NCBI GenBank assembly: GCA_038258095.1
Contig: JBBSQE010000001.1
Span: 1 to 54,733, forward strand
Direction of reading: 5' to 3'
Length of the DNA: 54,733 bases
DNA from: Solirubrobacterales bacterium
GTDB taxonomy: Bacteria > Actinomycetota > Thermoleophilia > Solirubrobacterales > 70-9
Position 1 is the stretch's first letter. Each line of letters starts with the position of its first letter. Of the stretch, positions 1-54,733 are shown piece after piece. The translations under genes were made by a program, and so were the position numbers. A model generated the notes under the pieces. It worked only from the letters and a program-made list of their open reading frames with translations, had not been told where the DNA came from and made no database searches.

Positions 1-152
1 ATCGTCGCCGACTTGCCCTGCTCGGAGATCGACATTGCGAGCTTCGAGGGGGTCGGGTTGCTGTCGCTGCCCCCGCACCCTGCGGCAAACGCCGTTGCGA
101 CGAGCAGAAAACCCACGCCCAAACCCCACCTCGAGATCCTGAATACCCACAT
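1..152 (-). CDS. Putative lipoprotein, N-terminal fragment (gene runs off the window start)
   Basis: Minus-strand ATG at 150-152 with GAGGAG about 8 nt upstream. Translation MWVFRISRWGLGVGFLLVATAFAAGCGGSDS... is a signal peptide plus lipobox (AAGC). Confidence 0.5.
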   Translation of the reverse strand, partial: MWVFRISRWGLGVGFLLVATAFAAGCGGSDSNPTPSKLAMSISEQGKSAT

Positions 153-217
153 GGAAAGGCTCCTCTTCATTCGGTGATTGACTGCCTCCCTCGGTGACAC
201 TCGAAACGGGTGTGATC

Positions 218-1600
218 CTATCCGCTCTGGCGCACCAGCGCCTCCTCGATGCGCCGGATCGTCCTCTCCCTGCCGAGCGCAGCGAGGGATTCGAAGATTC
301 CGGGTGAGATGGTGGATCCGGTGATCGCAACTCGAATCGGTTGGTAGAGCTTGCCGGGCTTGACCGAGTGGCGTTCGAGCACCGGGGCCAGAGCCTCCTC
401 GATCGCCTGCGGGTCGAAGCTCGGGGCATCGGCAAGCACCGCTCCGGCGTCCTCGAGCAGGGGGAGCGTCTCCGAGCGCATCACCTTGCGCCATGCCTTC
501 TCGTCTGGAACCGGGTCCTCGAAGAGGAAGCGGATCAACGGCCAGACCTCGGCGAGCGTCTGGGCCTTCTCCTGGGCGATCGAGCAGGCGGCCCGCAGAT
601 CCTCGTCCGGCTCTCGCCCGACGAACCGAGCGACCGCCTCCGTGTAGGCGTCCAGCGGCATCTCGCGCATGAAGCGCCCGTTCAGCCAGCGCAGCTTCTT
701 CTCGTCGAAGATCGCGGACGCGCGGCCGACGTCCTTGACCTCGAAACGCCGCACCAGCTCCTCGGTCGACATAATCGTCGTGTCGTCGGTGGTGCCCCAG
801 CCGAGCAATGCGAGGTAGTTGCGCACAGCAGCGGGCAGGTACCCGGAGTCCCGCAGCTCGCCGACCGACGCCGCGCCGTGGCGCTTGGAGAGCTTCTTGC
901 CGTCCGGGCCGTGGAGCAACGGCAGATGGGCGTAGCGCGGCGGCTCGTGGCCGAGCGCCCCGAGGACCAGAAGCTGCTTGGGGGTATTCGAGAGGTGGTC
1001 GTCGCCCCTGATCACCTCGGTGACACCGGATCGGGCGTCATCGACGGCCACCGCGAAGTTGTAGAGGACGGAGCCATCGCCCCGGGCGATCACGAAGTCG
1101 TCAAAGCTCCGGTTGGGGAAACGCACCGGGCCGCGGACGACATCGTCGACGACCGTGTCCCCGTCGTCCGGCACGCGGAGGCGGACCGCAGCGTCGGCGG
1201 CGTCACCGTTCGGGGCGCCGCGGTAGCCACGTTCCGAGCCGTGGGCGGCCTTCCAGGCGCGGACGTCGTCGGCGGTCGCCGGGTCGCGGTAGGCGGCGCC
1301 GGATTCGAGCAGGCGCTCGAGAGCCTCCGCATGGGACTCGGCATCGGCGTGCTGGAACAGAGGGCCGTCGTCCCAGTCGAGCTCGAGCCAGCGCAGCGAA
1401 TCGAGGATCTGCTCCACGTGCTCCGGAGTTGATCGCTCACGGTCGGTGTCCTCGATTCGCAGGATCAGCTCGCCGCCATCATGGCGTGCCGCGAGCCAGT
1501 TGTAGAGAGCCGTGCGGGCTCCGCCGATGTGCAGGGCGCCCGTTGGCGAGGGCGCGAATCTGTAGCGGGAGGAGCCGGTCACCCCCGGATGTTCGCTCAT
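218..1600 (-). CDS. gltX: Glutamate--tRNA ligase
   Basis: ORF 218..1900 trimmed to the ATG at 1598-1600 (MSEHPGV...). Class I aaRS HIGH motif (ALHIGGARTALYNW) and KMSKS-type motif (KLSKRHG). The 460 aa length is typical of GluRS. Confidence 0.93.
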   Translation of the reverse strand: MSEHPGVTGSSRYRFAPSPTGALHIGGARTALYNWLAARHDGGELILRIEDTDRERSTPEHVEQILDSLRWLELDWDDGPLFQHADAESHAEALERLLESGAAYRDPATADDVRAWKAAHGSERGYRGAPNGDAADAAVRLRVPDDGDTVVDDVVRGPVRFPNRSFDDFVIARGDGSVLYNFAVAVDDARSGVTEVIRGDDHLSNTPKQLLVLGALGHEPPRYAHLPLLHGPDGKKLSKRHGAASVGELRDSGYLPAAVRNYLALLGWGTTDDTTIMSTEELVRRFEVKDVGRASAIFDEKKLRWLNGRFMREMPLDAYTEAVARFVGREPDEDLRAACSIAQEKAQTLAEVWPLIRFLFEDPVPDEKAWRKVMRSETLPLLEDAGAVLADAPSFDPQAIEEALAPVLERHSVKPGKLYQPIRVAITGSTISPGIFESLAALGRERTIRRIEEALVRQSG

Positions 1601-1747
1601 GCGTTCCGATTTCGCCGCCCCGCCCGATCGACCCCGCTTGACTAGAGTCGCGCGGCGATCCGCGCATCGGGGCCAACTCCCGGAGGAGACGCAGGCGATC
1701 AGCAGATCAGAGAGTCGGCGCGTACCTGCGCGATCCTGACTGTAACC

Positions 1748-2053
1748 TTGGCGCTGTGCCCCGGCCTCGGCGCCTGTGGGCGCTCGGTCAGCGCCGAGGA
1801 CCAGATCACCGGTCTGATCACCAACGCCGTGGACAATACGCGCGAGGCGCCCTGCACCCGGTCCTTCACACTGAACTTCGCCGAGAAGGCCCCGCAGCAA
1901 AAGGAGAAGGGCACCTTCAGCCTGGTCCGCGAGTCCGGCGAGTGGAAGATCAACGCGACCGGCACCGTCGGCTGGGCCGCAGAGACGGTGTGCAGGGCGA
2001 TCGCGCGAGGCGCAGCGGTCGCGCGACGCGGCTCACGTCCGCCACCTGCTTAG
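1748..2053 (+). CDS. Small putative lipoprotein; start codon unresolved
   Basis: High third-position GC through roughly the first 75 codons. N-terminus ...LTVTLALCPGLGACG looks like a lipobox. The frame is open from 1646 but has no canonical start before the TTG at 1748, so the true start may be non-canonical and upstream. Confidence 0.35.
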   Translation: MALCPGLGACGRSVSAEDQITGLITNAVDNTREAPCTRSFTLNFAEKAPQQKEKGTFSLVRESGEWKINATGTVGWAAETVCRAIARGAAVARRGSRPPPA

Positions 2054-2063
2054 GTGAGGGGCC

Positions 2064-2939
2064 ATGCTCATCGGCGCCCACGTTTCGGCCAGCGGCGGCC
2101 TCCCGACGGCGATCGAGCGGGGCGAGAAGCTCGGCTGTGACTCGATCCAGATCTTCCACCAGAGCCCGCGCATGTGGCGGCCGACGAACTACGGACCCGA
2201 TGACTTCGAGGCATTCCGGGCAGCGATGGAGAAATCGCGTGTCGAGGCTGTGATCATCCACGCGGTCTACCTGATCAACTGCGCCACCAAAGAAGCTGAT
2301 CTGCGCGAGAAGTCACTCAACTCGCTCGTCCACGCACTGAGGATCGGTGACGGGATCGGCGCCCGCGGAGTGGTGCTCCACCCCGGCGCCCAGAAGGGTG
2401 AGCCCCACGGGCCGTCGATGAAGCGCGCCGCCGAGGTGATCGCCGAAGCGCTCGAGGAGACCGAGGACTGCCCGCTCCTCCTCGAGCAGACCGCCGGCCA
2501 CAAGGGCCTGCTCGGACGGGACTTCGACGAGACGGCGGAGCTGATCGAGCTCGCGGGCGGTGGGCCCCGGCTCGGCCTATGCCTCGACTCCTGCCACATG
2601 TTCGTCCAGGGCATGGACGTGACCGACGCCGACAGGCTCGCGGCCGTCCTCGACCAGGCCGACGCGACGGTCGGCCTGGACCGCCTCGGCGCGGTTCATG
2701 TCAACGATGCGGCGGTCCCATTCGACTCCCACCGCGACCGCCACGCGAGCCTCGGTAAGGGCGAGATGGGCCGCTACGGGCTCGCGCCGTTCCTCTCCGA
2801 GCCGCGGTTCGAGGGCCTCCCCGCCACCCTGGAGACGCCCGGACCGGAGAAGAAGGGAGCCGACCGCAGGGAGGTGGCGTTGGCGAAACGCTGGCGCAGG
2901 CGAGGACTCGAGGAGCGCGGGGTCCCCGGTGGGCCCTAG
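2064..2939 (+). CDS. nfo: Endonuclease IV (AP endonuclease family 2)
   Basis: 291 aa beginning MLIGAHVS. Conserved blocks IHAVYLINCA, VVLHPG, CLDSCHMF and HVND are typical of Nfo TIM-barrel metal-binding sites. A purine-rich GGTGAGGGG lies just upstream. Confidence 0.88.
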   Translation: MLIGAHVSASGGLPTAIERGEKLGCDSIQIFHQSPRMWRPTNYGPDDFEAFRAAMEKSRVEAVIIHAVYLINCATKEADLREKSLNSLVHALRIGDGIGARGVVLHPGAQKGEPHGPSMKRAAEVIAEALEETEDCPLLLEQTAGHKGLLGRDFDETAELIELAGGGPRLGLCLDSCHMFVQGMDVTDADRLAAVLDQADATVGLDRLGAVHVNDAAVPFDSHRDRHASLGKGEMGRYGLAPFLSEPRFEGLPATLETPGPEKKGADRREVALAKRWRRRGLEERGVPGGP

Positions 2940-4222
2940 CGGATGTGGTGCCCGGAGATCGCCCTCGAGATGACGAGGCGCTGAATCTCAGAGGTGCCCT
3001 CGAAGATCGTGTAGATCTTCGCGTCGCGGGCCATCCGCTCGACCGGAAACTCGCGGGTGTAGCCGTTTCCGCCGAGGATCTGGATGGCGCGCTCGGTCAC
3101 CCAGACGGCGACCTCGCCGGCCTTCAGCTTCGACATCGAGCCCTCGGCGTTTTCGAACGGCATCTGGTTGCGGCCCATCCAGGCTGCGCGCCACACCAGC
3201 AGACGGGCGGCGTCGATCTCCATCTTCATGTCGGCGAGCGTGAAGGCGATGGCCTGGTTCTCGACGATCGGCTTGCCGAATTGCTCGCGCTCCTTGGCGT
3301 AATTCAGCGAGTACTCGTAGGCGGCCCTGGCGATTCCGAGCGCCTGGGCGCCTACCGTCGGGCGGCTCGCCTCGAAGGTCGCCATCGCTGCCTGGCCCTT
3401 TGACTTCTTGCCCTCACGCACACGGGCGAGGCGCTCGTCGAGCCTCTCCTTGCCGCCGAGCAGACAGGACCCGGGGATGCGGCAATCGTCGAGGTGCACG
3501 TCGGCGGTGTGCGAAGCGCGGATGCCGTGCTTCTTCACCTTGGCCCCCTGCTCGCAGCCTTTGGTGCCGGGCGGGATGACGAAGGCGGCGTGGCCGCGAG
3601 ACTTGAGCTCACGGTCGACGGTGGCGATCACGACATGGACATCGGCGATGCCGCCGTTCGTCGCCCAGGCCTTTTGGCCGTTCAGGACCCACTCGTCGTT
3701 CGCCTCGTCGTACTTCGCCGAGGTGCGGACGGCGGAGACGTCGGAGCCGGCGTCGGGCTCAGAGGAGCAGAAGGCAGCGACCTTGGGCTCCTCGACCGAG
3801 CCGTAGCACTGCGGGACCCACTCCCCCATCTGCTCCGGGGTTCCCTGCCCGAAGATCGCCGCGACGGCGAGGGTCGTGCCCATGATCGACATGCCGATGC
3901 CGGCGTCTCCCCAGAAGAGCTCCTCGTTGACGAGGGGCAGAGTGATGCCGGTCGGGTCGGCGAAGAACTGGGCGATGCCCTCGTAGCCGTAGAGACCGAT
4001 CTTGGCCGCCTCCTGGACGATCGGCCAGGGGAACTCCTCACGCTCGTCCCACTCGGAGGCCGCCGGGCGAGCAACGCCCTCAGCGAAACCGTGGACCCAT
4101 TCCTGGATGTCCTTCTGGTCCTGGTTCAGCTCGAGGGTGAACTTGGGCCCCTCGGACTCCCCGGCGCCGTTTGAGATGTCCTCTACGAGGCTTTCAGCGA
4201 GATCGGTTTCGGTAGCGCTCAT
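2936..4222 (-). CDS. Acyl-CoA dehydrogenase
   Basis: 428 aa with ACAD-like layout. C-terminal signature IYTIFEGTSEIQRLVISRAI and central block FCSSEPDAGSD. ATG at 4220-4222. Confidence 0.88.
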   Translation of the reverse strand: MSATETDLAESLVEDISNGAGESEGPKFTLELNQDQKDIQEWVHGFAEGVARPAASEWDEREEFPWPIVQEAAKIGLYGYEGIAQFFADPTGITLPLVNEELFWGDAGIGMSIMGTTLAVAAIFGQGTPEQMGEWVPQCYGSVEEPKVAAFCSSEPDAGSDVSAVRTSAKYDEANDEWVLNGQKAWATNGGIADVHVVIATVDRELKSRGHAAFVIPPGTKGCEQGAKVKKHGIRASHTADVHLDDCRIPGSCLLGGKERLDERLARVREGKKSKGQAAMATFEASRPTVGAQALGIARAAYEYSLNYAKEREQFGKPIVENQAIAFTLADMKMEIDAARLLVWRAAWMGRNQMPFENAEGSMSKLKAGEVAVWVTERAIQILGGNGYTREFPVERMARDAKIYTIFEGTSEIQRLVISRAISGHHIR

Positions 4223-4319
4223 GTCTGAGGAACTTTACACGGTTCGATGTCGTGGTCAGCACAACTCGCGTCCAGAGGCGTCCGTGCAGTCGTAAAGGAA
4301 AGCGAAGTGGCGCCGATGG

Positions 4320-4520
4320 TTGAGCATGCAGACATTGCGATGCCTAGAGTGCGGACCGCTGCTCTTCGTCGGCAGGTCGACCTGTCCGGCCTGTGGCGGC
4401 GCGAACGTTGCTCCAGTTGAGGAGTCGCCGATTCGGACATCCAGGGTCGACGACATCCGGGCGCAGCCGAGCGCCCTTGGCCCGGCCGGCCCGGAGCAGC
4501 GCCTGCACCCCATGCCCTGA
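4320..4520 (+). CDS. Possible small zinc-ribbon protein
   Basis: 66-aa ORF with CxxC-x13-CxxC (RCLECG...STCPACGG). It ends 6 nt before the next gene. Codon usage is not convincingly coding (several rare A/T-ending codons) and the start would be TTG. Confidence 0.25.
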   Translation: MSMQTLRCLECGPLLFVGRSTCPACGGANVAPVEESPIRTSRVDDIRAQPSALGPAGPEQRLHPMP

Positions 4521-4526
4521 GGCCCC

Positions 4527-5459
4527 ATGTACTTTGGTAGTCCTCAAGGTATGGCCGACCGCTCAGACCCGAGCATCTCTGACTCCCAGGGTAGTTCGGT
4601 TTTCGCGACATCGGAGCGGGCGGTGACCTTTGGTGCCCCCGGAGTGGCCTGGCCTCGCCGGCGCGACCGTGTTCTCGCCCGACTCTTCCATCGGCTGTCA
4701 TTGCGCAGCCCCGAGCAGGAGCGAAATGAGCATGCGTACTTCGAGTGGCGCTCCGGAGCAACGGACAGCTTCTTCCGGCGCCTGCCGAGCTGGCTGGATG
4801 TTGAGGGAAAGAGCGTGTTGGACGTCGGATGCGGCCACGGGAATCTGTGCTTCGACGTTGCGCGTCGCGGGGCCGACACGGTCCTCGGCATCGATATCCA
4901 ACCGATGGATCTCGCTCTGACGAACCTCGAAGCCCAGGATCCAGCAGCGGCAGAGAAGTGCAGTTTTCGCCAAACCTCTGATCTCGGGGATCTGGATGGT
5001 TCGCAGTTCGAGATGATCTTCTCCCAAGAGGCGTTCGAGCACTACGCGGAGCCCGAGGCCTTCATGGAGAGGCTCGCCGGCCTGCTCGCGCCTGGCGGTC
5101 TGTTCGTCGTGGGCTTCGGCCCGCTGTGGAAAGCGCCGACCGGCGCTCACATCGGCGGCGTGACCAGGCTGCCCTGGGCGCACCTGATATTCCCCGAGCA
5201 CATCGTCCTGGCCGAGCGTCGACGGTTTCGCCCGGGCGAGCAAGCCGTGCACTACGAGGACTTCCTCGGCGGGCTCAATCGCATGACCCTGGCTCGCTTC
5301 GAGCACATCATGGCCGGCACGCGCCTGCGCTGTGAGTATTTCGAGAGCAACCGAGGTGACCACCCCGTGATGCCGCTCTTCAGGGCGCTCGCTCGAATTC
5401 CGCTCCTCCGGGAGTACTGCACCTTCAACGTCTATTCAGTCTGGCGAGCCCCCTCCTAG
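4527..5459 (+). CDS. Class I SAM-dependent methyltransferase
   Basis: SAM-binding motif I VLDVGCGHGNL followed by the acidic motif II VLGIDI. 310 aa; the start could instead be M9 at 4551. Confidence 0.75.
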   Translation: MYFGSPQGMADRSDPSISDSQGSSVFATSERAVTFGAPGVAWPRRRDRVLARLFHRLSLRSPEQERNEHAYFEWRSGATDSFFRRLPSWLDVEGKSVLDVGCGHGNLCFDVARRGADTVLGIDIQPMDLALTNLEAQDPAAAEKCSFRQTSDLGDLDGSQFEMIFSQEAFEHYAEPEAFMERLAGLLAPGGLFVVGFGPLWKAPTGAHIGGVTRLPWAHLIFPEHIVLAERRRFRPGEQAVHYEDFLGGLNRMTLARFEHIMAGTRLRCEYFESNRGDHPVMPLFRALARIPLLREYCTFNVYSVWRAPS

Positions 5460-6832
5460 GAACCGGAGGCGGGTCGCAGCCCCCACCCGTCGTACAGGAG
5501 AGCCTTCGAAGCCCCGCTGATTTCGACTGAAGCCCCTCGGACCCGGATCCGCTCATGAGCCTCGAGGAGGTCGACATAGTCGCCGGCTCCCAACCACTTC
5601 ACGCCTTCGATGCCCGGCACTCGATAGATGTCACGTTTTAGAGCAAGGCGCGCCAGCATCACAGGATCCCGAGGCGGCAGAAATCCTTGGGGACGCGGAT
5701 CGAGGGAGCGCCCGTGGAAGACGACGGTGGGCGGTAGGCCGCTCGCCGCGAATCGCGACAGGGGGCGGAAGTCGAAGGCGTGCAGGCCGGAAAGTGCCGG
5801 ATCGAGCGTTTCGCGGACATTTCCTGCTTCAAGCAACGGCCCCGCCATGGGCGGCAGCCACGCCGGAAGACCAAGGTCGGCTGCCGCGCGGAGAGCCCCG
5901 TCGCTATAGCCCCAGGCCGGCGCCACGAATGTCGGAGGCTTCATGCCGAGCACCCGCTCCTGCCAGGGCGCGGCAATCTCGAGCCGGCGTCTTGCCTCCT
6001 CCCGGTCGAGCTGGCTGAACTCGAGGAAATCAACCCGGCCCTCGGCCAGGGCTTCCGGGACGAGATGCAGCAGGCCATGGCAGACGGGTTCGATCGCCCC
6101 GCCTTCGACCCCCGCCCTGAGTCCTGCGACAGCACGGGGCCACACGCGATCCAGGGCGACGCGCTCACCATCCATGAGTGCCTCGGCCGGCACCGCGACA
6201 TTGAGGCACGCGTCGTGTCGAGCAAAGGCCCTCGAGATCGCAGCGGAGAGCCGAGCCTGCGCTCGATCTCCCTTCGCGGTTCCCCGAACTTGCTGCAACG
6301 CCGTGCCGGGCACGTCATCTATGCGGGCAACCCCGACGGGAGGTAGAAGCACGAGTGGCCGCTCCAACACACCCGGCAGAAACTCCATCAGCGATTCGAG
6401 CACCCAGAAGCCCCCGAGCCGACCCCACCAGTCATCCGGGACTGCCCCCAGGAGGAGGATCGACTCCTGACGCACAGCGTGGTTGCCCACTGTCGAGCAT
6501 GACACTCCTGAGTTCCCGTCGAAGACCGTGAACCTGCCGTCCACGCGCCCGCCTCCGGAGAAGTTCGCCGTACCCTCGATCTCACGCTGAACCACGCCTT
6601 CGCCCTGCACCGGGCCGGGTCCGCCACGAAAGATCGCTGCGCCGGCGAGCTTGCCCTCGGCCACGAGGGATCGAAGCTCAGATTCCTCTTCTCGGTCCCC
6701 GAGGCCGACGGCCTGCGGATCCGGCTTTCCCAGCACGGGCCCAAGACGCCATAACCAGCCGAGTGCGGACGCGATCGGCTTTGTCGGGGAGCCCGAAGGG
6801 GCATAGAGACGCCCCTCGGAGATGTCGTTCAT
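5456..6832 (-). CDS. Hypothetical protein, C-terminal half polysaccharide-deacetylase/DUF2334-like
   Basis: ORF 5456..7033 trimmed to the ATG at 6830-6832 (MNDISEG...), because the upstream part overlaps the neighbouring gene. The C-terminal region (FVAPAWGYSDGALRAAADLGL, VVFHGRSLD) resembles NodB/DUF2334-type proteins. The N-terminal ~190 aa are unassigned. Confidence 0.45.
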   Translation of the reverse strand: MNDISEGRLYAPSGSPTKPIASALGWLWRLGPVLGKPDPQAVGLGDREEESELRSLVAEGKLAGAAIFRGGPGPVQGEGVVQREIEGTANFSGGGRVDGRFTVFDGNSGVSCSTVGNHAVRQESILLLGAVPDDWWGRLGGFWVLESLMEFLPGVLERPLVLLPPVGVARIDDVPGTALQQVRGTAKGDRAQARLSAAISRAFARHDACLNVAVPAEALMDGERVALDRVWPRAVAGLRAGVEGGAIEPVCHGLLHLVPEALAEGRVDFLEFSQLDREEARRRLEIAAPWQERVLGMKPPTFVAPAWGYSDGALRAAADLGLPAWLPPMAGPLLEAGNVRETLDPALSGLHAFDFRPLSRFAASGLPPTVVFHGRSLDPRPQGFLPPRDPVMLARLALKRDIYRVPGIEGVKWLGAGDYVDLLEAHERIRVRGASVEISGASKALLYDGWGLRPASGS

Positions 6833-6878
6833 GAATTCGCCACACGGGTCGATGCCACGTTCCGGCGAGATACAATGC

Positions 6879-7349
6879 TCACGCCGCGCCGATGCCGGTT
6901 TCGAAGCATTCCAGAAGGTAGGGCCACCCCTGGGCCGATCCCAGGGCGTCCCGATAGCTCGCAGCCGCTTCTCCGTGGCGCTCGAAGTCCATGTGAGTGA
7001 CCGTGACCCGGGTCCCGCCGTCGTCAGGAGCAAAGGTCACTTCCACCTCGGTCGCTTTATCGAGATCGGGAATGGGCTCACGCGATGGGCCGATCTGCCA
7101 GGCGAACCGCAGCCGGCCGGGCGGCTCCCACGAAAGCACCCGCCCCCAATCGCAACGGACTCCCGCGGGCCCGTACTCATGCAGGAGGCCGCCCTCCCCC
7201 GCCCCCAGCTCAAGCCCGACCAGATTCTCGCCGGACCACGTGTACTCGGAGGGCCACCATGCCCCGATCTCGGCGGAGAAGTACCTGAACGCCGCCTCGG
7301 GCTCGGCGGCGACTCGGACGTCGGACTCGATCTCGAGGACGTCGCTCAA
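6879..7349 (-). CDS. SRPBCC/AHSA1-family protein
   Basis: 156 aa. Pattern IESDVRVAAEPEAAFRYF...WWP...RLRFAW...TRVTVTH is typical of Aha1-like SRPBCC proteins. TTG start 3 nt after the upstream stop codon. Confidence 0.6.
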   Translation of the reverse strand: MSDVLEIESDVRVAAEPEAAFRYFSAEIGAWWPSEYTWSGENLVGLELGAGEGGLLHEYGPAGVRCDWGRVLSWEPPGRLRFAWQIGPSREPIPDLDKATEVEVTFAPDDGGTRVTVTHMDFERHGEAAASYRDALGSAQGWPYLLECFETGIGAA

Positions 7350-7352
7350 CGC

Positions 7353-7751
7353 CTAGAGCAGCGCGTTGCGGATGTCGAAGGCGCGCAGGCCCTCCGGGCC
7401 GTCGTCGGCGCAGTCGAAGAAACGCGGGTTGACGCAGTCATAGGAGGGCCCGGAGCCCTCGTAGGCGCGCTCGACCGCGAAGGGACAATGGGGGAGCGGG
7501 TCGCCGGTCATCTTCACGCCGCCGAAGCCGCCGATCTCGAGCACCGCGTCGAGTTCCACCTCCGCCGCGTAGACCTTCTGCACGCAGCCGACATATTGCT
7601 CGCCGCTCAGCATGTCCACGTAGCTGTAGACGTACCGGCAACGCATCTCGATGCAGCTCCTGGGCTCGACCAGCTTGTCGCAGAAGCTGCGGCACTGCCG
7701 GCACTCGCCGGTGCGCGATGAGGCGTGCTCCTGTGTCTGCCTGGCTGGCAT
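7353..7751 (-). CDS. Cysteine-rich hypothetical protein (9 Cys, CxxCxxxC cluster)
   Basis: 132-aa ORF with strongly GC-biased third positions, so clearly coding. Contains ECRQCRSFCDKL...CIEMRC. No family recognised. Confidence 0.6.
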   Translation of the reverse strand: MPARQTQEHASSRTGECRQCRSFCDKLVEPRSCIEMRCRYVYSYVDMLSGEQYVGCVQKVYAAEVELDAVLEIGGFGGVKMTGDPLPHCPFAVERAYEGSGPSYDCVNPRFFDCADDGPEGLRAFDIRNALL

Positions 7752-7814
7752 TCAGCGAAAGTCTATGGCGCGAACGGTGTCGGTCAAAGGTGGTTTTAGG
7801 GAGGGACGGGACGC

Positions 7815-10800
7815 TCACGCAGCCATCGCGCCGGAGCCGAGGAGACCATCGAGCTCGGCGCGCAGCCCGCTCGAGGGCCGCACCCTGTACTCGCTGCCGA
7901 ACTTCAGGGTCCGCATCCCCTCCCGGGTCTGCATCTTCAGGAGAACCTCGGAGTCCCCCGGGAACTGGTCGAACAGGGCCTTCAGCTCCTCGACGAGCGT
8001 GGGCGGGAAGTCGGCGGCGTCGACCTGCAGGGTCAGGGGACCGGTCGGGCGCGCGGCCCGTGCCGTGGCGCGGGCGATCTCCTCGGAGCCGGGCTCGAAG
8101 CGCTCGGCCTCTTGGACAACCATCTTCGTCTCCCCCGCCTCCTTGTGGTCGATCCGGCCGCGCACGACGACGATCGCGTCGGGTGCGATGACCTGGGCCG
8201 ACTCGGCCTCGTCGGCCTTGAAGACGAGCACCTCGATCTGGCCCTCGACGTCGTCGATCGTCGCGAACATCATCTGCGAGCCGCTCTTGGTCCGGATCTT
8301 CTTGCACTCGGTGACGATCCCGCCGACCGTGACCCACGAGCCGTCCTTCATCTTCGCCGTATCGGAGATGCGGCAGTCGACTCGGGCGCGCAGGGCGTCG
8401 CGCACCTCCGTCAGGGGGTGTGAGGAGAGGTAGGTGCCCAGGGTCTCCTTCTCGAGCGCGAGGAGCTCGCGCTTCTCGAACTCGGTCGCGGAGATCGGCG
8501 GACGGTGAACCGACGCCTGCGCGCCGGCGGCTGACTGGAGGTCGCCGAAGTCGAAGATCGACCCCTGGCCCATCAGCGCATCCTCCTGGACCTTCTGGCC
8601 CGCCGACTGAGCCGAGGGCAGGATCTCGAGCATCCCCTTCCGGGTCGCCCCGGTTGAGTCCAGAGCCCCGCACTTGATCAGGCACTCGATCGCGCGCTTG
8701 TTGACGCACCGGGAGTCGACGCGTTCGCAGAAGTTCCAGATCGACTCGAAGGGCTTCTCCTCGCGAGCGGCGAGAATTCCCTCGACGGCCGAGTGCCCGA
8801 CGTTCTTGACCGCGTCGAGGCCGAAGCGGATCGCCGACTCGAAGACGACGAAGCTGTGGTCGGAGATGTTGACGTCGGGTGGTAGGACGTCGATCCCCAT
8901 CTCCTCGCAGCGGTTGACGAAGAACGGGACCTTGTCCTTGGTGTTCATGACCGAGGAGATCACCGCGGCCATGTACTCGGCGGGATAGTTGGCCTTCAGA
9001 TAGGCGGTGCGATAGGAGATCAGCCCGTAGCAGGCCGCGTGGGACTTGTTAAAGCTGTAGTCAGCCGCTGCCTCGTTCAGCTTCCACAGATCAGCAGCTA
9101 CCTTCGGTGCCGTGTCGGAGGCTGCGAGACCCTCCATGAACTTGTCCTTCATGGTCGCCATCAGCTCGCGCTTCTTCTTGCCGATCGCCTTGCGCAGGTC
9201 GTCGGCCTGGGCGCCGGAGAAGCCCGCCATCGTGCGGGCGATGTGCATCAGCTGCTCCTGGTAGATGACGCAGCCGTGGGTCTCCTCGGTGATCGCGCGC
9301 AGGCGCGGGTCGGGATAGCGGACCGTCGAGGGGTCCTTCTTGCCCTTCGCGTAGGCCGGAATGTAGGCCATTGCGCCGGGCCGGTAGAGGGCGCCGAGCG
9401 CGACGATGTCGGCGAACTCGGTTGGGCCGACCTTGCGAAGCGCGTCCCGCATCCCCTCCGACTCGAACTGGAAGACGCCGGTCGAGTCCCCGTCGGCGAG
9501 CATCGCGAAGGTCTTCGCGTCGTCGATCGGGATCTTCTCCATGTCGATTCGCTCTCCTCGCGAGCGCTCGATGATGTCGATTGCGTCCTCGATGACATCG
9601 AGGTTCCGCAGGCCGAGGAAGTCCATCTTCAGGAGACCGATCTCCTCGACCGGGCCCATCGAGTACTGGGTCACGATCTTGTACTGGCGCTCGGGCTTGC
9701 CGCCGTTTCCGTTCGGGACCGTCGGAGCGCTGCGGTCCTCGGCGAGCTGTAGGGGCACGAACTCCTGGAGGGGTCGATCGGCGATGACGACAGCGGCCGC
9801 GTGGATCGAGTTGTTGCGGATGATCCCCTCGAGGCCCTGCGCGACGTCCACGATCTTCTTCGCGTCCGCATCGGTGTCGTAGACCTTCTTCAGCTCCTGG
9901 CCCTTCTTCAGGCAGTCCTTGAACTTGGGGCTGCGGCCCATGATCGGCTCCGGGATAAGCTTCGCGAGCCGGTCCCCCGTCCCGTAGTCGTAGCCCAGCA
10001 CGCGGGCGGCGTCGCGGGTCGCGGCGCGCGGGGCCATCTTGCCGAAGGTGATGATCTGGGCGACGGACTCGCGACCATACTTCTCGCCGACGTAGCGGAT
10101 CATCCGCTCGCGGCCGCGGACGGAGAAGTCAATGTCGATGTCGGGCATCGACTTGCGGCCGGGGTTTAAGAAGCGCTCGAAGAGAAGGTCGTTGGCCAGC
10201 GGGTCGAGGTCGGTGATATTGAGGCAGTAGGCGACGATCGAGCCGGCGGCGGAGCCGCGGCCGGGCCCGACGGCGATCCCGTTCGACTTCGCGTAGGAGA
10301 CGAAGTCCCAGACGATCAGGAAGTAGGAGGAAAAGCCCATCTCCTCGACCACGCCGAGCTCGAAGTCCATCCGCTCGCGGGCCTCGGCCGGGACGGGATC
10401 CCCGTAGCGGGCCTTCAGGCCCTCGTCGGCGAGGCGGCGCAGCATCTTCCGCGGTTCTGAGCCATCGGGAGTCGGGAACTCCGGCAGGAGCAGGGAGCCG
10501 AGCTCGATCTCGACGTTGCAGCGCTCAGCGATTTCGAGCGAGGTGGGCACGGCCTCGGGCCACTCAGCGAAGGACTCCGTCATCTCCTCCGGGGACTTGA
10601 GATAGAACTCGTTCGTGTCGAAGGTGAGCTTCGGCTCCTCGAGTGTCGACTTCGTCTGGACGCAGAGAAGCGCCGAGTGGTTCTGGTAGTCGTCCCGGGT
10701 CAGGTAGTGGACGTCGGCCGTCCCGACGACCGGGCGGCCGAGCTCCTTCGCGCAGCGGACGATTCCCTCGTTGGCCTTGTCCTGGTCTGAGATGCCGTTC

Positions 10801-11333
10801 TTCTGGACCTCGAAATAGACGTCGTCACGCCCGAAGACCTCGATCAGGTCATCGATGTGGGCGCGGGCATCGTCCGGCCGGTCTTCGACGAGGCGCCGGC
10901 AGAAGCGCGACTGTAGGCAGCCGGTAAGTGCGATGACACCTTCGGAGTGGCGCGAGAGCATCTCCATGTCGACGTTGGCCTTGCCGCGGGAGAACCCCTC
11001 GAGGAACCCGGCGGAAGTCAGCTTGACGAGATTCGAGAACCCGACATCCGAGGAGGCGAGGAGCGTCAGGTGGTTGCGCTCCACCTTCGCGAGCTTGGCG
11101 GCCTTCACGTCATCGACGAAGTAGGCCTCGAGCCCCATGATCGGTTTGATCCCGACCGAGTTGCAGGCCTTGTAGAGATCGACGGCGCCGTTCATGACGC
11201 CGTGATCGGTCAGCCCGAGGGCCGGCATCCCGAGCTCGGCGGCCCGTTCGGCCATCGCTTCGATCTTGCATGCGCCATCCAGCAGCGAGTACTCGCTATG
11301 GGCGTGGAGGTGGACTGCGGCGGGGGTGCTCAC
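7815..11333 (-). CDS. dnaE: DNA polymerase III alpha subunit
   Basis: 1172 aa. N-terminal PHP domain (HLHAHSEYSLLDGA), polymerase core (GRKSMPDIDIDF) and a C-terminal OB-fold region. GTG start at 11331-11333. Confidence 0.96.
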   Translation of the reverse strand: MSTPAAVHLHAHSEYSLLDGACKIEAMAERAAELGMPALGLTDHGVMNGAVDLYKACNSVGIKPIMGLEAYFVDDVKAAKLAKVERNHLTLLASSDVGFSNLVKLTSAGFLEGFSRGKANVDMEMLSRHSEGVIALTGCLQSRFCRRLVEDRPDDARAHIDDLIEVFGRDDVYFEVQKNGISDQDKANEGIVRCAKELGRPVVGTADVHYLTRDDYQNHSALLCVQTKSTLEEPKLTFDTNEFYLKSPEEMTESFAEWPEAVPTSLEIAERCNVEIELGSLLLPEFPTPDGSEPRKMLRRLADEGLKARYGDPVPAEARERMDFELGVVEEMGFSSYFLIVWDFVSYAKSNGIAVGPGRGSAAGSIVAYCLNITDLDPLANDLLFERFLNPGRKSMPDIDIDFSVRGRERMIRYVGEKYGRESVAQIITFGKMAPRAATRDAARVLGYDYGTGDRLAKLIPEPIMGRSPKFKDCLKKGQELKKVYDTDADAKKIVDVAQGLEGIIRNNSIHAAAVVIADRPLQEFVPLQLAEDRSAPTVPNGNGGKPERQYKIVTQYSMGPVEEIGLLKMDFLGLRNLDVIEDAIDIIERSRGERIDMEKIPIDDAKTFAMLADGDSTGVFQFESEGMRDALRKVGPTEFADIVALGALYRPGAMAYIPAYAKGKKDPSTVRYPDPRLRAITEETHGCVIYQEQLMHIARTMAGFSGAQADDLRKAIGKKKRELMATMKDKFMEGLAASDTAPKVAADLWKLNEAAADYSFNKSHAACYGLISYRTAYLKANYPAEYMAAVISSVMNTKDKVPFFVNRCEEMGIDVLPPDVNISDHSFVVFESAIRFGLDAVKNVGHSAVEGILAAREEKPFESIWNFCERVDSRCVNKRAIECLIKCGALDSTGATRKGMLEILPSAQSAGQKVQEDALMGQGSIFDFGDLQSAAGAQASVHRPPISATEFEKRELLALEKETLGTYLSSHPLTEVRDALRARVDCRISDTAKMKDGSWVTVGGIVTECKKIRTKSGSQMMFATIDDVEGQIEVLVFKADEAESAQVIAPDAIVVVRGRIDHKEAGETKMVVQEAERFEPGSEEIARATARAARPTGPLTLQVDAADFPPTLVEELKALFDQFPGDSEVLLKMQTREGMRTLKFGSEYRVRPSSGLRAELDGLLGSGAMAA

Positions 11334-11443
11334 TCAGTTTTCGATCATGCCAAGCCGACCAGATGGCACCGGCCGCCCTAATGCGCGTGTTCCGTGATTC
11401 TTCGGGGCGTCACCGGCGCGGATTTCACCCTACGATCGTGCCG

Positions 11444-11893
11444 ATGATCTACCTCCTGCGCCACGGAACCGCCGAGGACGGTGAGGGCAAGGACGACGCC
11501 GACCGGGAGCTGACCGGAAAGGGGCGTGATCAGTCGGTCGCGGCGGGCCGGGCGATGAAGGCACTCGGCTTCGAGATCGGGGCGTGCCTGTCGAGCCCGA
11601 AGGTCCGCGCCGCCGACACCGCGCGGCTGGCCTGCGAAGCCCTCGAACTGGAGGTGGAGCTGACCGAGGACCTCCGTGGCGGCCCCTTCGACCCGCTCGC
11701 GCTCGCCTCAGGTCGCGGCGACGTCCTTCTCGTCGGCCACGAGCCGGATTTCTCGAACGCTGTGGCCCGGGTGACCGGGTCGCAGTTCAAATTGAAGAAG
11801 GGCGGCCTCGTGGCGATCGACGGGTGGCTGGTGCACCTCCTGCTGCGGCCGGCCGAGTTGCGGGCGATCGCCGGCGGTGCTGCCGCCATATAG
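11444..11893 (+). CDS. sixA: Histidine phosphatase superfamily protein, SixA-like
   Basis: ORF trimmed to the ATG at 11444 (MIYLLRHGTAE...). Has the RHG catalytic motif and VGHEP. At 149 aa it is SixA-sized. Confidence 0.65.
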   Translation: MIYLLRHGTAEDGEGKDDADRELTGKGRDQSVAAGRAMKALGFEIGACLSSPKVRAADTARLACEALELEVELTEDLRGGPFDPLALASGRGDVLLVGHEPDFSNAVARVTGSQFKLKKGGLVAIDGWLVHLLLRPAELRAIAGGAAAI

Positions 11894-11992
11894 CGCGTGG
11901 AGCGTGGTGTGGGCAAAATGGACCAAATCCACGCCCGAGAACGTGCCCGCAGAAGAAGTCGGCGAACGCTGGGCGGGCCGGCCCGGTGAACC

Positions 11993-13039
11993 TCAGCCGC
12001 AGACCCAAGGACTTGACCCTGAGTCGGCGTAGATCAGCGCCGCGATGCGGTCCTGCTCGGCCTTCGAGGCATCCTGGGGCAGGCCCTGCCCGCCGTAGGC
12101 CTCCCAGGTCGAGGGAAGTATCTGGTAGGCGCCGCCGGCGCCGCTCGAGGGATTCACCGCGTGGTAGTTGCCGCCCGACTCACACATCACGATGTAGGTG
12201 GGGATCGAGTACGGACCGCCGAAGAATGCGTCAACCTCCTGCTGGGCGGAGGCCTCGTCCGCCGCGTCCGCCGCGGCCCGCTTCGCAGCCGCCGCCTTCG
12301 CCGCAGCGATGTCGTCGACCCAGCCGCCGATCGACGTTTGCAGGGTCGAGATCTGGTCGGCGCTCTCGGCGGAGACCGCTGCGAGGTTGGCCGCCTCGGC
12401 GTCGGCGTCGCCGCGGACCGTGGCGATCTCCGACCGGGCGCCCTCGAGCCGCGCGTTGTGGGCGCGGGCGCGGTCGCGCAGCTTCGTCGTCTGTGTGAGC
12501 GTCGCCTTCACCTGGTTGCCGACCTCCTCGACGCGGAAGGCCAGGGCGTTATCGGCGTCCTGGATCGCGGCCACATAGTCCGTGCGGGTGAGGAGGTCCT
12601 CGAAGTCCGACGAGCCGAGCGCCAAACTCGCCGCGTCGGGCTCGCCAGTCTTGTAGATCGCGACGAGACGGGCGGCCAGAGCATCGCGGGCGCGGGCAAG
12701 GCGGGCTCGCTCGCGCTTCAGGCGCCGCTCTGATGCCTCGACCTCGTCGCTCAGCTTCGCGGCACGCTCGCGGCCGCTGACGAGCAGGCCGCTCAGGCGT
12801 TTCTCCTTGGAGGCAGCAGCAGCAGCCCGGGCCTGCGTCTCGAACATCTGCGACTTGGTCGCCTGGATATCGGCGGCGAGACTCTGCGCCTGCGCCTTGG
12901 CGGCATCGACCTTCGTCTGTAGAGAGCCGACGCTCGCCCCCTGGGTGATCGCCGGGGCGAGAGTGCAGACGAAAGTAACCGCGAGTGCGGCTCCCAACTT
13001 GGTTCGCCGGGCTCTGGGGCTACTCGTGCTTGCGGGCAA
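11993..13039 (-). CDS. Secreted coiled-coil protein with C-terminal Rpf-like transglycosylase domain
   Basis: Signal-peptide-like N-terminus (RRTKLGAALAVTFVCTLAPAITQGAS). About 230 aa of Ala/Gln/Arg-rich coiled coil. C-terminus MCESGGNYHAVNPSSGAGGAYQILPSTWEAYGG matches the transglycosylase-like (Rpf) domain pattern. TTG start. Confidence 0.7.
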   Translation of the reverse strand: MPASTSSPRARRTKLGAALAVTFVCTLAPAITQGASVGSLQTKVDAAKAQAQSLAADIQATKSQMFETQARAAAAASKEKRLSGLLVSGRERAAKLSDEVEASERRLKRERARLARARDALAARLVAIYKTGEPDAASLALGSSDFEDLLTRTDYVAAIQDADNALAFRVEEVGNQVKATLTQTTKLRDRARAHNARLEGARSEIATVRGDADAEAANLAAVSAESADQISTLQTSIGGWVDDIAAAKAAAAKRAAADAADEASAQQEVDAFFGGPYSIPTYIVMCESGGNYHAVNPSSGAGGAYQILPSTWEAYGGQGLPQDASKAEQDRIAALIYADSGSSPWVCG

Positions 13040-13090
13040 GCGCCGCAGGCTAGACCAGTTTGTGAGGAAACGCTAATAGGTTGACGATAA

Positions 13091-13110
13091 GCCGCAACGG
13101 ATCTTGCGGC
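13091..13110 (-). terminator. Hairpin downstream of the argG/small-ORF unit (weak intrinsic terminator)
   Basis: GCCGCAA-CGGATC-TTGCGGC: 7-bp stem, 6-nt loop, 6 nt after the small-ORF stop. The minus-strand tail UUAUCGUCAA is only a weak U-tract. Confidence 0.35.
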
Positions 13111-13116
13111 GCGAGG

Positions 13117-13272
13117 TCAACCCTCCTCGACCTGCCGCGCGGCGACGTAGACCCCGATTCCGATAGCCACGACCGCGACTCCGGCGCGCAGAGTCAATTT
13201 GCGCCCTGACGGACGATTGATCAAGATCGCCGCGATCTTCACGACTGCTTTTCCGATCAGCTTGTAGATCAT
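13117..13272 (-). CDS. 51-aa putative membrane protein, not in the supplied ORF track
   Basis: ATG at 13270-13272, only 2 nt after the argG stop (13275-13277). Translation MIYKLIGKAVVKIAAILINRPSGRKLTLRAGVAVVAIGIGVYVAARQVEEG has two hydrophobic helices and GC-rich third positions. Confidence 0.45.
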   Translation of the reverse strand: MIYKLIGKAVVKIAAILINRPSGRKLTLRAGVAVVAIGIGVYVAARQVEEG

Positions 13273-13274
13273 CT

Positions 13275-14546
13275 CTACTCCTCTTTCCCGCGATTGCGGA
13301 TCCTATGCGCGAGCCGGCTCTGAAGCGAGAACAGCTCGATGAAGCCCGGACTCGCGTTCTGGGAGAACTCGCCGCCAGACTCGCCGAAGCTCGCCAGGTT
13401 CTTGTCGTAGACCGCATACGGCGAGGATCGGGAAACGGGAGTCACGGAGCCCTTGTAGAGCTTCACGCCGACCTCGCCGGTCACGTAGCGGTTCGCCGAC
13501 TCCATGTAGGCGTCGAGGTCTTCGCGCAGCGGCTCGTGCCAGAGGCCCGCGTAGGTGAGATACGCCCAGTGGCGCTCGAGGGCGTGCTTGAAGTTGTTCT
13601 GGTGGATCGTCGAGACGAGCTTCTCTAGCTCGGCGCGGGCGGCGAGGATGATCGTCGCCGCCGGCACCTCGTAGATGTCACGCACCTTGAGCCCGACGAT
13701 CCGGTCCTCCATGTGGTCGACGATGCCGACGCCGTGGCGACAGCCGATCTCGGCCACGCTGTGGATCAGCTCGACCAGGCCGAGCTCTTCACCTTCGAGC
13801 GAGACCGGCCTACCCGCCTCGAAGCTGATCGTCAGGACCTGGGGCTCATCCGGTGCGCGCTCGGGCGGGGTGACGAGCTGGAACACCTCGATATCAGGTG
13901 CTTGGTCGAGGTTCTCGATCTCACGGCCCTCCGACGAGCGGCCCCAGAGGTTGTCGTCGATCGAGTACGGCGCGGCCGAGACGCCGCCCTTGATCGGGAT
14001 CTCGTGGTCGCGGGCATAGGCGATCTCCTCCTCGCGGCCCATCTGCCACTCGCGCACCGGCGCGATCAGCTTGATCGAGGGATCGAGCGTCGCCGCGGTC
14101 GCCTCGAGACGGACCTGGTCATTGCCCTTGCCGGTGCAGCCGTGGGCGATGGTGTCGCACCCGGTGCGTTGGGCGTGCTCGACGCCCAGCTTCGCGATCA
14201 GTGGGCGCCCGAGGGCGGTGAAGAGCGGGTAGCCCCCGCCGTAGAGGGCGTTGGCGCGGATCGCCGGCAGCACGTAGTCCTCGGCGAACTCCTCACGGGC
14301 ATCGAGGACGATCGAGTCGACGGCGCCCAGATCGGCTGCCTTGCGGGTGATCGCCTCGTAGTCCTCTCCCGGCTGGCCGAGATTGACCGTCAGCGTCACC
14401 ACTTCGGCGTCGTACGTCTTCTGGATCCAGTGCAACATGACGCTCGTGTCGAGGCCGCCTGAGTAGAGGAGGAGCACCCGCTTTACCTCCTCAGGACGGG
14501 CGAGATAGGAGGCGATCGGAACCGGGCTCTCGGGCGTTTTGGTCAT
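13275..14546 (-). CDS. argG: Argininosuccinate synthase
   Basis: ORF 13275..15083 trimmed to the ATG at 14544-14546 (MTKTPESPV...). PP-loop LLYSGGLDTSV and conserved AHGCTGKGNDQVR block. Confidence 0.94.
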   Translation of the reverse strand: MTKTPESPVPIASYLARPEEVKRVLLLYSGGLDTSVMLHWIQKTYDAEVVTLTVNLGQPGEDYEAITRKAADLGAVDSIVLDAREEFAEDYVLPAIRANALYGGGYPLFTALGRPLIAKLGVEHAQRTGCDTIAHGCTGKGNDQVRLEATAATLDPSIKLIAPVREWQMGREEEIAYARDHEIPIKGGVSAAPYSIDDNLWGRSSEGREIENLDQAPDIEVFQLVTPPERAPDEPQVLTISFEAGRPVSLEGEELGLVELIHSVAEIGCRHGVGIVDHMEDRIVGLKVRDIYEVPAATIILAARAELEKLVSTIHQNNFKHALERHWAYLTYAGLWHEPLREDLDAYMESANRYVTGEVGVKLYKGSVTPVSRSSPYAVYDKNLASFGESGGEFSQNASPGFIELFSLQSRLAHRIRNRGKEE

Positions 14547-14633
14547 CGCGCGGCGAAGCATCGCAGGCGGGCGGCGCATGCGCCGCGAGGCTTCCCGGAG
14601 CCGGTCGCCTCGCGCGGTGTCAGACTTCCATCG

Positions 14634-15323
14634 ATGCGGCACTTCGCCCGGATCCTCTCCGTCGTCCTGATCACCGCCGGCCTCGTGGTGCTGGTGGACG
14701 TCGGCATGACTCTCGCCTACCGCGAGCCCGTCTCCTCGATCTACGGATCGCTGAAGCAGCACGCCGCCTCGAATGAGCTCGACAAGCTCGAGGCGAACTA
14801 TCCGAAGCCCGCGGATGAGCGGGCGACTCGCGGCGTCACCAACGTGCGCAAGCGCGTCGCGATCCTCGCCAAGCGGTTCGCAGCAACGCTCGAGGAAGGA
14901 CAGCCGATCGGCCGCATCAAGGCACCCGACATGGACGGTCTCGAGGCGGTCGTCGTCCAGGGGACCGATACGTCGTCTCTCCAGAAGGGCCCTGGTCATT
15001 ACCCGGACACCGATCTGCCCGGCCAGGACGGGACCGTCGGGATCGCCGGGCACCGCACCACGTACCTCGCACCCTTCCGCCACATCGACTCAATGAAGAC
15101 GGGCGACTTGATCACGGTCGAGATGCCCTACGCCACCTTCGTCTATGCGGTGGAGAAGACCTCGATAGTCGACCCATCCGCCGTCGAGGTCGTGGACGAC
15201 GTCGGCTACCCGCGCCTGGTCCTGAGCGCCTGCAACCCGCTCTACTCGGCCGATGAGCGCTTCATCGTGTTCGCCCGGCTACGGACCACGACCCTCACGC
15301 CTGCCGCAGCGCCGAAGGGCTGA
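14634..15323 (+). CDS. Sortase (class E-like)
   Basis: N-terminal TM anchor (ILSVVLITAGLVVLV). Catalytic His (GIAGHRTTY), Cys (LVLSACNP) and Arg (RFIVFARL) in sortase order and spacing. Confidence 0.82.
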   Translation: MRHFARILSVVLITAGLVVLVDVGMTLAYREPVSSIYGSLKQHAASNELDKLEANYPKPADERATRGVTNVRKRVAILAKRFAATLEEGQPIGRIKAPDMDGLEAVVVQGTDTSSLQKGPGHYPDTDLPGQDGTVGIAGHRTTYLAPFRHIDSMKTGDLITVEMPYATFVYAVEKTSIVDPSAVEVVDDVGYPRLVLSACNPLYSADERFIVFARLRTTTLTPAAAPKG

Positions 15324-15342
15324 GGCCGGCTCCGGCCGGGAA

Positions 15343-15798
15343 TCAGCCCGGACCGACCCCGCCGCCGCCCGAACCGCCTCCGCCGCCGGGTCCCACTCCG
15401 CCGCCTCCGCCCCCTCCTGGCGTGGTCGGAACGGTCGTCGGTGTGGTCGGAACGGTCGTCGGAGTGGTCGGCACCGTCGTCGGAGTCGACCCCGTGGTGG
15501 TCGGCGACGTAGCCGTCGTGTCGGTGCTCCCGGTCGTGTCAGTAGATCCGGTGGTGGTCGGCTTGGTTGTCGGTGCTGTGGTTGTCGCCGGGACGGTGGT
15601 CGAGGTCGTCGGAGACTTGTCGTCGCCACCCGAGGCGATTACGACAACGGCGAGGATCAGACCGATCACGACAGCGACGAGACCCGCAATGAGCAGTCGC
15701 AGGCGCCGCTGCTCGGGAGTCGGGCCATCCGGCGGAGGGGCGCCGCCCCCGCGAGGGCGATCGCTCGTGCGCATGATCCGTGTCGGGTCCTCGTTCAT
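15343..15798 (-). CDS. Single-pass membrane protein with Thr/Pro-rich mucin-like ectodomain and poly-Gly tail
   Basis: ATG at 15796-15798 with GAGGT 9 nt upstream. TM segment LLIAGLVAVVIGLILAVVVIA, then about 70 aa of T/P repeats and a C-terminal GGGGGGGVGPGGGGGSGGGGVGPG. Confidence 0.6.
   Translation of the reverse strand: MNEDPTRIMRTSDRPRGGGAPPPDGPTPEQRRLRLLIAGLVAVVIGLILAVVVIASGGDDKSPTTSTTVPATTTAPTTKPTTTGSTDTTGSTDTTATSPTTTGSTPTTVPTTPTTVPTTPTTVPTTPGGGGGGGVGPGGGGGSGGGGVGPG
15422..15484 (-). repeat. 3 x 21-bp in-frame tandem repeat encoding (PTTVPTT)n
   Basis: Units gtggtcggaacggtcgtcggt / gtggtcggaacggtcgtcgga / gtggtcggcaccgtcgtcgga read directly from the sequence. Confidence 0.9.
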
Positions 15799-15803
15799 CA
15801 GAT

Positions 15804-16949
15804 CTACCTCGGACCCAGAATCGAGTCGAGCATCGGACCCGAGTCGGGAATGCCGAACTCATTCTGGAGACGGCTCTCAATCTCTTCGCGAGACGAGCCT
15901 GCAACGGCCATCTGGGTGGCCAGAAGCCGCGCGCCGGCAGACGGCTCAGCGAGATCGGGAGAGTCCGGTGCCGGGGCGACGTCAGATCCCGGGAGGACCT
16001 GCTCGGTCTGTGGCGGCATGGTTGCCGGGGGCGGGGTCGGCGGCGTCGGAGAGGCCGGCGGGGCTGGTTCCTCCCGAAACGGAGGCTCGCCGACCTCCGG
16101 CCGGACCCACGTCGGGCGCGCAGTGGGGTCGGGTGCCGCGGGCGGCGAGACCACCGGGGGCGGTTGAGGATCCTCATCCGGCTCCTCGGGCAGGGAAAGC
16201 GGGCGGACCTCCTCTGGAGAGGGAGGCGGTGGAAACACCGGAGCCACGGGGGGAGGTGCGGGCATCGGCGGAGGCACCGAGAGATCGGCCGGTACCGGAG
16301 GTTCTGGCACCGGCGGAGCATGCGGCTCGGGTTCGGGGTAATCCGGAGGCTCCGCTACTGGAGGTTCGGGTGCTGTGGGTTCAGGTGCTGTGGGTTCAGG
16401 TGCCGGAGGTTCGGGTGCCGGAGCGTCAACTGTTGGCGGTGAGGGCTCCGCCGGTCCCTCGGGAGGTACCGGCGGAGGCCGCGGAGACGGCGGTGAATCC
16501 ACCGATTGAAGAGGTGGGACGGAGCGGAGCGGCTCGATCGGCGGCGGATCGGGCAAGGCGGCCGGCGGCCTCGGAGATGGGGGCTCAGACGCAGGGGTCT
16601 GGGCAGGAGTTGCGTCCTCCCTTAGCTGCGTGCGGGCGGAGTCGAGAGCCACGATCAGTTCATCGGACTGTGCCTTGACCGCCTCCGCTCGCTGAATCAG
16701 GGAATCCGTGAGCTCGGACACCGTGCGCGACCGATCCGCGGCCACCTGATCGGCGTGCTGGCGGGACTCGAGAACGTAGCGGCGAGCCTGTGCCTCGGCG
16801 TCCTCGATGATCCCCGCGGCAGCTCGCTCAGCCGCCTCGATGATCACTTGGATCCGGTCCGACGCCGTCGTAACCGTCCCGCTGAACCGCGGAGTCGAGG
16901 AGTCGCCGGGACCGCCGGGGCCGCCAGTTGTCGTGGGCTGGTCGTTCAA
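15804..16949 (-). CDS. Proline-rich protein with N-terminal coiled-coil and short conserved-looking C-terminal helical module
   Basis: 381 aa, TTG start. N-terminus IIEAAERAAAGIIEDAEAQARRYVLESRQHADQV resembles DivIVA or ATPase-E/b-like coils. The middle ~200 aa is P-rich (PAPEP repeats). C-terminus is ARLLATQMAVAGSSREEIESRLQNEFGIP. Confidence 0.55.
   Translation of the reverse strand: MNDQPTTTGGPGGPGDSSTPRFSGTVTTASDRIQVIIEAAERAAAGIIEDAEAQARRYVLESRQHADQVAADRSRTVSELTDSLIQRAEAVKAQSDELIVALDSARTQLREDATPAQTPASEPPSPRPPAALPDPPPIEPLRSVPPLQSVDSPPSPRPPPVPPEGPAEPSPPTVDAPAPEPPAPEPTAPEPTAPEPPVAEPPDYPEPEPHAPPVPEPPVPADLSVPPPMPAPPPVAPVFPPPPSPEEVRPLSLPEEPDEDPQPPPVVSPPAAPDPTARPTWVRPEVGEPPFREEPAPPASPTPPTPPPATMPPQTEQVLPGSDVAPAPDSPDLAEPSAGARLLATQMAVAGSSREEIESRLQNEFGIPDSGPMLDSILGPR
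16363..16422 (-). repeat. 4 x 15-bp in-frame tandem repeat encoding (P/T)APEP units
   Basis: ggttcgggtgctgtg / ggttcaggtgctgtg / ggttcaggtgccgga / ggttcgggtgccgga, read directly from the sequence. Confidence 0.9.
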
Positions 16950-17014
16950 GTGATGTTCAAGGTCGGGTCGGCTCTAGGTTCGCCATCGCAGGCAACCCCC
17001 CTCCCCACTGGATT

Positions 17015-17563
17015 CTACGCCGCTTCGCCGAGCAGGCGATGCCACCAGCGCCGGCGCTGGACGGCCTCGCCGGCGATGGGCTCGGCGGACCCCTGCGGAT
17101 GCCCGAAGACCACCGGCTGCGGATCGCCTGGGGCGACGGCGATCCGTTGCCGATCCTGCACGATCTTCCGGATCGCGGCGACCTCATCGTCGTCCGTCGG
17201 AGCATCTGCCAGCGGGGGACCATCTGCTCCGATCTGCGCCAATGCGAAGTCGGCGCCATCGAGGTCATCGAGAAGCGCCTCGAAACGCAGAGCGAGACCG
17301 GTGGCCCTGTCGAGAAGCTCCGATCTCAGGCCATGCAACTCAAGCCGACGATGGGCGACGGCCTGGTCGGATTGGTGGCGGATCACTGAACTTGCAATCT
17401 CGACGTCAGCCTTTGCCTTGGCGGTGATCTCGGCCACCAGAACCTCGGTCGCCTTCATCACGCGATCGAGCTCATCGCCACCGATGGCCGCCAGGACAGG
17501 GTCGCCGACGACCCGCGCAAACAACGGATCGAGAGCGCCTGCGCCCTGGTTATTCGGATCCAT
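17015..17563 (-). CDS. Hypothetical coiled-coil protein with basic/aromatic C-terminal tail
   Basis: ORF trimmed to the ATG at 17561-17563 (MDPNNQG...). Helical heptad-like stretch EVLVAEITAKAKADVEIASSVIRHQSDQAV. Ends QRRRWWHRLLGEAA. Confidence 0.5.
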   Translation of the reverse strand: MDPNNQGAGALDPLFARVVGDPVLAAIGGDELDRVMKATEVLVAEITAKAKADVEIASSVIRHQSDQAVAHRRLELHGLRSELLDRATGLALRFEALLDDLDGADFALAQIGADGPPLADAPTDDDEVAAIRKIVQDRQRIAVAPGDPQPVVFGHPQGSAEPIAGEAVQRRRWWHRLLGEAA

Positions 17564-17607
17564 GTACTCAGCATTCTTCTGATGGCATCGGTCGGAATCA
17601 GCTGATC

Positions 17608-18051
17608 GTGGGCTACGGTTCGCTGATGGAGCTCCGGTCGGGCAAACCACCCATGCTCGGCAGCCTCAGCCGCTTTCTGATCGAACACGAGCCCCACGGC
17701 GCAGGATTCGATGTCGCCCACCCCGCAGGTGCGGGTGGAGGACGGGTAGCCATTGCATGCCGGGGTTGCGGCGCCACCCACGAGTATCTGAACGCGACCG
17801 TCGGTTTCGAGCACGATGACCCGTACGCGTCGAGGCGCTCAGACGTCCCGCCCCAGATCGAGAAGGCCCCCGAGCCCCAGCCTTCCGCCGCGTCCCCGGA
17901 AGCGAAACCGAAGCGGCGCCAACCGCCGACGGGGGGCACCACCGCCCCACTATCCGCGGCTTCACCATCTGAGCGCAAGGGGGATTCTCCCGCCTCGGTG
18001 CGGAACGTCCAAAGGCGAACACCTCGCGTCACTCCGGCGACGCACGGATGA
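17608..18051 (+). CDS. Hypothetical protein with possible Cys/His metal site and Pro-rich basic tail
   Basis: 147 aa with IACRGCGATHEY. GC3 is high in the first half. The stop overlaps the next start (ATGA at 18048-18051). Confidence 0.4.
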   Translation: MGYGSLMELRSGKPPMLGSLSRFLIEHEPHGAGFDVAHPAGAGGGRVAIACRGCGATHEYLNATVGFEHDDPYASRRSDVPPQIEKAPEPQPSAASPEAKPKRRQPPTGGTTAPLSAASPSERKGDSPASVRNVQRRTPRVTPATHG

Positions 18052-18701
18052 CCCTGAGACCGGGCGACCGGCGCAGGCCAGCTCCCTTCTGGCGTCGACG
18101 ACGATTTCAGACCGCAGCCCTCATCGTTCTCGGCGCCGTCGCGGTTTCGGTGGCAGTGGTTCGACTGACTGCTGATAGCCCCGGGTCACCCGACGCCGAG
18201 GTCGCAGCCCAAGCCCAGTCGCCAACACCCACGCGCGCACCCACCGAGCCAGCCCCGGCGCCCCCGCCGGCGGAATCGAAAGCGACCACGAGGGCCCTGC
18301 GCACGGTGACCACGGCGATGTTCAACCTCCGGGTCCCGGCGAATTGGGTGTCCCGTCCATCCTCGCAGGGCCTGACGATCGGGCCAGCGGACGCGCCCGA
18401 CGCCTCCCTGACCATCTTCTCTGCCACCGACCCGAACCTCAGCCGGCGTCAGATGATCGAAGCCAGCACCTCCTACCTGTCCACGCTGAGCTCCGGCCGG
18501 ATCAAACCGGCGCAGACCGCCCGGATCGGCGGAATGCCGGCGTTCGAGCTCGTCGCCGATGAGCCGTCGAGGAAAACGAAGCTCACAGGGGTCCTCGATG
18601 GGCCCGAGCGCTACGTGCTGATCTCGCAGGAACCCCGACCCGCCCGCACCGGGGCCAACGCTCAGCTCGACGCGGCGATCCGGAGCATCCGCTCCCGCTG
18701 A
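18048..18701 (+). CDS. Single-pass membrane protein with PsbP/DcrB-like extracytoplasmic domain
   Basis: RRRRF-TM (TAALIVLGAVAVSVAVV), a Pro-rich linker, then FNLRVPANWV...LTIFSATDP...GGMPAFELV...YVLISQE, a pattern typical of PsbP-like/DUF1795 folds. Confidence 0.5.
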   Translation: MTLRPGDRRRPAPFWRRRRFQTAALIVLGAVAVSVAVVRLTADSPGSPDAEVAAQAQSPTPTRAPTEPAPAPPPAESKATTRALRTVTTAMFNLRVPANWVSRPSSQGLTIGPADAPDASLTIFSATDPNLSRRQMIEASTSYLSTLSSGRIKPAQTARIGGMPAFELVADEPSRKTKLTGVLDGPERYVLISQEPRPARTGANAQLDAAIRSIRSR

Positions 18702-18729
18702 AAGCCGCTCGCCACCGATGTGCCGGTCG

Positions 18730-19056
18730 CTACTCGGGCGTCAGCGTGAGACGGCGTAGCGCGAATCCAAGTGCCGTCAGAGCTACGGCGACCGCAAAGA
18801 GTGCGATGACATCGAGGCCGGTGAACGGCAGACCGCCGACGATGTTGTGCTCAAGGGGAGGTCTGTCGGCGGGCGGGGACTTCTCCTTCACGGACTGGGG
18901 GGTGTCGGAGCCGCCCGGACCTTGGCTGGCCTGGGTCACGGTATCGCCGTACTGCGCGGAAGTCGGCCCCGACTGTGCAAATGCGGAAACACTCAAGAGC
19001 AGGGTCAGAGCGATTGCCGCTGTCATGAGCCTGAGGTATCGATGAGGAGGAATCAC
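18730..19056 (-). CDS. Small secreted LPXTG-type (LPFTG) cell-wall-anchored protein
   Basis: Signal peptide MIPPHRYLRLMTAAIALTLLLSVSAFA-QS. Ser/Thr/Pro/Gly-rich ~55-aa mature part. C-terminal sorting signal: LPFTG, then hydrophobic LDVIALFAVAVALTALGFAL, then RR. GTG start at 19054-19056, alternative ATG at 19026. Confidence 0.7.
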   Translation of the reverse strand: MIPPHRYLRLMTAAIALTLLLSVSAFAQSGPTSAQYGDTVTQASQGPGGSDTPQSVKEKSPPADRPPLEHNIVGGLPFTGLDVIALFAVAVALTALGFALRRLTLTPE

Positions 19057-19095
19057 ATGCCCTGCATCGGCCGCTCCCGACGGGTACTTGAGCCA

Positions 19096-21084
19096 TCAGT
19101 TTCCAGTTGCAGGCCCGCGAGCACTCCGGAGCTGCGTCTCCAGGGCCGTGACTTCGTGACCGGTCGGGTTCAATTCACGCGCCTTGGCGAGCTCGATGCG
19201 GGCGGTAGCCGGCGCTTGATCGATGAGAGCCCGGGCCAGGTAGAGGTGGGGCGCGTATTCGTCGGGTGAACGCGCAATCGCCTGCCGGTACAGATCGATC
19301 GCTTCCCCGCGACGCCCGGACTGCTCTGCAATGACGCCTCCCACCAAGAGAGGCTCGGGGTCAAACGGATCGAACCGAGCGGCGAGCTCGAGATCGCTGA
19401 CCGCCTTGACAGGGTCTGTACCTCGCGCCCCGAGTGCCCTGCCGACCAGACGCTCCCCGATGAGAAGAACGCCGAAGGCGGCGATTGCCGCGACCCCGAT
19501 CCCGGCCAGCATCTTCCTCTTGGCCGGACCCCATCTCGCTGCGGGATCGAGGACTGCCGGAGCGGCCGCGGCGCCGAACAGATAAAGCGCGGGGCCGGCC
19601 AATCCCGGATAGTGCCAGAGCCAGTCGTATGAGCCCTGGACGAGCCATTCGGTTGCACCACCCAATGAGCCCGCACAGAGCGCTGCTGCGTTCGGGCCCA
19701 GACGGCGTGAGCGGCCAGCCGCCAGAAATGAGCCCCCTATGAGCGTCGCGAAGAGGAGCAGACCCGGGACTCCCAGCTCCGAGAGCATCAGAAGCTCGAT
19801 GCTGTGGGGGTCCCGAGGCGTCAGATCCGTATCGCGCTCGCGTAGGTATGTCACCTGAAAAGACCCGGTGCCCCCGCCGAGGAAAGGATGTTGAGCACCT
19901 TCCGATAAGGCGACCCGCCAAAGATCCGGCCGCTCAGTTCCGACGTTGAACCCGAATCGTGTCCGTTGGCCTTGAAAGTCGGGAGAATCGTCCTGCTTCA
20001 GCTCGGAAACCCGCTGATCGATGAAGCTGACCGGGCCCCCGTAACGGGAGAACACAGCGGCGCCTCCGACCACCACGATAATCGCCGTCGCCACAGCCAG
20101 TACCCGGGTGATCATCTGCACTCCGGAGCGACCGAGGCGGAGGCGCGATTCGACGGCCGTGATGAATCCTCCCGCCAGCACCAGCGATACGAGCGAGCTG
20201 AGCGCGACGGTGCGAGCAGCGTCGTGGATGAAGGGCAAGGCTCCCGCATCGGCCCGTCCATGCTGAAACACATCCAGCAGGGTGGGAGCGGCGGGCAAAA
20301 TCGGGAGGATGGCAAGCCCGAGGAACGTGACCACCCGGAGACGGCGCCGCGAGACGATCAGGACGACCGCGAGCGCGACGATGGCGGCCGGGAGAGAGCC
20401 CCGGCTCTGGGAGAGCAGAGCGAGCTCGAAGCTGAGTGTCGCGGACGCGAGAAAGCCTGCGCGCGCCAGCCAGTGAAACCGGCTCTCGGCAGCCAACACT
20501 ATGCAAGGCCAGGCTGTCATGAGAAAGAACGTGGCGTTCGCGTTGCGGTAACCGAGGGGAAAGCTGAGCGTTGCGTCCCTGCCGAGGACCGCCAGAGCCG
20601 AGTCGACGTTCCAGAGCTTTGAAACCGTGAAAAGCCCCACGAGGAGGCCGGCCAACCCAACCGGTAGGAGTGCAAGAAGCATCCTTCTGCCAAGGAGATT
20701 CGCTCCCCAGACGCCCAGAAAGAAGAGGACGCAATAGACCAAGACCTGTGCCGAATCCTCGAAGACGGCGCCGGGGGTGCTCGTCCAAAGGATCGAGGCA
20801 AGTGTCCAAGCAAGGAGCAGCCCCAGGGCGGCCATGGCCCACCCGGCCGGCCCTCCCAGTCGCACCCGAACCGGCGCTGAGAGGATGAGGACGATCCCAA
20901 CGGCCAGCGCACCGATCGCGCCGGGATAGAAGTCGGTTCCGAAATAGGCCCCTTGATGCCTGCCCCACCAGAGGAAGAGAACCGTTAGAGACCCTCCCAC
21001 GAGAGCAGCCGAGAGATTCGCAGCGCTGTCCGTCGGGACCCTTGACCGCACGCTCGCCACTGTAGCCAGCCCGTTCCCGGTCAT
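19096..21084 (-). CDS. Wzy_C (O-antigen ligase/polymerase-like) polytopic membrane protein fused to C-terminal TPR repeats
   Basis: Many TM segments. Wzy_C hallmarks LLSQSRGSL and RPDLWRVAL...PFLGGGTGSF...DPHSIELLMLSELGVPG. The last ~130 aa are TPR-like (AIDLYRQAIARSPDEYAPHLYLARALI...). The ORF extends to 21189, but that would overlap the divergent gene, so the ATG at 21082-21084 is preferred. Confidence 0.75.
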   Translation of the reverse strand: MTGNGLATVASVRSRVPTDSAANLSAALVGGSLTVLFLWWGRHQGAYFGTDFYPGAIGALAVGIVLILSAPVRVRLGGPAGWAMAALGLLLAWTLASILWTSTPGAVFEDSAQVLVYCVLFFLGVWGANLLGRRMLLALLPVGLAGLLVGLFTVSKLWNVDSALAVLGRDATLSFPLGYRNANATFFLMTAWPCIVLAAESRFHWLARAGFLASATLSFELALLSQSRGSLPAAIVALAVVLIVSRRRLRVVTFLGLAILPILPAAPTLLDVFQHGRADAGALPFIHDAARTVALSSLVSLVLAGGFITAVESRLRLGRSGVQMITRVLAVATAIIVVVGGAAVFSRYGGPVSFIDQRVSELKQDDSPDFQGQRTRFGFNVGTERPDLWRVALSEGAQHPFLGGGTGSFQVTYLRERDTDLTPRDPHSIELLMLSELGVPGLLLFATLIGGSFLAAGRSRRLGPNAAALCAGSLGGATEWLVQGSYDWLWHYPGLAGPALYLFGAAAAPAVLDPAARWGPAKRKMLAGIGVAAIAAFGVLLIGERLVGRALGARGTDPVKAVSDLELAARFDPFDPEPLLVGGVIAEQSGRRGEAIDLYRQAIARSPDEYAPHLYLARALIDQAPATARIELAKARELNPTGHEVTALETQLRSARGPATGN

Positions 21085-21175
21085 CGCGATTCGTCCGCCG
21101 GGGAGTTCGGGGGGACCCGCTGTCACTATAGGTGTCACAAGGACGCGCCGCCAGAGCGGCGAAGGATCACTCAGC

Positions 21176-22768
21176 GTGGAATCAGCCAACCAATTGACAG
21201 CAAACGAGGGCGACTGGCTCGAGCCTCCTGCCGAGCGACAGGGGCTGGCGCGCTACATCGAAACCATCCGCGAGCGATGGTGGCTGATCGCCCTCTGCGT
21301 CTTCCTCACCACCGCCGTGGCGGTCCTCTACGTCGCCACCGCGACGAAGCGCTATGAGGCCGAGGCCGACCTCCTGATCACCCCAGCCAGCAGCAACGAC
21401 ATCACCCTGACCAGCCTGGGACTCATTCGCGACTCCACCGATCCCAATCAGGCGGTTCAAACCGCGGCGAGACTGGTCACGAACGTCGAGGTCGCACAGA
21501 TCGCCAAGACCGCGTTGAACTCGCCCGACAGCCCCGAGACCCTGCTCGATCAGGTTACGGCCGTACCCGTTGCCCAGAGCAACATCGTGGCGATCACGGG
21601 CAACGCAACCAGTCCGACCGAAGCCCGCGATATAGCCAACGCTTTCGCTAATTCGATAGTGCAGGAACGGACCCAGGAGATGCATCGTCAGATCAACGCC
21701 AGGCTTCCTCCGCTCCAGGCCCAGTTGGCACAGGACCCCGCGCAGGCCGTCGGGCCGGACACACTCGGCTCCGTCATCACCGAACTTCAGACCCTGCAGC
21801 AGGCACCCGACCCGACCGTCCGGGTGCAGACCGTGGCCGTCTCGCCGAGCTCCCCAGCGTCTCCGAAGCCGGTGCTCAGCGTGATCGCCGGGCTCGTCGC
21901 CGGGCTCGCCCTGGGCATCGGAGCGGCCTTCGCGACACAGGGGCTCGACCCGAAACTGCGCCGCGAGACACAGCTTCGCCGGCTGTATCGACTTCCGATC
22001 CTGGCCCGCGTACCGCGAGAGAGCGGCGCCAACCATGGCTTGCCGCTGGATCCCCGCAACATGTCCCCGGTGACTTTGGAGGCCTACCGAACGTTGCGTG
22101 GCACGTTCGCCGCGGCACATGCACGCGATTCGACCGGTCGCGTGATCCTGGTCACCGGAGCCTCGCCGTCGGAGGGCAAGACGACCACCGCGGTCAATCT
22201 CGCGACATCTCTGGCGCTCTCCGGCAACCGGGTCATCCTGATCGAGGCCGACCTCCGCCGTCCATCGCTGGGTCAGCTGTTGGAAGCCGCGCCGAGTGTC
22301 GGGGGAGTCGTGAGCGTTCTGATCGAGAATATTGCTCTCGAAGATGCCCTCGTGACGACTCGCTACGGGCCCAACCTCCAGGTTCTGCTTGCGGACTACG
22401 AGGGCGGATGGATCGCAGAGCTCTTTTCCATCCCGGCGGCGACGGAGATGGTCAGCGAGGCCAGGAGGATGGCTGACTACGTGATCATCGATTCAGCCCC
22501 TCTGAACGAGGTCATCGATGCCATGCCCCTTGCCAGAGAGGCGGACGACATCTTGATGGTGGTTCGCCTGGGCCAGTCCCGCCTCGACAAGATCACCCAA
22601 CTCGGCGAGCTCCTCGCAGAGAACGGGGTCCGGCCCACCGGATTCGCCGTTGTCGGCACGCCGCGACCCAAGCGGGGCGAGTACCACTATTACGAGTCCC
22701 CCAACGACAACGGCGGCCGGCGCAAGCGCGGCCGGCGGTTGCTGAGCGGAACATCCAGCCGGGAATGA
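21176..22768 (+). CDS. Polysaccharide co-polymerase (Wzz domain) fused to BY-type tyrosine autokinase
   Basis: N-terminal TM plus chain-length-determinant region and a second TM. Walker A GASPSEGKTT, Walker A' ILIEADLRRP, Walker B VIIDSAP, C-terminal Tyr cluster EYHYYE. GTG start with GAAGGA 9 nt upstream. Confidence 0.85.
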   Translation: MESANQLTANEGDWLEPPAERQGLARYIETIRERWWLIALCVFLTTAVAVLYVATATKRYEAEADLLITPASSNDITLTSLGLIRDSTDPNQAVQTAARLVTNVEVAQIAKTALNSPDSPETLLDQVTAVPVAQSNIVAITGNATSPTEARDIANAFANSIVQERTQEMHRQINARLPPLQAQLAQDPAQAVGPDTLGSVITELQTLQQAPDPTVRVQTVAVSPSSPASPKPVLSVIAGLVAGLALGIGAAFATQGLDPKLRRETQLRRLYRLPILARVPRESGANHGLPLDPRNMSPVTLEAYRTLRGTFAAAHARDSTGRVILVTGASPSEGKTTTAVNLATSLALSGNRVILIEADLRRPSLGQLLEAAPSVGGVVSVLIENIALEDALVTTRYGPNLQVLLADYEGGWIAELFSIPAATEMVSEARRMADYVIIDSAPLNEVIDAMPLAREADDILMVVRLGQSRLDKITQLGELLAENGVRPTGFAVVGTPRPKRGEYHYYESPNDNGGRRKRGRRLLSGTSSRE

Positions 22769-22799
22769 GCGCTCCTCGGTCGGCACCGGGTCGAGCTAC

Positions 22800-24179
22800 A
22801 TGACCGCGACGCGCTTCGGTGGGCACGTCCTTTGGCCGGTGCCCGTCGCGGGCCTCTGTGGACTGATCGGACTCCTGGCCGGGTACCGACCCGCCTTCGC
22901 CATCGCCGCGGCACTTGGCCTGCTGTTCGTTCTGGTGATACTCACGGACCTCACGGCCGGCCTGACGGCGTTCGTCTTTCTGACCTTCATCGCCCTCGTT
23001 CCGATCGGGGCCGGCCCGGCGGTGAGTCTCCTGAAGGCCGCCGGACTGCTCTTGGCTTTCTCCTGGCTCTCGACCATCGTCAGGGATGGCAGCGAAGAGG
23101 CGGACTTCCTCCGCTCTTTCCCGGCCCTCGGCTATGCAGTGGCGTTCTTCATCGTCTGGACGGCACTGAGCCTTCTCTGGGCCCAGGATTCGGGCGTCGC
23201 ACTGACGGCCTTGTCCCGCTACGCGCTGAACGCCGTTCTATTCCTCATCGTCTTCACGGCCGTCCGCACGGAGCGCGATGTCATCTACGTGATGTGCGCC
23301 TTCGTCGCCGGATCGACGGTCTCCGCCCTCTACGGCTTGGCCCAACCTCCGGATCCGAATAGCCTCGACCGGTTGTCGGGCACCCTCGGAAACGCCAACG
23401 AGCTGGCAGCCGTACTGGTCGTCGGAAGCGTTCTCGGATTCGGTCTTGCCGCGATCACCCGACGCTCCCCCGGGCTTCGGTTGGCCGCTGCCAGCGGCGC
23501 CATGATCTGTGTGCTCGGCGTGATGCTCACCCTCTCCCGAACGGGCTTGGTGGCGATGGGCGTGGCCGGGCTCACCGCCGTCGTTGTCGGGGGCCGGTGG
23601 CGTCCTCAGATTGCGGTGATCGCACTCGTAGTAGCGCTCTTCGCGGCCGGGTACTTCTCTCTGGTCGCCTCACCGGCCGCCCGGGACCGGGTGTCACACC
23701 CCGATACCGGGACGGGCCGGGTTGATCTCTGGAAGATCGGAAAGCGGATGATCGCGGACAAGCCCGTGCTCGGCGTCGGGGTGGCCAATTTTCCCGTCAC
23801 CTCGGTGAACTACCTGCTCGAGCCGGGCACGATCGAGCGCACGGACTTCATTCTTGACACGCCGAAGGTGGCCCACAACACCTACCTGGAGATATTCGCC
23901 GAGCTCGGGGCCCCTGGATTCATCGCCTTCCTCGCGATCATCGGTGGGTGCATCGGATGCGCGTGGAAGGCGGCGAAGCGCTTCATGCTCGACGACAGAC
24001 TCAGGCTGGAAATACTCACCAGAACCCTGTTGGTCGCGCTCGCGGGTCTCTTCGCAGCAGATTTCTTCGAATCCGAGCAGGTCCAGAAGCCACTGTGGCT
24101 TCTGCTCGCCATGTGCCCGGCGTTGCTTGCAATCGCACGCTCCGGGCCCGGAGCGGACCAACAAGTGGACGCCGGCTGA
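22800..24179 (+). CDS. Wzy_C-domain membrane protein (putative glycan polymerase)
   Basis: 459 aa, about 10-12 hydrophobic segments. Contains LTLSRTGLV, GRVDLWKIG...PVLGVGVANF and VAHNTYLEIFAELGAPGF. Confidence 0.78.
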   Translation: MTATRFGGHVLWPVPVAGLCGLIGLLAGYRPAFAIAAALGLLFVLVILTDLTAGLTAFVFLTFIALVPIGAGPAVSLLKAAGLLLAFSWLSTIVRDGSEEADFLRSFPALGYAVAFFIVWTALSLLWAQDSGVALTALSRYALNAVLFLIVFTAVRTERDVIYVMCAFVAGSTVSALYGLAQPPDPNSLDRLSGTLGNANELAAVLVVGSVLGFGLAAITRRSPGLRLAAASGAMICVLGVMLTLSRTGLVAMGVAGLTAVVVGGRWRPQIAVIALVVALFAAGYFSLVASPAARDRVSHPDTGTGRVDLWKIGKRMIADKPVLGVGVANFPVTSVNYLLEPGTIERTDFILDTPKVAHNTYLEIFAELGAPGFIAFLAIIGGCIGCAWKAAKRFMLDDRLRLEILTRTLLVALAGLFAADFFESEQVQKPLWLLLAMCPALLAIARSGPGADQQVDAG

Positions 24180-24198
24180 TCAGCGACGGAGCAATGCC

Positions 24199-26094
24199 AT
24201 GTGCGGGATAGCTGGTCAGGTCCGGGGCGATGGTCGACCCGTGGCCAGAGAGACGATCGAGAAGATGTGCTCCGCGATGCGGCATAGGGGCCCGGACTCG
24301 CGAGGGCTCCATCTCGACGGCCCGGCTTCGATCGCCATCCAGCGGCTGCGTGTGATCGACCTCGCGACCGGGGATCAGCCGATCTACAACGAGGACCGGA
24401 GCATCGCGGTCGTCCTCAATGGTGAGATCTACAACTTCCGGGAACTGCGCGAGAGGCTCACGCGGGCCGGGCACAAATTCCGCACCGAGGGCGATACCGA
24501 GGTGATCGTGCACCTATACGAGGATCTGGGTGACGCGTGCGTCAAGGAGCTGCACGGGATGTTCGCGTTCGCGCTCTGGGAGTCCAAGCGCGGGCGCCTG
24601 CTGCTTGCCAGGGACCGCGTCGGCAAGAAGCCTCTGCTCTACTCACAGCGGGGCGGCTGCCTCAGCTTCGCGTCGGAGATGAGTGCCCTGACCGCCGATC
24701 CCGAGGTGCCCCGTGATGTTGATCTGAATGCCGTCGACGCCTACCTGGGGGCAGGGTACGTCCCTCACCCGGATTCCATCTTTCGGGGAGTTCGCAAGCT
24801 CCCCCCCGGTTCCGTGCTGAGCTGGGAGGACGACAGAACGGAGGTCAACCGATACTGGCGGCTGAATTACGGAACGAAGCCGACGATCGGCTCTGCGCCC
24901 GAGGTTCACGAGGAGATACGGGAGCAGCTCACCCGAGCGGTCGAGCGCCGGATGATCGCGGATGTTCCCCTCGGCGCATTCCTGTCCGGAGGGATCGACT
25001 CCGGCGCGGTCGTGGCGGCAATGGCCCGCACGAGCGCGGCACCCGTGAAAACGTTCTCGATCGGCTTCGAGAACGCCGAGCACAGTGAGTTGCCGCGCGC
25101 CCGGCTGATCGCTGAGCGCTATGGAACCGACCACCACGAGTTCATCCTCAAACCGGACGCTTTACTGGTGTTGCCGTCGGTGGTGCGCCACTACGGTGAG
25201 CCCTTCGCCGACACCTCGGCGGTACCGAGCTTCTACGTGTCGAAGATCGCCGCCGAGCACGTGACCGTGGCGCTGAACGGGGACGGAGGAGATGAGAGCT
25301 TCGCCGGCTATCACCGATACCGGGCGCAGGCTCGAGCATCACGACTCGACTTCGTGCCGCGGCCCCTGCGGCGCCTTGCGGGAAGGGCGCTCCCCACGGC
25401 CGGAGGCGCGACGTCGATGCAACGTGCTCGGAGATTCGCCCAGCTCGTCGCCGCTAGCCCGGATAGGCGTCACGAGCAGCTGATGTCCGCGATTTCCTTC
25501 GAAACCAGAGCGGCTCTCTACTCCAACGATTTCCAGGCGGCCACAGGCCTACCTCGGCATGCGGAGGCGATCGAAGGCTCCTGGCGCGCGGCCACCGGGC
25601 CAGACCTCACGGGCCGGCTTCTGGAGGTCGACTTCAATACCTATCTCCCGGACGACCTGTGCGCGAAGATCGACATCGCCACGATGGCCCACTCGCTCGA
25701 GGCACGCTCCCCGTTCCTGGATCACGAGCTGCTGGAGTTCGCGGCGTCCCTGCCCTCGGAGATGAAGATGCACGGAGGGGAATCGAAGGTGGCCCTTCGA
25801 ATGGCGCTCCGGGACTGGCTTCCATCGGAGGTCCTGGACGGCCCCAAGCGGGGCTTTGGCATGCCGTCCGCGTCGGATTGGCTCCGAGGCGAACTGCGGC
25901 AACCCGTGACCGAGATCCTTCTCGATCCTGTGTCGCTCGGCCGTGGATACTTTTCGGAGGCCGCGCTCAGCGGTCTGCTGGCAGACCACGTGAGCAGGCG
26001 CCACGACCGCGGGCAGGAGCTCTGGACGTTGACCATGCTGGAGCTGTGGCACCGCGAGTTCGTGGACGGCGTCGCAGCCCCCGCATCGCTCTAG
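24199..26094 (+). CDS. asnB: Asparagine synthase (glutamine-hydrolysing)-family amidotransferase
   Basis: ORF trimmed to the ATG at 24199. N-terminal nucleophile MCGIAG and PP-loop FLSGGIDSGAV. 631 aa. Confidence 0.88.
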   Translation: MCGIAGQVRGDGRPVARETIEKMCSAMRHRGPDSRGLHLDGPASIAIQRLRVIDLATGDQPIYNEDRSIAVVLNGEIYNFRELRERLTRAGHKFRTEGDTEVIVHLYEDLGDACVKELHGMFAFALWESKRGRLLLARDRVGKKPLLYSQRGGCLSFASEMSALTADPEVPRDVDLNAVDAYLGAGYVPHPDSIFRGVRKLPPGSVLSWEDDRTEVNRYWRLNYGTKPTIGSAPEVHEEIREQLTRAVERRMIADVPLGAFLSGGIDSGAVVAAMARTSAAPVKTFSIGFENAEHSELPRARLIAERYGTDHHEFILKPDALLVLPSVVRHYGEPFADTSAVPSFYVSKIAAEHVTVALNGDGGDESFAGYHRYRAQARASRLDFVPRPLRRLAGRALPTAGGATSMQRARRFAQLVAASPDRRHEQLMSAISFETRAALYSNDFQAATGLPRHAEAIEGSWRAATGPDLTGRLLEVDFNTYLPDDLCAKIDIATMAHSLEARSPFLDHELLEFAASLPSEMKMHGGESKVALRMALRDWLPSEVLDGPKRGFGMPSASDWLRGELRQPVTEILLDPVSLGRGYFSEAALSGLLADHVSRRHDRGQELWTLTMLELWHREFVDGVAAPASL

Positions 26095-26096
26095 CT

Positions 26097-27446
26097 CTAG
26101 CGGGAGAGTCGGACCGAGACGGAGCGGGACTTGCCGATGCCCGGGGCGACGGCGCGGATCCTGACTCTGGAGGCACTCGAGGAAACGCGGAGCCGCGTAC
26201 GAAGCTTGAAGCCACCGCCTCGGCGGACGTGGGTGCTCCTCAGCCTGTGCCAGGACCCGTGCGCCAGCACCAGGAACTTGACCCGGCGGGGAGTCCTGCC
26301 GTTGCGCTTGTTGCGCCTGACCTTCCCGAAGAGAACCACCGGGGGGTTGTTCGTGACAGCGGCCTGTGCCTTCTGAAGGGTGATCGGCGTGGGGCTGGCA
26401 GCTTGGTCGGACAGGTCGCCGTTGAGAGCGCGCGCGCAGGGCCCGCCGGTGACCGTCAGGTCTCCCGCGGCTCGGTTCTTGAACTGAGGGGCAGCGATGA
26501 AGTTGCCATCCGTAGTGAAACCCTCGGCTCCCTCGCTGCGTGGGAGGACTCCCCCATCCTGGTCGTAGTAGCCACTGCTGGTGCCGTTGGAGCTGAAGAT
26601 GCAGTTCTCCCGAAAGATGTTCGAAGAGCCTACGACCGAGTTCGGCCAGCTCGCCTCGATGTTCCACCGGAGCTTCGAGTTGCTGATCACGTTGCCCCTG
26701 ATCACGTTTCCGGATGCGGCGGTGTTGCCGTCGCCGCCGATGGCAACGCCCTCGCCGTTGCCGTCGATGACGTTGCCGGTGACCACTGAGCCCCGAGCAT
26801 CGGGGTAGAGCTGGATTCCCCGGTCCGTGTTGTCGTAGATGAAGTTGTTCCGGATGATCGTGCCGTCGGCCTGCCCAACATAGATGCCGTGCTCCATGTT
26901 GTTCGAGGGCAGCTCGCCGCAGTCGTGAATCCGGCTGTCCTGGATGATCGTGTGGATGGCACGTCCGTAGTCGGCGTCACCGATCTTGAAGCAGATGTCG
27001 GTGTGGTAATTGGTCACGTCGAGGCCGGTGAAGACGACGTTGGCCGCGTTGGTGGTCGGGCTCGGAAGGTGGCGGGCGTTGCGGCCGTCGAGCATCAGGT
27101 CGGACATCGTGACCCCGTTGCCGGCCACCCAGATCCGCCCCTTGATCGTGGCCGTTTCCCCCGGGTAGCTCGTCACCGTCACCCCGGGAGTCGAGATCTT
27201 CAGCTCGGGCTGGCTGTAGGTCCCCGCGCGGAAGCAGCCCGTCTGACCACTGGGGAGGCGTTCGAGGAGAGCGTCGGCGGTGCGGAGCGGGGCCTCGGCG
27301 GAACCCTGCGCGCTGTCATTTCCACCCGGGGCGGCCACCACGTCGCAGATTGTCGAGGCACTTGCTCCGGCAGTCCCCAAGAGTGAAACGAGACCGACCG
27401 CGAGTGCGGTGACGATGCCTACGGTGATGGTGGAGTTCGTCTTCAT
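26097..27446 (-). CDS. Secreted right-handed parallel beta-helix protein (lyase/hydrolase/epimerase-like)
   Basis: Signal peptide MKTNSTITVGIVTALAVGLVSLLGTAGASA. Repeated N-x-I/V-x-G/N turns (IIRNNFIYDN, VVTGNVIDGN, NVIRGNVISN). Basic beta-rich C-terminal ~90 aa. Confidence 0.7.
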   Translation of the reverse strand: MKTNSTITVGIVTALAVGLVSLLGTAGASASTICDVVAAPGGNDSAQGSAEAPLRTADALLERLPSGQTGCFRAGTYSQPELKISTPGVTVTSYPGETATIKGRIWVAGNGVTMSDLMLDGRNARHLPSPTTNAANVVFTGLDVTNYHTDICFKIGDADYGRAIHTIIQDSRIHDCGELPSNNMEHGIYVGQADGTIIRNNFIYDNTDRGIQLYPDARGSVVTGNVIDGNGEGVAIGGDGNTAASGNVIRGNVISNSKLRWNIEASWPNSVVGSSNIFRENCIFSSNGTSSGYYDQDGGVLPRSEGAEGFTTDGNFIAAPQFKNRAAGDLTVTGGPCARALNGDLSDQAASPTPITLQKAQAAVTNNPPVVLFGKVRRNKRNGRTPRRVKFLVLAHGSWHRLRSTHVRRGGGFKLRTRLRVSSSASRVRIRAVAPGIGKSRSVSVRLSR

Positions 27447-27534
27447 CTACGAACCACGGATCGACCGCGAGAAGCACGTCCCCGCAAACTTTGTCCCAAC
27501 CTGGACTTATGTTGGGGCCCCGCCCCTGGTCACC

Positions 27535-28671
27535 TCAGGATCGGTTCTCAAGAGCCCGGACGGCGTCGGCCCAGTGATCGCCGACAGCGTCCGGGCCGTG
27601 CTCCTCCAGGACGTAACGACGGCCGTTGTGGCCCATCTGGCGTCGCGCGGAGGGGTCGCCCCAGATCTGCCGGGCTCCGCGCACGAAGTCGTCGAAATCG
27701 CCGTTCGCCGCCACGCCACATCTGCGGGCACCCACGACACCATCGGGGTCGAACCCGAACGTGACCACAGGCCTACCCCGCATCCATGCTTCGAGAAAGA
27801 CGTTCGGCATGCCCTCGAACTCCGACGTCAGGACGACGGCGGCCGACCGATCGATCAGGTCCATCAGTTCGCCCCGAGGCCTCGGCTGAAGCAACTCGAC
27901 GTTCTCCAACTCCCCCGCCTCGGTGTCCACCGCGGCGCTGAGCGCCGGCGGCGTTTCGCTCGTCTCCACTCCGATCATCCAGAACTTCGCCTCGGGCATC
28001 TGTCGGGCGAGCTCGAGGAACTTCAGGGGTCGCTTGTAGTCCACGAGCCGGCCGACCCAGAGAAATGCCTCACCGTCTCGCTCGGAGACCTCGGCCGGCT
28101 CGGCGAAGCTTCGTATGACCGAGACATCGCGCCCGGGAAAGTTCGCGAGCGCCACGCGGCGCTGCTGGTCCGTCTGGGTCACGATCAGGTTGGCGCTTCC
28201 GATCGCCCTCCCGTAGGCGAGGGCACCCAGGCGACTCGCGTTTCTTCGTGCGGGCATGAAGTCGATGTCGTTGGAGCCAGACATCAGAACCGCCCGCTTG
28301 CGCAGACGGGCGAAGATCGCACCGACGATCAGTTGCAACCCGTAGCCGCGCAATATGTACACATCCGCGTCGGCCTCAGCCATGGCGCGCCAGATCTCGC
28401 GTCCTTCCCGAAGCTTCGACAGGGACCCCCCGTGTCCGGCGTAGGCGCCGCGTTGCACGATGTCAAGTCCGTCGAACGTCTCGACCGGGTCGGAGACCGG
28501 GTAGGAGATATGAGCGACGCTCAGGCCCCGTCCGGCCAACCCGGCCGCCAGTTGGGTCGTCTGGAACTCTGCGCCCCCACCTCCCTTGTCGGGTGTGACG
28601 CGAGCGTTGTCGTAGAAAGCGTTGGCCGACGGCGCATAGATCGCCGCGTCGCGCTCAGTCTGGGTGCGCAT
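27535..28671 (-). CDS. Glycosyltransferase family 4
   Basis: ORF trimmed to the ATG at 28669-28671 (MRTQTERD...). GT-B layout with EX7E motif (EGMPNVFLE). Overlaps the upstream stop by 17 nt. Confidence 0.8.
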   Translation of the reverse strand: MRTQTERDAAIYAPSANAFYDNARVTPDKGGGGAEFQTTQLAAGLAGRGLSVAHISYPVSDPVETFDGLDIVQRGAYAGHGGSLSKLREGREIWRAMAEADADVYILRGYGLQLIVGAIFARLRKRAVLMSGSNDIDFMPARRNASRLGALAYGRAIGSANLIVTQTDQQRRVALANFPGRDVSVIRSFAEPAEVSERDGEAFLWVGRLVDYKRPLKFLELARQMPEAKFWMIGVETSETPPALSAAVDTEAGELENVELLQPRPRGELMDLIDRSAAVVLTSEFEGMPNVFLEAWMRGRPVVTFGFDPDGVVGARRCGVAANGDFDDFVRGARQIWGDPSARRQMGHNGRRYVLEEHGPDAVGDHWADAVRALENRS

Positions 28672-29605
28672 CGAGCTGACGGCGTATGCCCTCGGTGAGA
28701 CTGACGGCAGGCGAGTACCCGAGGTCAGCGCGCGCCCGACTCGTATCGGCGCCCGTCTTCCTCGCGTCGCCGGGCACGGCATCCCTGTGCTCGCGCCGGA
28801 TCTCTCGCCCGATCAGGTCCTCGAGGATCTCCAGAACGTCGAGCACCGTTGCCTCCGTCCCTCCTGCAACGTTGTAGACGGCGCCCGGATGCCCGCGCTC
28901 TGCGGCGGCGAGCGTGGCGGCCACGCAGTCCGACACATAGGTGAAGTCCCGGACCTGCTCGCCATCCCCGTAAACCGAGATCGATTTGTCCTCCGCGGAG
29001 GCCTCGATGAATCGGCAGAACGCCATGTCGGGACGTTGCCGAGGACCGAAGATCGTGAAGTACCGCAGGGCGACGGTGGGTACCTCGAAGGCCGCTTGGT
29101 AGAGCATGGCGAGATGCTCGGCCGCGAGCTTCGTGACGCCGTAGGGCGACACCGGCCGCGGCAGGTCGCGTTCCCCCGTGGGGTAGCTCTCGGCATTGCC
29201 ATAGACGGATGACGATGACGCGATGACGAACTTCCGAAGGGACGCACCCTTGGCGGCTTCGAGCAGCCGCTGAGTGGCTTGGACGTTCTCTCGGGTGTAG
29301 ACGTCGAACTGCTCGCCCCAGCTGGCTCGGACGCCGGGCTGTCCCGCGAGGTGGAACACGACCTCGACGTCCCCCATGAGTGACCCGAGGTCTGCTTCCA
29401 CGAGGTTCTCTTCGATCAGCTCGAAAGACCCGTTGCTCACCAGCAGGTCCGCGTTGCGCCGCTTGCGGCTGACGTCGTAGTAGTCCGTGAAGCAGTCGAT
29501 GCCGACGACCTCGTGTCCGCCGGCCAACAGCTCTTCGCTCAGGTGGGATCCGATGAACCCGGCTGCCCCGGTGACCATCACTCGCATGTGGCGCACTCCT
29601 GTCAT
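28655..29605 (-). CDS. NAD-dependent epimerase/dehydratase (extended SDR; UDP-sugar 4-epimerase or UXS-like)
   Basis: VTGAAGFIGSHL Rossmann motif and catalytic YGVTK. The start at 29605 forms an ATGA overlap with the upstream stop. Alternative ATG at 29587 (MRVMVTG). Confidence 0.82.
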   Translation of the reverse strand: MTGVRHMRVMVTGAAGFIGSHLSEELLAGGHEVVGIDCFTDYYDVSRKRRNADLLVSNGSFELIEENLVEADLGSLMGDVEVVFHLAGQPGVRASWGEQFDVYTRENVQATQRLLEAAKGASLRKFVIASSSSVYGNAESYPTGERDLPRPVSPYGVTKLAAEHLAMLYQAAFEVPTVALRYFTIFGPRQRPDMAFCRFIEASAEDKSISVYGDGEQVRDFTYVSDCVAATLAAAERGHPGAVYNVAGGTEATVLDVLEILEDLIGREIRREHRDAVPGDARKTGADTSRARADLGYSPAVSLTEGIRRQLDAHPD

Positions 29606-30738
29606 GGGCGGATTCCTTCCGGGAGGACTCGTCGCATCGTTTGCTCGTAATCGTCGAACAGCCTCTGGGTGGAGACGTCGAGGTCGAGGTTGGCACCGAT
29701 CCAGGCTCGGGCCTCTGCGCATTGCGCGCGCACCAGCGCGGGGTCACGCTCGACCATCTCGCGTAGGGCTGCGGCCAGCCCCGGGCCGGTGCGAGGCGCG
29801 ATCACGCACGCGTCGAGCTCGTCCGCGAGGTAACGGTGGCCGGGCAGGTCGCTGGCCACCACCGGCATGCCGCTCACGAGCGCCTCGATCACAGCGAAGG
29901 GCATTCCCTCGCCACGGCTCGGTGCGACGAACAGGTCCGCGGCGCCGAACATCTCACGGACATCGGGGATGGGGCCGACGACCGCGGCGTTTCGTTCCAG
30001 TCCGAGGCGCGCCACGTTCTCCCGTCCTTCGTCCCCCGCCTGATTGAGCAGCGCGAAGAAATTCATGCCGTCGCCCACTAGTTCGTCCATTGCTTCGAGG
30101 AGGATGTCTCCCCCCTTCAACAACCAGTCCCTGCCGAACATCAGAACGGCGCGGGACCCCTCGGGAACGCCGAGCGCCGCCCTACGGGCTGCCCGGTCTT
30201 CCTCCCGGGGCTCCGGAAAGAGGTCCAGGCTGATCGGGCTTGGGAACACCGAGATCCGCTCCGAGCGACCGAAGCGCTTCACGAGGCCGTCCGCGATGTT
30301 CGAGGACGGGCAGAGGATCCGGTCGACGCTGCGCGCCACCAGAGACATCTTGATGGCGTTCGAGGCGATCGTGATCGGGGAGTCCGAAAGAACGGTGTGG
30401 ATGTGCCAATACAGGACCGCGTGTTCTTTCCGGCGCACCGCAAGTGCGGTCGGCGTGTCGAAGGTCGTGAAATGGGCATGAAGGATCGTCGGCTCCTGGT
30501 CATCCGCCAGCATCGCCCGGACCTGGCGCGTCAGGCTGATCGGAGATCCCGAGACGAAGCTCACGGGAATTCCCTCGTCCTCGAACATGCTCATCCAGGT
30601 CCTGCCACGCGCCGCCTCGGGGAACACAGCCTCGGCCTTCCAACCCCGCGAGATGGCCTCGCTCAGGACACTTCTCAGAAAAGGCAGATAGGACCCGCCG
30701 TGTTCAGGGGTGTACTCGGTCAGGTGAATGAGCCTCAT
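29602..30738 (-). CDS. Glycosyltransferase family 4
   Basis: 378 aa with EX7E motif (EGMPFAVIE). ATGA overlap with the upstream gene. Confidence 0.8.
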   Translation of the reverse strand: MRLIHLTEYTPEHGGSYLPFLRSVLSEAISRGWKAEAVFPEAARGRTWMSMFEDEGIPVSFVSGSPISLTRQVRAMLADDQEPTILHAHFTTFDTPTALAVRRKEHAVLYWHIHTVLSDSPITIASNAIKMSLVARSVDRILCPSSNIADGLVKRFGRSERISVFPSPISLDLFPEPREEDRAARRAALGVPEGSRAVLMFGRDWLLKGGDILLEAMDELVGDGMNFFALLNQAGDEGRENVARLGLERNAAVVGPIPDVREMFGAADLFVAPSRGEGMPFAVIEALVSGMPVVASDLPGHRYLADELDACVIAPRTGPGLAAALREMVERDPALVRAQCAEARAWIGANLDLDVSTQRLFDDYEQTMRRVLPEGIRP

Positions 30739-31940
30739 GCGTTCACTCTCTCGAACATGGCCACCAGCCGGTCGGCGGAACGGGCGATGTCGAATTCGGC
30801 CTCGATGAGTTCGCGTCCCTTCACCAGGTCGATCTCATCGGCTGCATCGAGAGCTCGCTGAAGGGCTGTTTGAAGGCTCCCAGCATCGCCCGGTGTCGCC
30901 AGCAGACCGGTCTCGCCGTCGACAATGAGCTCGGGGATCCCGGACATACGTGAGGCGATTGTGACCAATCCGCATGCCATTGCCTCCATCAGAGCAACCG
31001 GAATGCCCTCCATGTCGCCGTTGGGAAGAACGACGCTGGGTAGCACGAACAGGTCAGACGCAGCCAATGCATCGGCCACGACCGGCTCGGTCAGAGCTCC
31101 CAGAAACGTGATCCGGTCGTCCAGCCCGAGACTGGCTGCCTCGCGCTCCAGCTCTTCTCGCAGGGGTCCGTCCCCCGCCAAGCTGACCTCGATACGACCG
31201 ATGGCCCCCGCCCCCTCCGCCAAGGCGGCAAGAAGGACCTCGTGCCCCTTCGACTCCCGGAGGGCCCCGACGCAGAGCGCACGCACCGGCCCGCTCGAAG
31301 CCGGGCGGCGCGGAGCGAACGGGTAGCGCGCCGGCTCGACGCCGCAATGCACGACCTCTATCGGCGTCTCGGATGCCCGGCACTTCTCCTGGATGAAGCG
31401 GCGGTTGTGCTCAGAGATGGCCACCACGAAGCTCGCATCATCCACCTTCTCCTCCAGCATCCACTGATGGATGAAGATGTCATGGGCGTGTGCGGTGAAG
31501 CTGTAGCTGACACCGGCGAGGCGGCCACAGATCCACGCGCAGAGAGCTGGATACGTCGCGAAATGGGCATGAACATGGTCTATCCCGAGCTCGGAGACGG
31601 TTCTCGCGTGCCGGGCGGCCAGAGGGACGACCGCCAGGGAACGGATCGCGACGGACGGGCGGCGGGCGTTGCTCGTGAGAATGGTCAGCAGGATGCCGAT
31701 CAGGGCGGTCGGACGGTGCACGACCCACCACCGCAGGGCGCTGATGGAATCGACTCCGCCGGGCCGTCGCAGACGGTCGATCCACGGGGCAGCTTCGGGG
31801 TGCACCGTGGAGTCGGTGGCGCGAAAGAGCGAGAGGAGCTCGACCGGCTCCGGCATCAAGTCGGCGACCGCGTTCAGCTCGCGAAGCACGAAGGTCTCGG
31901 ACGCCGCCGGGAATCGCGAGACGCAGTAGGCAACCTTCAT
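30735..31940 (-). CDS. Glycosyltransferase family 4
   Basis: ORF 30735..33074 trimmed to the ATG at 31938-31940 (MKVAYCVSRFP...), which forms an ATGA overlap with the upstream stop. EX7E motif EGIPVALME. Confidence 0.8.
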   Translation of the reverse strand: MKVAYCVSRFPAASETFVLRELNAVADLMPEPVELLSLFRATDSTVHPEAAPWIDRLRRPGGVDSISALRWWVVHRPTALIGILLTILTSNARRPSVAIRSLAVVPLAARHARTVSELGIDHVHAHFATYPALCAWICGRLAGVSYSFTAHAHDIFIHQWMLEEKVDDASFVVAISEHNRRFIQEKCRASETPIEVVHCGVEPARYPFAPRRPASSGPVRALCVGALRESKGHEVLLAALAEGAGAIGRIEVSLAGDGPLREELEREAASLGLDDRITFLGALTEPVVADALAASDLFVLPSVVLPNGDMEGIPVALMEAMACGLVTIASRMSGIPELIVDGETGLLATPGDAGSLQTALQRALDAADEIDLVKGRELIEAEFDIARSADRLVAMFERVNA

Positions 31941-33781
31941 CTCAGTTGTCCCTGGCCCGAGATCAGACGGGCGATCTCCACCCGGGCGCCTTCGAACGAG
32001 CGTTGGCTGGCGTCCGCTTTGAAGAGCGCCGTGTCGGGCGGCCCGAAGACGGTCCGGGCCACCCGGTCTGCCACAGGTCGTCCGCGCAGAGCAGCGAGGC
32101 GTTGGAGATACTCGTAGTCCTCCTGCCCGTCCCGGATCCGCTTCAGGCGGATCGACTCGATCGGAATCGCCTTGGTGCCCCCGATAGCGGGGATGCCCGG
32201 GCCACCCCGAGGTAGACCGGGATAGAAGAGGGTGCCGCTTCCGTTGCCCCCGAAGTCGTACTGGTCCGTCCATGCCGTGGGCAGGCTTGCGGTCGTCTGG
32301 TAATAGAGCTCTCCGGTGGCTCCGTACTCGAACGCGAGGATTCCGAGGGCGCGAGCCTGCGAGCCGGATTGATCGATGGCGTACCCCGGCCATCTGGTCG
32401 TGCCGCCCGGCGACTCGTTGGCATCGCCATCCGTACAGCCGTAGCTGCGGCAGGACGTGTAGAGCCACAAGCGCCGATGTTGAGCGTTGTTCCCCCCGGG
32501 GGTGCCGAGAAAGGCGTCGTAATCCGCCCGCAAGCTTCCCGCGTCGTCCATGTCCGGAGTGTTGACCATGTCGTTGACCAGAACCGAGAGGATGTCGATG
32601 TCCCTGAGGCTGGCGCCCGTGTCCCCATCCAAGCTTCCGCTCGTCAGGGCATCCTCGATCCTCGCAGTGACCAGGGTCGAGGCCGCGGGATCCCTGCGCT
32701 CGAGGCTCCGTGCCCGCGATGCCCGCACCCGGCAAGCACTCCAGAGCGACGCGTCGGTGCCGGGCTCGTCGCACAGATACAGGAAGAAGCGCCCGGCAAA
32801 GTGTCCGTTCCGCGCCAGCCTTTCCCATTTCGCCAGACAACCCCGATGGGCGGATCTCGGATACAGGCAGTTCCAGTAGACGCCGATGGACGTGAGTCGC
32901 GCCCCTTTCAGGAGAGTCGGGGCGGTGCCGTTCAACAACGGGAGGACATAGCGGTCGAAGAGCTTCCGGTTGGGGGCTGAAGTCGGCGCGGCATCGGAAG
33001 CGATGGCCGACGGGTCGAAGATCGAGATGCGGTCGTCGAGGGCCACCCGCGTGTAGAGCGACGCCAGGTGCCACGCCAGCTCGGCGTCACCCCCACAGTC
33101 TCTGCTACCTGACTGTGCTTTGCACACCTGCTTCCAGTCGAGGCCGAAGGCGCTCGTGAGGGTGCTCGTCGACGGCAGCCCGAAGTCGAAGACCCGTACC
33201 GAGACGGCGATACGCTGGAGCGGGCCCTGGCTGCTGCGCACCAGGAGGGAACCTCGATAAAGACCGGAGGGCTGGCCCTCTTCAACGCGGATGTCGACCC
33301 AGGCAGCGGTTCGCTCATCAGGACCCAAGCTGGTCGGAAACGAGCGGCGTGAATCACCATAGATCTGGTCGCGCACGGGCACCAGGGCATCTGCCCACGA
33401 TCCCTCAGACCCCTTCGCGGTAGAAGGCGGGTTGCCGTCCCCGCTGACTGAGTAGGCCATCTCCCGGTAGAGCGTCACGTCGTTGCCCGGAATCCGCGCA
33501 CCACCCGGGCCCATCAGCGGTCGGTCGGCCAGGACGTCGACTCCCGGGAGCGGACCGGTGCCCGAATCGATCAGCACCTGAAAGGACTCGACTTCGTTGC
33601 GCGCTGCATTGAGCCGTACCGTGCCCGGGCCTTCGTGAAGGACGGGTTGATCGAATCTGACCGCGACGGTCGATCCGATCACCGAGACGTGAGCCGGCCG
33701 CTTTACGTCGGCGCACCCCGGAAGGACCGCCACACCGGCCATGGACACGGCGAGCAAAGCGATTGCCCTCCGTCCAGGCAC
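31937..33781 (-). CDS. Lipoprotein with DUF4091/GH123-like domain (putative glycan hydrolase)
   Basis: C-terminal GNGSGTLFYPG...ESIRLKRIRDGQEDYEYL matches the DUF4091 pattern as I recall it. A GTG at 33779-33781 gives M-PGRRAIALLAVSMAGVAVLPGC, a lipoprotein signal with lipobox. The ORF-track ATG at 33874 would overlap the upstream gene by 85 nt. Confidence 0.6.
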   Translation of the reverse strand: MPGRRAIALLAVSMAGVAVLPGCADVKRPAHVSVIGSTVAVRFDQPVLHEGPGTVRLNAARNEVESFQVLIDSGTGPLPGVDVLADRPLMGPGGARIPGNDVTLYREMAYSVSGDGNPPSTAKGSEGSWADALVPVRDQIYGDSRRSFPTSLGPDERTAAWVDIRVEEGQPSGLYRGSLLVRSSQGPLQRIAVSVRVFDFGLPSTSTLTSAFGLDWKQVCKAQSGSRDCGGDAELAWHLASLYTRVALDDRISIFDPSAIASDAAPTSAPNRKLFDRYVLPLLNGTAPTLLKGARLTSIGVYWNCLYPRSAHRGCLAKWERLARNGHFAGRFFLYLCDEPGTDASLWSACRVRASRARSLERRDPAASTLVTARIEDALTSGSLDGDTGASLRDIDILSVLVNDMVNTPDMDDAGSLRADYDAFLGTPGGNNAQHRRLWLYTSCRSYGCTDGDANESPGGTTRWPGYAIDQSGSQARALGILAFEYGATGELYYQTTASLPTAWTDQYDFGGNGSGTLFYPGLPRGGPGIPAIGGTKAIPIESIRLKRIRDGQEDYEYLQRLAALRGRPVADRVARTVFGPPDTALFKADASQRSFEGARVEIARLISGQGQLR

Positions 33782-33789
33782 CGGGAATC

Positions 33790-34542
33790 TCAGGAGGAAC
33801 CGACTATGAGCGAAGCTTCGTGGCGCTTGAAGATCAGCCGAAGCGGCATGGGCAGGCGGATGCCGTCGAGCCATGATTGCTCGATCGAACCACCTTCGCC
33901 GATGACCATGGCGTTGAGCTCATCCGGAGAGTAGTAGGAGACGACGGGCTGGCCCACGTTCGCCCAATAGCCCAGAACGCCGACCCTTCTGCTCGTGACG
34001 CGGCTCACGGTCCGCTTCAACCAGAAGACGGAATCCATGGCGAGACGTGGTCTGAAGACGGGCTCGACGATGATCAGGTGACCCTCCGGCTTCAGGAGCA
34101 TCAGCGAGTTCCCGATCGCCTCGCGGGCGTTGGCGCGTGATTCCCGCCGCGTGGAACCCACGAGGTGGTGCAAGACTGCGGCGACGACGACGAAGTCATA
34201 GCCACCGGCCAGTCCGGCGATGAAATCGCGGTCGAGAACAGAGCCGTGGAGGGTGTCACACTCGACGCGCTCTCGAGTCTTCACCAAGCAGCTCTCGCTC
34301 ACGTCCATCGCAGACAGACGCGTCATGTCGGCGGATCGCGAGATGAAATCGAGGGTGTTCCCGACGCCGCAACCGACGTCGATCAGGGTCGAGTCCGGCC
34401 GGGCGGATGTCGCCAGGAACTCAGCGACCCGGTCGAGTCGACCATCGCTGTACTCGGGAACGTGCGAGTCGAAGTAGCGAACCGTTTCGGCGTCACTCTG
34501 AGGCGGTATCACCACCTGCTTCTCAGCTTCAGGACCGGTCAT
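33790..34542 (-). CDS. Class I SAM-dependent methyltransferase
   Basis: Motif I LIDVGCGVGNTL, motif II SAMDVS and post-I acidic residues. 250 aa. Confidence 0.78.
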   Translation of the reverse strand: MTGPEAEKQVVIPPQSDAETVRYFDSHVPEYSDGRLDRVAEFLATSARPDSTLIDVGCGVGNTLDFISRSADMTRLSAMDVSESCLVKTRERVECDTLHGSVLDRDFIAGLAGGYDFVVVAAVLHHLVGSTRRESRANAREAIGNSLMLLKPEGHLIIVEPVFRPRLAMDSVFWLKRTVSRVTSRRVGVLGYWANVGQPVVSYYSPDELNAMVIGEGGSIEQSWLDGIRLPMPLRLIFKRHEASLIVGSS

Positions 34543-34560
34543 GTCTTCTCGTCGATTGTC

Positions 34561-35397
34561 TCACGCGCCTTGGGACAACGGGCGCTCGGCGAACACCCAC
34601 TTGTGCGGAAAGCTGGGGTCAGGCCAAGCGTCATAGCCCAGGGCTTCGAGTTGGGCGATGCACTCGGCTGCGGGGTAGTGGAAGGCAGGGTGCGCTTCCA
34701 CGCGTATCGAGCGGATCCGGTTCACCCAGTCGCCCCCCGCCGCGAAAACCCGCCGCTCCGTTCCTTCGATGGTCACGTGCATGTAGTCGATCTCGCCGTC
34801 AGGCATGTGCTCGGCCAGGATGGTGTCGATCGTCCGGGCTGAAATGACGACTGCATCGGCGCCGTCACTTTCCTCGCGGGATCTGACGGTGAAGCCGTGC
34901 TCTCCATGCACGCTGGTTCGCTCGACCACGAGGTCGGTATCAGCGTCCCATATCCCTGCCTGGACGACGGAGGCGCGATCGCCGTACCGAGCCACATTTT
35001 TCTGGGCCACGGCAACGTTGCCCGGGTCCGGCTCCACACCGAGAATCCTGGCATCTGGATACCGGTGGCCCAGCGCCGTCAGTGCCGCCCCCATATTCGA
35101 ACCTATCTCGAGGACCTGACGAAGATCCGGGCGATCGAATCGCGGCGGAGGCAGATAGAGGTCGGAGGAGTAGTAGTAGCTCGCGTTTCGCAGGTCGCTC
35201 GTACCCGGCCTGACCCAGAGCTTCGCACCCCCGAGGCCGCGCATGGCGACGGAGATTGCAGGAGCGCCACCGGTGCGCCGCCGGCTCCGCGTGATGACCT
35301 CCAGCACTCGAAATTTCCCCCGGAGACCGGCGCCGGCCTGCAATTGCAGTCGTAGGCTTCGCAGATACGTTGCTGCTCGCGCAAGTGACCGCTTCAT
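34561..35397 (-). CDS. FkbM-family methyltransferase
   Basis: ORF trimmed to the ATG at 35395-35397 (MKRSLAR...), forming an ATGA overlap with the wzx stop. Core VLEIGSNMGAALTALGHRYPDARILGVEPDPGNVAVAQKNV fits the FkbM pattern. Confidence 0.72.
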   Translation of the reverse strand: MKRSLARAATYLRSLRLQLQAGAGLRGKFRVLEVITRSRRRTGGAPAISVAMRGLGGAKLWVRPGTSDLRNASYYYSSDLYLPPPRFDRPDLRQVLEIGSNMGAALTALGHRYPDARILGVEPDPGNVAVAQKNVARYGDRASVVQAGIWDADTDLVVERTSVHGEHGFTVRSREESDGADAVVISARTIDTILAEHMPDGEIDYMHVTIEGTERRVFAAGGDWVNRIRSIRVEAHPAFHYPAAECIAQLEALGYDAWPDPSFPHKWVFAERPLSQGA

Positions 35398-36890
35398 CGG
35401 AAACCCATACGCCGGACGACCGCGATTCCCTGCCTGATCTCGTCGGTTGAGACCTCTCTTGTCAGCACGAGACCGACGGCGAACAGGGCCACTCCAGCGA
35501 CGAGACCGCCACACACCGCGACGAAGGAAAGCTTGCCGGTGCCGATAGCGAGAAGGGGCAGCGCCGCGAACCCCGCCGCAGCAAATGACCGGCAGGTGGT
35601 CGCGGCCAGAGGCCGCAGCGGTAGCCCGATCCTTCGTCGGAGGACCAGAAAGTGGCCGGGCACGTAGAGGGCGAAAGCGGCCCCGGTCCCGATGGCGCCC
35701 GCGATCGGGCCGATTCGGGGGATCAGGATGATGTCGATGACGACGTTCAGGGCCAGAGCTCCGAGAGCGAGGGGGATCCGGCGTCGCGCTTCGCCCAGGT
35801 AGTTGACGGCCAGGGTCACGACGGAGGCGAGGCCCGCAAGAAACACATACGGAGACAGGGCACGGAGGACGGCGGCTGATTCGCCGTACCCCGTTCCGAG
35901 AGCGAGATTGGCGATCGGCGTCGCCCAGACGAGAATCACGACAGCCGCGAAGCATTGGCACATCAGGAGCCATCGCATCGCCGCCTGGAACACCTCGATT
36001 CGAACCGGTTCTCCGGGCCGGCCGGCAAGCCGGGGAGTGTAGCCGCTCGCGACGGCGTTCCCGAGGTACATAAGCAGGATCGTCAGGCGCATGGGCGCCT
36101 CGAAGATCCCGGCGTCATCTGAGCCGAGGTACCCACCGATGAGGAGAACGTCGACCCGCGAGAAGAGTGTCATGACGCCGTCGATAACGAGCAGCGCAAC
36201 TGCATACCCTGCGATCAGCCGTGAGTAGGACGCGACCGAGCGCTTGCTGGGCTCGGTGGGAGGACGGACCGCGCGAAAGATCAAGATCATGGAAAGAAAG
36301 GCCGCAACTCCGTACCCGGTGGCACGACCTGCCGTCGCACCTGCCACCCCGGCCCCGGCCGCCACGAGGCCGATCGAGGTCACCGTCTCGGAGAAGCTCT
36401 CACCGAACGACAGAAGCAGCGTCACCTCGTTTCGCGACATCGCTTCGAAATAGGCGAGCGCAAGGAACATGATGCTCTGAAAGAAGACGGCGAGCGCCAC
36501 GAAACGCAGGGGGGTCTCGAGTCCCGGGATGCCGTAGGCCCCGGCGATCGGCCCGGCGAGAGCGAGCAGGGCGACCGACATGATCCCTCCGGCAACGAGC
36601 TTGAGCCGGAAGGTCGTGACGACGAAACGGTGAAGCTCCGCATGATCTTCCCTGTGCTCGGCTATGAACCGTGCGGCCGCCTGCGCCAGGCCCGCATCGG
36701 ACAGGAGGACAACGATCGCGCCGACACTCGTGGCCAATGCGTAGATCCCGTAGTCATCAGGACCGAGCTTCCGCACCAGGTACAAAGTCAGAATCGCCGT
36801 GAACGCGGCTCCGATCAACTGGTAGGCGAGGGAGAACGCGGCGCTTCGGGTTTGCAGGCGAGTCGTGGAATCCGGTTCAACCTGAGACAT
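35394..36890 (-). CDS. wzx: Wzx-type oligosaccharide flippase (MOP superfamily polysaccharide biosynthesis protein)
   Basis: ORF trimmed to the ATG at 36888-36890 (MSQVEPD...). About 12-14 TM segments. N-terminal LVRKLGPDDYGIYALATSV is typical of the Polysacc_synt family. Confidence 0.8.
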   Translation of the reverse strand: MSQVEPDSTTRLQTRSAAFSLAYQLIGAAFTAILTLYLVRKLGPDDYGIYALATSVGAIVVLLSDAGLAQAAARFIAEHREDHAELHRFVVTTFRLKLVAGGIMSVALLALAGPIAGAYGIPGLETPLRFVALAVFFQSIMFLALAYFEAMSRNEVTLLLSFGESFSETVTSIGLVAAGAGVAGATAGRATGYGVAAFLSMILIFRAVRPPTEPSKRSVASYSRLIAGYAVALLVIDGVMTLFSRVDVLLIGGYLGSDDAGIFEAPMRLTILLMYLGNAVASGYTPRLAGRPGEPVRIEVFQAAMRWLLMCQCFAAVVILVWATPIANLALGTGYGESAAVLRALSPYVFLAGLASVVTLAVNYLGEARRRIPLALGALALNVVIDIILIPRIGPIAGAIGTGAAFALYVPGHFLVLRRRIGLPLRPLAATTCRSFAAAGFAALPLLAIGTGKLSFVAVCGGLVAGVALFAVGLVLTREVSTDEIRQGIAVVRRMGFR

Positions 36891-38082
36891 CGCGAAGCAC
36901 CCTCTCCAAGATGGGGACCTGGCGCTCCCGCAGGTGGTCGCGCGCGAAAATGACTGCCCGCTCGGCACGGGTCTCCGCGCGCCGGCGATCGCCTTCGATG
37001 CTCCGGATCGCCCCCGCTAGGGACTCCGCGTCACCTGGCGTCGCGATGGTCGCCATATCCTTCTCGAGCGCGATCCTCGCCGCTTCGCCCGGCGTCGAGA
37101 CGATCATCGGCGTGTTGACGGCCGCGTAGTCATAGAGCTTGATCGGAATCGTCTTGCCCAGCGCGGGATTGTCGGCGAGGCTGACGAGGAGCGCACTCGA
37201 GGCCCGAAGGTAGGGAAGGATCTGTTCGGGGGTCATCGGGTCGAGGAAGGTAACCCGGCCCGGACCAAGATCCGCTGCCACGCGTTCCAGGCCCGGCCGC
37301 CCGGCACCGTCCCCGATGACGAGGAGGTTATGTCCGGGGCCGGCTGACCGGATCGCGTCGATTGCGACCTCGACGCCTTGGGAGAGTCCGACGTTTCCGG
37401 CATAGGTGAGGAGAAATCCGGGTGGCAGCCCGAGCCCCTCGGGAGTCGAAGCGATCGATGCTCCGCCAAGCCAGAGCTCGGACGTCCCGTTCGGGAGGAG
37501 ATGGACTCCGGGGCGGTCGCGGATCTCGAGGACATGCCTCCGGAACGGCTCCGTGACGGTGGTGACCGCCGCGGCGTCACGATAAAGCCAGCGCTCTCCC
37601 CTTGCCGCCGCGGCCAGCACCCGGCGGCTCTGCACCCGACCGACCGCCCCGGCGACTTCGGGCCAGAGGTCGCGAACATCGAGGACCCACGGGACCGAGA
37701 AGCGCCTGGCGAGCAATGCGCCGACCGCCCCGACAGTCAGCGGCGGCGAGGAAGCGACGATCACGTCGGGCCGCTTGCGCCGGACGCCCTGGATGCTCGC
37801 CATCGCGGCATATGTGCCATAGGAGCCGAGGCGGGTGAGGGTGCTCTTCGACGGACGGGCATAAGTCCAGACGTAGTTGACCTCCACGCCGTCCAGACGG
37901 CGCCGCTCGACCGTATGTCCTCCGAACCCTTCGTACACGATTCCGGCAGGATGGCTGGGTACCTCGCATACGACATCGACATCGTGCCCCAGCGCGGCCA
38001 AGCCGCCGGCGAACGGCTCGAGCCGGAGCGCAGCCGCGGTCAGCTCAGGACTGAAGTACTGGGTCGCAAGGAGCACGCGCAT
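36877..38082 (-). CDS. Glycosyltransferase family 4 (WcaI-like)
   Basis: MRVLLATQYFSPELTAAALRLEPFAGGLAALGHDV is the WcaI-type N-terminus. GT-B C-terminal domain. 401 aa. Confidence 0.78.
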   Translation of the reverse strand: MRVLLATQYFSPELTAAALRLEPFAGGLAALGHDVDVVCEVPSHPAGIVYEGFGGHTVERRRLDGVEVNYVWTYARPSKSTLTRLGSYGTYAAMASIQGVRRKRPDVIVASSPPLTVGAVGALLARRFSVPWVLDVRDLWPEVAGAVGRVQSRRVLAAAARGERWLYRDAAAVTTVTEPFRRHVLEIRDRPGVHLLPNGTSELWLGGASIASTPEGLGLPPGFLLTYAGNVGLSQGVEVAIDAIRSAGPGHNLLVIGDGAGRPGLERVAADLGPGRVTFLDPMTPEQILPYLRASSALLVSLADNPALGKTIPIKLYDYAAVNTPMIVSTPGEAARIALEKDMATIATPGDAESLAGAIRSIEGDRRRAETRAERAVIFARDHLRERQVPILERVLRDVSG

Positions 38083-38129
38083 GGGGACTCACCGCCGGCA
38101 AGACGAGTGTGCATCCCGGTGCGGCCTCA

Positions 38130-38846
38130 TCACTGGATGAGATCTGGGCCGAATCGGCTGGCATTCTCGGTGAGAAAGGTGACTGCGCGGTCGTATTCCG
38201 CTGGGGTACCGATATCGAACCAGGCACCCTCGAAGGGATATGCGCCGACCGGCCGACCGGCCGCGATCAGCCTCAAGACCACGTCGGGGAAGTCGAACCG
38301 CCCGTCGGGTATCGCCTCAACGGCGACCGGTGAGTAGACATAGACGCCCATGCTGACTTCGTAGTGGAGGGTGGGCTTCTCGACGTAGCCGGTGACGATC
38401 TCGCCCGATCCCTCGATGACCCCCAGCGAGAGCCCGACGTCTTTGCGGTGCGTGGCGATCGTCAGGGCGACCCCACGCTCCTCGTGCCGGGCAATCAGGG
38501 CTGCGTAGTCAAGGTCCGTGAGGATGTCCCCGTTCATGACGAGGACGGATTCCTCGACCTTCGGGATCTGGCGAAGGGCGCCAGCCGTGCCGAGCGGCTC
38601 GGACTCCCAGTGGTAGCGGAGCTCGACCCCATCGGGGACGACATCGCTTTCGTCGAAGTACGCACGAATAAGCCCACCGAGATGCCCGACGGAGACGTCG
38701 ATCTCCGTAAAGCCGGCGGTGGCCAGTTGCTGGAGGATCAACGCGAGGATCGGCCGGTCTCCGAGCGGGAGCAGGGGCTTCGGTAGCACCGTCGTGTACG
38801 GACGCAGTCGCGTCCCCTTTCCTCCGGCGAGGATCACCGCGCGCAT
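38130..38846 (-). CDS. Sugar-1-phosphate nucleotidyltransferase
   Basis: N-terminal ILAGGKGTRLRPYT...PKPLLP signature and central GTAGAL. 238 aa. Sugar and nucleotide specificity cannot be read from the sequence. Confidence 0.82.
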   Translation of the reverse strand: MRAVILAGGKGTRLRPYTTVLPKPLLPLGDRPILALILQQLATAGFTEIDVSVGHLGGLIRAYFDESDVVPDGVELRYHWESEPLGTAGALRQIPKVEESVLVMNGDILTDLDYAALIARHEERGVALTIATHRKDVGLSLGVIEGSGEIVTGYVEKPTLHYEVSMGVYVYSPVAVEAIPDGRFDFPDVVLRLIAAGRPVGAYPFEGAWFDIGTPAEYDRAVTFLTENASRFGPDLIQ

Positions 38847-39889
38847 CAGTCAGCCCCGCCGTCCGCTGCTTTACCTCCGTTGTCCTCGCCGGGGATCGTA
38901 TGGCTCGAGTAGAAGCGCTCGCGCTCCTCGACATCGGGGAAAGCCCCATCGCGGATGGCCGTCACCAGGTTGCCGACCGAGGCGGGCACCCGGAACTCCG
39001 GCTCGAACCCGAGACGATCGCGGATCTTGTCGAAGTTGACCCGATAGTTACGAGGGTCCACACCACCCTCGTGGAAGCTCAGCTTCCCGGCTCCACCCAG
39101 ATGTTCCTGGACAGCCTCGACCACCATTCGCTTCGTGTAGTTCTCGTCCGAGTGGCCGACGTTGAACACCTCACCCCTGACGCTGTCCGCGGGTGCGTCG
39201 AGCGCCGTGATGATTGCGCCGGAGATGTCGTGTACGTGGCAATACGGCCGCCACGTGTCAGCGTCGTAGACCAGCAACTCCCGGCCGGTCGTCAAGGTAC
39301 GCGTGAACTCGGAGATCGTCAGATCGAATCGCATCCGTGGAGATAGGCCGTAGGCCGTCGAGATCCGGAGAATCGTCGGGCAGAAGTCGATCCCCGGCCC
39401 CTCCGAGAGGATGAACTTCTCGAACTCGACCTTTGTCTCGGCGTACAGCGACGCCGGTGCCAGGTCGGACTCCTCCGTAGCAGGATCATCGCTGCCTCTG
39501 AGGCCGTAGTTCGAACACGTGGACGTGAAGACGAAGCGATTGATTCCGCGTCCATCGAGAGCGCTGAAGACTTCCTGGGCCCCTTCGACATTGACCGACC
39601 GGGTCAGCTCCGGGTAACGCTTGGAGACGGGATCGCCGACCAGTGCTGCGAGGTGCACGACGTCGGTGACACCCTCGAGCGAACGCTCGAGATCTGCCTC
39701 ATCGCGGAGATCTCCGTGGACGAACGAGAAGCCGGGCTCCTCCCAGACACCGGCGATCGCTTGTCCGTGCTCATATAGAAGAGCGTCCAGAACCCGGACG
39801 TCATGCCCGTTGCCCAGCAGCCGGCGCACCAGGACGTTGCCGATGTACCCGGCGCCCCCGATCACCAGGATCCGTCTCTTTTCCGTCAT
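38846..39889 (-). CDS. NAD-dependent epimerase/dehydratase (extended SDR)
   Basis: VIGGAGYIGNVL Rossmann motif and catalytic YAETK. First gene of the minus-strand glycan operon, with GAGGGG 6 nt upstream of the ATG. Confidence 0.82.
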   Translation of the reverse strand: MTEKRRILVIGGAGYIGNVLVRRLLGNGHDVRVLDALLYEHGQAIAGVWEEPGFSFVHGDLRDEADLERSLEGVTDVVHLAALVGDPVSKRYPELTRSVNVEGAQEVFSALDGRGINRFVFTSTCSNYGLRGSDDPATEESDLAPASLYAETKVEFEKFILSEGPGIDFCPTILRISTAYGLSPRMRFDLTISEFTRTLTTGRELLVYDADTWRPYCHVHDISGAIITALDAPADSVRGEVFNVGHSDENYTKRMVVEAVQEHLGGAGKLSFHEGGVDPRNYRVNFDKIRDRLGFEPEFRVPASVGNLVTAIRDGAFPDVEERERFYSSHTIPGEDNGGKAADGGAD

Positions 39890-40035
39890 CGACCGCCCCT
39901 CGGTGTGGTTGTTTGCATTCTGCCGTTCGCCGGGCGGCCTCGATTCCCTCTCAGGCCCACCTTCGTCGGACCGCCCACCCTGGGCGATCGAGGCTCGTAT
40001 CGACAGGCTGCCAACGCTGGATTAGCAGGGTGCTC

Positions 40036-41211
40036 TCAGCGGCTCAGGGCTGAGCGAATCTCCGTCACACAACGTTCGATCTCAGCCGCAGTGATGTTGA
40101 GGGGAGGCAGCAGGCGGAGCGTGTGGGCATCCGGGGCATTGACCACCAGCCCCGCCTCGAGGAGATCGGCGCAGGTGGAAGCTGCATCGCGGCCTTCCTC
40201 GATGGAGACACCGAGCATCAGTCCGCGACCCCTGACCTCGCGGACCCCGGAAAGCTCTTCGAGTGAAGCCCGCAGCTGTGCGCTCCGCTCGCGGACCTGG
40301 CCAAGGAGGGCCTGGTCATCCACGACCCCGAGAACCGCCAGGGCCGTCGTGGCGACCAACGGTCCTCCGGCGAAGGTCGACCCGTGGTCGCCCGGCCCGA
40401 GGACCTCCCCGGCCTCCGGCGTCGTGATGCAGGCGCCGATCGGCAGCCCGCCGCCGAGCGCCTTGGCGCTCGTCATCACATCCGGGACGACCGGCGTCTG
40501 TTCATAGGCCCAGAGAGAGCCGGTCCGCCCCATCCCGGTCTGGATCTCGTCGAGGATCAGGAGGGCGCCGGTACGGTCGCAGGCCTCGCGGGCGGCAAGG
40601 AGCACCTCGTCGGGCACCGGATAGACGCCCGCCTCGCCCTGGATCGGCTCGATCAGGACGGCCGCGGTCCGGTCCCCGACTGCGTCGGTGATCGCCTCCG
40701 CGGTGATCGGAACCGAGCGGAAGCCCGGCAGCATCGGCGCGAAGTCCGGGTTGGCGGCGAGGGCCGGCGTCGCCGACAGTGCGCCGTATGTGCGACCGTG
40801 GAAGTCACGATCGAAGCTGATGATCTCCGGTGCGTCGATGCCGCGGGCGCGTGCGTGCTTGCGGGCGATCTTGATCGCGCACTCGTTCGCCTCCGTTCCG
40901 GAATTCGTGAAGAAGACCCGGCCGCCGAGGCTCGACTCGGAGAGGCGCTCGGCGAGCCGCACCATCGGTTCCGAGTAGAAGAGGTTCGAGACGTGCATCA
41001 GCTCGCGGGCCTGCTCGCGCACCGCCTCGACGACCGCCGGGTGGCAGTGGCCGATCGAGCAAACCGAGATGCCGCCGAGGAAGTCGAGGTACTCCTTGCC
41101 CTCGGCGTCCCACAGCCGGGAGCCCTCGCCGCGGACGAACTGCACCGGCGCCCGTTTGTAGGTCTGCATCACGTAACGCTCCTCGCGAGCGCTCAGGTCA
41201 TTCAGCTCCAT
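40036..41211 (-). CDS. argD: Acetylornithine aminotransferase
   Basis: Class III PLP aminotransferase: FTNSGTEANE, LILDEIQTGMGRTG and the PLP Lys region DVMTSAKALGGG. Lies in the argCJBD context. Confidence 0.92.
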   Translation of the reverse strand: MELNDLSAREERYVMQTYKRAPVQFVRGEGSRLWDAEGKEYLDFLGGISVCSIGHCHPAVVEAVREQARELMHVSNLFYSEPMVRLAERLSESSLGGRVFFTNSGTEANECAIKIARKHARARGIDAPEIISFDRDFHGRTYGALSATPALAANPDFAPMLPGFRSVPITAEAITDAVGDRTAAVLIEPIQGEAGVYPVPDEVLLAAREACDRTGALLILDEIQTGMGRTGSLWAYEQTPVVPDVMTSAKALGGGLPIGACITTPEAGEVLGPGDHGSTFAGGPLVATTALAVLGVVDDQALLGQVRERSAQLRASLEELSGVREVRGRGLMLGVSIEEGRDAASTCADLLEAGLVVNAPDAHTLRLLPPLNITAAEIERCVTEIRSALSR

Positions 41212-42088
41212 GGCGGTCCGGGGCGATCATTGTCCCGATCCCCTCGTTCGTGAACAGCTCCAGCAGGAGTGAGTGCGGACGCCTGCCGTCGATGATGTGC
41301 GCAAATCGGGTCCCCCCGTTGACGGCATCGAGACAGGCCTGGAGCTTCGGCCGCATGCCGCCCGATATCGAGGGCAGCGCCTCCTCGACCTCCCCGACCC
41401 CGGCCTTCGAGATGACCGAATCCTCGTCCCCGGGGTGAGCGAGCCAGCCGACCACGTCGGTCAGGAAAACGGCCTTGTAGGCGCCCATCGCGGCGGCGAC
41501 CTTGCCCGCCACCTCGTCGGCATTGACGTTGTAGGCGTTGCCCTCCCGATCCGAGGCCGCGGCGGCGATCACCGGGATGTAGTCGGCAGCGATGTGGTTG
41601 AGCACGTCGACGTCCACCCGCCGGATCCGGCCGACCCAGCCGACCTCATCCCTGTTCGCGACGGGCATGACGTCGAGCAGCCGGCCGTCCTCACCGGAGA
41701 GTCCGACGGCCGGCTGGCCGTGGCGGTTCAGCCGGAGGACGATGTCGGAGTTGACCTTTCCGAGCAGCACCATCTTCGCGACCTCGACCGTCTCGGCGTC
41801 GGATACGCGGAGCCCCTCGTGGAAGCGCACTTCCATGTCGAGGCGCTCCATGTAGTCGGTGATCGCCGGCCCCCCGCCGTGGACGATGATCGGGTTCAGC
41901 CCGACGTACTTGAGCAGAACCACGTCGGTCGCGAAGTCCTCGCGCAACGCCTCGTCTGCCATCGCAGCCCCGCCGTACTTGATGACGACAGTGCGGCCGT
42001 GGAACTCCTTGATGTAGGGCAGGGCCTCGAGGAGAGTCTCGATCGACTCCGCTTCGTGCGGCTGCCTCTCGTCGGGTCCGGGGCTCAT
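41198..42088 (-). CDS. argB: Acetylglutamate kinase
   Basis: VVIKYGGAAM, PIIVHGGGP and NVNADEVAG motifs of amino-acid kinase/NAGK. Confidence 0.93.
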   Translation of the reverse strand: MSPGPDERQPHEAESIETLLEALPYIKEFHGRTVVIKYGGAAMADEALREDFATDVVLLKYVGLNPIIVHGGGPAITDYMERLDMEVRFHEGLRVSDAETVEVAKMVLLGKVNSDIVLRLNRHGQPAVGLSGEDGRLLDVMPVANRDEVGWVGRIRRVDVDVLNHIAADYIPVIAAAASDREGNAYNVNADEVAGKVAAAMGAYKAVFLTDVVGWLAHPGDEDSVISKAGVGEVEEALPSISGGMRPKLQACLDAVNGGTRFAHIIDGRRPHSLLLELFTNEGIGTMIAPDRHGAE

Positions 42089-42090
42089 CG

Positions 42091-43248
42091 TCAGGTCGTG
42101 TATTCCGCGTTCAGGGTCACATAGTCGTGGGTCAGGTCGGAGAACCAGATCCCGGCCTCGGCCTCGCCGCGGCGCAGCGTCAGCGTCAGCTCCACCTCAC
42201 GCTCCGGGCCGCCCAGCTCCGAGGCCTCTATCTCATCGGGGCCAAGCTCCCCCACATCCTCGCCCGCGAGCGCCATCCCCGCCGCCTGGGCGATGCGCCC
42301 CCAGTTCGGGTCACGGCCGAGAAGGGCGGTCTTCACGAGGGGGGAGTTGGCGATCGCGCGTGCCACGCGGTCAGCCTCGACCTCGGTCGCGGCTCCGACG
42401 ACCCGCGCGAGGCCAACACGGGATGCGCCCTCGCCGTCGGCGACGATCTCAATCGCCAGCTGGCGCAGAATCGCGTCGAGGAGGCCGGCCGGAAGCGGAG
42501 CTCCCGACATCCCGCTCCCCTGGATCACGACGGCGTCGTTGGTGCTCATCTGCCCGTCCACCGTGATGCGCTCGAATGAGCCGCCAACCGCGCTGCGCAG
42601 ATCGGCGTCCGCGTCGTCGAGGACGGCGTCGGTCTGGATGAAGCAGAGCATCGTCGCGAACCCGGGTTCGATCATCCCCGCACCCTTCGCCTGCGCCGAC
42701 ACCGTGACGCCGTCAAGCTCGGCGGTGACGTACTTCGGCCACTGATCCGTGGTGGAGATCGCCTCGGTGAACGCAGTCGCCCCCTCGGCGGAAAGGGCTC
42801 CCGCGACCTCGGCGATGCCGCCGGAGACGCTCTCGATATCGAGTGGCACACCGATGACTCCGGTCTCCGCGACGGCCACGGTTCCCGCTTCGAAACCGAG
42901 GGCCTCCGCCGCCTCGCTTCGCATCCGCAGGGCATCCGCCATTCCCTGCTGGCCGGTCGAGGCGTTGGCGTTGCCGGAGTTGACGATGATGGCGCGGATT
43001 CGATCGGCGACGGTGTGGTCGCGGCAGACCCGGATCGGCGCGGCCGCCGCCGCATTTCGGGTCAGGAGCATCGCGGACGCCACATCCTCGGCATCGCAGG
43101 TGACGAGGCCGAGGTCGGTCCCGCCGCCGGCCTTCAGTCCGCACGGAGTCCCGGCGGCCCGGAATCCCGGGGCCAGGGCCGACGGCGAGAGTTCGTCGGT
43201 CCCTGGGGGCGAGTCCACCCAGCGCGAGGAGAAGAAGGACTCGCTCAC
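42091..43248 (-). CDS. argJ: Bifunctional ornithine acetyltransferase / N-acetylglutamate synthase
   Basis: ORF trimmed to the GTG at 43246-43248 (GTGA overlap with the argC stop). Autoprocessing site region GAGMIEPGFATMLCFIQTDA. Ends NAEYTT, as is typical for ArgJ. Confidence 0.9.
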   Translation of the reverse strand: MSESFFSSRWVDSPPGTDELSPSALAPGFRAAGTPCGLKAGGGTDLGLVTCDAEDVASAMLLTRNAAAAAPIRVCRDHTVADRIRAIIVNSGNANASTGQQGMADALRMRSEAAEALGFEAGTVAVAETGVIGVPLDIESVSGGIAEVAGALSAEGATAFTEAISTTDQWPKYVTAELDGVTVSAQAKGAGMIEPGFATMLCFIQTDAVLDDADADLRSAVGGSFERITVDGQMSTNDAVVIQGSGMSGAPLPAGLLDAILRQLAIEIVADGEGASRVGLARVVGAATEVEADRVARAIANSPLVKTALLGRDPNWGRIAQAAGMALAGEDVGELGPDEIEASELGGPEREVELTLTLRRGEAEAGIWFSDLTHDYVTLNAEYTT

Positions 43249-44246
43249 AGGAGCCCCTCCGTCTCGTCGAGGCCGAGCATCAGGTTGAGGTTCTGGACGG
43301 CCTGGCCGGCAGCTCCCTTCCAGAGGTTGTCGATCGCGGCGAAGACGAGCAGACGGTCCTCGCGGACGTGGGCGAAGACCCTGCACATGTTCGTGTCGCG
43401 GACGTCGCGCACGCCAGGCGGGGCGTCGACCAGCTCGACGAAGGGCTCGTCCGCGTATCGATCTTCGTAGAGCGCGTCGACGTCCGCCTGCGAGACCTCG
43501 CGAATCGGCCGCACGTAACAGCTCACGAGCTCGCCCTGGTCGAGCGGGACCAGGTGGGGGACGAAGGTGACGGGGTGGCCGACCTCCTGCGCGATCTCCG
43601 GCTGGTGGCGGTGGCCCTCGACCTTGTAGGCCGAGGTGTTTTCGTCGAGAGCGACGAAGCCCTGAGCGTCCCCCGCACGCCCAGCACCCGAGACGCCGGA
43701 CTTGGCGTCGATGACGACGTCGTCGATCAGGCGGGCATCGGCCAGTGGCTTGAGTGCGAGGATCGCAGCCGTGGGGTAACAGCCGGGATTGGCCACCAGT
43801 TCGGCCCCACGGATCCGGTCGCGGTGAACCTCCGGCAGGCCGTAGACGGCTCCCTCGAGCAGCTCCGGCGCGCCGTGCTCTCCGTACCAGCGCTCATGGG
43901 TCGGGATGTCGACGAGCCGGAAGTCGGCGGAGAGGTCGACGACCAGGGCGCCGAGACCTCTCAACTCAGCCACGACCGGCGCCGCCGCGCCGTGCGGATA
44001 GGCGACGAGGGCAGCATCGACATCGTCGGCCTCGGCGAGGTCGAGCTCGGTCAGCTCGATCGGCACCCGGTAGCGCGGATGCAGGCGGTCGAGGCGGGTC
44101 CCGGCGTCCGAGCGCGACGTCGCCGCGACCAGCTCCAAGCGGGGGTGGCGCCAGACGAGCTGCGCGGCGAGCGCGCCGGCGAAGCCGGATGCCCCAGCGA
44201 CCAGGACCTTCGCGGTCGGCTCTCCTTTCAGGGTCTGCTCATTCAC
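43245..44246 (-). CDS. argC: N-acetyl-gamma-glutamyl-phosphate reductase
   Basis: VAGASGFAG Rossmann motif and catalytic Cys block VANPGCYPTA. The GTG start overlaps the pheT stop by 8 nt. Confidence 0.92.
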   Translation of the reverse strand: MNEQTLKGEPTAKVLVAGASGFAGALAAQLVWRHPRLELVAATSRSDAGTRLDRLHPRYRVPIELTELDLAEADDVDAALVAYPHGAAAPVVAELRGLGALVVDLSADFRLVDIPTHERWYGEHGAPELLEGAVYGLPEVHRDRIRGAELVANPGCYPTAAILALKPLADARLIDDVVIDAKSGVSGAGRAGDAQGFVALDENTSAYKVEGHRHQPEIAQEVGHPVTFVPHLVPLDQGELVSCYVRPIREVSQADVDALYEDRYADEPFVELVDAPPGVRDVRDTNMCRVFAHVREDRLLVFAAIDNLWKGAAGQAVQNLNLMLGLDETEGLL

Positions 44247-46707
44247 GGAGGGCCCCGCCGATCGATCCGAGCTCGGCGCTGATCTTCTCGCGCAGGCCCG
44301 AGACCTCCTCGTCGGTCAACGTGCGGTCCGGCGCCCGGAACTCGAGGCGGAGCGCGACCGACTTGCGGCCCTCACCGAGTTGCTCGCCGCGATAGAGATC
44401 GAAGACGGCGGCGTCGCGGAGCAGGTCTCCCCCACCCGCGCGGACCGCGACACGGACCTGCTCGGCGGTGACATCGTCGTCGACGACGATGGCGAGATCC
44501 TGCTGCAGCGCCGGGAAGGTGGTGACGTCCTCGTAGTCCTCGTCCGTCACCGTCGAAGCCGCGACGAGCTGGCCGAGTCGGATCTCGAAGCCGGCCGCGC
44601 CGTCGAGGTTGTATTCGCGGCAGACCAGCGGGTGGATCTCTCCGATCCAACCGGCATCCTGGCCCGCGACCAGAACCCGCGCCGACCGTCCGGGGTGGAG
44701 GAACGGCTCGGAGCCGGCCTCCGTCGCGACCTCTACGCCGAGCCCGTCTCCCAGCGCCTCGACCACCCCCTTGAGGGCGAAGAAGTCGGCTGGCTGTGAA
44801 TCGCCGCGCCAAGAGGCCGGGGCGATCGGCCCGAGCGCGAGCGCCCCGAGGTGGTGCGGCTCGAGGTTAGGTGGCGGAATGTGGCCTGGGAACGACCCGC
44901 CGAGGGCCCCCGCCCCCGGCTCGCCTTCACGCAGATACACCCGTCCGGACTCGAACAGGGCGACCCGCCCCGCCCCGCGGGCGACGTTTCGCCGGCCGGC
45001 GTCGAGCAGGGATCCGAGCAGCGTCGTGCGGAGGATCTCGCCCTCCTCGGAGAGCGGATTAGAGACGCGAATCGCCGCTGCGGCCTGATCCGCGATCCGC
45101 AGCCGGTCGAAGAGCCCGGCATCGGTGAAGCTCCATCCGACGATCTCGTCGAAGCCGAGGTCGCGGACGAGGTCCTCTGCCCGTCTGCGCAGGCGCTGAT
45201 CACGGGACAACCCGCCGACCTGGCCGGCCGTGTTCGGAAGCGTCGCCGGGAGATGTTTCTCGAGCCCGTGGACGCGGGCGACCTCCTCGATCAGGTCGGC
45301 TTCCCGGGTCACGTCGTAGTGGCGGTCGGGCGGCGTCGTCGCGGTGAGGGTCCCATCGCCGGCCTTGACCTCGAAGCCGAGACGCTCCAGGTATTCCACC
45401 TGGGCTCCCTGGTCGATCGAGATCCCGAGCAGCCCCTCCAGGCGCTCCTCGCGCAGCTCGATCTCCAGCGGCTCCGGAGGCTCGACAGCCTCGTCGATCG
45501 TCCCGGGAACGAGGCTGGCTCCGCACAGCTCGACCAGGAGCCGCGATGCAATCCTCTGGGCGCGCATCGTCAGGTCCGGGTGGAGCTGCTTCTCGAAGCG
45601 GCCGGAGGCCTCGGATCGCAGGCTCAGGTTGCGCGAAGTCCGCAGGATGTTCGGTCCGTTCCACGTCGCGACCTCGAGCAGGACGCTGGTCGTGGCGTCG
45701 GAGACCTCCGATACCTGCCCGCCCATGACGCCGGCGATGCCCGATGGGCCATTGCGGTCGCAGACGAGAACCGTGTCGGTGTCGAAGGTCCGCTCGATGT
45801 CGTCTAGGGTCGTCATCTTCTCGCTCTCCGTGGCCGTTCGGACGATCAGCTCGCCGTCGGGAACCCTGTCGAGGTCGAATGCGTGAAGCGGCTGGGCGGT
45901 CAGCAGCATCACGTAGTTGGTGATGTCGACGACGTTGTTGATCGGCCTCTGCCCGGCCGTCATCAGGCGCGCCTTCAGCCACGGCGGCGAGGGCCCGATC
46001 GTCACCTCGGTGAAGACACGGGCCGTGAAACGCGGGCACAGATCCGGTACCTGCACGTCCACCGAGGCGTAGTCGCTGGCGTCGCCATCGCCGTCGGCCC
46101 GCGCGTCCTCGGCCCACGGATCGGGCCCGAGCGGCGCTCCGGTGATCGCGTGAACCTCGCGGGCGACCCCGTGGACGCCGAGGCAATCGACCCGGTTCGA
46201 GGTGATCTCGAGCTCGAGCACCGGCTCGGCGAGAGGAAGAACCGCCGAGAGCGGCTGCCCGGCTGTCAGCACCGAATCATCGCCCTCGGCGAGCACGAGA
46301 ATCCCGTCGGAGTCCTCGCCTATCCCGAGCTCGGTCTCCGAGAGGATCATCCCGTTCGACCCGACGCCACGCAGCTTCGTCTTCTTGATCTTCATCCCAC
46401 CGGGCATCCGGGCGCCCGGCTTAACGACGGGGACGATCTGCCCGGCGGCAACATTCGGGGCGCCGCAGACGATCGTCCTCGCGCCCTCGGCGTCGCCCGT
46501 GTCGACCGTGCAGACGCGCAGACGGTCGGCGTCCGGGTGCGGCTCGACGGAGCGCACCTTCCCGACCACGAACCCCGTGGCGCTCAGGGGACCGGTCGTC
46601 GTCACGCGCTCGACCTCGGTGCCGGTCATCGCCAGGCGCACGGCCAACTTCTCGGCCGGGATGCCAGGATCGCAGTACTCGCTCAGCCATGAGTAGGGGA
46701 CCCTCAC
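44239..46707 (-). CDS. pheT: Phenylalanine--tRNA ligase beta subunit
   Basis: 822 aa. N-terminal tRNA-binding OB domain (GKVRSVEPHPDADRLRVCTVDTG), then B3/4, B5 and FDX-ACB order. ATGA overlap with pheS. Confidence 0.95.
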   Translation of the reverse strand: MRVPYSWLSEYCDPGIPAEKLAVRLAMTGTEVERVTTTGPLSATGFVVGKVRSVEPHPDADRLRVCTVDTGDAEGARTIVCGAPNVAAGQIVPVVKPGARMPGGMKIKKTKLRGVGSNGMILSETELGIGEDSDGILVLAEGDDSVLTAGQPLSAVLPLAEPVLELEITSNRVDCLGVHGVAREVHAITGAPLGPDPWAEDARADGDGDASDYASVDVQVPDLCPRFTARVFTEVTIGPSPPWLKARLMTAGQRPINNVVDITNYVMLLTAQPLHAFDLDRVPDGELIVRTATESEKMTTLDDIERTFDTDTVLVCDRNGPSGIAGVMGGQVSEVSDATTSVLLEVATWNGPNILRTSRNLSLRSEASGRFEKQLHPDLTMRAQRIASRLLVELCGASLVPGTIDEAVEPPEPLEIELREERLEGLLGISIDQGAQVEYLERLGFEVKAGDGTLTATTPPDRHYDVTREADLIEEVARVHGLEKHLPATLPNTAGQVGGLSRDQRLRRRAEDLVRDLGFDEIVGWSFTDAGLFDRLRIADQAAAAIRVSNPLSEEGEILRTTLLGSLLDAGRRNVARGAGRVALFESGRVYLREGEPGAGALGGSFPGHIPPPNLEPHHLGALALGPIAPASWRGDSQPADFFALKGVVEALGDGLGVEVATEAGSEPFLHPGRSARVLVAGQDAGWIGEIHPLVCREYNLDGAAGFEIRLGQLVAASTVTDEDYEDVTTFPALQQDLAIVVDDDVTAEQVRVAVRAGGGDLLRDAAVFDLYRGEQLGEGRKSVALRLEFRAPDRTLTDEEVSGLREKISAELGSIGGALRE

Positions 46708-47798
46708 CGGAACTGCTCCAGCATCCTCACATCGTTGTCGAAGAACCGGCGCAGGTCGGGGACCCCGTGGCGAAGCATCGCGATCCGCTCGACGCCCATG
46801 CCGAAGGCGAAGCCCTGGACGCGCTCCGGGTCGTAGCCGTTGTCGGCAACGAAGCCGAGGACGTTCGGGTCGACCATCCCCGCGCCCCCCACCTCGATCC
46901 AGCCGCTGCCCTTGCAGAGGTTGCAGCTGTCCCCACCCTCCAGCTCACCCGTGCCGGCGCACTGGAAGCAGGACACGTCAAACTCGACGCTCGGCTCGGT
47001 GAACGGGAAGAAGTGCGGCCGCATCCGTACGCCGCCCTCTGCCCCGAAGATCGCCCGCAACATCTCCAGCAGCGTGCCCTGGAGGTCGGCGAGCGTGATC
47101 CCCTCACCGACCGCGAGGCCCTCGACTTGGTTGAACATCGGGCTGTGGGTGGCGTCGGAGTCGCGCCGGTAGACCTTGCCGGGGACGATGATGAAGATCG
47201 GCGGCGACTGGGCCTCCATCGAGCGGACCTGCATCGGGGAGGTCTGGGTCCTCAAGACGATGTCCTCATTTCCGAGGTCGACCGCCGACGCGATGCTTGT
47301 GGGATCGACATAGAAGGTGTCCTGGACCATCCGTGCGGGATGGCCCGGGGGATGGTTCAGCGCCGTGAAGTTGTAGTAATCGTGCTCGACCTCGGGGCCC
47401 TCGACGACCCGGTAGCCGAGCCCGACCATGAGGTCCTCGATCTGGCGGATCGTGCGCGTGATCAGGTGGAGGTGGCCGACCTCCCGAACGGGAGATCCCG
47501 GCAGCGTCACGTCAACGGTGTCCTCGACGAGCTTCGCCTCGAGCTCGGAAGCGTCGAGTTCGGCCGCCCGGGCATCGAGGAGGGCCTCGAGAACCTGTCG
47601 CGCACGGTTGGCACCCCCTCCCACCGGGCCCCGCTCTGCGGGGGGCAGGTCGCCGATTCCTCGCAGGATCCCGGTCAGCTCCGACTTGCGCCCGAGGAAC
47701 CGGACCCGGATCTCTTCCAGCTCGGACGTCGTCGAAGCCGCGCCGAGCGCCGCCTCGGCCTCGGCCTCCAACTCCTCTATGCGGTCGACGGCACTCAC
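46704..47798 (-). CDS. pheS: Phenylalanine--tRNA ligase alpha subunit
   Basis: Class II aaRS motifs, including HFFPFTEPSVEFDV and GAGMVDPNV. Confidence 0.95.
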   Translation of the reverse strand: MSAVDRIEELEAEAEAALGAASTTSELEEIRVRFLGRKSELTGILRGIGDLPPAERGPVGGGANRARQVLEALLDARAAELDASELEAKLVEDTVDVTLPGSPVREVGHLHLITRTIRQIEDLMVGLGYRVVEGPEVEHDYYNFTALNHPPGHPARMVQDTFYVDPTSIASAVDLGNEDIVLRTQTSPMQVRSMEAQSPPIFIIVPGKVYRRDSDATHSPMFNQVEGLAVGEGITLADLQGTLLEMLRAIFGAEGGVRMRPHFFPFTEPSVEFDVSCFQCAGTGELEGGDSCNLCKGSGWIEVGGAGMVDPNVLGFVADNGYDPERVQGFAFGMGVERIAMLRHGVPDLRRFFDNDVRMLEQFR

Positions 47799-48535
47799 GC
47801 TCTGTCACTCCCTGAACTCGCGGCCATTCGGGCGAGCGACGATATCCGCTCGCAGGCGATCGCCGCCGCCGCGGCTACGTTGAGCGACTCAGCGGCACCG
47901 CCGCGGAGGGGAATCGTGACCTTGTGCGCACATGCCGACAACACCTCCTGGGGCAGGCCGCCGCGCTCGGCGCCGAGGCAGAGGGTCATCTCCGCCCCAG
48001 CCTCGGCGAGGCTCTCAAGGCCGTCTCCCCCGTGCGCGCTCAGCGCGATCCGCGGCTCGGGTGTCGCGGCGACCTCAGCACGCGAGAGGCGCTTCGAGAA
48101 CACCGATCCCATGCTCGCCCTCACGGCCTTCGGCGAATGCGCGTCGGCGCACTCCGGCCCGAGAACCACCGTGCCATCGACCAACGCGTCGGCGGTCCGG
48201 ATGATCGTTCCGACGTTGCCCGGGTCGCCGATGCCGTGCAGATACAGGCAGACCGGGCCGGCCGGATCGCTCAGGCGTTGAGGCCAGACACCGATCGCCC
48301 GGGTGCCCGAGCCCAGAGCTGAAACGGCGTCGAGCAGCTCCGGGTCGACCTCCTCGCCGTCGAGCCCCGCCCCGGCCGCGGTGAGGATGAAGCGGGGCTC
48401 GACCCCCGCGCGCAGCCCCGCGTCAATCAGGTCCTCGCCCTCGGTCACGAACAGGCCCTCGCGGTCGCGGTGCTTTCGCTCGCGCAGCTTGCGGACCAGC
48501 TTCAGCTTCTCGTTATCGGGGCTCGTGATCATCAT
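47795..48535 (-). CDS. TrmH/SpoU-family RNA 2'-O-methyltransferase
   Basis: SpoU motifs LHGIGDPGNVGTIIRTA, LCLGAERGGL and ESLNVAAAAAI. The track start (TTG at 48556) lies inside the terminator T-tract, so the ATG-ATG at 48535/48532 is preferred. Confidence 0.85.
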   Translation of the reverse strand: MMITSPDNEKLKLVRKLRERKHRDREGLFVTEGEDLIDAGLRAGVEPRFILTAAGAGLDGEEVDPELLDAVSALGSGTRAIGVWPQRLSDPAGPVCLYLHGIGDPGNVGTIIRTADALVDGTVVLGPECADAHSPKAVRASMGSVFSKRLSRAEVAATPEPRIALSAHGGDGLESLAEAGAEMTLCLGAERGGLPQEVLSACAHKVTIPLRGGAAESLNVAAAAAIACERISSLARMAASSGSDRA

Positions 48536-48550
48536 CTTTTTCTGGTCGAG

Positions 48551-48584
48551 AAACAAAAAGGGCGGACCTTCTAAAGGCCCGCCC
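48551..48584 (-). terminator. Rho-independent terminator after rplT
   Basis: Minus-strand RNA GGGCGGGCC-UUUAGAA-GGUCCGCCC (9-bp stem with one G-U pair) followed by UUUUUGUUU. It starts 25 nt after the rplT stop. Confidence 0.8.
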
Positions 48585-48609
48585 GGAAGATCCGCTCTCG
48601 TGAATGTGG

Positions 48610-48969
48610 CTAGGCGGCCACGCTCTCCCGGGAAAGCTCCACAAATCGGCGGAACGCATCGCGGTCATTGACGGCGATGTCGGCGAGCATCTTGCGGTTG
48701 ACCTCGACCCCGGCCAGCTTGAGGCCATGGATCAGGTCCGAGTAACTCGAGCCCTCGAGGCGTGCGGCGGCGTTGATACGCGTGATCCAGAGGCGCCTGA
48801 AATCGCGCTTGCGGTTGCGGCGGTCCCGGTATGCGTACATCCCGGAGCGCTGCACCTGCTCCTTCGCGAAGCGGTAGGAGGAGTGCTTGCGGCCCCAGTA
48901 CCCCTTGGCCTCCTTGAGGACCTTGCGGCGCTTCTTGCGTGCGTGGACGGAGCGCTTGACGCGGGCCAT
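48610..48969 (-). CDS. rplT: 50S ribosomal protein L20
   Basis: [26 protein letters not shown]... is the canonical L20 N-terminus. 119 aa. Confidence 0.97.
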
Positions 48970-49167
48970 CTACTTGCCCCCGAGCAGCTTGCGGACGCGG
49001 GGGGCGTCCTTGTCGGAGATCTCCACCGGCTTGCGGAAGCTCCGCCTGCGCTTCGGCGACTTCTTCTCGAGAATGTGGCTCGAGTACGCCTTCCGGCCGC
49101 GGAGCTTGCCGGTGGCCGTTTTGCGGAAGCGCTTCTTGGCGCCCGAATGTGTCTTCATCTTCGGCAT
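48970..49167 (-). CDS. rpmI: 50S ribosomal protein L35
   Basis: [22 protein letters not shown]... is canonical L35. 65 aa. The stop directly abuts the rplT ATG. Confidence 0.96.
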
Positions 49168-50276
49168 ACGGATCGACTATTGAAGCAGGTCGGGCAACGC
49201 TTCACCCGGCGATCCGCCTGACCCGTTGCAGGAGGCCGGCGGAAACCCGAGATGCCGCCACGGCACCGTGTCCGAGGCGCCCTGACGGGCCGTTCCCGAG
49301 CGCCAAAGAGACCAGGCCGCGATCCGCCGGTCGCGAAGCGCCACTTGTAGGCCTCGTCACCGCTGAGGAATTCAAACGTGCGCATTCCGTCCTCGCAGGC
49401 GGCGCGCATGGCACGAACCAACATCACCGACCCGAGCGAGAGGTTGTCGAAGAGTCGGTCGCGGCCCCCACCGAAGAACCACTCCGAACCGGCATAGCGC
49501 CACCCATACCAAGCCCCGACGGCCTCCCCCTGCTTCTCGGCGAGCCATAGACGCAGCCAGCCTCGCTCCAGCGCCGCGAACGCGAAATCGAGATGAAAGC
49601 GGGCCCGCTCACCCTCGAACACGCCCGTCGTCTCGTTGCCCCATCGGAGCGCATGCAGGCGGAAGAGCGCATGCATGTCATCCTCGATGCGCTCCGGGTC
49701 ATCCGCCAAGCGAAATTCCACGCCGTGGTCTGAGATCAGCTTAGCCTCGGCGCGCCGGAGGTTGCCCCGCATCTTCCGCTTCTTCTCGGCCATGATCTCG
49801 TCCCAGCTCCGTCCGCCGAAGTCGAGCACCGGGCACTGGCCGGAGTTCAGCGTCGTACCGCCGATGGGCGCGGCCCAGTGCTCGTCGGCGGGCATGCGCT
49901 CGGCGTAGAGCATCCGGCAGCTCCCGCGGCCGCGCAGGACCTGCCGCAGCCCGGCGGCGGCGAGCGGCCGGTCTTCGAGTGCGCACAGCGGTGTGTGCAT
50001 ATCCGCGTAGCCGATGAACCGCGCGACGCGGACGGGCCGCCTCGCGGCCACGTAGAGGGGCAGGATCGCTACAACTTCGCCACCCGCGTCACGGCACGTG
50101 TGGAGGTACAGCTCCCGATCCCGGCCGAAGCGCTCCCACCAGAGCGAGTTCCACTCCCAGGTTGCGAACGGGTGGCCGGTCGCCAACGCCAGACGGTCCC
50201 AGTCCTGGCGGATGGACTCCATCGATTGAGGCCGTCCGACGGTCGTGGAGGGCTCAGCGGTCCCCCGCCTGGGCAT
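49155..50276 (-). CDS. GNAT acyltransferase, CelD/BioF2-like (Acetyltransf_6-type)
   Basis: [16 protein letters not shown]..., ILPLYVA... and a C-terminal [15 protein letters not shown] fit the CelD-like family pattern. ATG at 50274-50276 overlaps the upstream stop by 1 nt (alternative ATG at 50222). The last ~45 aa are Arg-rich and the stop lies 13 nt inside rpmI. Confidence 0.6.
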
Positions 50277-51415
50277 CAGCCCGTTCCCTGCACCGCGCGA
50301 TTTAGGGACTCGGCTACGCGCCTGACCGTCCCGCTGTCGAGCGAAGCATGGATCGGGAGCACCAAGTGGCGCTTCGCGACGTCGGTGGCGACCGGAAGGT
50401 CCTCCTCATCCGCGATCGACGCGTACTCGCTGAGACTGTGGAGCCCCGGGTAGAAGCTCGTCTGGATCCCGTCCGCTTTGAGCGCCTCACGGACTCGGTC
50501 GCGGTGCCCCGGGTCGACGAAGACCGGGAAGGCGAAATGGCTCGATCGGCTGACCTCGTCATCGGAATACGGCACGTCGATTCCATCGAGGCCGACAAGT
50601 GCCTCTCGGTACTCACCGGCGACCGCTCGGCGACGTTCGATGTCCGCGTTCAGTCGCTTGATCCGGCTCAGACCTAGAGCAGCCCTGGGCTCGTCGATCC
50701 GGTAGTTGAAGCCGACGTCGGTGACGTCGTAGCCGAGCCCGTGGCCCTTGTGGCGCTCCCAGGTGACAGAGGACATCGCGTGGCTCCGCAGCGAGCGGGC
50801 GCTGGCAGCGATCTCCGGATCATCGGTCGAGACTGCGCCCCCCTCCCCCACCGCAAGCTGCTTCTTGCTGAATAACGAAAAGCACCCGATGTGCCCGACG
50901 GAGCCGACCGGCGAGCCCTCCGGCGTACGAGCACAGATCGCCTCCGCGCAGTCCTCGATCAGCGTCAGCCCACGTTGGTCACACAAGGCCCGGATCTTCT
51001 CGACCTCGGCCGAGTAGCCCCACATGTGGACTGCGATGACCGCTTTGGTCGCAGGCGTGATGGCGCGCTCGACGGTCTCGGCGCTGAGGTTGGGTGACAT
51101 GACGCTCGCCGAGTCGCAGAAGGTGACCTCGGCACCGGTGTAGCGGACCGCATGGGCAGTCGCGACGAAGGTGTGGGCGGGAACGACGACTTCGTCCCCC
51201 GGGCCCAAGCCAACCGCCCGGCAGGCGAGATGAAGTGCCGCGGTGCCGCTCGAGACCGCGATCGCGTGCTCGGTCCCGGTCACGGCGGTGAGCTCAGACT
51301 CGAAGGTCTGCGTTCTTGGCCCCATCGTCAGCCATCCGGACCTGAGGCAATCGAGAACCGCCTCGACATCGTCGTCGGTCACTTCGATCTCCACCAACTG
51401 CACGTCCCAGGTCAT
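50276..51415 (-). CDS. DegT/DnrJ/EryC1/StrS-family sugar aminotransferase
   Basis: AIAVSSGTAALHL, then the PLP-Lys block FSLFSKKQLAVGEGGAV, then GFNYRIDEPRAALG. 379 aa. Confidence 0.85.
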   Translation of the reverse strand: MTWDVQLVEIEVTDDDVEAVLDCLRSGWLTMGPRTQTFESELTAVTGTEHAIAVSSGTAALHLACRAVGLGPGDEVVVPAHTFVATAHAVRYTGAEVTFCDSASVMSPNLSAETVERAITPATKAVIAVHMWGYSAEVEKIRALCDQRGLTLIEDCAEAICARTPEGSPVGSVGHIGCFSLFSKKQLAVGEGGAVSTDDPEIAASARSLRSHAMSSVTWERHKGHGLGYDVTDVGFNYRIDEPRAALGLSRIKRLNADIERRRAVAGEYREALVGLDGIDVPYSDDEVSRSSHFAFPVFVDPGHRDRVREALKADGIQTSFYPGLHSLSEYASIADEEDLPVATDVAKRHLVLPIHASLDSGTVRRVAESLNRAVQGTG

Positions 51416-52596
51416 GCGACGACCTCGGCAACCGTCTCGACGACTCGATGGACCTGCTCGTCGGTCAGGTGGGGAAAGAGCGGGAGGTTGAACTGCTTCT
51501 GCGAAACGAGCTCCGTCTGGGGCAGCGACACATCCGGGAAACGCTCCCGGTACGCGCTGAACTCGTGGACACCGGTGTACATGGTCGTGGTCTGCACGCC
51601 CCGCTCCTTGAGGGCGGTGCGCACTCCGTTTCGGTCGCGGTCGCCGGACGCGATGACGCTCATCGAGTAGGCCGATGAGGTCTCGACCTGCTCGTCGGAG
51701 AACGGCACCGAGACCCCCTCGACCCCACCGAGGAGACCCCGGTACAGCCGGGTCAGCTCACGCCTGCGTTCGATCTCTCCGGGCAGGCGGGCGAACTTCG
51801 ATATCAGGAGGGCCGCACGGGGCTCATCCATCCGGTAGTTGAAGCCGAGAGCCGTCACGTCATAACCGCTGGCGTGGCCGCTGTGCCGGTCCATGGTGCC
51901 CGCCGACATCCCCTGGGAGCGGAGCAGGCGAGCCCGCTTGGCAACCTCGGGGTCGTCGGTGTTGAGGGCTCCGCCCTCACCGATGCCGAGAACCTTGTTC
52001 GGGAAGAAACTGAAGGCCCCGGTGGCGCCGAAGGTCCCGAGCCGCCGGCCGCTTGCCGTGGCGAACGGTGCGTGGGCCGCGTCTTCCATCAGGCCAAGGC
52101 CGTGCTCGGCACAGATTTCGGCGAGGCGCTCAGGCGAGGCGGCATAGCCCCCGTAATGCACCGGCACGATCGCCTTGGTCCGGGCAGTGATCAGGCTCTC
52201 GGCATGACTGGGGTCCATGCACAGGTCCTCGACACCGCAGATGTCGGCGAAGATCGGCGTGGCGCCCGTCTGCATGACCGTGGCCACAGTTGCGACGAAC
52301 GTGAATGAGGGCACGATGACCTCATCGCCCGGCCCTACCCCCATGCAGAGAAGGCCGAGATGAAGCGCCGTCGTGCAACTGGAGGTGGCGATGACGTGTC
52401 CACAGCCGAGGCTTTCCGCGAAGATTTCCTCGAACTCCTCGACTCGCGGGCCCATGGTCCACCAGCCCGAGCGGAGTGTCGCCTCGACCGCATCCAGGTC
52501 CTCCTGCTCGATCCTGAGGTCGAAGACCGGGATCGACGGTGCCGCTTCGTCGATCTGGCTGTCGGCATTTGTGGATGTGTCGGAGGGTGAGGTCAC
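51412..52596 (-). CDS. DegT/DnrJ/EryC1/StrS-family sugar aminotransferase (paralog)
   Basis: VIATSSCTTALHL, PLP-Lys block FSFFPNKVLGIGEGGAL and GFNYRMDEPRAALL. GTG start at 52594-52596. ATGA overlap with the downstream paralog. Confidence 0.85.
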   Translation of the reverse strand: MTSPSDTSTNADSQIDEAAPSIPVFDLRIEQEDLDAVEATLRSGWWTMGPRVEEFEEIFAESLGCGHVIATSSCTTALHLGLLCMGVGPGDEVIVPSFTFVATVATVMQTGATPIFADICGVEDLCMDPSHAESLITARTKAIVPVHYGGYAASPERLAEICAEHGLGLMEDAAHAPFATASGRRLGTFGATGAFSFFPNKVLGIGEGGALNTDDPEVAKRARLLRSQGMSAGTMDRHSGHASGYDVTALGFNYRMDEPRAALLISKFARLPGEIERRRELTRLYRGLLGGVEGVSVPFSDEQVETSSAYSMSVIASGDRDRNGVRTALKERGVQTTTMYTGVHEFSAYRERFPDVSLPQTELVSQKQFNLPLFPHLTDEQVHRVVETVAEVVA

Positions 52597-52621
52597 GTCT
52601 TTCCAAGATACGCTCGAGCGG

Positions 52622-53695
52622 ATGCGGATCCTCTACGTAATCGGCGCGCGCCCGAACTTCGTGAAGACCGCACCGGTCATCTCATCGCTGCGTGCCCGTC
52701 TGCCTGACGCGGGGCACGTGCTCGTTCACACCGGCCAGCACTACGACCGGCTGATGTCGGAGGTGTTCTTCGAAGAGCTCGGTGTGCCTGAGCCCGATCA
52801 CATGCTCCAGGTGGGGTCGGGCAGCCACGCCGAGCAGACCGCGCGGGTGATCGAACGCCTCGAGCCGGTCCTGCTCACCGAGAAGCCCGACCTAGTCATC
52901 GTGCCCGGCGACGTCAACTCGACGCTCGCGGCGGCGCTGACGGCGGTGAAACTCGGCATCCCCGTCGCCCATATCGAGGCCGGCCTGCGGCGCTTTGACC
53001 GCACGATGCCCGAGGAGGTGAACCGCGTCCTCGTCGACCAGATGTCCGACCACCTCTTCCTCCACTCGCCCGAGGCGGTCGACAACCTGGACCGCGAGGG
53101 CATCGCCGGCGACGGGATGCACATGGTCGGCAACACGATGATCGACACCCTCGTCGCCCTCGAGAGCCGTATCAGCGACGCCGGGACGGCGGAGCGATTG
53201 GGCATGAAGCCGGGTGGGTTCGTCCTCGTGACACTGCACCGCCCCGCTCTCGTGGACGGGCCGCTGTTGGGCGAGACGGCAGCGCAGCTCGCCGGGCTCG
53301 CGGCCGAGATGCCTGTCGTCTTCCCGGTCCATCCCCGTACCCGGAAGATGCTCGAGGGCACGGCTTCAGACGCGCCGCGTCTCCACCTCGTCGACCCCGT
53401 CGGCTACATCGACTTCCTCTCCCTCCAATCCGACGCCGCCGCCGTTCTCACCGACTCCGGCGGCATCCAGGAGGAGACGACCTACCTCGGCATCCCCTGC
53501 TTCACCCTGCGCGACAACACCGAGCGCCCGATCACCCTCACCTCTGGCACGAACACTCTGCTCGGCCTCAACCCCGCGGCGATCGCCGGCATCCCCGCGG
53601 CGCTCGAAGCTCGTTCGGGCGACGCGCCGCCGGTCCCACCGCTCTGGGACGGCAAGGCGTCGGAGCGGATCGCGGACGTGGTCGAAGGTCTGTAG
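52622..53695 (+). CDS. wecB: UDP-N-acetylglucosamine 2-epimerase (non-hydrolysing)
   Basis: ORF trimmed to the ATG at 52622 (MRILYVIGARPNFVK...). Contains HTGQHYD, GDVNSTLA, HIEAGLR and DSGGIQEE motifs. Confidence 0.88.
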   Translation: MRILYVIGARPNFVKTAPVISSLRARLPDAGHVLVHTGQHYDRLMSEVFFEELGVPEPDHMLQVGSGSHAEQTARVIERLEPVLLTEKPDLVIVPGDVNSTLAAALTAVKLGIPVAHIEAGLRRFDRTMPEEVNRVLVDQMSDHLFLHSPEAVDNLDREGIAGDGMHMVGNTMIDTLVALESRISDAGTAERLGMKPGGFVLVTLHRPALVDGPLLGETAAQLAGLAAEMPVVFPVHPRTRKMLEGTASDAPRLHLVDPVGYIDFLSLQSDAAAVLTDSGGIQEETTYLGIPCFTLRDNTERPITLTSGTNTLLGLNPAAIAGIPAALEARSGDAPPVPPLWDGKASERIADVVEGL

Positions 53696-54388
53696 CTACT
53701 TGGCCGCGGCTGCGGGGGTGTCGCCGTCGGCCGGCTCGGCGGGCTTGTCGTCCTTAGCCGGCTTGTCGTCCGTCGCGGGCTTGTCGTCCTTCGCCGCCTT
53801 CGCGTCATCGCCCTCGGCGGCCTGCTCGTCCTCCGCGCGCGCCGCGGTCGACGGCGCCACCAGCATGCTCATGTTGCGACCCTCCTGCAGGGGGTCCGAC
53901 TCGATGACGGCCAGTCCATCCAGATCGTCGAAGAGGCGCTTCAGAAGGGCTCGTCCCCGCTCGGGATGGGCTTGCTCGCGGCCCCGGAACATGATCGTGA
54001 CCTTGACCTTGTCGCCGTGGCGAAGGAAACGGATGACGTGGCCCTTCTTGGTCCCGTAGTCGTGGTCGGCGATCTTCGGACGGAGCTTGATTTCCCGCAC
54101 GTTGACCTGCTGCTGGTGCTTGCGGGCCTGCTTTTGCTTCTGCTCCTGCTCGTACTTGTACTTCGAGTAGTCGAGCAGGCGGGTGACCGGGGGCTTCGCG
54201 TCGGGAGCGACTTCGACGAGATCGAGGTCGACGGAACGGGCCTGCTCCAGCGCGTCGTCGATCGCGTGGATGCCGAGCTGCTCTCCGTCGGCTCCGATCA
54301 GGCGCACCTTGGACACGCGAATCCGCTCGTTGATCCGCGTGGAATCACGTTCGGGGGGACGCCGGTCGAACCTACGCGGGATCGGCAC
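53696..54388 (-). CDS. infC: Translation initiation factor IF-3 with a ~50-aa Asp/Lys/Ala-rich C-terminal extension
   Basis: [23 protein letters not shown] (N domain), [15 protein letters not shown] and [11 protein letters not shown] (C domain). GTG start. The tail contains DDKPA(T/K) repeats. Confidence 0.93.
53742..53795 (-). repeat. 3 x 18-bp in-frame tandem repeat in the infC tail
   Basis: ggcttgtcgtcc recurs at 53742, 53760 and 53778 (period 18 bp), encoding DDKPAx units. Confidence 0.85.
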
Positions 54389-54534
54389 TAGCTGAGAGTG
54401 CTTCGGAGCTTCAAGAGGACGAGAGCTAGGTGCGAGGGCACGCGGGCGCTCAGTGGCGCGGTGTGGTTTGGGTGCCGTCAGTCAACTGAGGGGGAGTATA
54501 GACGCCGAGAGCCGTGAAGCAAGGCGAAGGGGTG

Positions 54535-54733
54535 TCAACTCCGTGACGGCTCTGCAAGAAGATGGCGTTCGGCCAGCTCGGCCGGAGTCATCGCGCCGAG
54601 CTCGCCCTCGTCATGGGAGCGCACGGCAACCTGCCCGGCCTCCTGCTCACGGTCCCCGACAACGAGCATGAAGGGGTAGCGGCCGAGCTCGGCGTCGCGG
54701 ATCTTGCGCCCGACGGACTCGGAGCGGTCGTCG
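54535..54733 (-). CDS. thrS: Threonine--tRNA ligase, C-terminal fragment (gene runs off the window end)
   Basis: Minus-strand translation ...GRKIRDAELGRYPFMLVVGDREQEAGQVAVRSHDEGELGAM... matches the ThrRS anticodon-binding-domain C-terminus. TGA at 54535-54537. Sits in the canonical position upstream of infC. Confidence 0.85.
   Translation of the reverse strand, partial: DDRSESVGRKIRDAELGRYPFMLVVGDREQEAGQVAVRSHDEGELGAMTPAELAERHLLAEPSRS

Follow-up and report, generated by a model that had tools for sequence, protein, structure and literature searches.

Known O-oligosaccharyltransferases (O-OTases) all share a Wzy_C domain and the requirement for a conserved His; for TfpM and PglS, it is the rule that the OTase gene adjoins the gene of a dedicated acceptor, and the ComP sequon used by PglS is flanked by a disulfide (PMC9829042). 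According to a review, the O-OTases WsfB and PglL combine Wzy_C with a C-terminal TPR, and glycans O-linked to Tyr occur in the WsfB system (PMC2943079). PglS carries a catalytic His and, in its AlphaFold model, a large periplasmic C-terminal domain (PMC12800693). Actinomyces oris has a wall-anchored LPXTG protein, GspA, whose glycosylation is carried out by LcpA (PMC6381275). The statement in the original prediction that no glycan-carrier-protein route had been described is therefore wrong as it stood, given both GspA/LcpA/SrtA and the OTase–acceptor gene pairs of TfpM and PglS; Wzy_C–TPR O-OTases, OTase–acceptor gene neighbors and a glycosylated LPXTG protein were all already known, and the claim of novelty was overstated.

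The sequence under study, hereafter the window, is one 54.7-kb contig in which a gene for a Wzy_C–TPR enzyme precedes that of a small secreted LPFTG protein. As in WsfB and PglL, Wzy_C is here joined to a C-terminal TPR, whereas the PglL-specific domains PglL_A and Wzy_C_2 were not detected in the protein by a Pfam scan reporting matches at E ≤ 0.01. The TPR domain, predicted to be extracytoplasmic, is C-terminal like the large periplasmic domain of PglS. The placement of the enzyme gene beside a candidate acceptor gene has its precedent in TfpM, and the candidate acceptor residue, an invariant Tyr, recalls the Tyr O-glycosylation of the WsfB system. In a subset of the small-protein family, two Cys flank the N-terminal motif, reminiscent of the disulfide-flanked ComP sequon of PglS. 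The best explanation of the sequence data is that the two genes may constitute a glycan-attachment module conserved within the class Thermoleophilia. Within it, the enzyme would be an O-OTase with a dedicated mini-acceptor that is later fixed to the wall by a sortase, a proposal from comparative genomics to which we give slightly less than an even chance.

Anatomy and predicted topology of the two proteins

The enzyme ORF (19096..21189, minus strand) encodes 697 aa from a TTG, but we prefer the ATG at 21084 (662 aa), which agrees with the gene call in the database and with the aligned homologs. The predicted Wzy_C protein with C-terminal TPRs was borne out by both Pfam and AlphaFold: PF04932 matched with an E-value of 3.3e-12 (46.9 bits; cutoff 31.7), the family profile matched WaaL 7tpg (E 2.8e-9), and the AlphaFold model (pLDDT 89, pTM 0.90) retrieved WaaL 7tpg_B as its best membrane match in Foldseek (E 2.3e-6). 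More than 180 homologs of 600–770 aa were recovered, and R385, D387 and H427 of the Wzy_C domain (662-aa numbering) are invariant across 30 of them.

Single-sequence TPR matches all fell under the Pfam gathering scores (TPR_19, E 1.5e-4), but a 30-homolog profile over positions 551–646 gave matches of about 1e-7 to 1e-8 per stretch to consensus TPR proteins. The AlphaFold model places six C-terminal helices at residues 558–654, and these superpose on the peptide-binding 3-TPR domains of CTPR3, RPAP3, CHIP and SGT with a TM of about 0.8, so the earlier estimate of about three repeats was correct. In the 30 homologs, every predicted-inside loop carries a net positive charge, and the short outside loops have a neutral or negative charge, except for one with an invariant Arg (QSRGS); the large catalytic loop is net negative, with positively charged loops on either side. 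The enzyme has one extra membrane helix beyond the WaaL-like core, and the TPR tail falls outside. The TPR domain is thus predicted to face outward, on the very point that had been named beforehand as a possible refutation.

The small ORF lies on the same strand, 39 nt beyond the enzyme stop codon, and a search of this gap found no terminator-like or promoter-like site. It encodes 108 aa from a GTG at 19056, or 98 aa if the ATG at 19026 is taken as the start, as by the gene caller (P0186); we favor the GTG because the family has an invariant Arg in the n-region. GC3 did not separate the ORF (0.72) from an overlapping opposite-strand ORF (0.71), but we accept it as real, given that its family counts at least 1652 members in the database and is recurrently linked to the enzyme in relatives. 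All members are named 'hypothetical', and Pfam holds no domain for the family. The signal peptide, Ser/Thr/Pro/Gly-rich mature region, LPFTG motif, hydrophobic segment and RR of the original prediction are all present, but the mature region, from the AFA|Q cleavage site to LPFTG, measures 48 aa (50% S+T+P+G) rather than about 55, with a disordered, Gly/Ser-rich linker. Tyr36 is invariant across the family, and G97, L100 and R101 of the C-terminal membrane segment are invariant or nearly so, an unusually high conservation for a sorting signal. Equivalent proteins of distant relatives retain both the Tyr motif at the N-terminus and the membrane anchor at the C-terminus, whereas their LPFTG is degenerate; this suggests that sortase anchoring is a lineage-specific addition rather than part of the module core.

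Table 1. Positions of the principal features within the window
Feature	Coordinates	Strand	Support
Rpf-like transglycosylase	11993..13039		Scan
Class E-like sortase, 229 aa, catalytic region 'LVLSACNP', divergent from argG	14634..15323	+	PF04203, E 4.9e-29
Small secreted LPFTG protein, candidate glycan acceptor and sortase substrate	18730..19056	-	ORF, family alignment
20-residue hydrophobic stretch, then RR, downstream of LPFTG	18733-18816
LPFTG sorting motif	18817..18831	-	Invariant in alignment A3
Gln35-Tyr36 of 'PTxxQY' motif, mature N-terminus	18949..18954	-	Alignment A3; 61-member alignment
Wzy_C–TPR enzyme, WaaL/O-OTase-superfamily polytopic membrane protein	19096..21084	-	PF04932, WaaL profile and Foldseek matches, AlphaFold
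C-terminal three-repeat TPR domain (residues 558-654), predicted extracytoplasmic	19123..19413	-	Profile, AlphaFold helices, superposition, topology
Wzy_C domain with large extracytoplasmic loop	19747..20199	-	Pfam stretch 331-481 (697-aa numbering)
Wzz chain-length determinant fused to BY-type tyrosine kinase, divergent from enzyme gene	21176..22768	+	PF02706, AAA_31, TIGR01007 (E 1.4e-28)
TPR-less Wzy_C paralog, 459 aa, candidate polymerase	22800..24179	+	PF04932, E 2.5e-21
Rest of Wzx/Wzy-type glycan cluster	24199..39889	.	Pfam scans; start codons, gene structure checked
Wzx flippase	35394-36968	-	Pfam scans

The glycan cluster and the role of the enzyme

The Wzx/Wzy cluster, the TPR-less Wzy_C paralog, the sortase and the Rpf-like enzyme of the original prediction were all recovered in the window. 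Beyond the Wzz/kinase gene, the cluster encodes an AsnB homolog, a beta-helix protein, GT4 glycosyltransferases, epimerases, methyltransferases, the flippase and a nucleotidyltransferase. The only polymerase/ligase candidates in the window are the two Wzy_C paralogs, which are 27% identical and share R-x-DLW and His motifs (BLASTP); since both keep the His motif, sequence cannot tell polymerase from ligase.

This bears on the alternative that the Wzy_C–TPR enzyme either polymerizes the glycan as a Wzy or ligates it to something other than protein, for instance a lipid anchor or peptidoglycan. Its TPR would then touch the Wzz/kinase co-polymerase or the wall, leaving the small protein as an unglycosylated, co-conserved accessory, for example a wall-anchored spacer or scaffold. 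The Wzy_C domain is common to polymerases, ligases and OTases, the His and Arg motifs are the same in both paralogs, and the PglL-specific domains are absent. Moreover, among 80 loci of relatives, sampled from the enzyme alone, the enzyme gene is syntenic with the Wzz/kinase gene and divergent from it in 46, and about 20 have no small gene nearby. Against this, the TPR-less paralog, able to polymerize, lies next door in 39 of the 80; an outward TPR of peptide-binding type and a conserved neighboring secreted peptide fit a protein acceptor better, and Wzy_C-plus-TPR is reported for WsfB and PglL in the literature searched. We consider this alternative rather unlikely.

Linkage of the small gene across relatives

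The relatives all belong to Thermoleophilia, and MAG assemblies dominate the sample. With the small gene sought within 6 kb of the enzyme gene, it was found in about 60 of the 80 loci, directly downstream in 26; the roughly 20 lacking it include all 8 in which a sortase gene abuts the enzyme gene. Five look-ups begun from the small protein each recovered a 636–682 aa Wzy_C protein within 2.5 kb, with a sortase nearby in four. Lack of conservation of the gene pair in relatives, also named beforehand as a possible refutation, was not what we observed: the pair is widely conserved, and the order recurs in Gaiellaceae (29%) and Paraconexibacter at about 30% enzyme identity. Because the housekeeping genes argG and dnaE are syntenic in the enzyme-sampled loci, as is the Rpf-like gene, part of the adjacency reflects inherited gene order; the pairing is nevertheless not due to chance.

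The tightest and most consistent linkage of the small gene is not to the enzyme but to a priming phosphoglycosyltransferase, which it directly precedes in 35 of the 42 transferase-bearing loci, in co-oriented, inverted and displaced arrangements and often with gaps of only 4–50 nt. The active site of phosphoglycosyltransferases is cytoplasmic. The small protein could then mainly partner the transferase, either as a regulator of, or partner in, initiation that is tethered to the membrane, or as a post-sortase membrane remnant acting on it. The two genes move together on inversion, their order persists in distant lineages without LPFTG, and the conserved C-terminal membrane segment would suit such a role. 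However, no priming transferase is encoded in the window; there, and likewise in about 18 near relatives, the small gene adjoins the enzyme gene and no transferase lies within reach. Almost the entire small protein would lie outside the membrane, away from the active site, and an acceptor of the same pathway would be just as likely to be co-transcribed with the priming enzyme. We find this partnership quite improbable.

Still less probable, in our judgment, is glycosylation and wall anchoring of the small protein through another enzyme encoded elsewhere, an LCP phosphotransferase or a PMT-type mannosyltransferase, with a different role for the Wzy_C–TPR enzyme. LcpA acts on GspA in another actinobacterium (PMC6381275), and just 54.7 kb of the genome are visible. 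The LCP-type ligase reported missing is indeed absent from the window (no LytR_cpsA_psr match among about 50 ORFs scanned), but a single contig is insufficient for genome-wide absence. Nor was a PMT gene found in the window, and across the Pfam-labelled neighborhoods neither LCP nor PMT genes were found, save a weak PMT_2 match near the module in one distant relative (L086); it is the Wzy_C–TPR gene to which the small gene is consistently linked. It is very improbable that the small protein has no functional link to the enzyme and is just a regular sortase substrate encoded in a conserved neighborhood that rearranges slowly, as the single class, the MAG-rich sample and the argG, dnaE and Rpf-like synteny might suggest. 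In at least five arrangements (among them inversion, 3–5 kb displacement and duplication), its gene stays beside that of the enzyme or that of the transferase, and the association survives to about 30% enzyme identity in loci without housekeeping synteny.

A candidate glycan-attachment module

The sortase lies 3.4 kb from the gene pair in the window, and orthologs occur in 31 of the 80 loci. It matched the class E model NF033747 (E 1.8e-37) with 129 bits, under the cutoff of 160. The usual preference of class E sortases is for LAXTG, but the motif of the small protein is invariably LPFTG.

For the O-OTase reading, we count the WaaL similarity, the invariant loop His, the C-terminal TPR, the topology, the linkage and the acceptor-like features. 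Counted against it are the undetected PglL domains, the His motif in both paralogs, the transferase as the closest partner of the small gene and its absence from the window, the loci lacking the small gene, the housekeeping synteny, the LPFTG motif, the sub-cutoff sortase and the distant relatives without an intact LPXTG. Taken together, these leave it not quite an even proposition. The route originally predicted, with glycan transferred by the TPR-bearing paralog onto the small protein and a sortase acting afterward, accordingly finds partial support: the outward TPRs, the conserved pair and the nearby sortase favor it, while the closer linkage to the transferase and the degenerate LPFTG of distant relatives do not.

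From anatomy, predicted topology and conserved linkage, we infer each biochemical step as follows. The Wzx/Wzy/Wzz-kinase cluster would assemble a glycan on undecaprenyl pyrophosphate, probably polymerized by the TPR-less paralog. The Wzy_C–TPR protein, a putative WaaL/PglL-type enzyme whose extra membrane helix would put its peptide-binding-type three-repeat TPR outside the cell, would act as the O-OTase, the TPR gripping the small protein while the latter is still anchored in the membrane through its C-terminal sorting signal. Transfer of the glycan en bloc would fall to the catalytic loop, which bears the invariant His and Arg, and the recipient would most likely be the invariant Tyr of 'PTxxQY' or, alternatively, Ser/Thr in the Gly/Ser-rich linker. 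The class E-like sortase would then cleave LPFT|G and link the glycopeptide to peptidoglycan, and the small protein would serve as a wall-anchored stalk for the polysaccharide. If true, the sugar coat of a whole bacterial class would hang on a tiny wall-anchored protein.

The LPFTG protein family and its gene surroundings

The small LPFTG protein (108 aa, from a GTG start) is encoded on the same strand as the Wzy_C-TPR protein (hereafter the enzyme), 39 nt downstream of the enzyme gene, and the gap between the two holds no terminator-like or promoter-like site. By inspection, its N-terminus is a signal peptide with an Arg in the basic n-region, a hydrophobic core and a likely cleavage site between AFA and Q, and its C-terminal end comprises LPFTG, 20 hydrophobic residues and RR; the mature stretch between them spans 48 aa, 50% of which are Gly, Ser, Thr or Pro. 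Scans against Pfam and NCBIfam returned no significant match for the small protein, even at E <= 1. A family profile recovered at least 1652 database proteins, all named 'hypothetical' and none with a Pfam domain; the family is unannotated. Its members nonetheless form a genuine family. They share the signal peptide, and the mature protein begins with a conserved 'PTxxQY' motif whose Tyr never varies and whose Gln nearly never does; next come a variable linker rich in Gly and Ser (median 31 aa), LPFTG without exception, and a conserved anchor. The sorting-signal pattern of the small protein is invariant across the family. On the strength of this conservation, we rejected the alternatives that the small ORF is a chance reading frame or that an ORF on the opposite strand is the real one. 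The Thr beside the conserved Tyr gives way to Ser, Val or Ala among family members, and the invariant Tyr is the best candidate for a glycan acceptor. In one subfamily, two Cys residues bracket the Tyr motif (C-x4-7-PTxxQY-C; relatives' loci L009, L012, L018, L020-L022, L037, L039, L055 and L059), an arrangement suggesting a disulfide-closed loop that would present the motif.

The contig (54,733 bp, GC about 67%) belongs to a lineage that is Gram-positive, judged from its cultured members, and the close homologs of its genes all belong to Solirubrobacterales or to other members of Thermoleophilia, which is a class within Actinomycetota. Pfam and NCBIfam scans bear out the surroundings described in the original prediction, with a sortase, an Rpf-like transglycosylase, a Wzz/tyrosine-kinase gene, a second, TPR-less Wzy_C protein (hereafter the paralog) and a run of glycan genes all recovered in the window.

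Features of the window around the enzyme and small-protein genes
Feature	Coordinates	Strand	Remarks
Rpf-like transglycosylase	11993-13039		
argG	13275 to about 14600	-	
Sortase	14634-15323		PF04203, E 4.9e-29; 3.4 kb from the small gene
381-aa Pro-rich protein	15804-16949	-	
217-aa Pro-rich protein	18048-18701	+	
Small LPFTG protein	18730-19056	-	
Enzyme (Wzy_C-TPR)	19096-21189 (TTG) or 19096-21084 (ATG)	-	
Wzz/tyrosine-kinase gene	21176-22768		divergent
Paralog (TPR-less Wzy_C)	22800-24179		
AsnB homolog	24199-26094		
AsnB homolog, glycosyltransferases, methyltransferases, Wzx flippase, sugar-nucleotide enzymes	up to 39889		
645-aa secreted protein	31937-33874	-	
argD/B/J/C	40036-44246	-	
rplT	48610-48969		
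rpmI	about 48973-49170		
FemAB-like GNAT	49155-50276		between infC and rpmI/rplT
Two DegT-type aminotransferases	50276-52596		between infC and rpmI/rplT
UDP-GlcNAc 2-epimerase	52373-53695	+	between infC and rpmI/rplT
infC	53696-54388	-	

The best-scoring class for the window sortase is class E (NF033747, E 1.8e-37), although its score of 129.3 bits falls below the cutoff of 160. Its catalytic Cys lies in the context LVLSACNP, which reads LVLTACHP in relatives; the canonical sortase motif is TLxTC. A search for TLxTC accordingly found no match in the window or the relatives' loci, a false negative because these sortases carry LSACNP or LTACHP, and the sortase was instead located through the Pfam labels of neighbouring genes and then confirmed.

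Several other features of the window deserve record. The membrane-anchored 217-aa Pro-rich protein is encoded convergently with the small LPFTG gene across a 28-nt gap, shows only a weak match (E 2.9e-5, below cutoff) to the Rv3446c domain, which is associated with type VII secretion, and is kept in 12 of 80 relatives' loci. The 381-aa Pro-rich protein belongs to no Pfam or NCBIfam family; it combines an N-terminal coiled coil with the conserved C-terminal motif 'IPE.AVLRATQMAVAG..R.EIE..L..EF' and is kept in 25 of the 80 loci, in some of which it lies between the sortase and Wzy_C-TPR genes (counterparts include L067:5234-5905 and L070:5333-6142). Inside the glycan cluster lies a 645-aa secreted, lipoprotein-like protein ('LPGC' lipobox) with no Pfam match, beside which an apparent 779-aa GT4 ORF has its true start near 31.9 kb. 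The arginine genes are split, argG being separated from argD/B/J/C by the block of sortase and small protein followed by a glycan cluster of about 19 kb, and argG and the sortase are neighbours in relatives too. The genes infC, rpmI and rplT normally form a contiguous operon; here infC is parted from the other two by four sugar-modification genes, an unusual interruption.

Domain architecture and predicted topology of the enzyme

The enzyme belongs to the Wzy_C superfamily (PF04932, 46.9 bits against a gathering cutoff of 31.7, E 3.3e-12). Its ORF encodes 697 aa when read from its TTG; both the gene call in the database and the alignment of homologs favour the ATG at 21084, giving 662 aa, and residues are numbered accordingly. 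By both profile and fold, its membrane part is closest to the O-antigen ligase WaaL (7TPG): the family profile matched 7tpg_B at E 2.8e-9, and the same chain was the best Foldseek match (E 2.3e-6, probability 1.00), with a low global TM-score of 0.22/0.34. Across 30 homologs, R228, R385 and H427 are invariant, H427 being a putative counterpart of the catalytic His of WaaL. Neither PglL_A nor Wzy_C_2 was detected in the Pfam scan of the enzyme at E <= 0.01, and the lack of these PglL-type accessory domains places it outside the proteobacterial PglL/PglS subfamilies. The exosortase-associated ligase model TIGR03097 matched it at E 1.1e-10, but the score of 41 bits against a cutoff of 188.1 likewise places it outside that family; neither a PEP-CTERM signal nor an exosortase was seen.

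The C-terminal TPR domain (residues 558-654) is weakly visible to single-sequence methods, with none of its TPR matches reaching the Pfam gathering score and a PDB search giving marginal TPR matches only. Three lines of evidence establish it despite the sub-threshold Pfam scores. A profile of 30 homologs matched consensus TPR proteins over its last ~95 positions at about 1e-7 to 1e-8 per stretch; the AlphaFold model (pLDDT 89, pTM 0.90) ends in six helices; and these helices superpose on three-repeat peptide-binding TPRs such as those of CTPR3, CHIP, SGT and RPAP3 with TM-scores of about 0.8 (0.75-0.83 for the first three).

The membrane topology was derived by taking helix boundaries from the model and averaging loop charges over the 30 homologs under the positive-inside rule. 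All loops assigned to the inside carry a net positive charge (+0.5 to +2.8). Short loops on the outside have a neutral or negative charge, the exception being one with an invariant Arg, and the prediction also places outside the large loop that bears the invariant Arg, Asp and His. WaaL too has its catalytic loop outside the cytoplasm, with Arg and His residues conserved in it. Its acceptor, the lipid A-core, is absent in a monoderm, and its C-terminus is cytoplasmic. The paralog ends at the same point as WaaL, whereas the enzyme continues through one extra membrane helix into a TPR domain that is predicted to face outward. With the domain predicted to lie outside by virtue of this helix, the analysis speaks against a cytoplasmic placement of the repeats, which the original prediction had named as grounds for rejecting its proposal that the enzyme transfers glycan to the small protein.

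The strongest competing view is that the enzyme could polymerise the glycan, or ligate it to an acceptor other than a protein. In its favour, catalytic-looking motifs are kept in both Wzy_C proteins, with the R-x-DLW and His motifs of the enzyme aligning in the paralog; since the two share them, sequence does not assign the polymerase and ligase roles. The predicted outward TPR domain of the enzyme and the acceptor-like gene beside it nevertheless lead us to regard an O-linking oligosaccharyltransferase (OTase) with a dedicated acceptor as the most likely reading of the anatomy, the small protein being the putative acceptor.

Gene linkage across relatives

For the comparative analysis, we collected 80 loci from species-representative genomes, most of them metagenome-assembled genomes (MAGs), using the enzyme alone as probe (an 11-sequence alignment), and looked for C-terminal sorting signals in all six frames. 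In 58 (about 60) of the loci, the 6-kb flanks contain a small ORF that ends in LPFTG followed by a membrane segment and basic residues, a count that includes a frameshifted copy in L031 and leaves out another in L064. The small gene sits directly downstream of the enzyme gene on the same strand in 26. The remaining ~20 loci lack a nearby small gene, and no other convincing sorting motif was found in them. Orthologs of the window sortase occur in 31 of the 80, in eight of which the gene is directly upstream of the enzyme gene and co-oriented with it. The motif of the small protein, the putative sortase substrate, is invariably LPFTG; class E sortases usually prefer LAXTG.

The housekeeping genes argG, dnaE and rpf are syntenic in relatives as well, so adjacency of the enzyme and small genes alone could reflect inherited gene order. 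Two observations argue against this, namely linkage to a priming Bac_transf phosphoglycosyltransferase (hereafter the transferase) and persistence at phylogenetic depth. The small gene lies immediately upstream of the transferase in 35 of the 42 transferase-bearing loci, and the two stay paired whether they follow the enzyme gene on the same strand, are inverted so as to converge on it, or are displaced by 3-5 kb. At depth, Gaiellaceae encode an enzyme of 29% identity followed by an 87-aa 'ALPFTGLD' protein, and Paraconexibacter and allied MAGs have a secreted Gly/Ser-rich protein of 180-200 aa between enzyme and transferase, with an N-terminal 'LLSGYGGPG', a C-terminal membrane anchor and a degenerate LPFTG. 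Reciprocal look-ups starting from the small protein gave the same picture: all five showed a Wzy_C protein of 636-682 aa within 2.5 kb and a transferase next door, and four of them a sortase 2-9 kb away. Conservation of the gene pair in relatives, on which the original prediction had staked its reading, is thus upheld from both directions.

In six loci (L043, L046, L054, L077, L088 and L089), the transferase is flanked on each side by a small LPFTG gene, the two being paralogs; the pair lies at about 8.0-10.4 kb in L043, L046, L054 and L077, and in L088 and L089 the sortase directly follows the two small genes and the transferase, forming a compact five-gene block.

Since the transferase is the most faithful neighbour of the small gene, the small protein might work with it rather than with the enzyme; in the window itself, tblastn found no priming phosphoglycosyltransferase, and there the small gene adjoins the enzyme gene. 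Alternatively, an LCP or PMT enzyme whose gene lies elsewhere in the genome could glycosylate the small protein; no LCP (LytR_cpsA_psr) gene occurs among the scanned ORFs of the window or in eight relatives' Pfam-labelled neighbourhoods. Coincidental synteny of the small gene and the enzyme is the weakest rival, as the small gene and its partners keep together through rearrangements.

A proposed glycosylation relay and its known counterparts

We tentatively favour reading the module as an O-OTase, its acceptor and a sortase, a view to which we give slightly less than an even chance. Its mechanism is modelled on characterised enzymes. Every characterised O-OTase has a Wzy_C domain whose conserved His it requires, and in TfpO/PilO, PglS-ComP and TfpM the OTase gene adjoins that of a sole small dedicated acceptor; long polysaccharides are among the glycans that PglS and TfpM can transfer (PMC9829042). 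An AlphaFold model of PglS has a large periplasmic C-terminal domain (PMC12800693), and a C-terminal TPR is reported both for PglL and for WsfB of Paenibacillus alvei, a monoderm (PMC2943079). Going beyond the anatomy, the predicted topology and the linkage, we infer from these precedents a mechanism of four steps. The glycan cluster would make an Und-PP-linked polymer, the paralog would polymerise it, the enzyme would move it to the small protein while the latter is still membrane-tethered, and the sortase would join the glycosylated product to peptidoglycan.

The closest counterparts are WsfB, the S-layer O-OTase of P. alvei, and WsaB/WsaA of Geobacillus stearothermophilus, which come from monoderm hosts, have Wzy_C with a C-terminal TPR as here and reside, like the enzyme, in polysaccharide-type loci with an Und-PP-linked polymer. 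In Geobacillus, the TPR of WsaB is a separate protein encoded next door, and in the WsfB system Tyr O-glycosylation is established, the P. alvei acceptor residue being a Tyr (PMC2943079), which parallels the invariant Tyr of the small protein. The acceptors differ, since WsfB acts on a large S-layer protein that self-assembles and is held by SLH domains, whereas the mature peptide here has ~50 aa and would be fixed by a sortase; WsfB is also from Bacillota rather than Thermoleophilia, and the likeness is drawn from its described features. Directly after the paralog gene, the window has an AsnB homolog, and the P. alvei S-layer glycosylation locus has one too (wsfA), which hints at a common, uncharacterised glycan-modification step, perhaps an amidation.

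The TfpO, PglS and TfpM systems resemble the present pair in combining Wzy_C and its catalytic His with an adjacent acceptor gene, but their hosts are Gram-negative, the acceptor is a type IV pilin, the order is acceptor then OTase, and a sortase plays no part. A disulfide flanks the ComP sequon (PMC9829042), an arrangement that recalls the Cys-bracketed PTxxQY of some small proteins. A looser analogy is offered by the PEP-CTERM/exosortase system, in which proteins with C-terminal sorting signals are encoded with their sorting enzyme in Gram-negative EPS loci (PMC1569441). That account does not discuss glycosylation of PEP-CTERM proteins; the glycosylation parallel comes from the name of TIGR03097 alone ('putative O-glycosylation ligase, exosortase A system-associated'), and both the sorting signal and the sorting enzyme differ from those here.

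In Actinomyces oris, the housekeeping class E sortase SrtA anchors the protein GspA. This LPXTG protein receives its glycan from LcpA and is wall-anchored (PMC6381275), so a glycan-carrier-protein route is already known, contrary to the original prediction. The features which that prediction described are confirmed and its interpretation is supported in part: it withstood both computable checks (predicted outward TPRs and a conserved gene pair) but overstated its novelty. The GspA route yields a glycosylated, wall-anchored LPXTG protein in an actinobacterium, as is proposed here for the small protein; its glycosyl-transferring enzyme is an LCP phosphotransferase, whereas a Wzy_C enzyme would act here, in a window without an LCP gene. 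Monoderm O-OTases of the Wzy_C-TPR type have precedents too, as does the pairing of an OTase gene with that of its acceptor. The combination of a WaaL-like TPR enzyme, a dedicated LPXTG mini-acceptor and a linked sortase in a Wzy-dependent locus, conserved across Thermoleophilia, did not turn up in the searchable literature.

A bolder version, which we consider unlikely, holds that this relay and not LCP is the main means by which Thermoleophilia fix Wzy-dependent polysaccharide to the wall, with the TPR-OTase loading the entire polymer onto the invariant Tyr of a ~50-residue carrier that a linked sortase then anchors to peptidoglycan as a minimal bacterial 'proteoglycan core'. On this version, the carrier would be a natural, very short O-glycosylation sequon of Tyr type with a cognate enzyme. 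With nearly all of the lineage uncultured and with evidence from comparative genomics only, we present the module for now as a well-supported hypothesis and not as a finding.

If true, it would add a third route of surface-polysaccharide attachment in monoderms, besides LCP ligation to peptidoglycan and S-layer O-glycosylation, joining the WaaL/PglL-type transferase and sortase machineries through one tiny carrier protein. It could offer glycoengineers a compact natural acceptor peptide, possibly Tyr-linked, and its matched transferase. It would also give a role to an unannotated small-protein family of at least 1652 members and to the widespread 'O-antigen ligase family' genes of Gram-positive soil bacteria that have no O-antigen.
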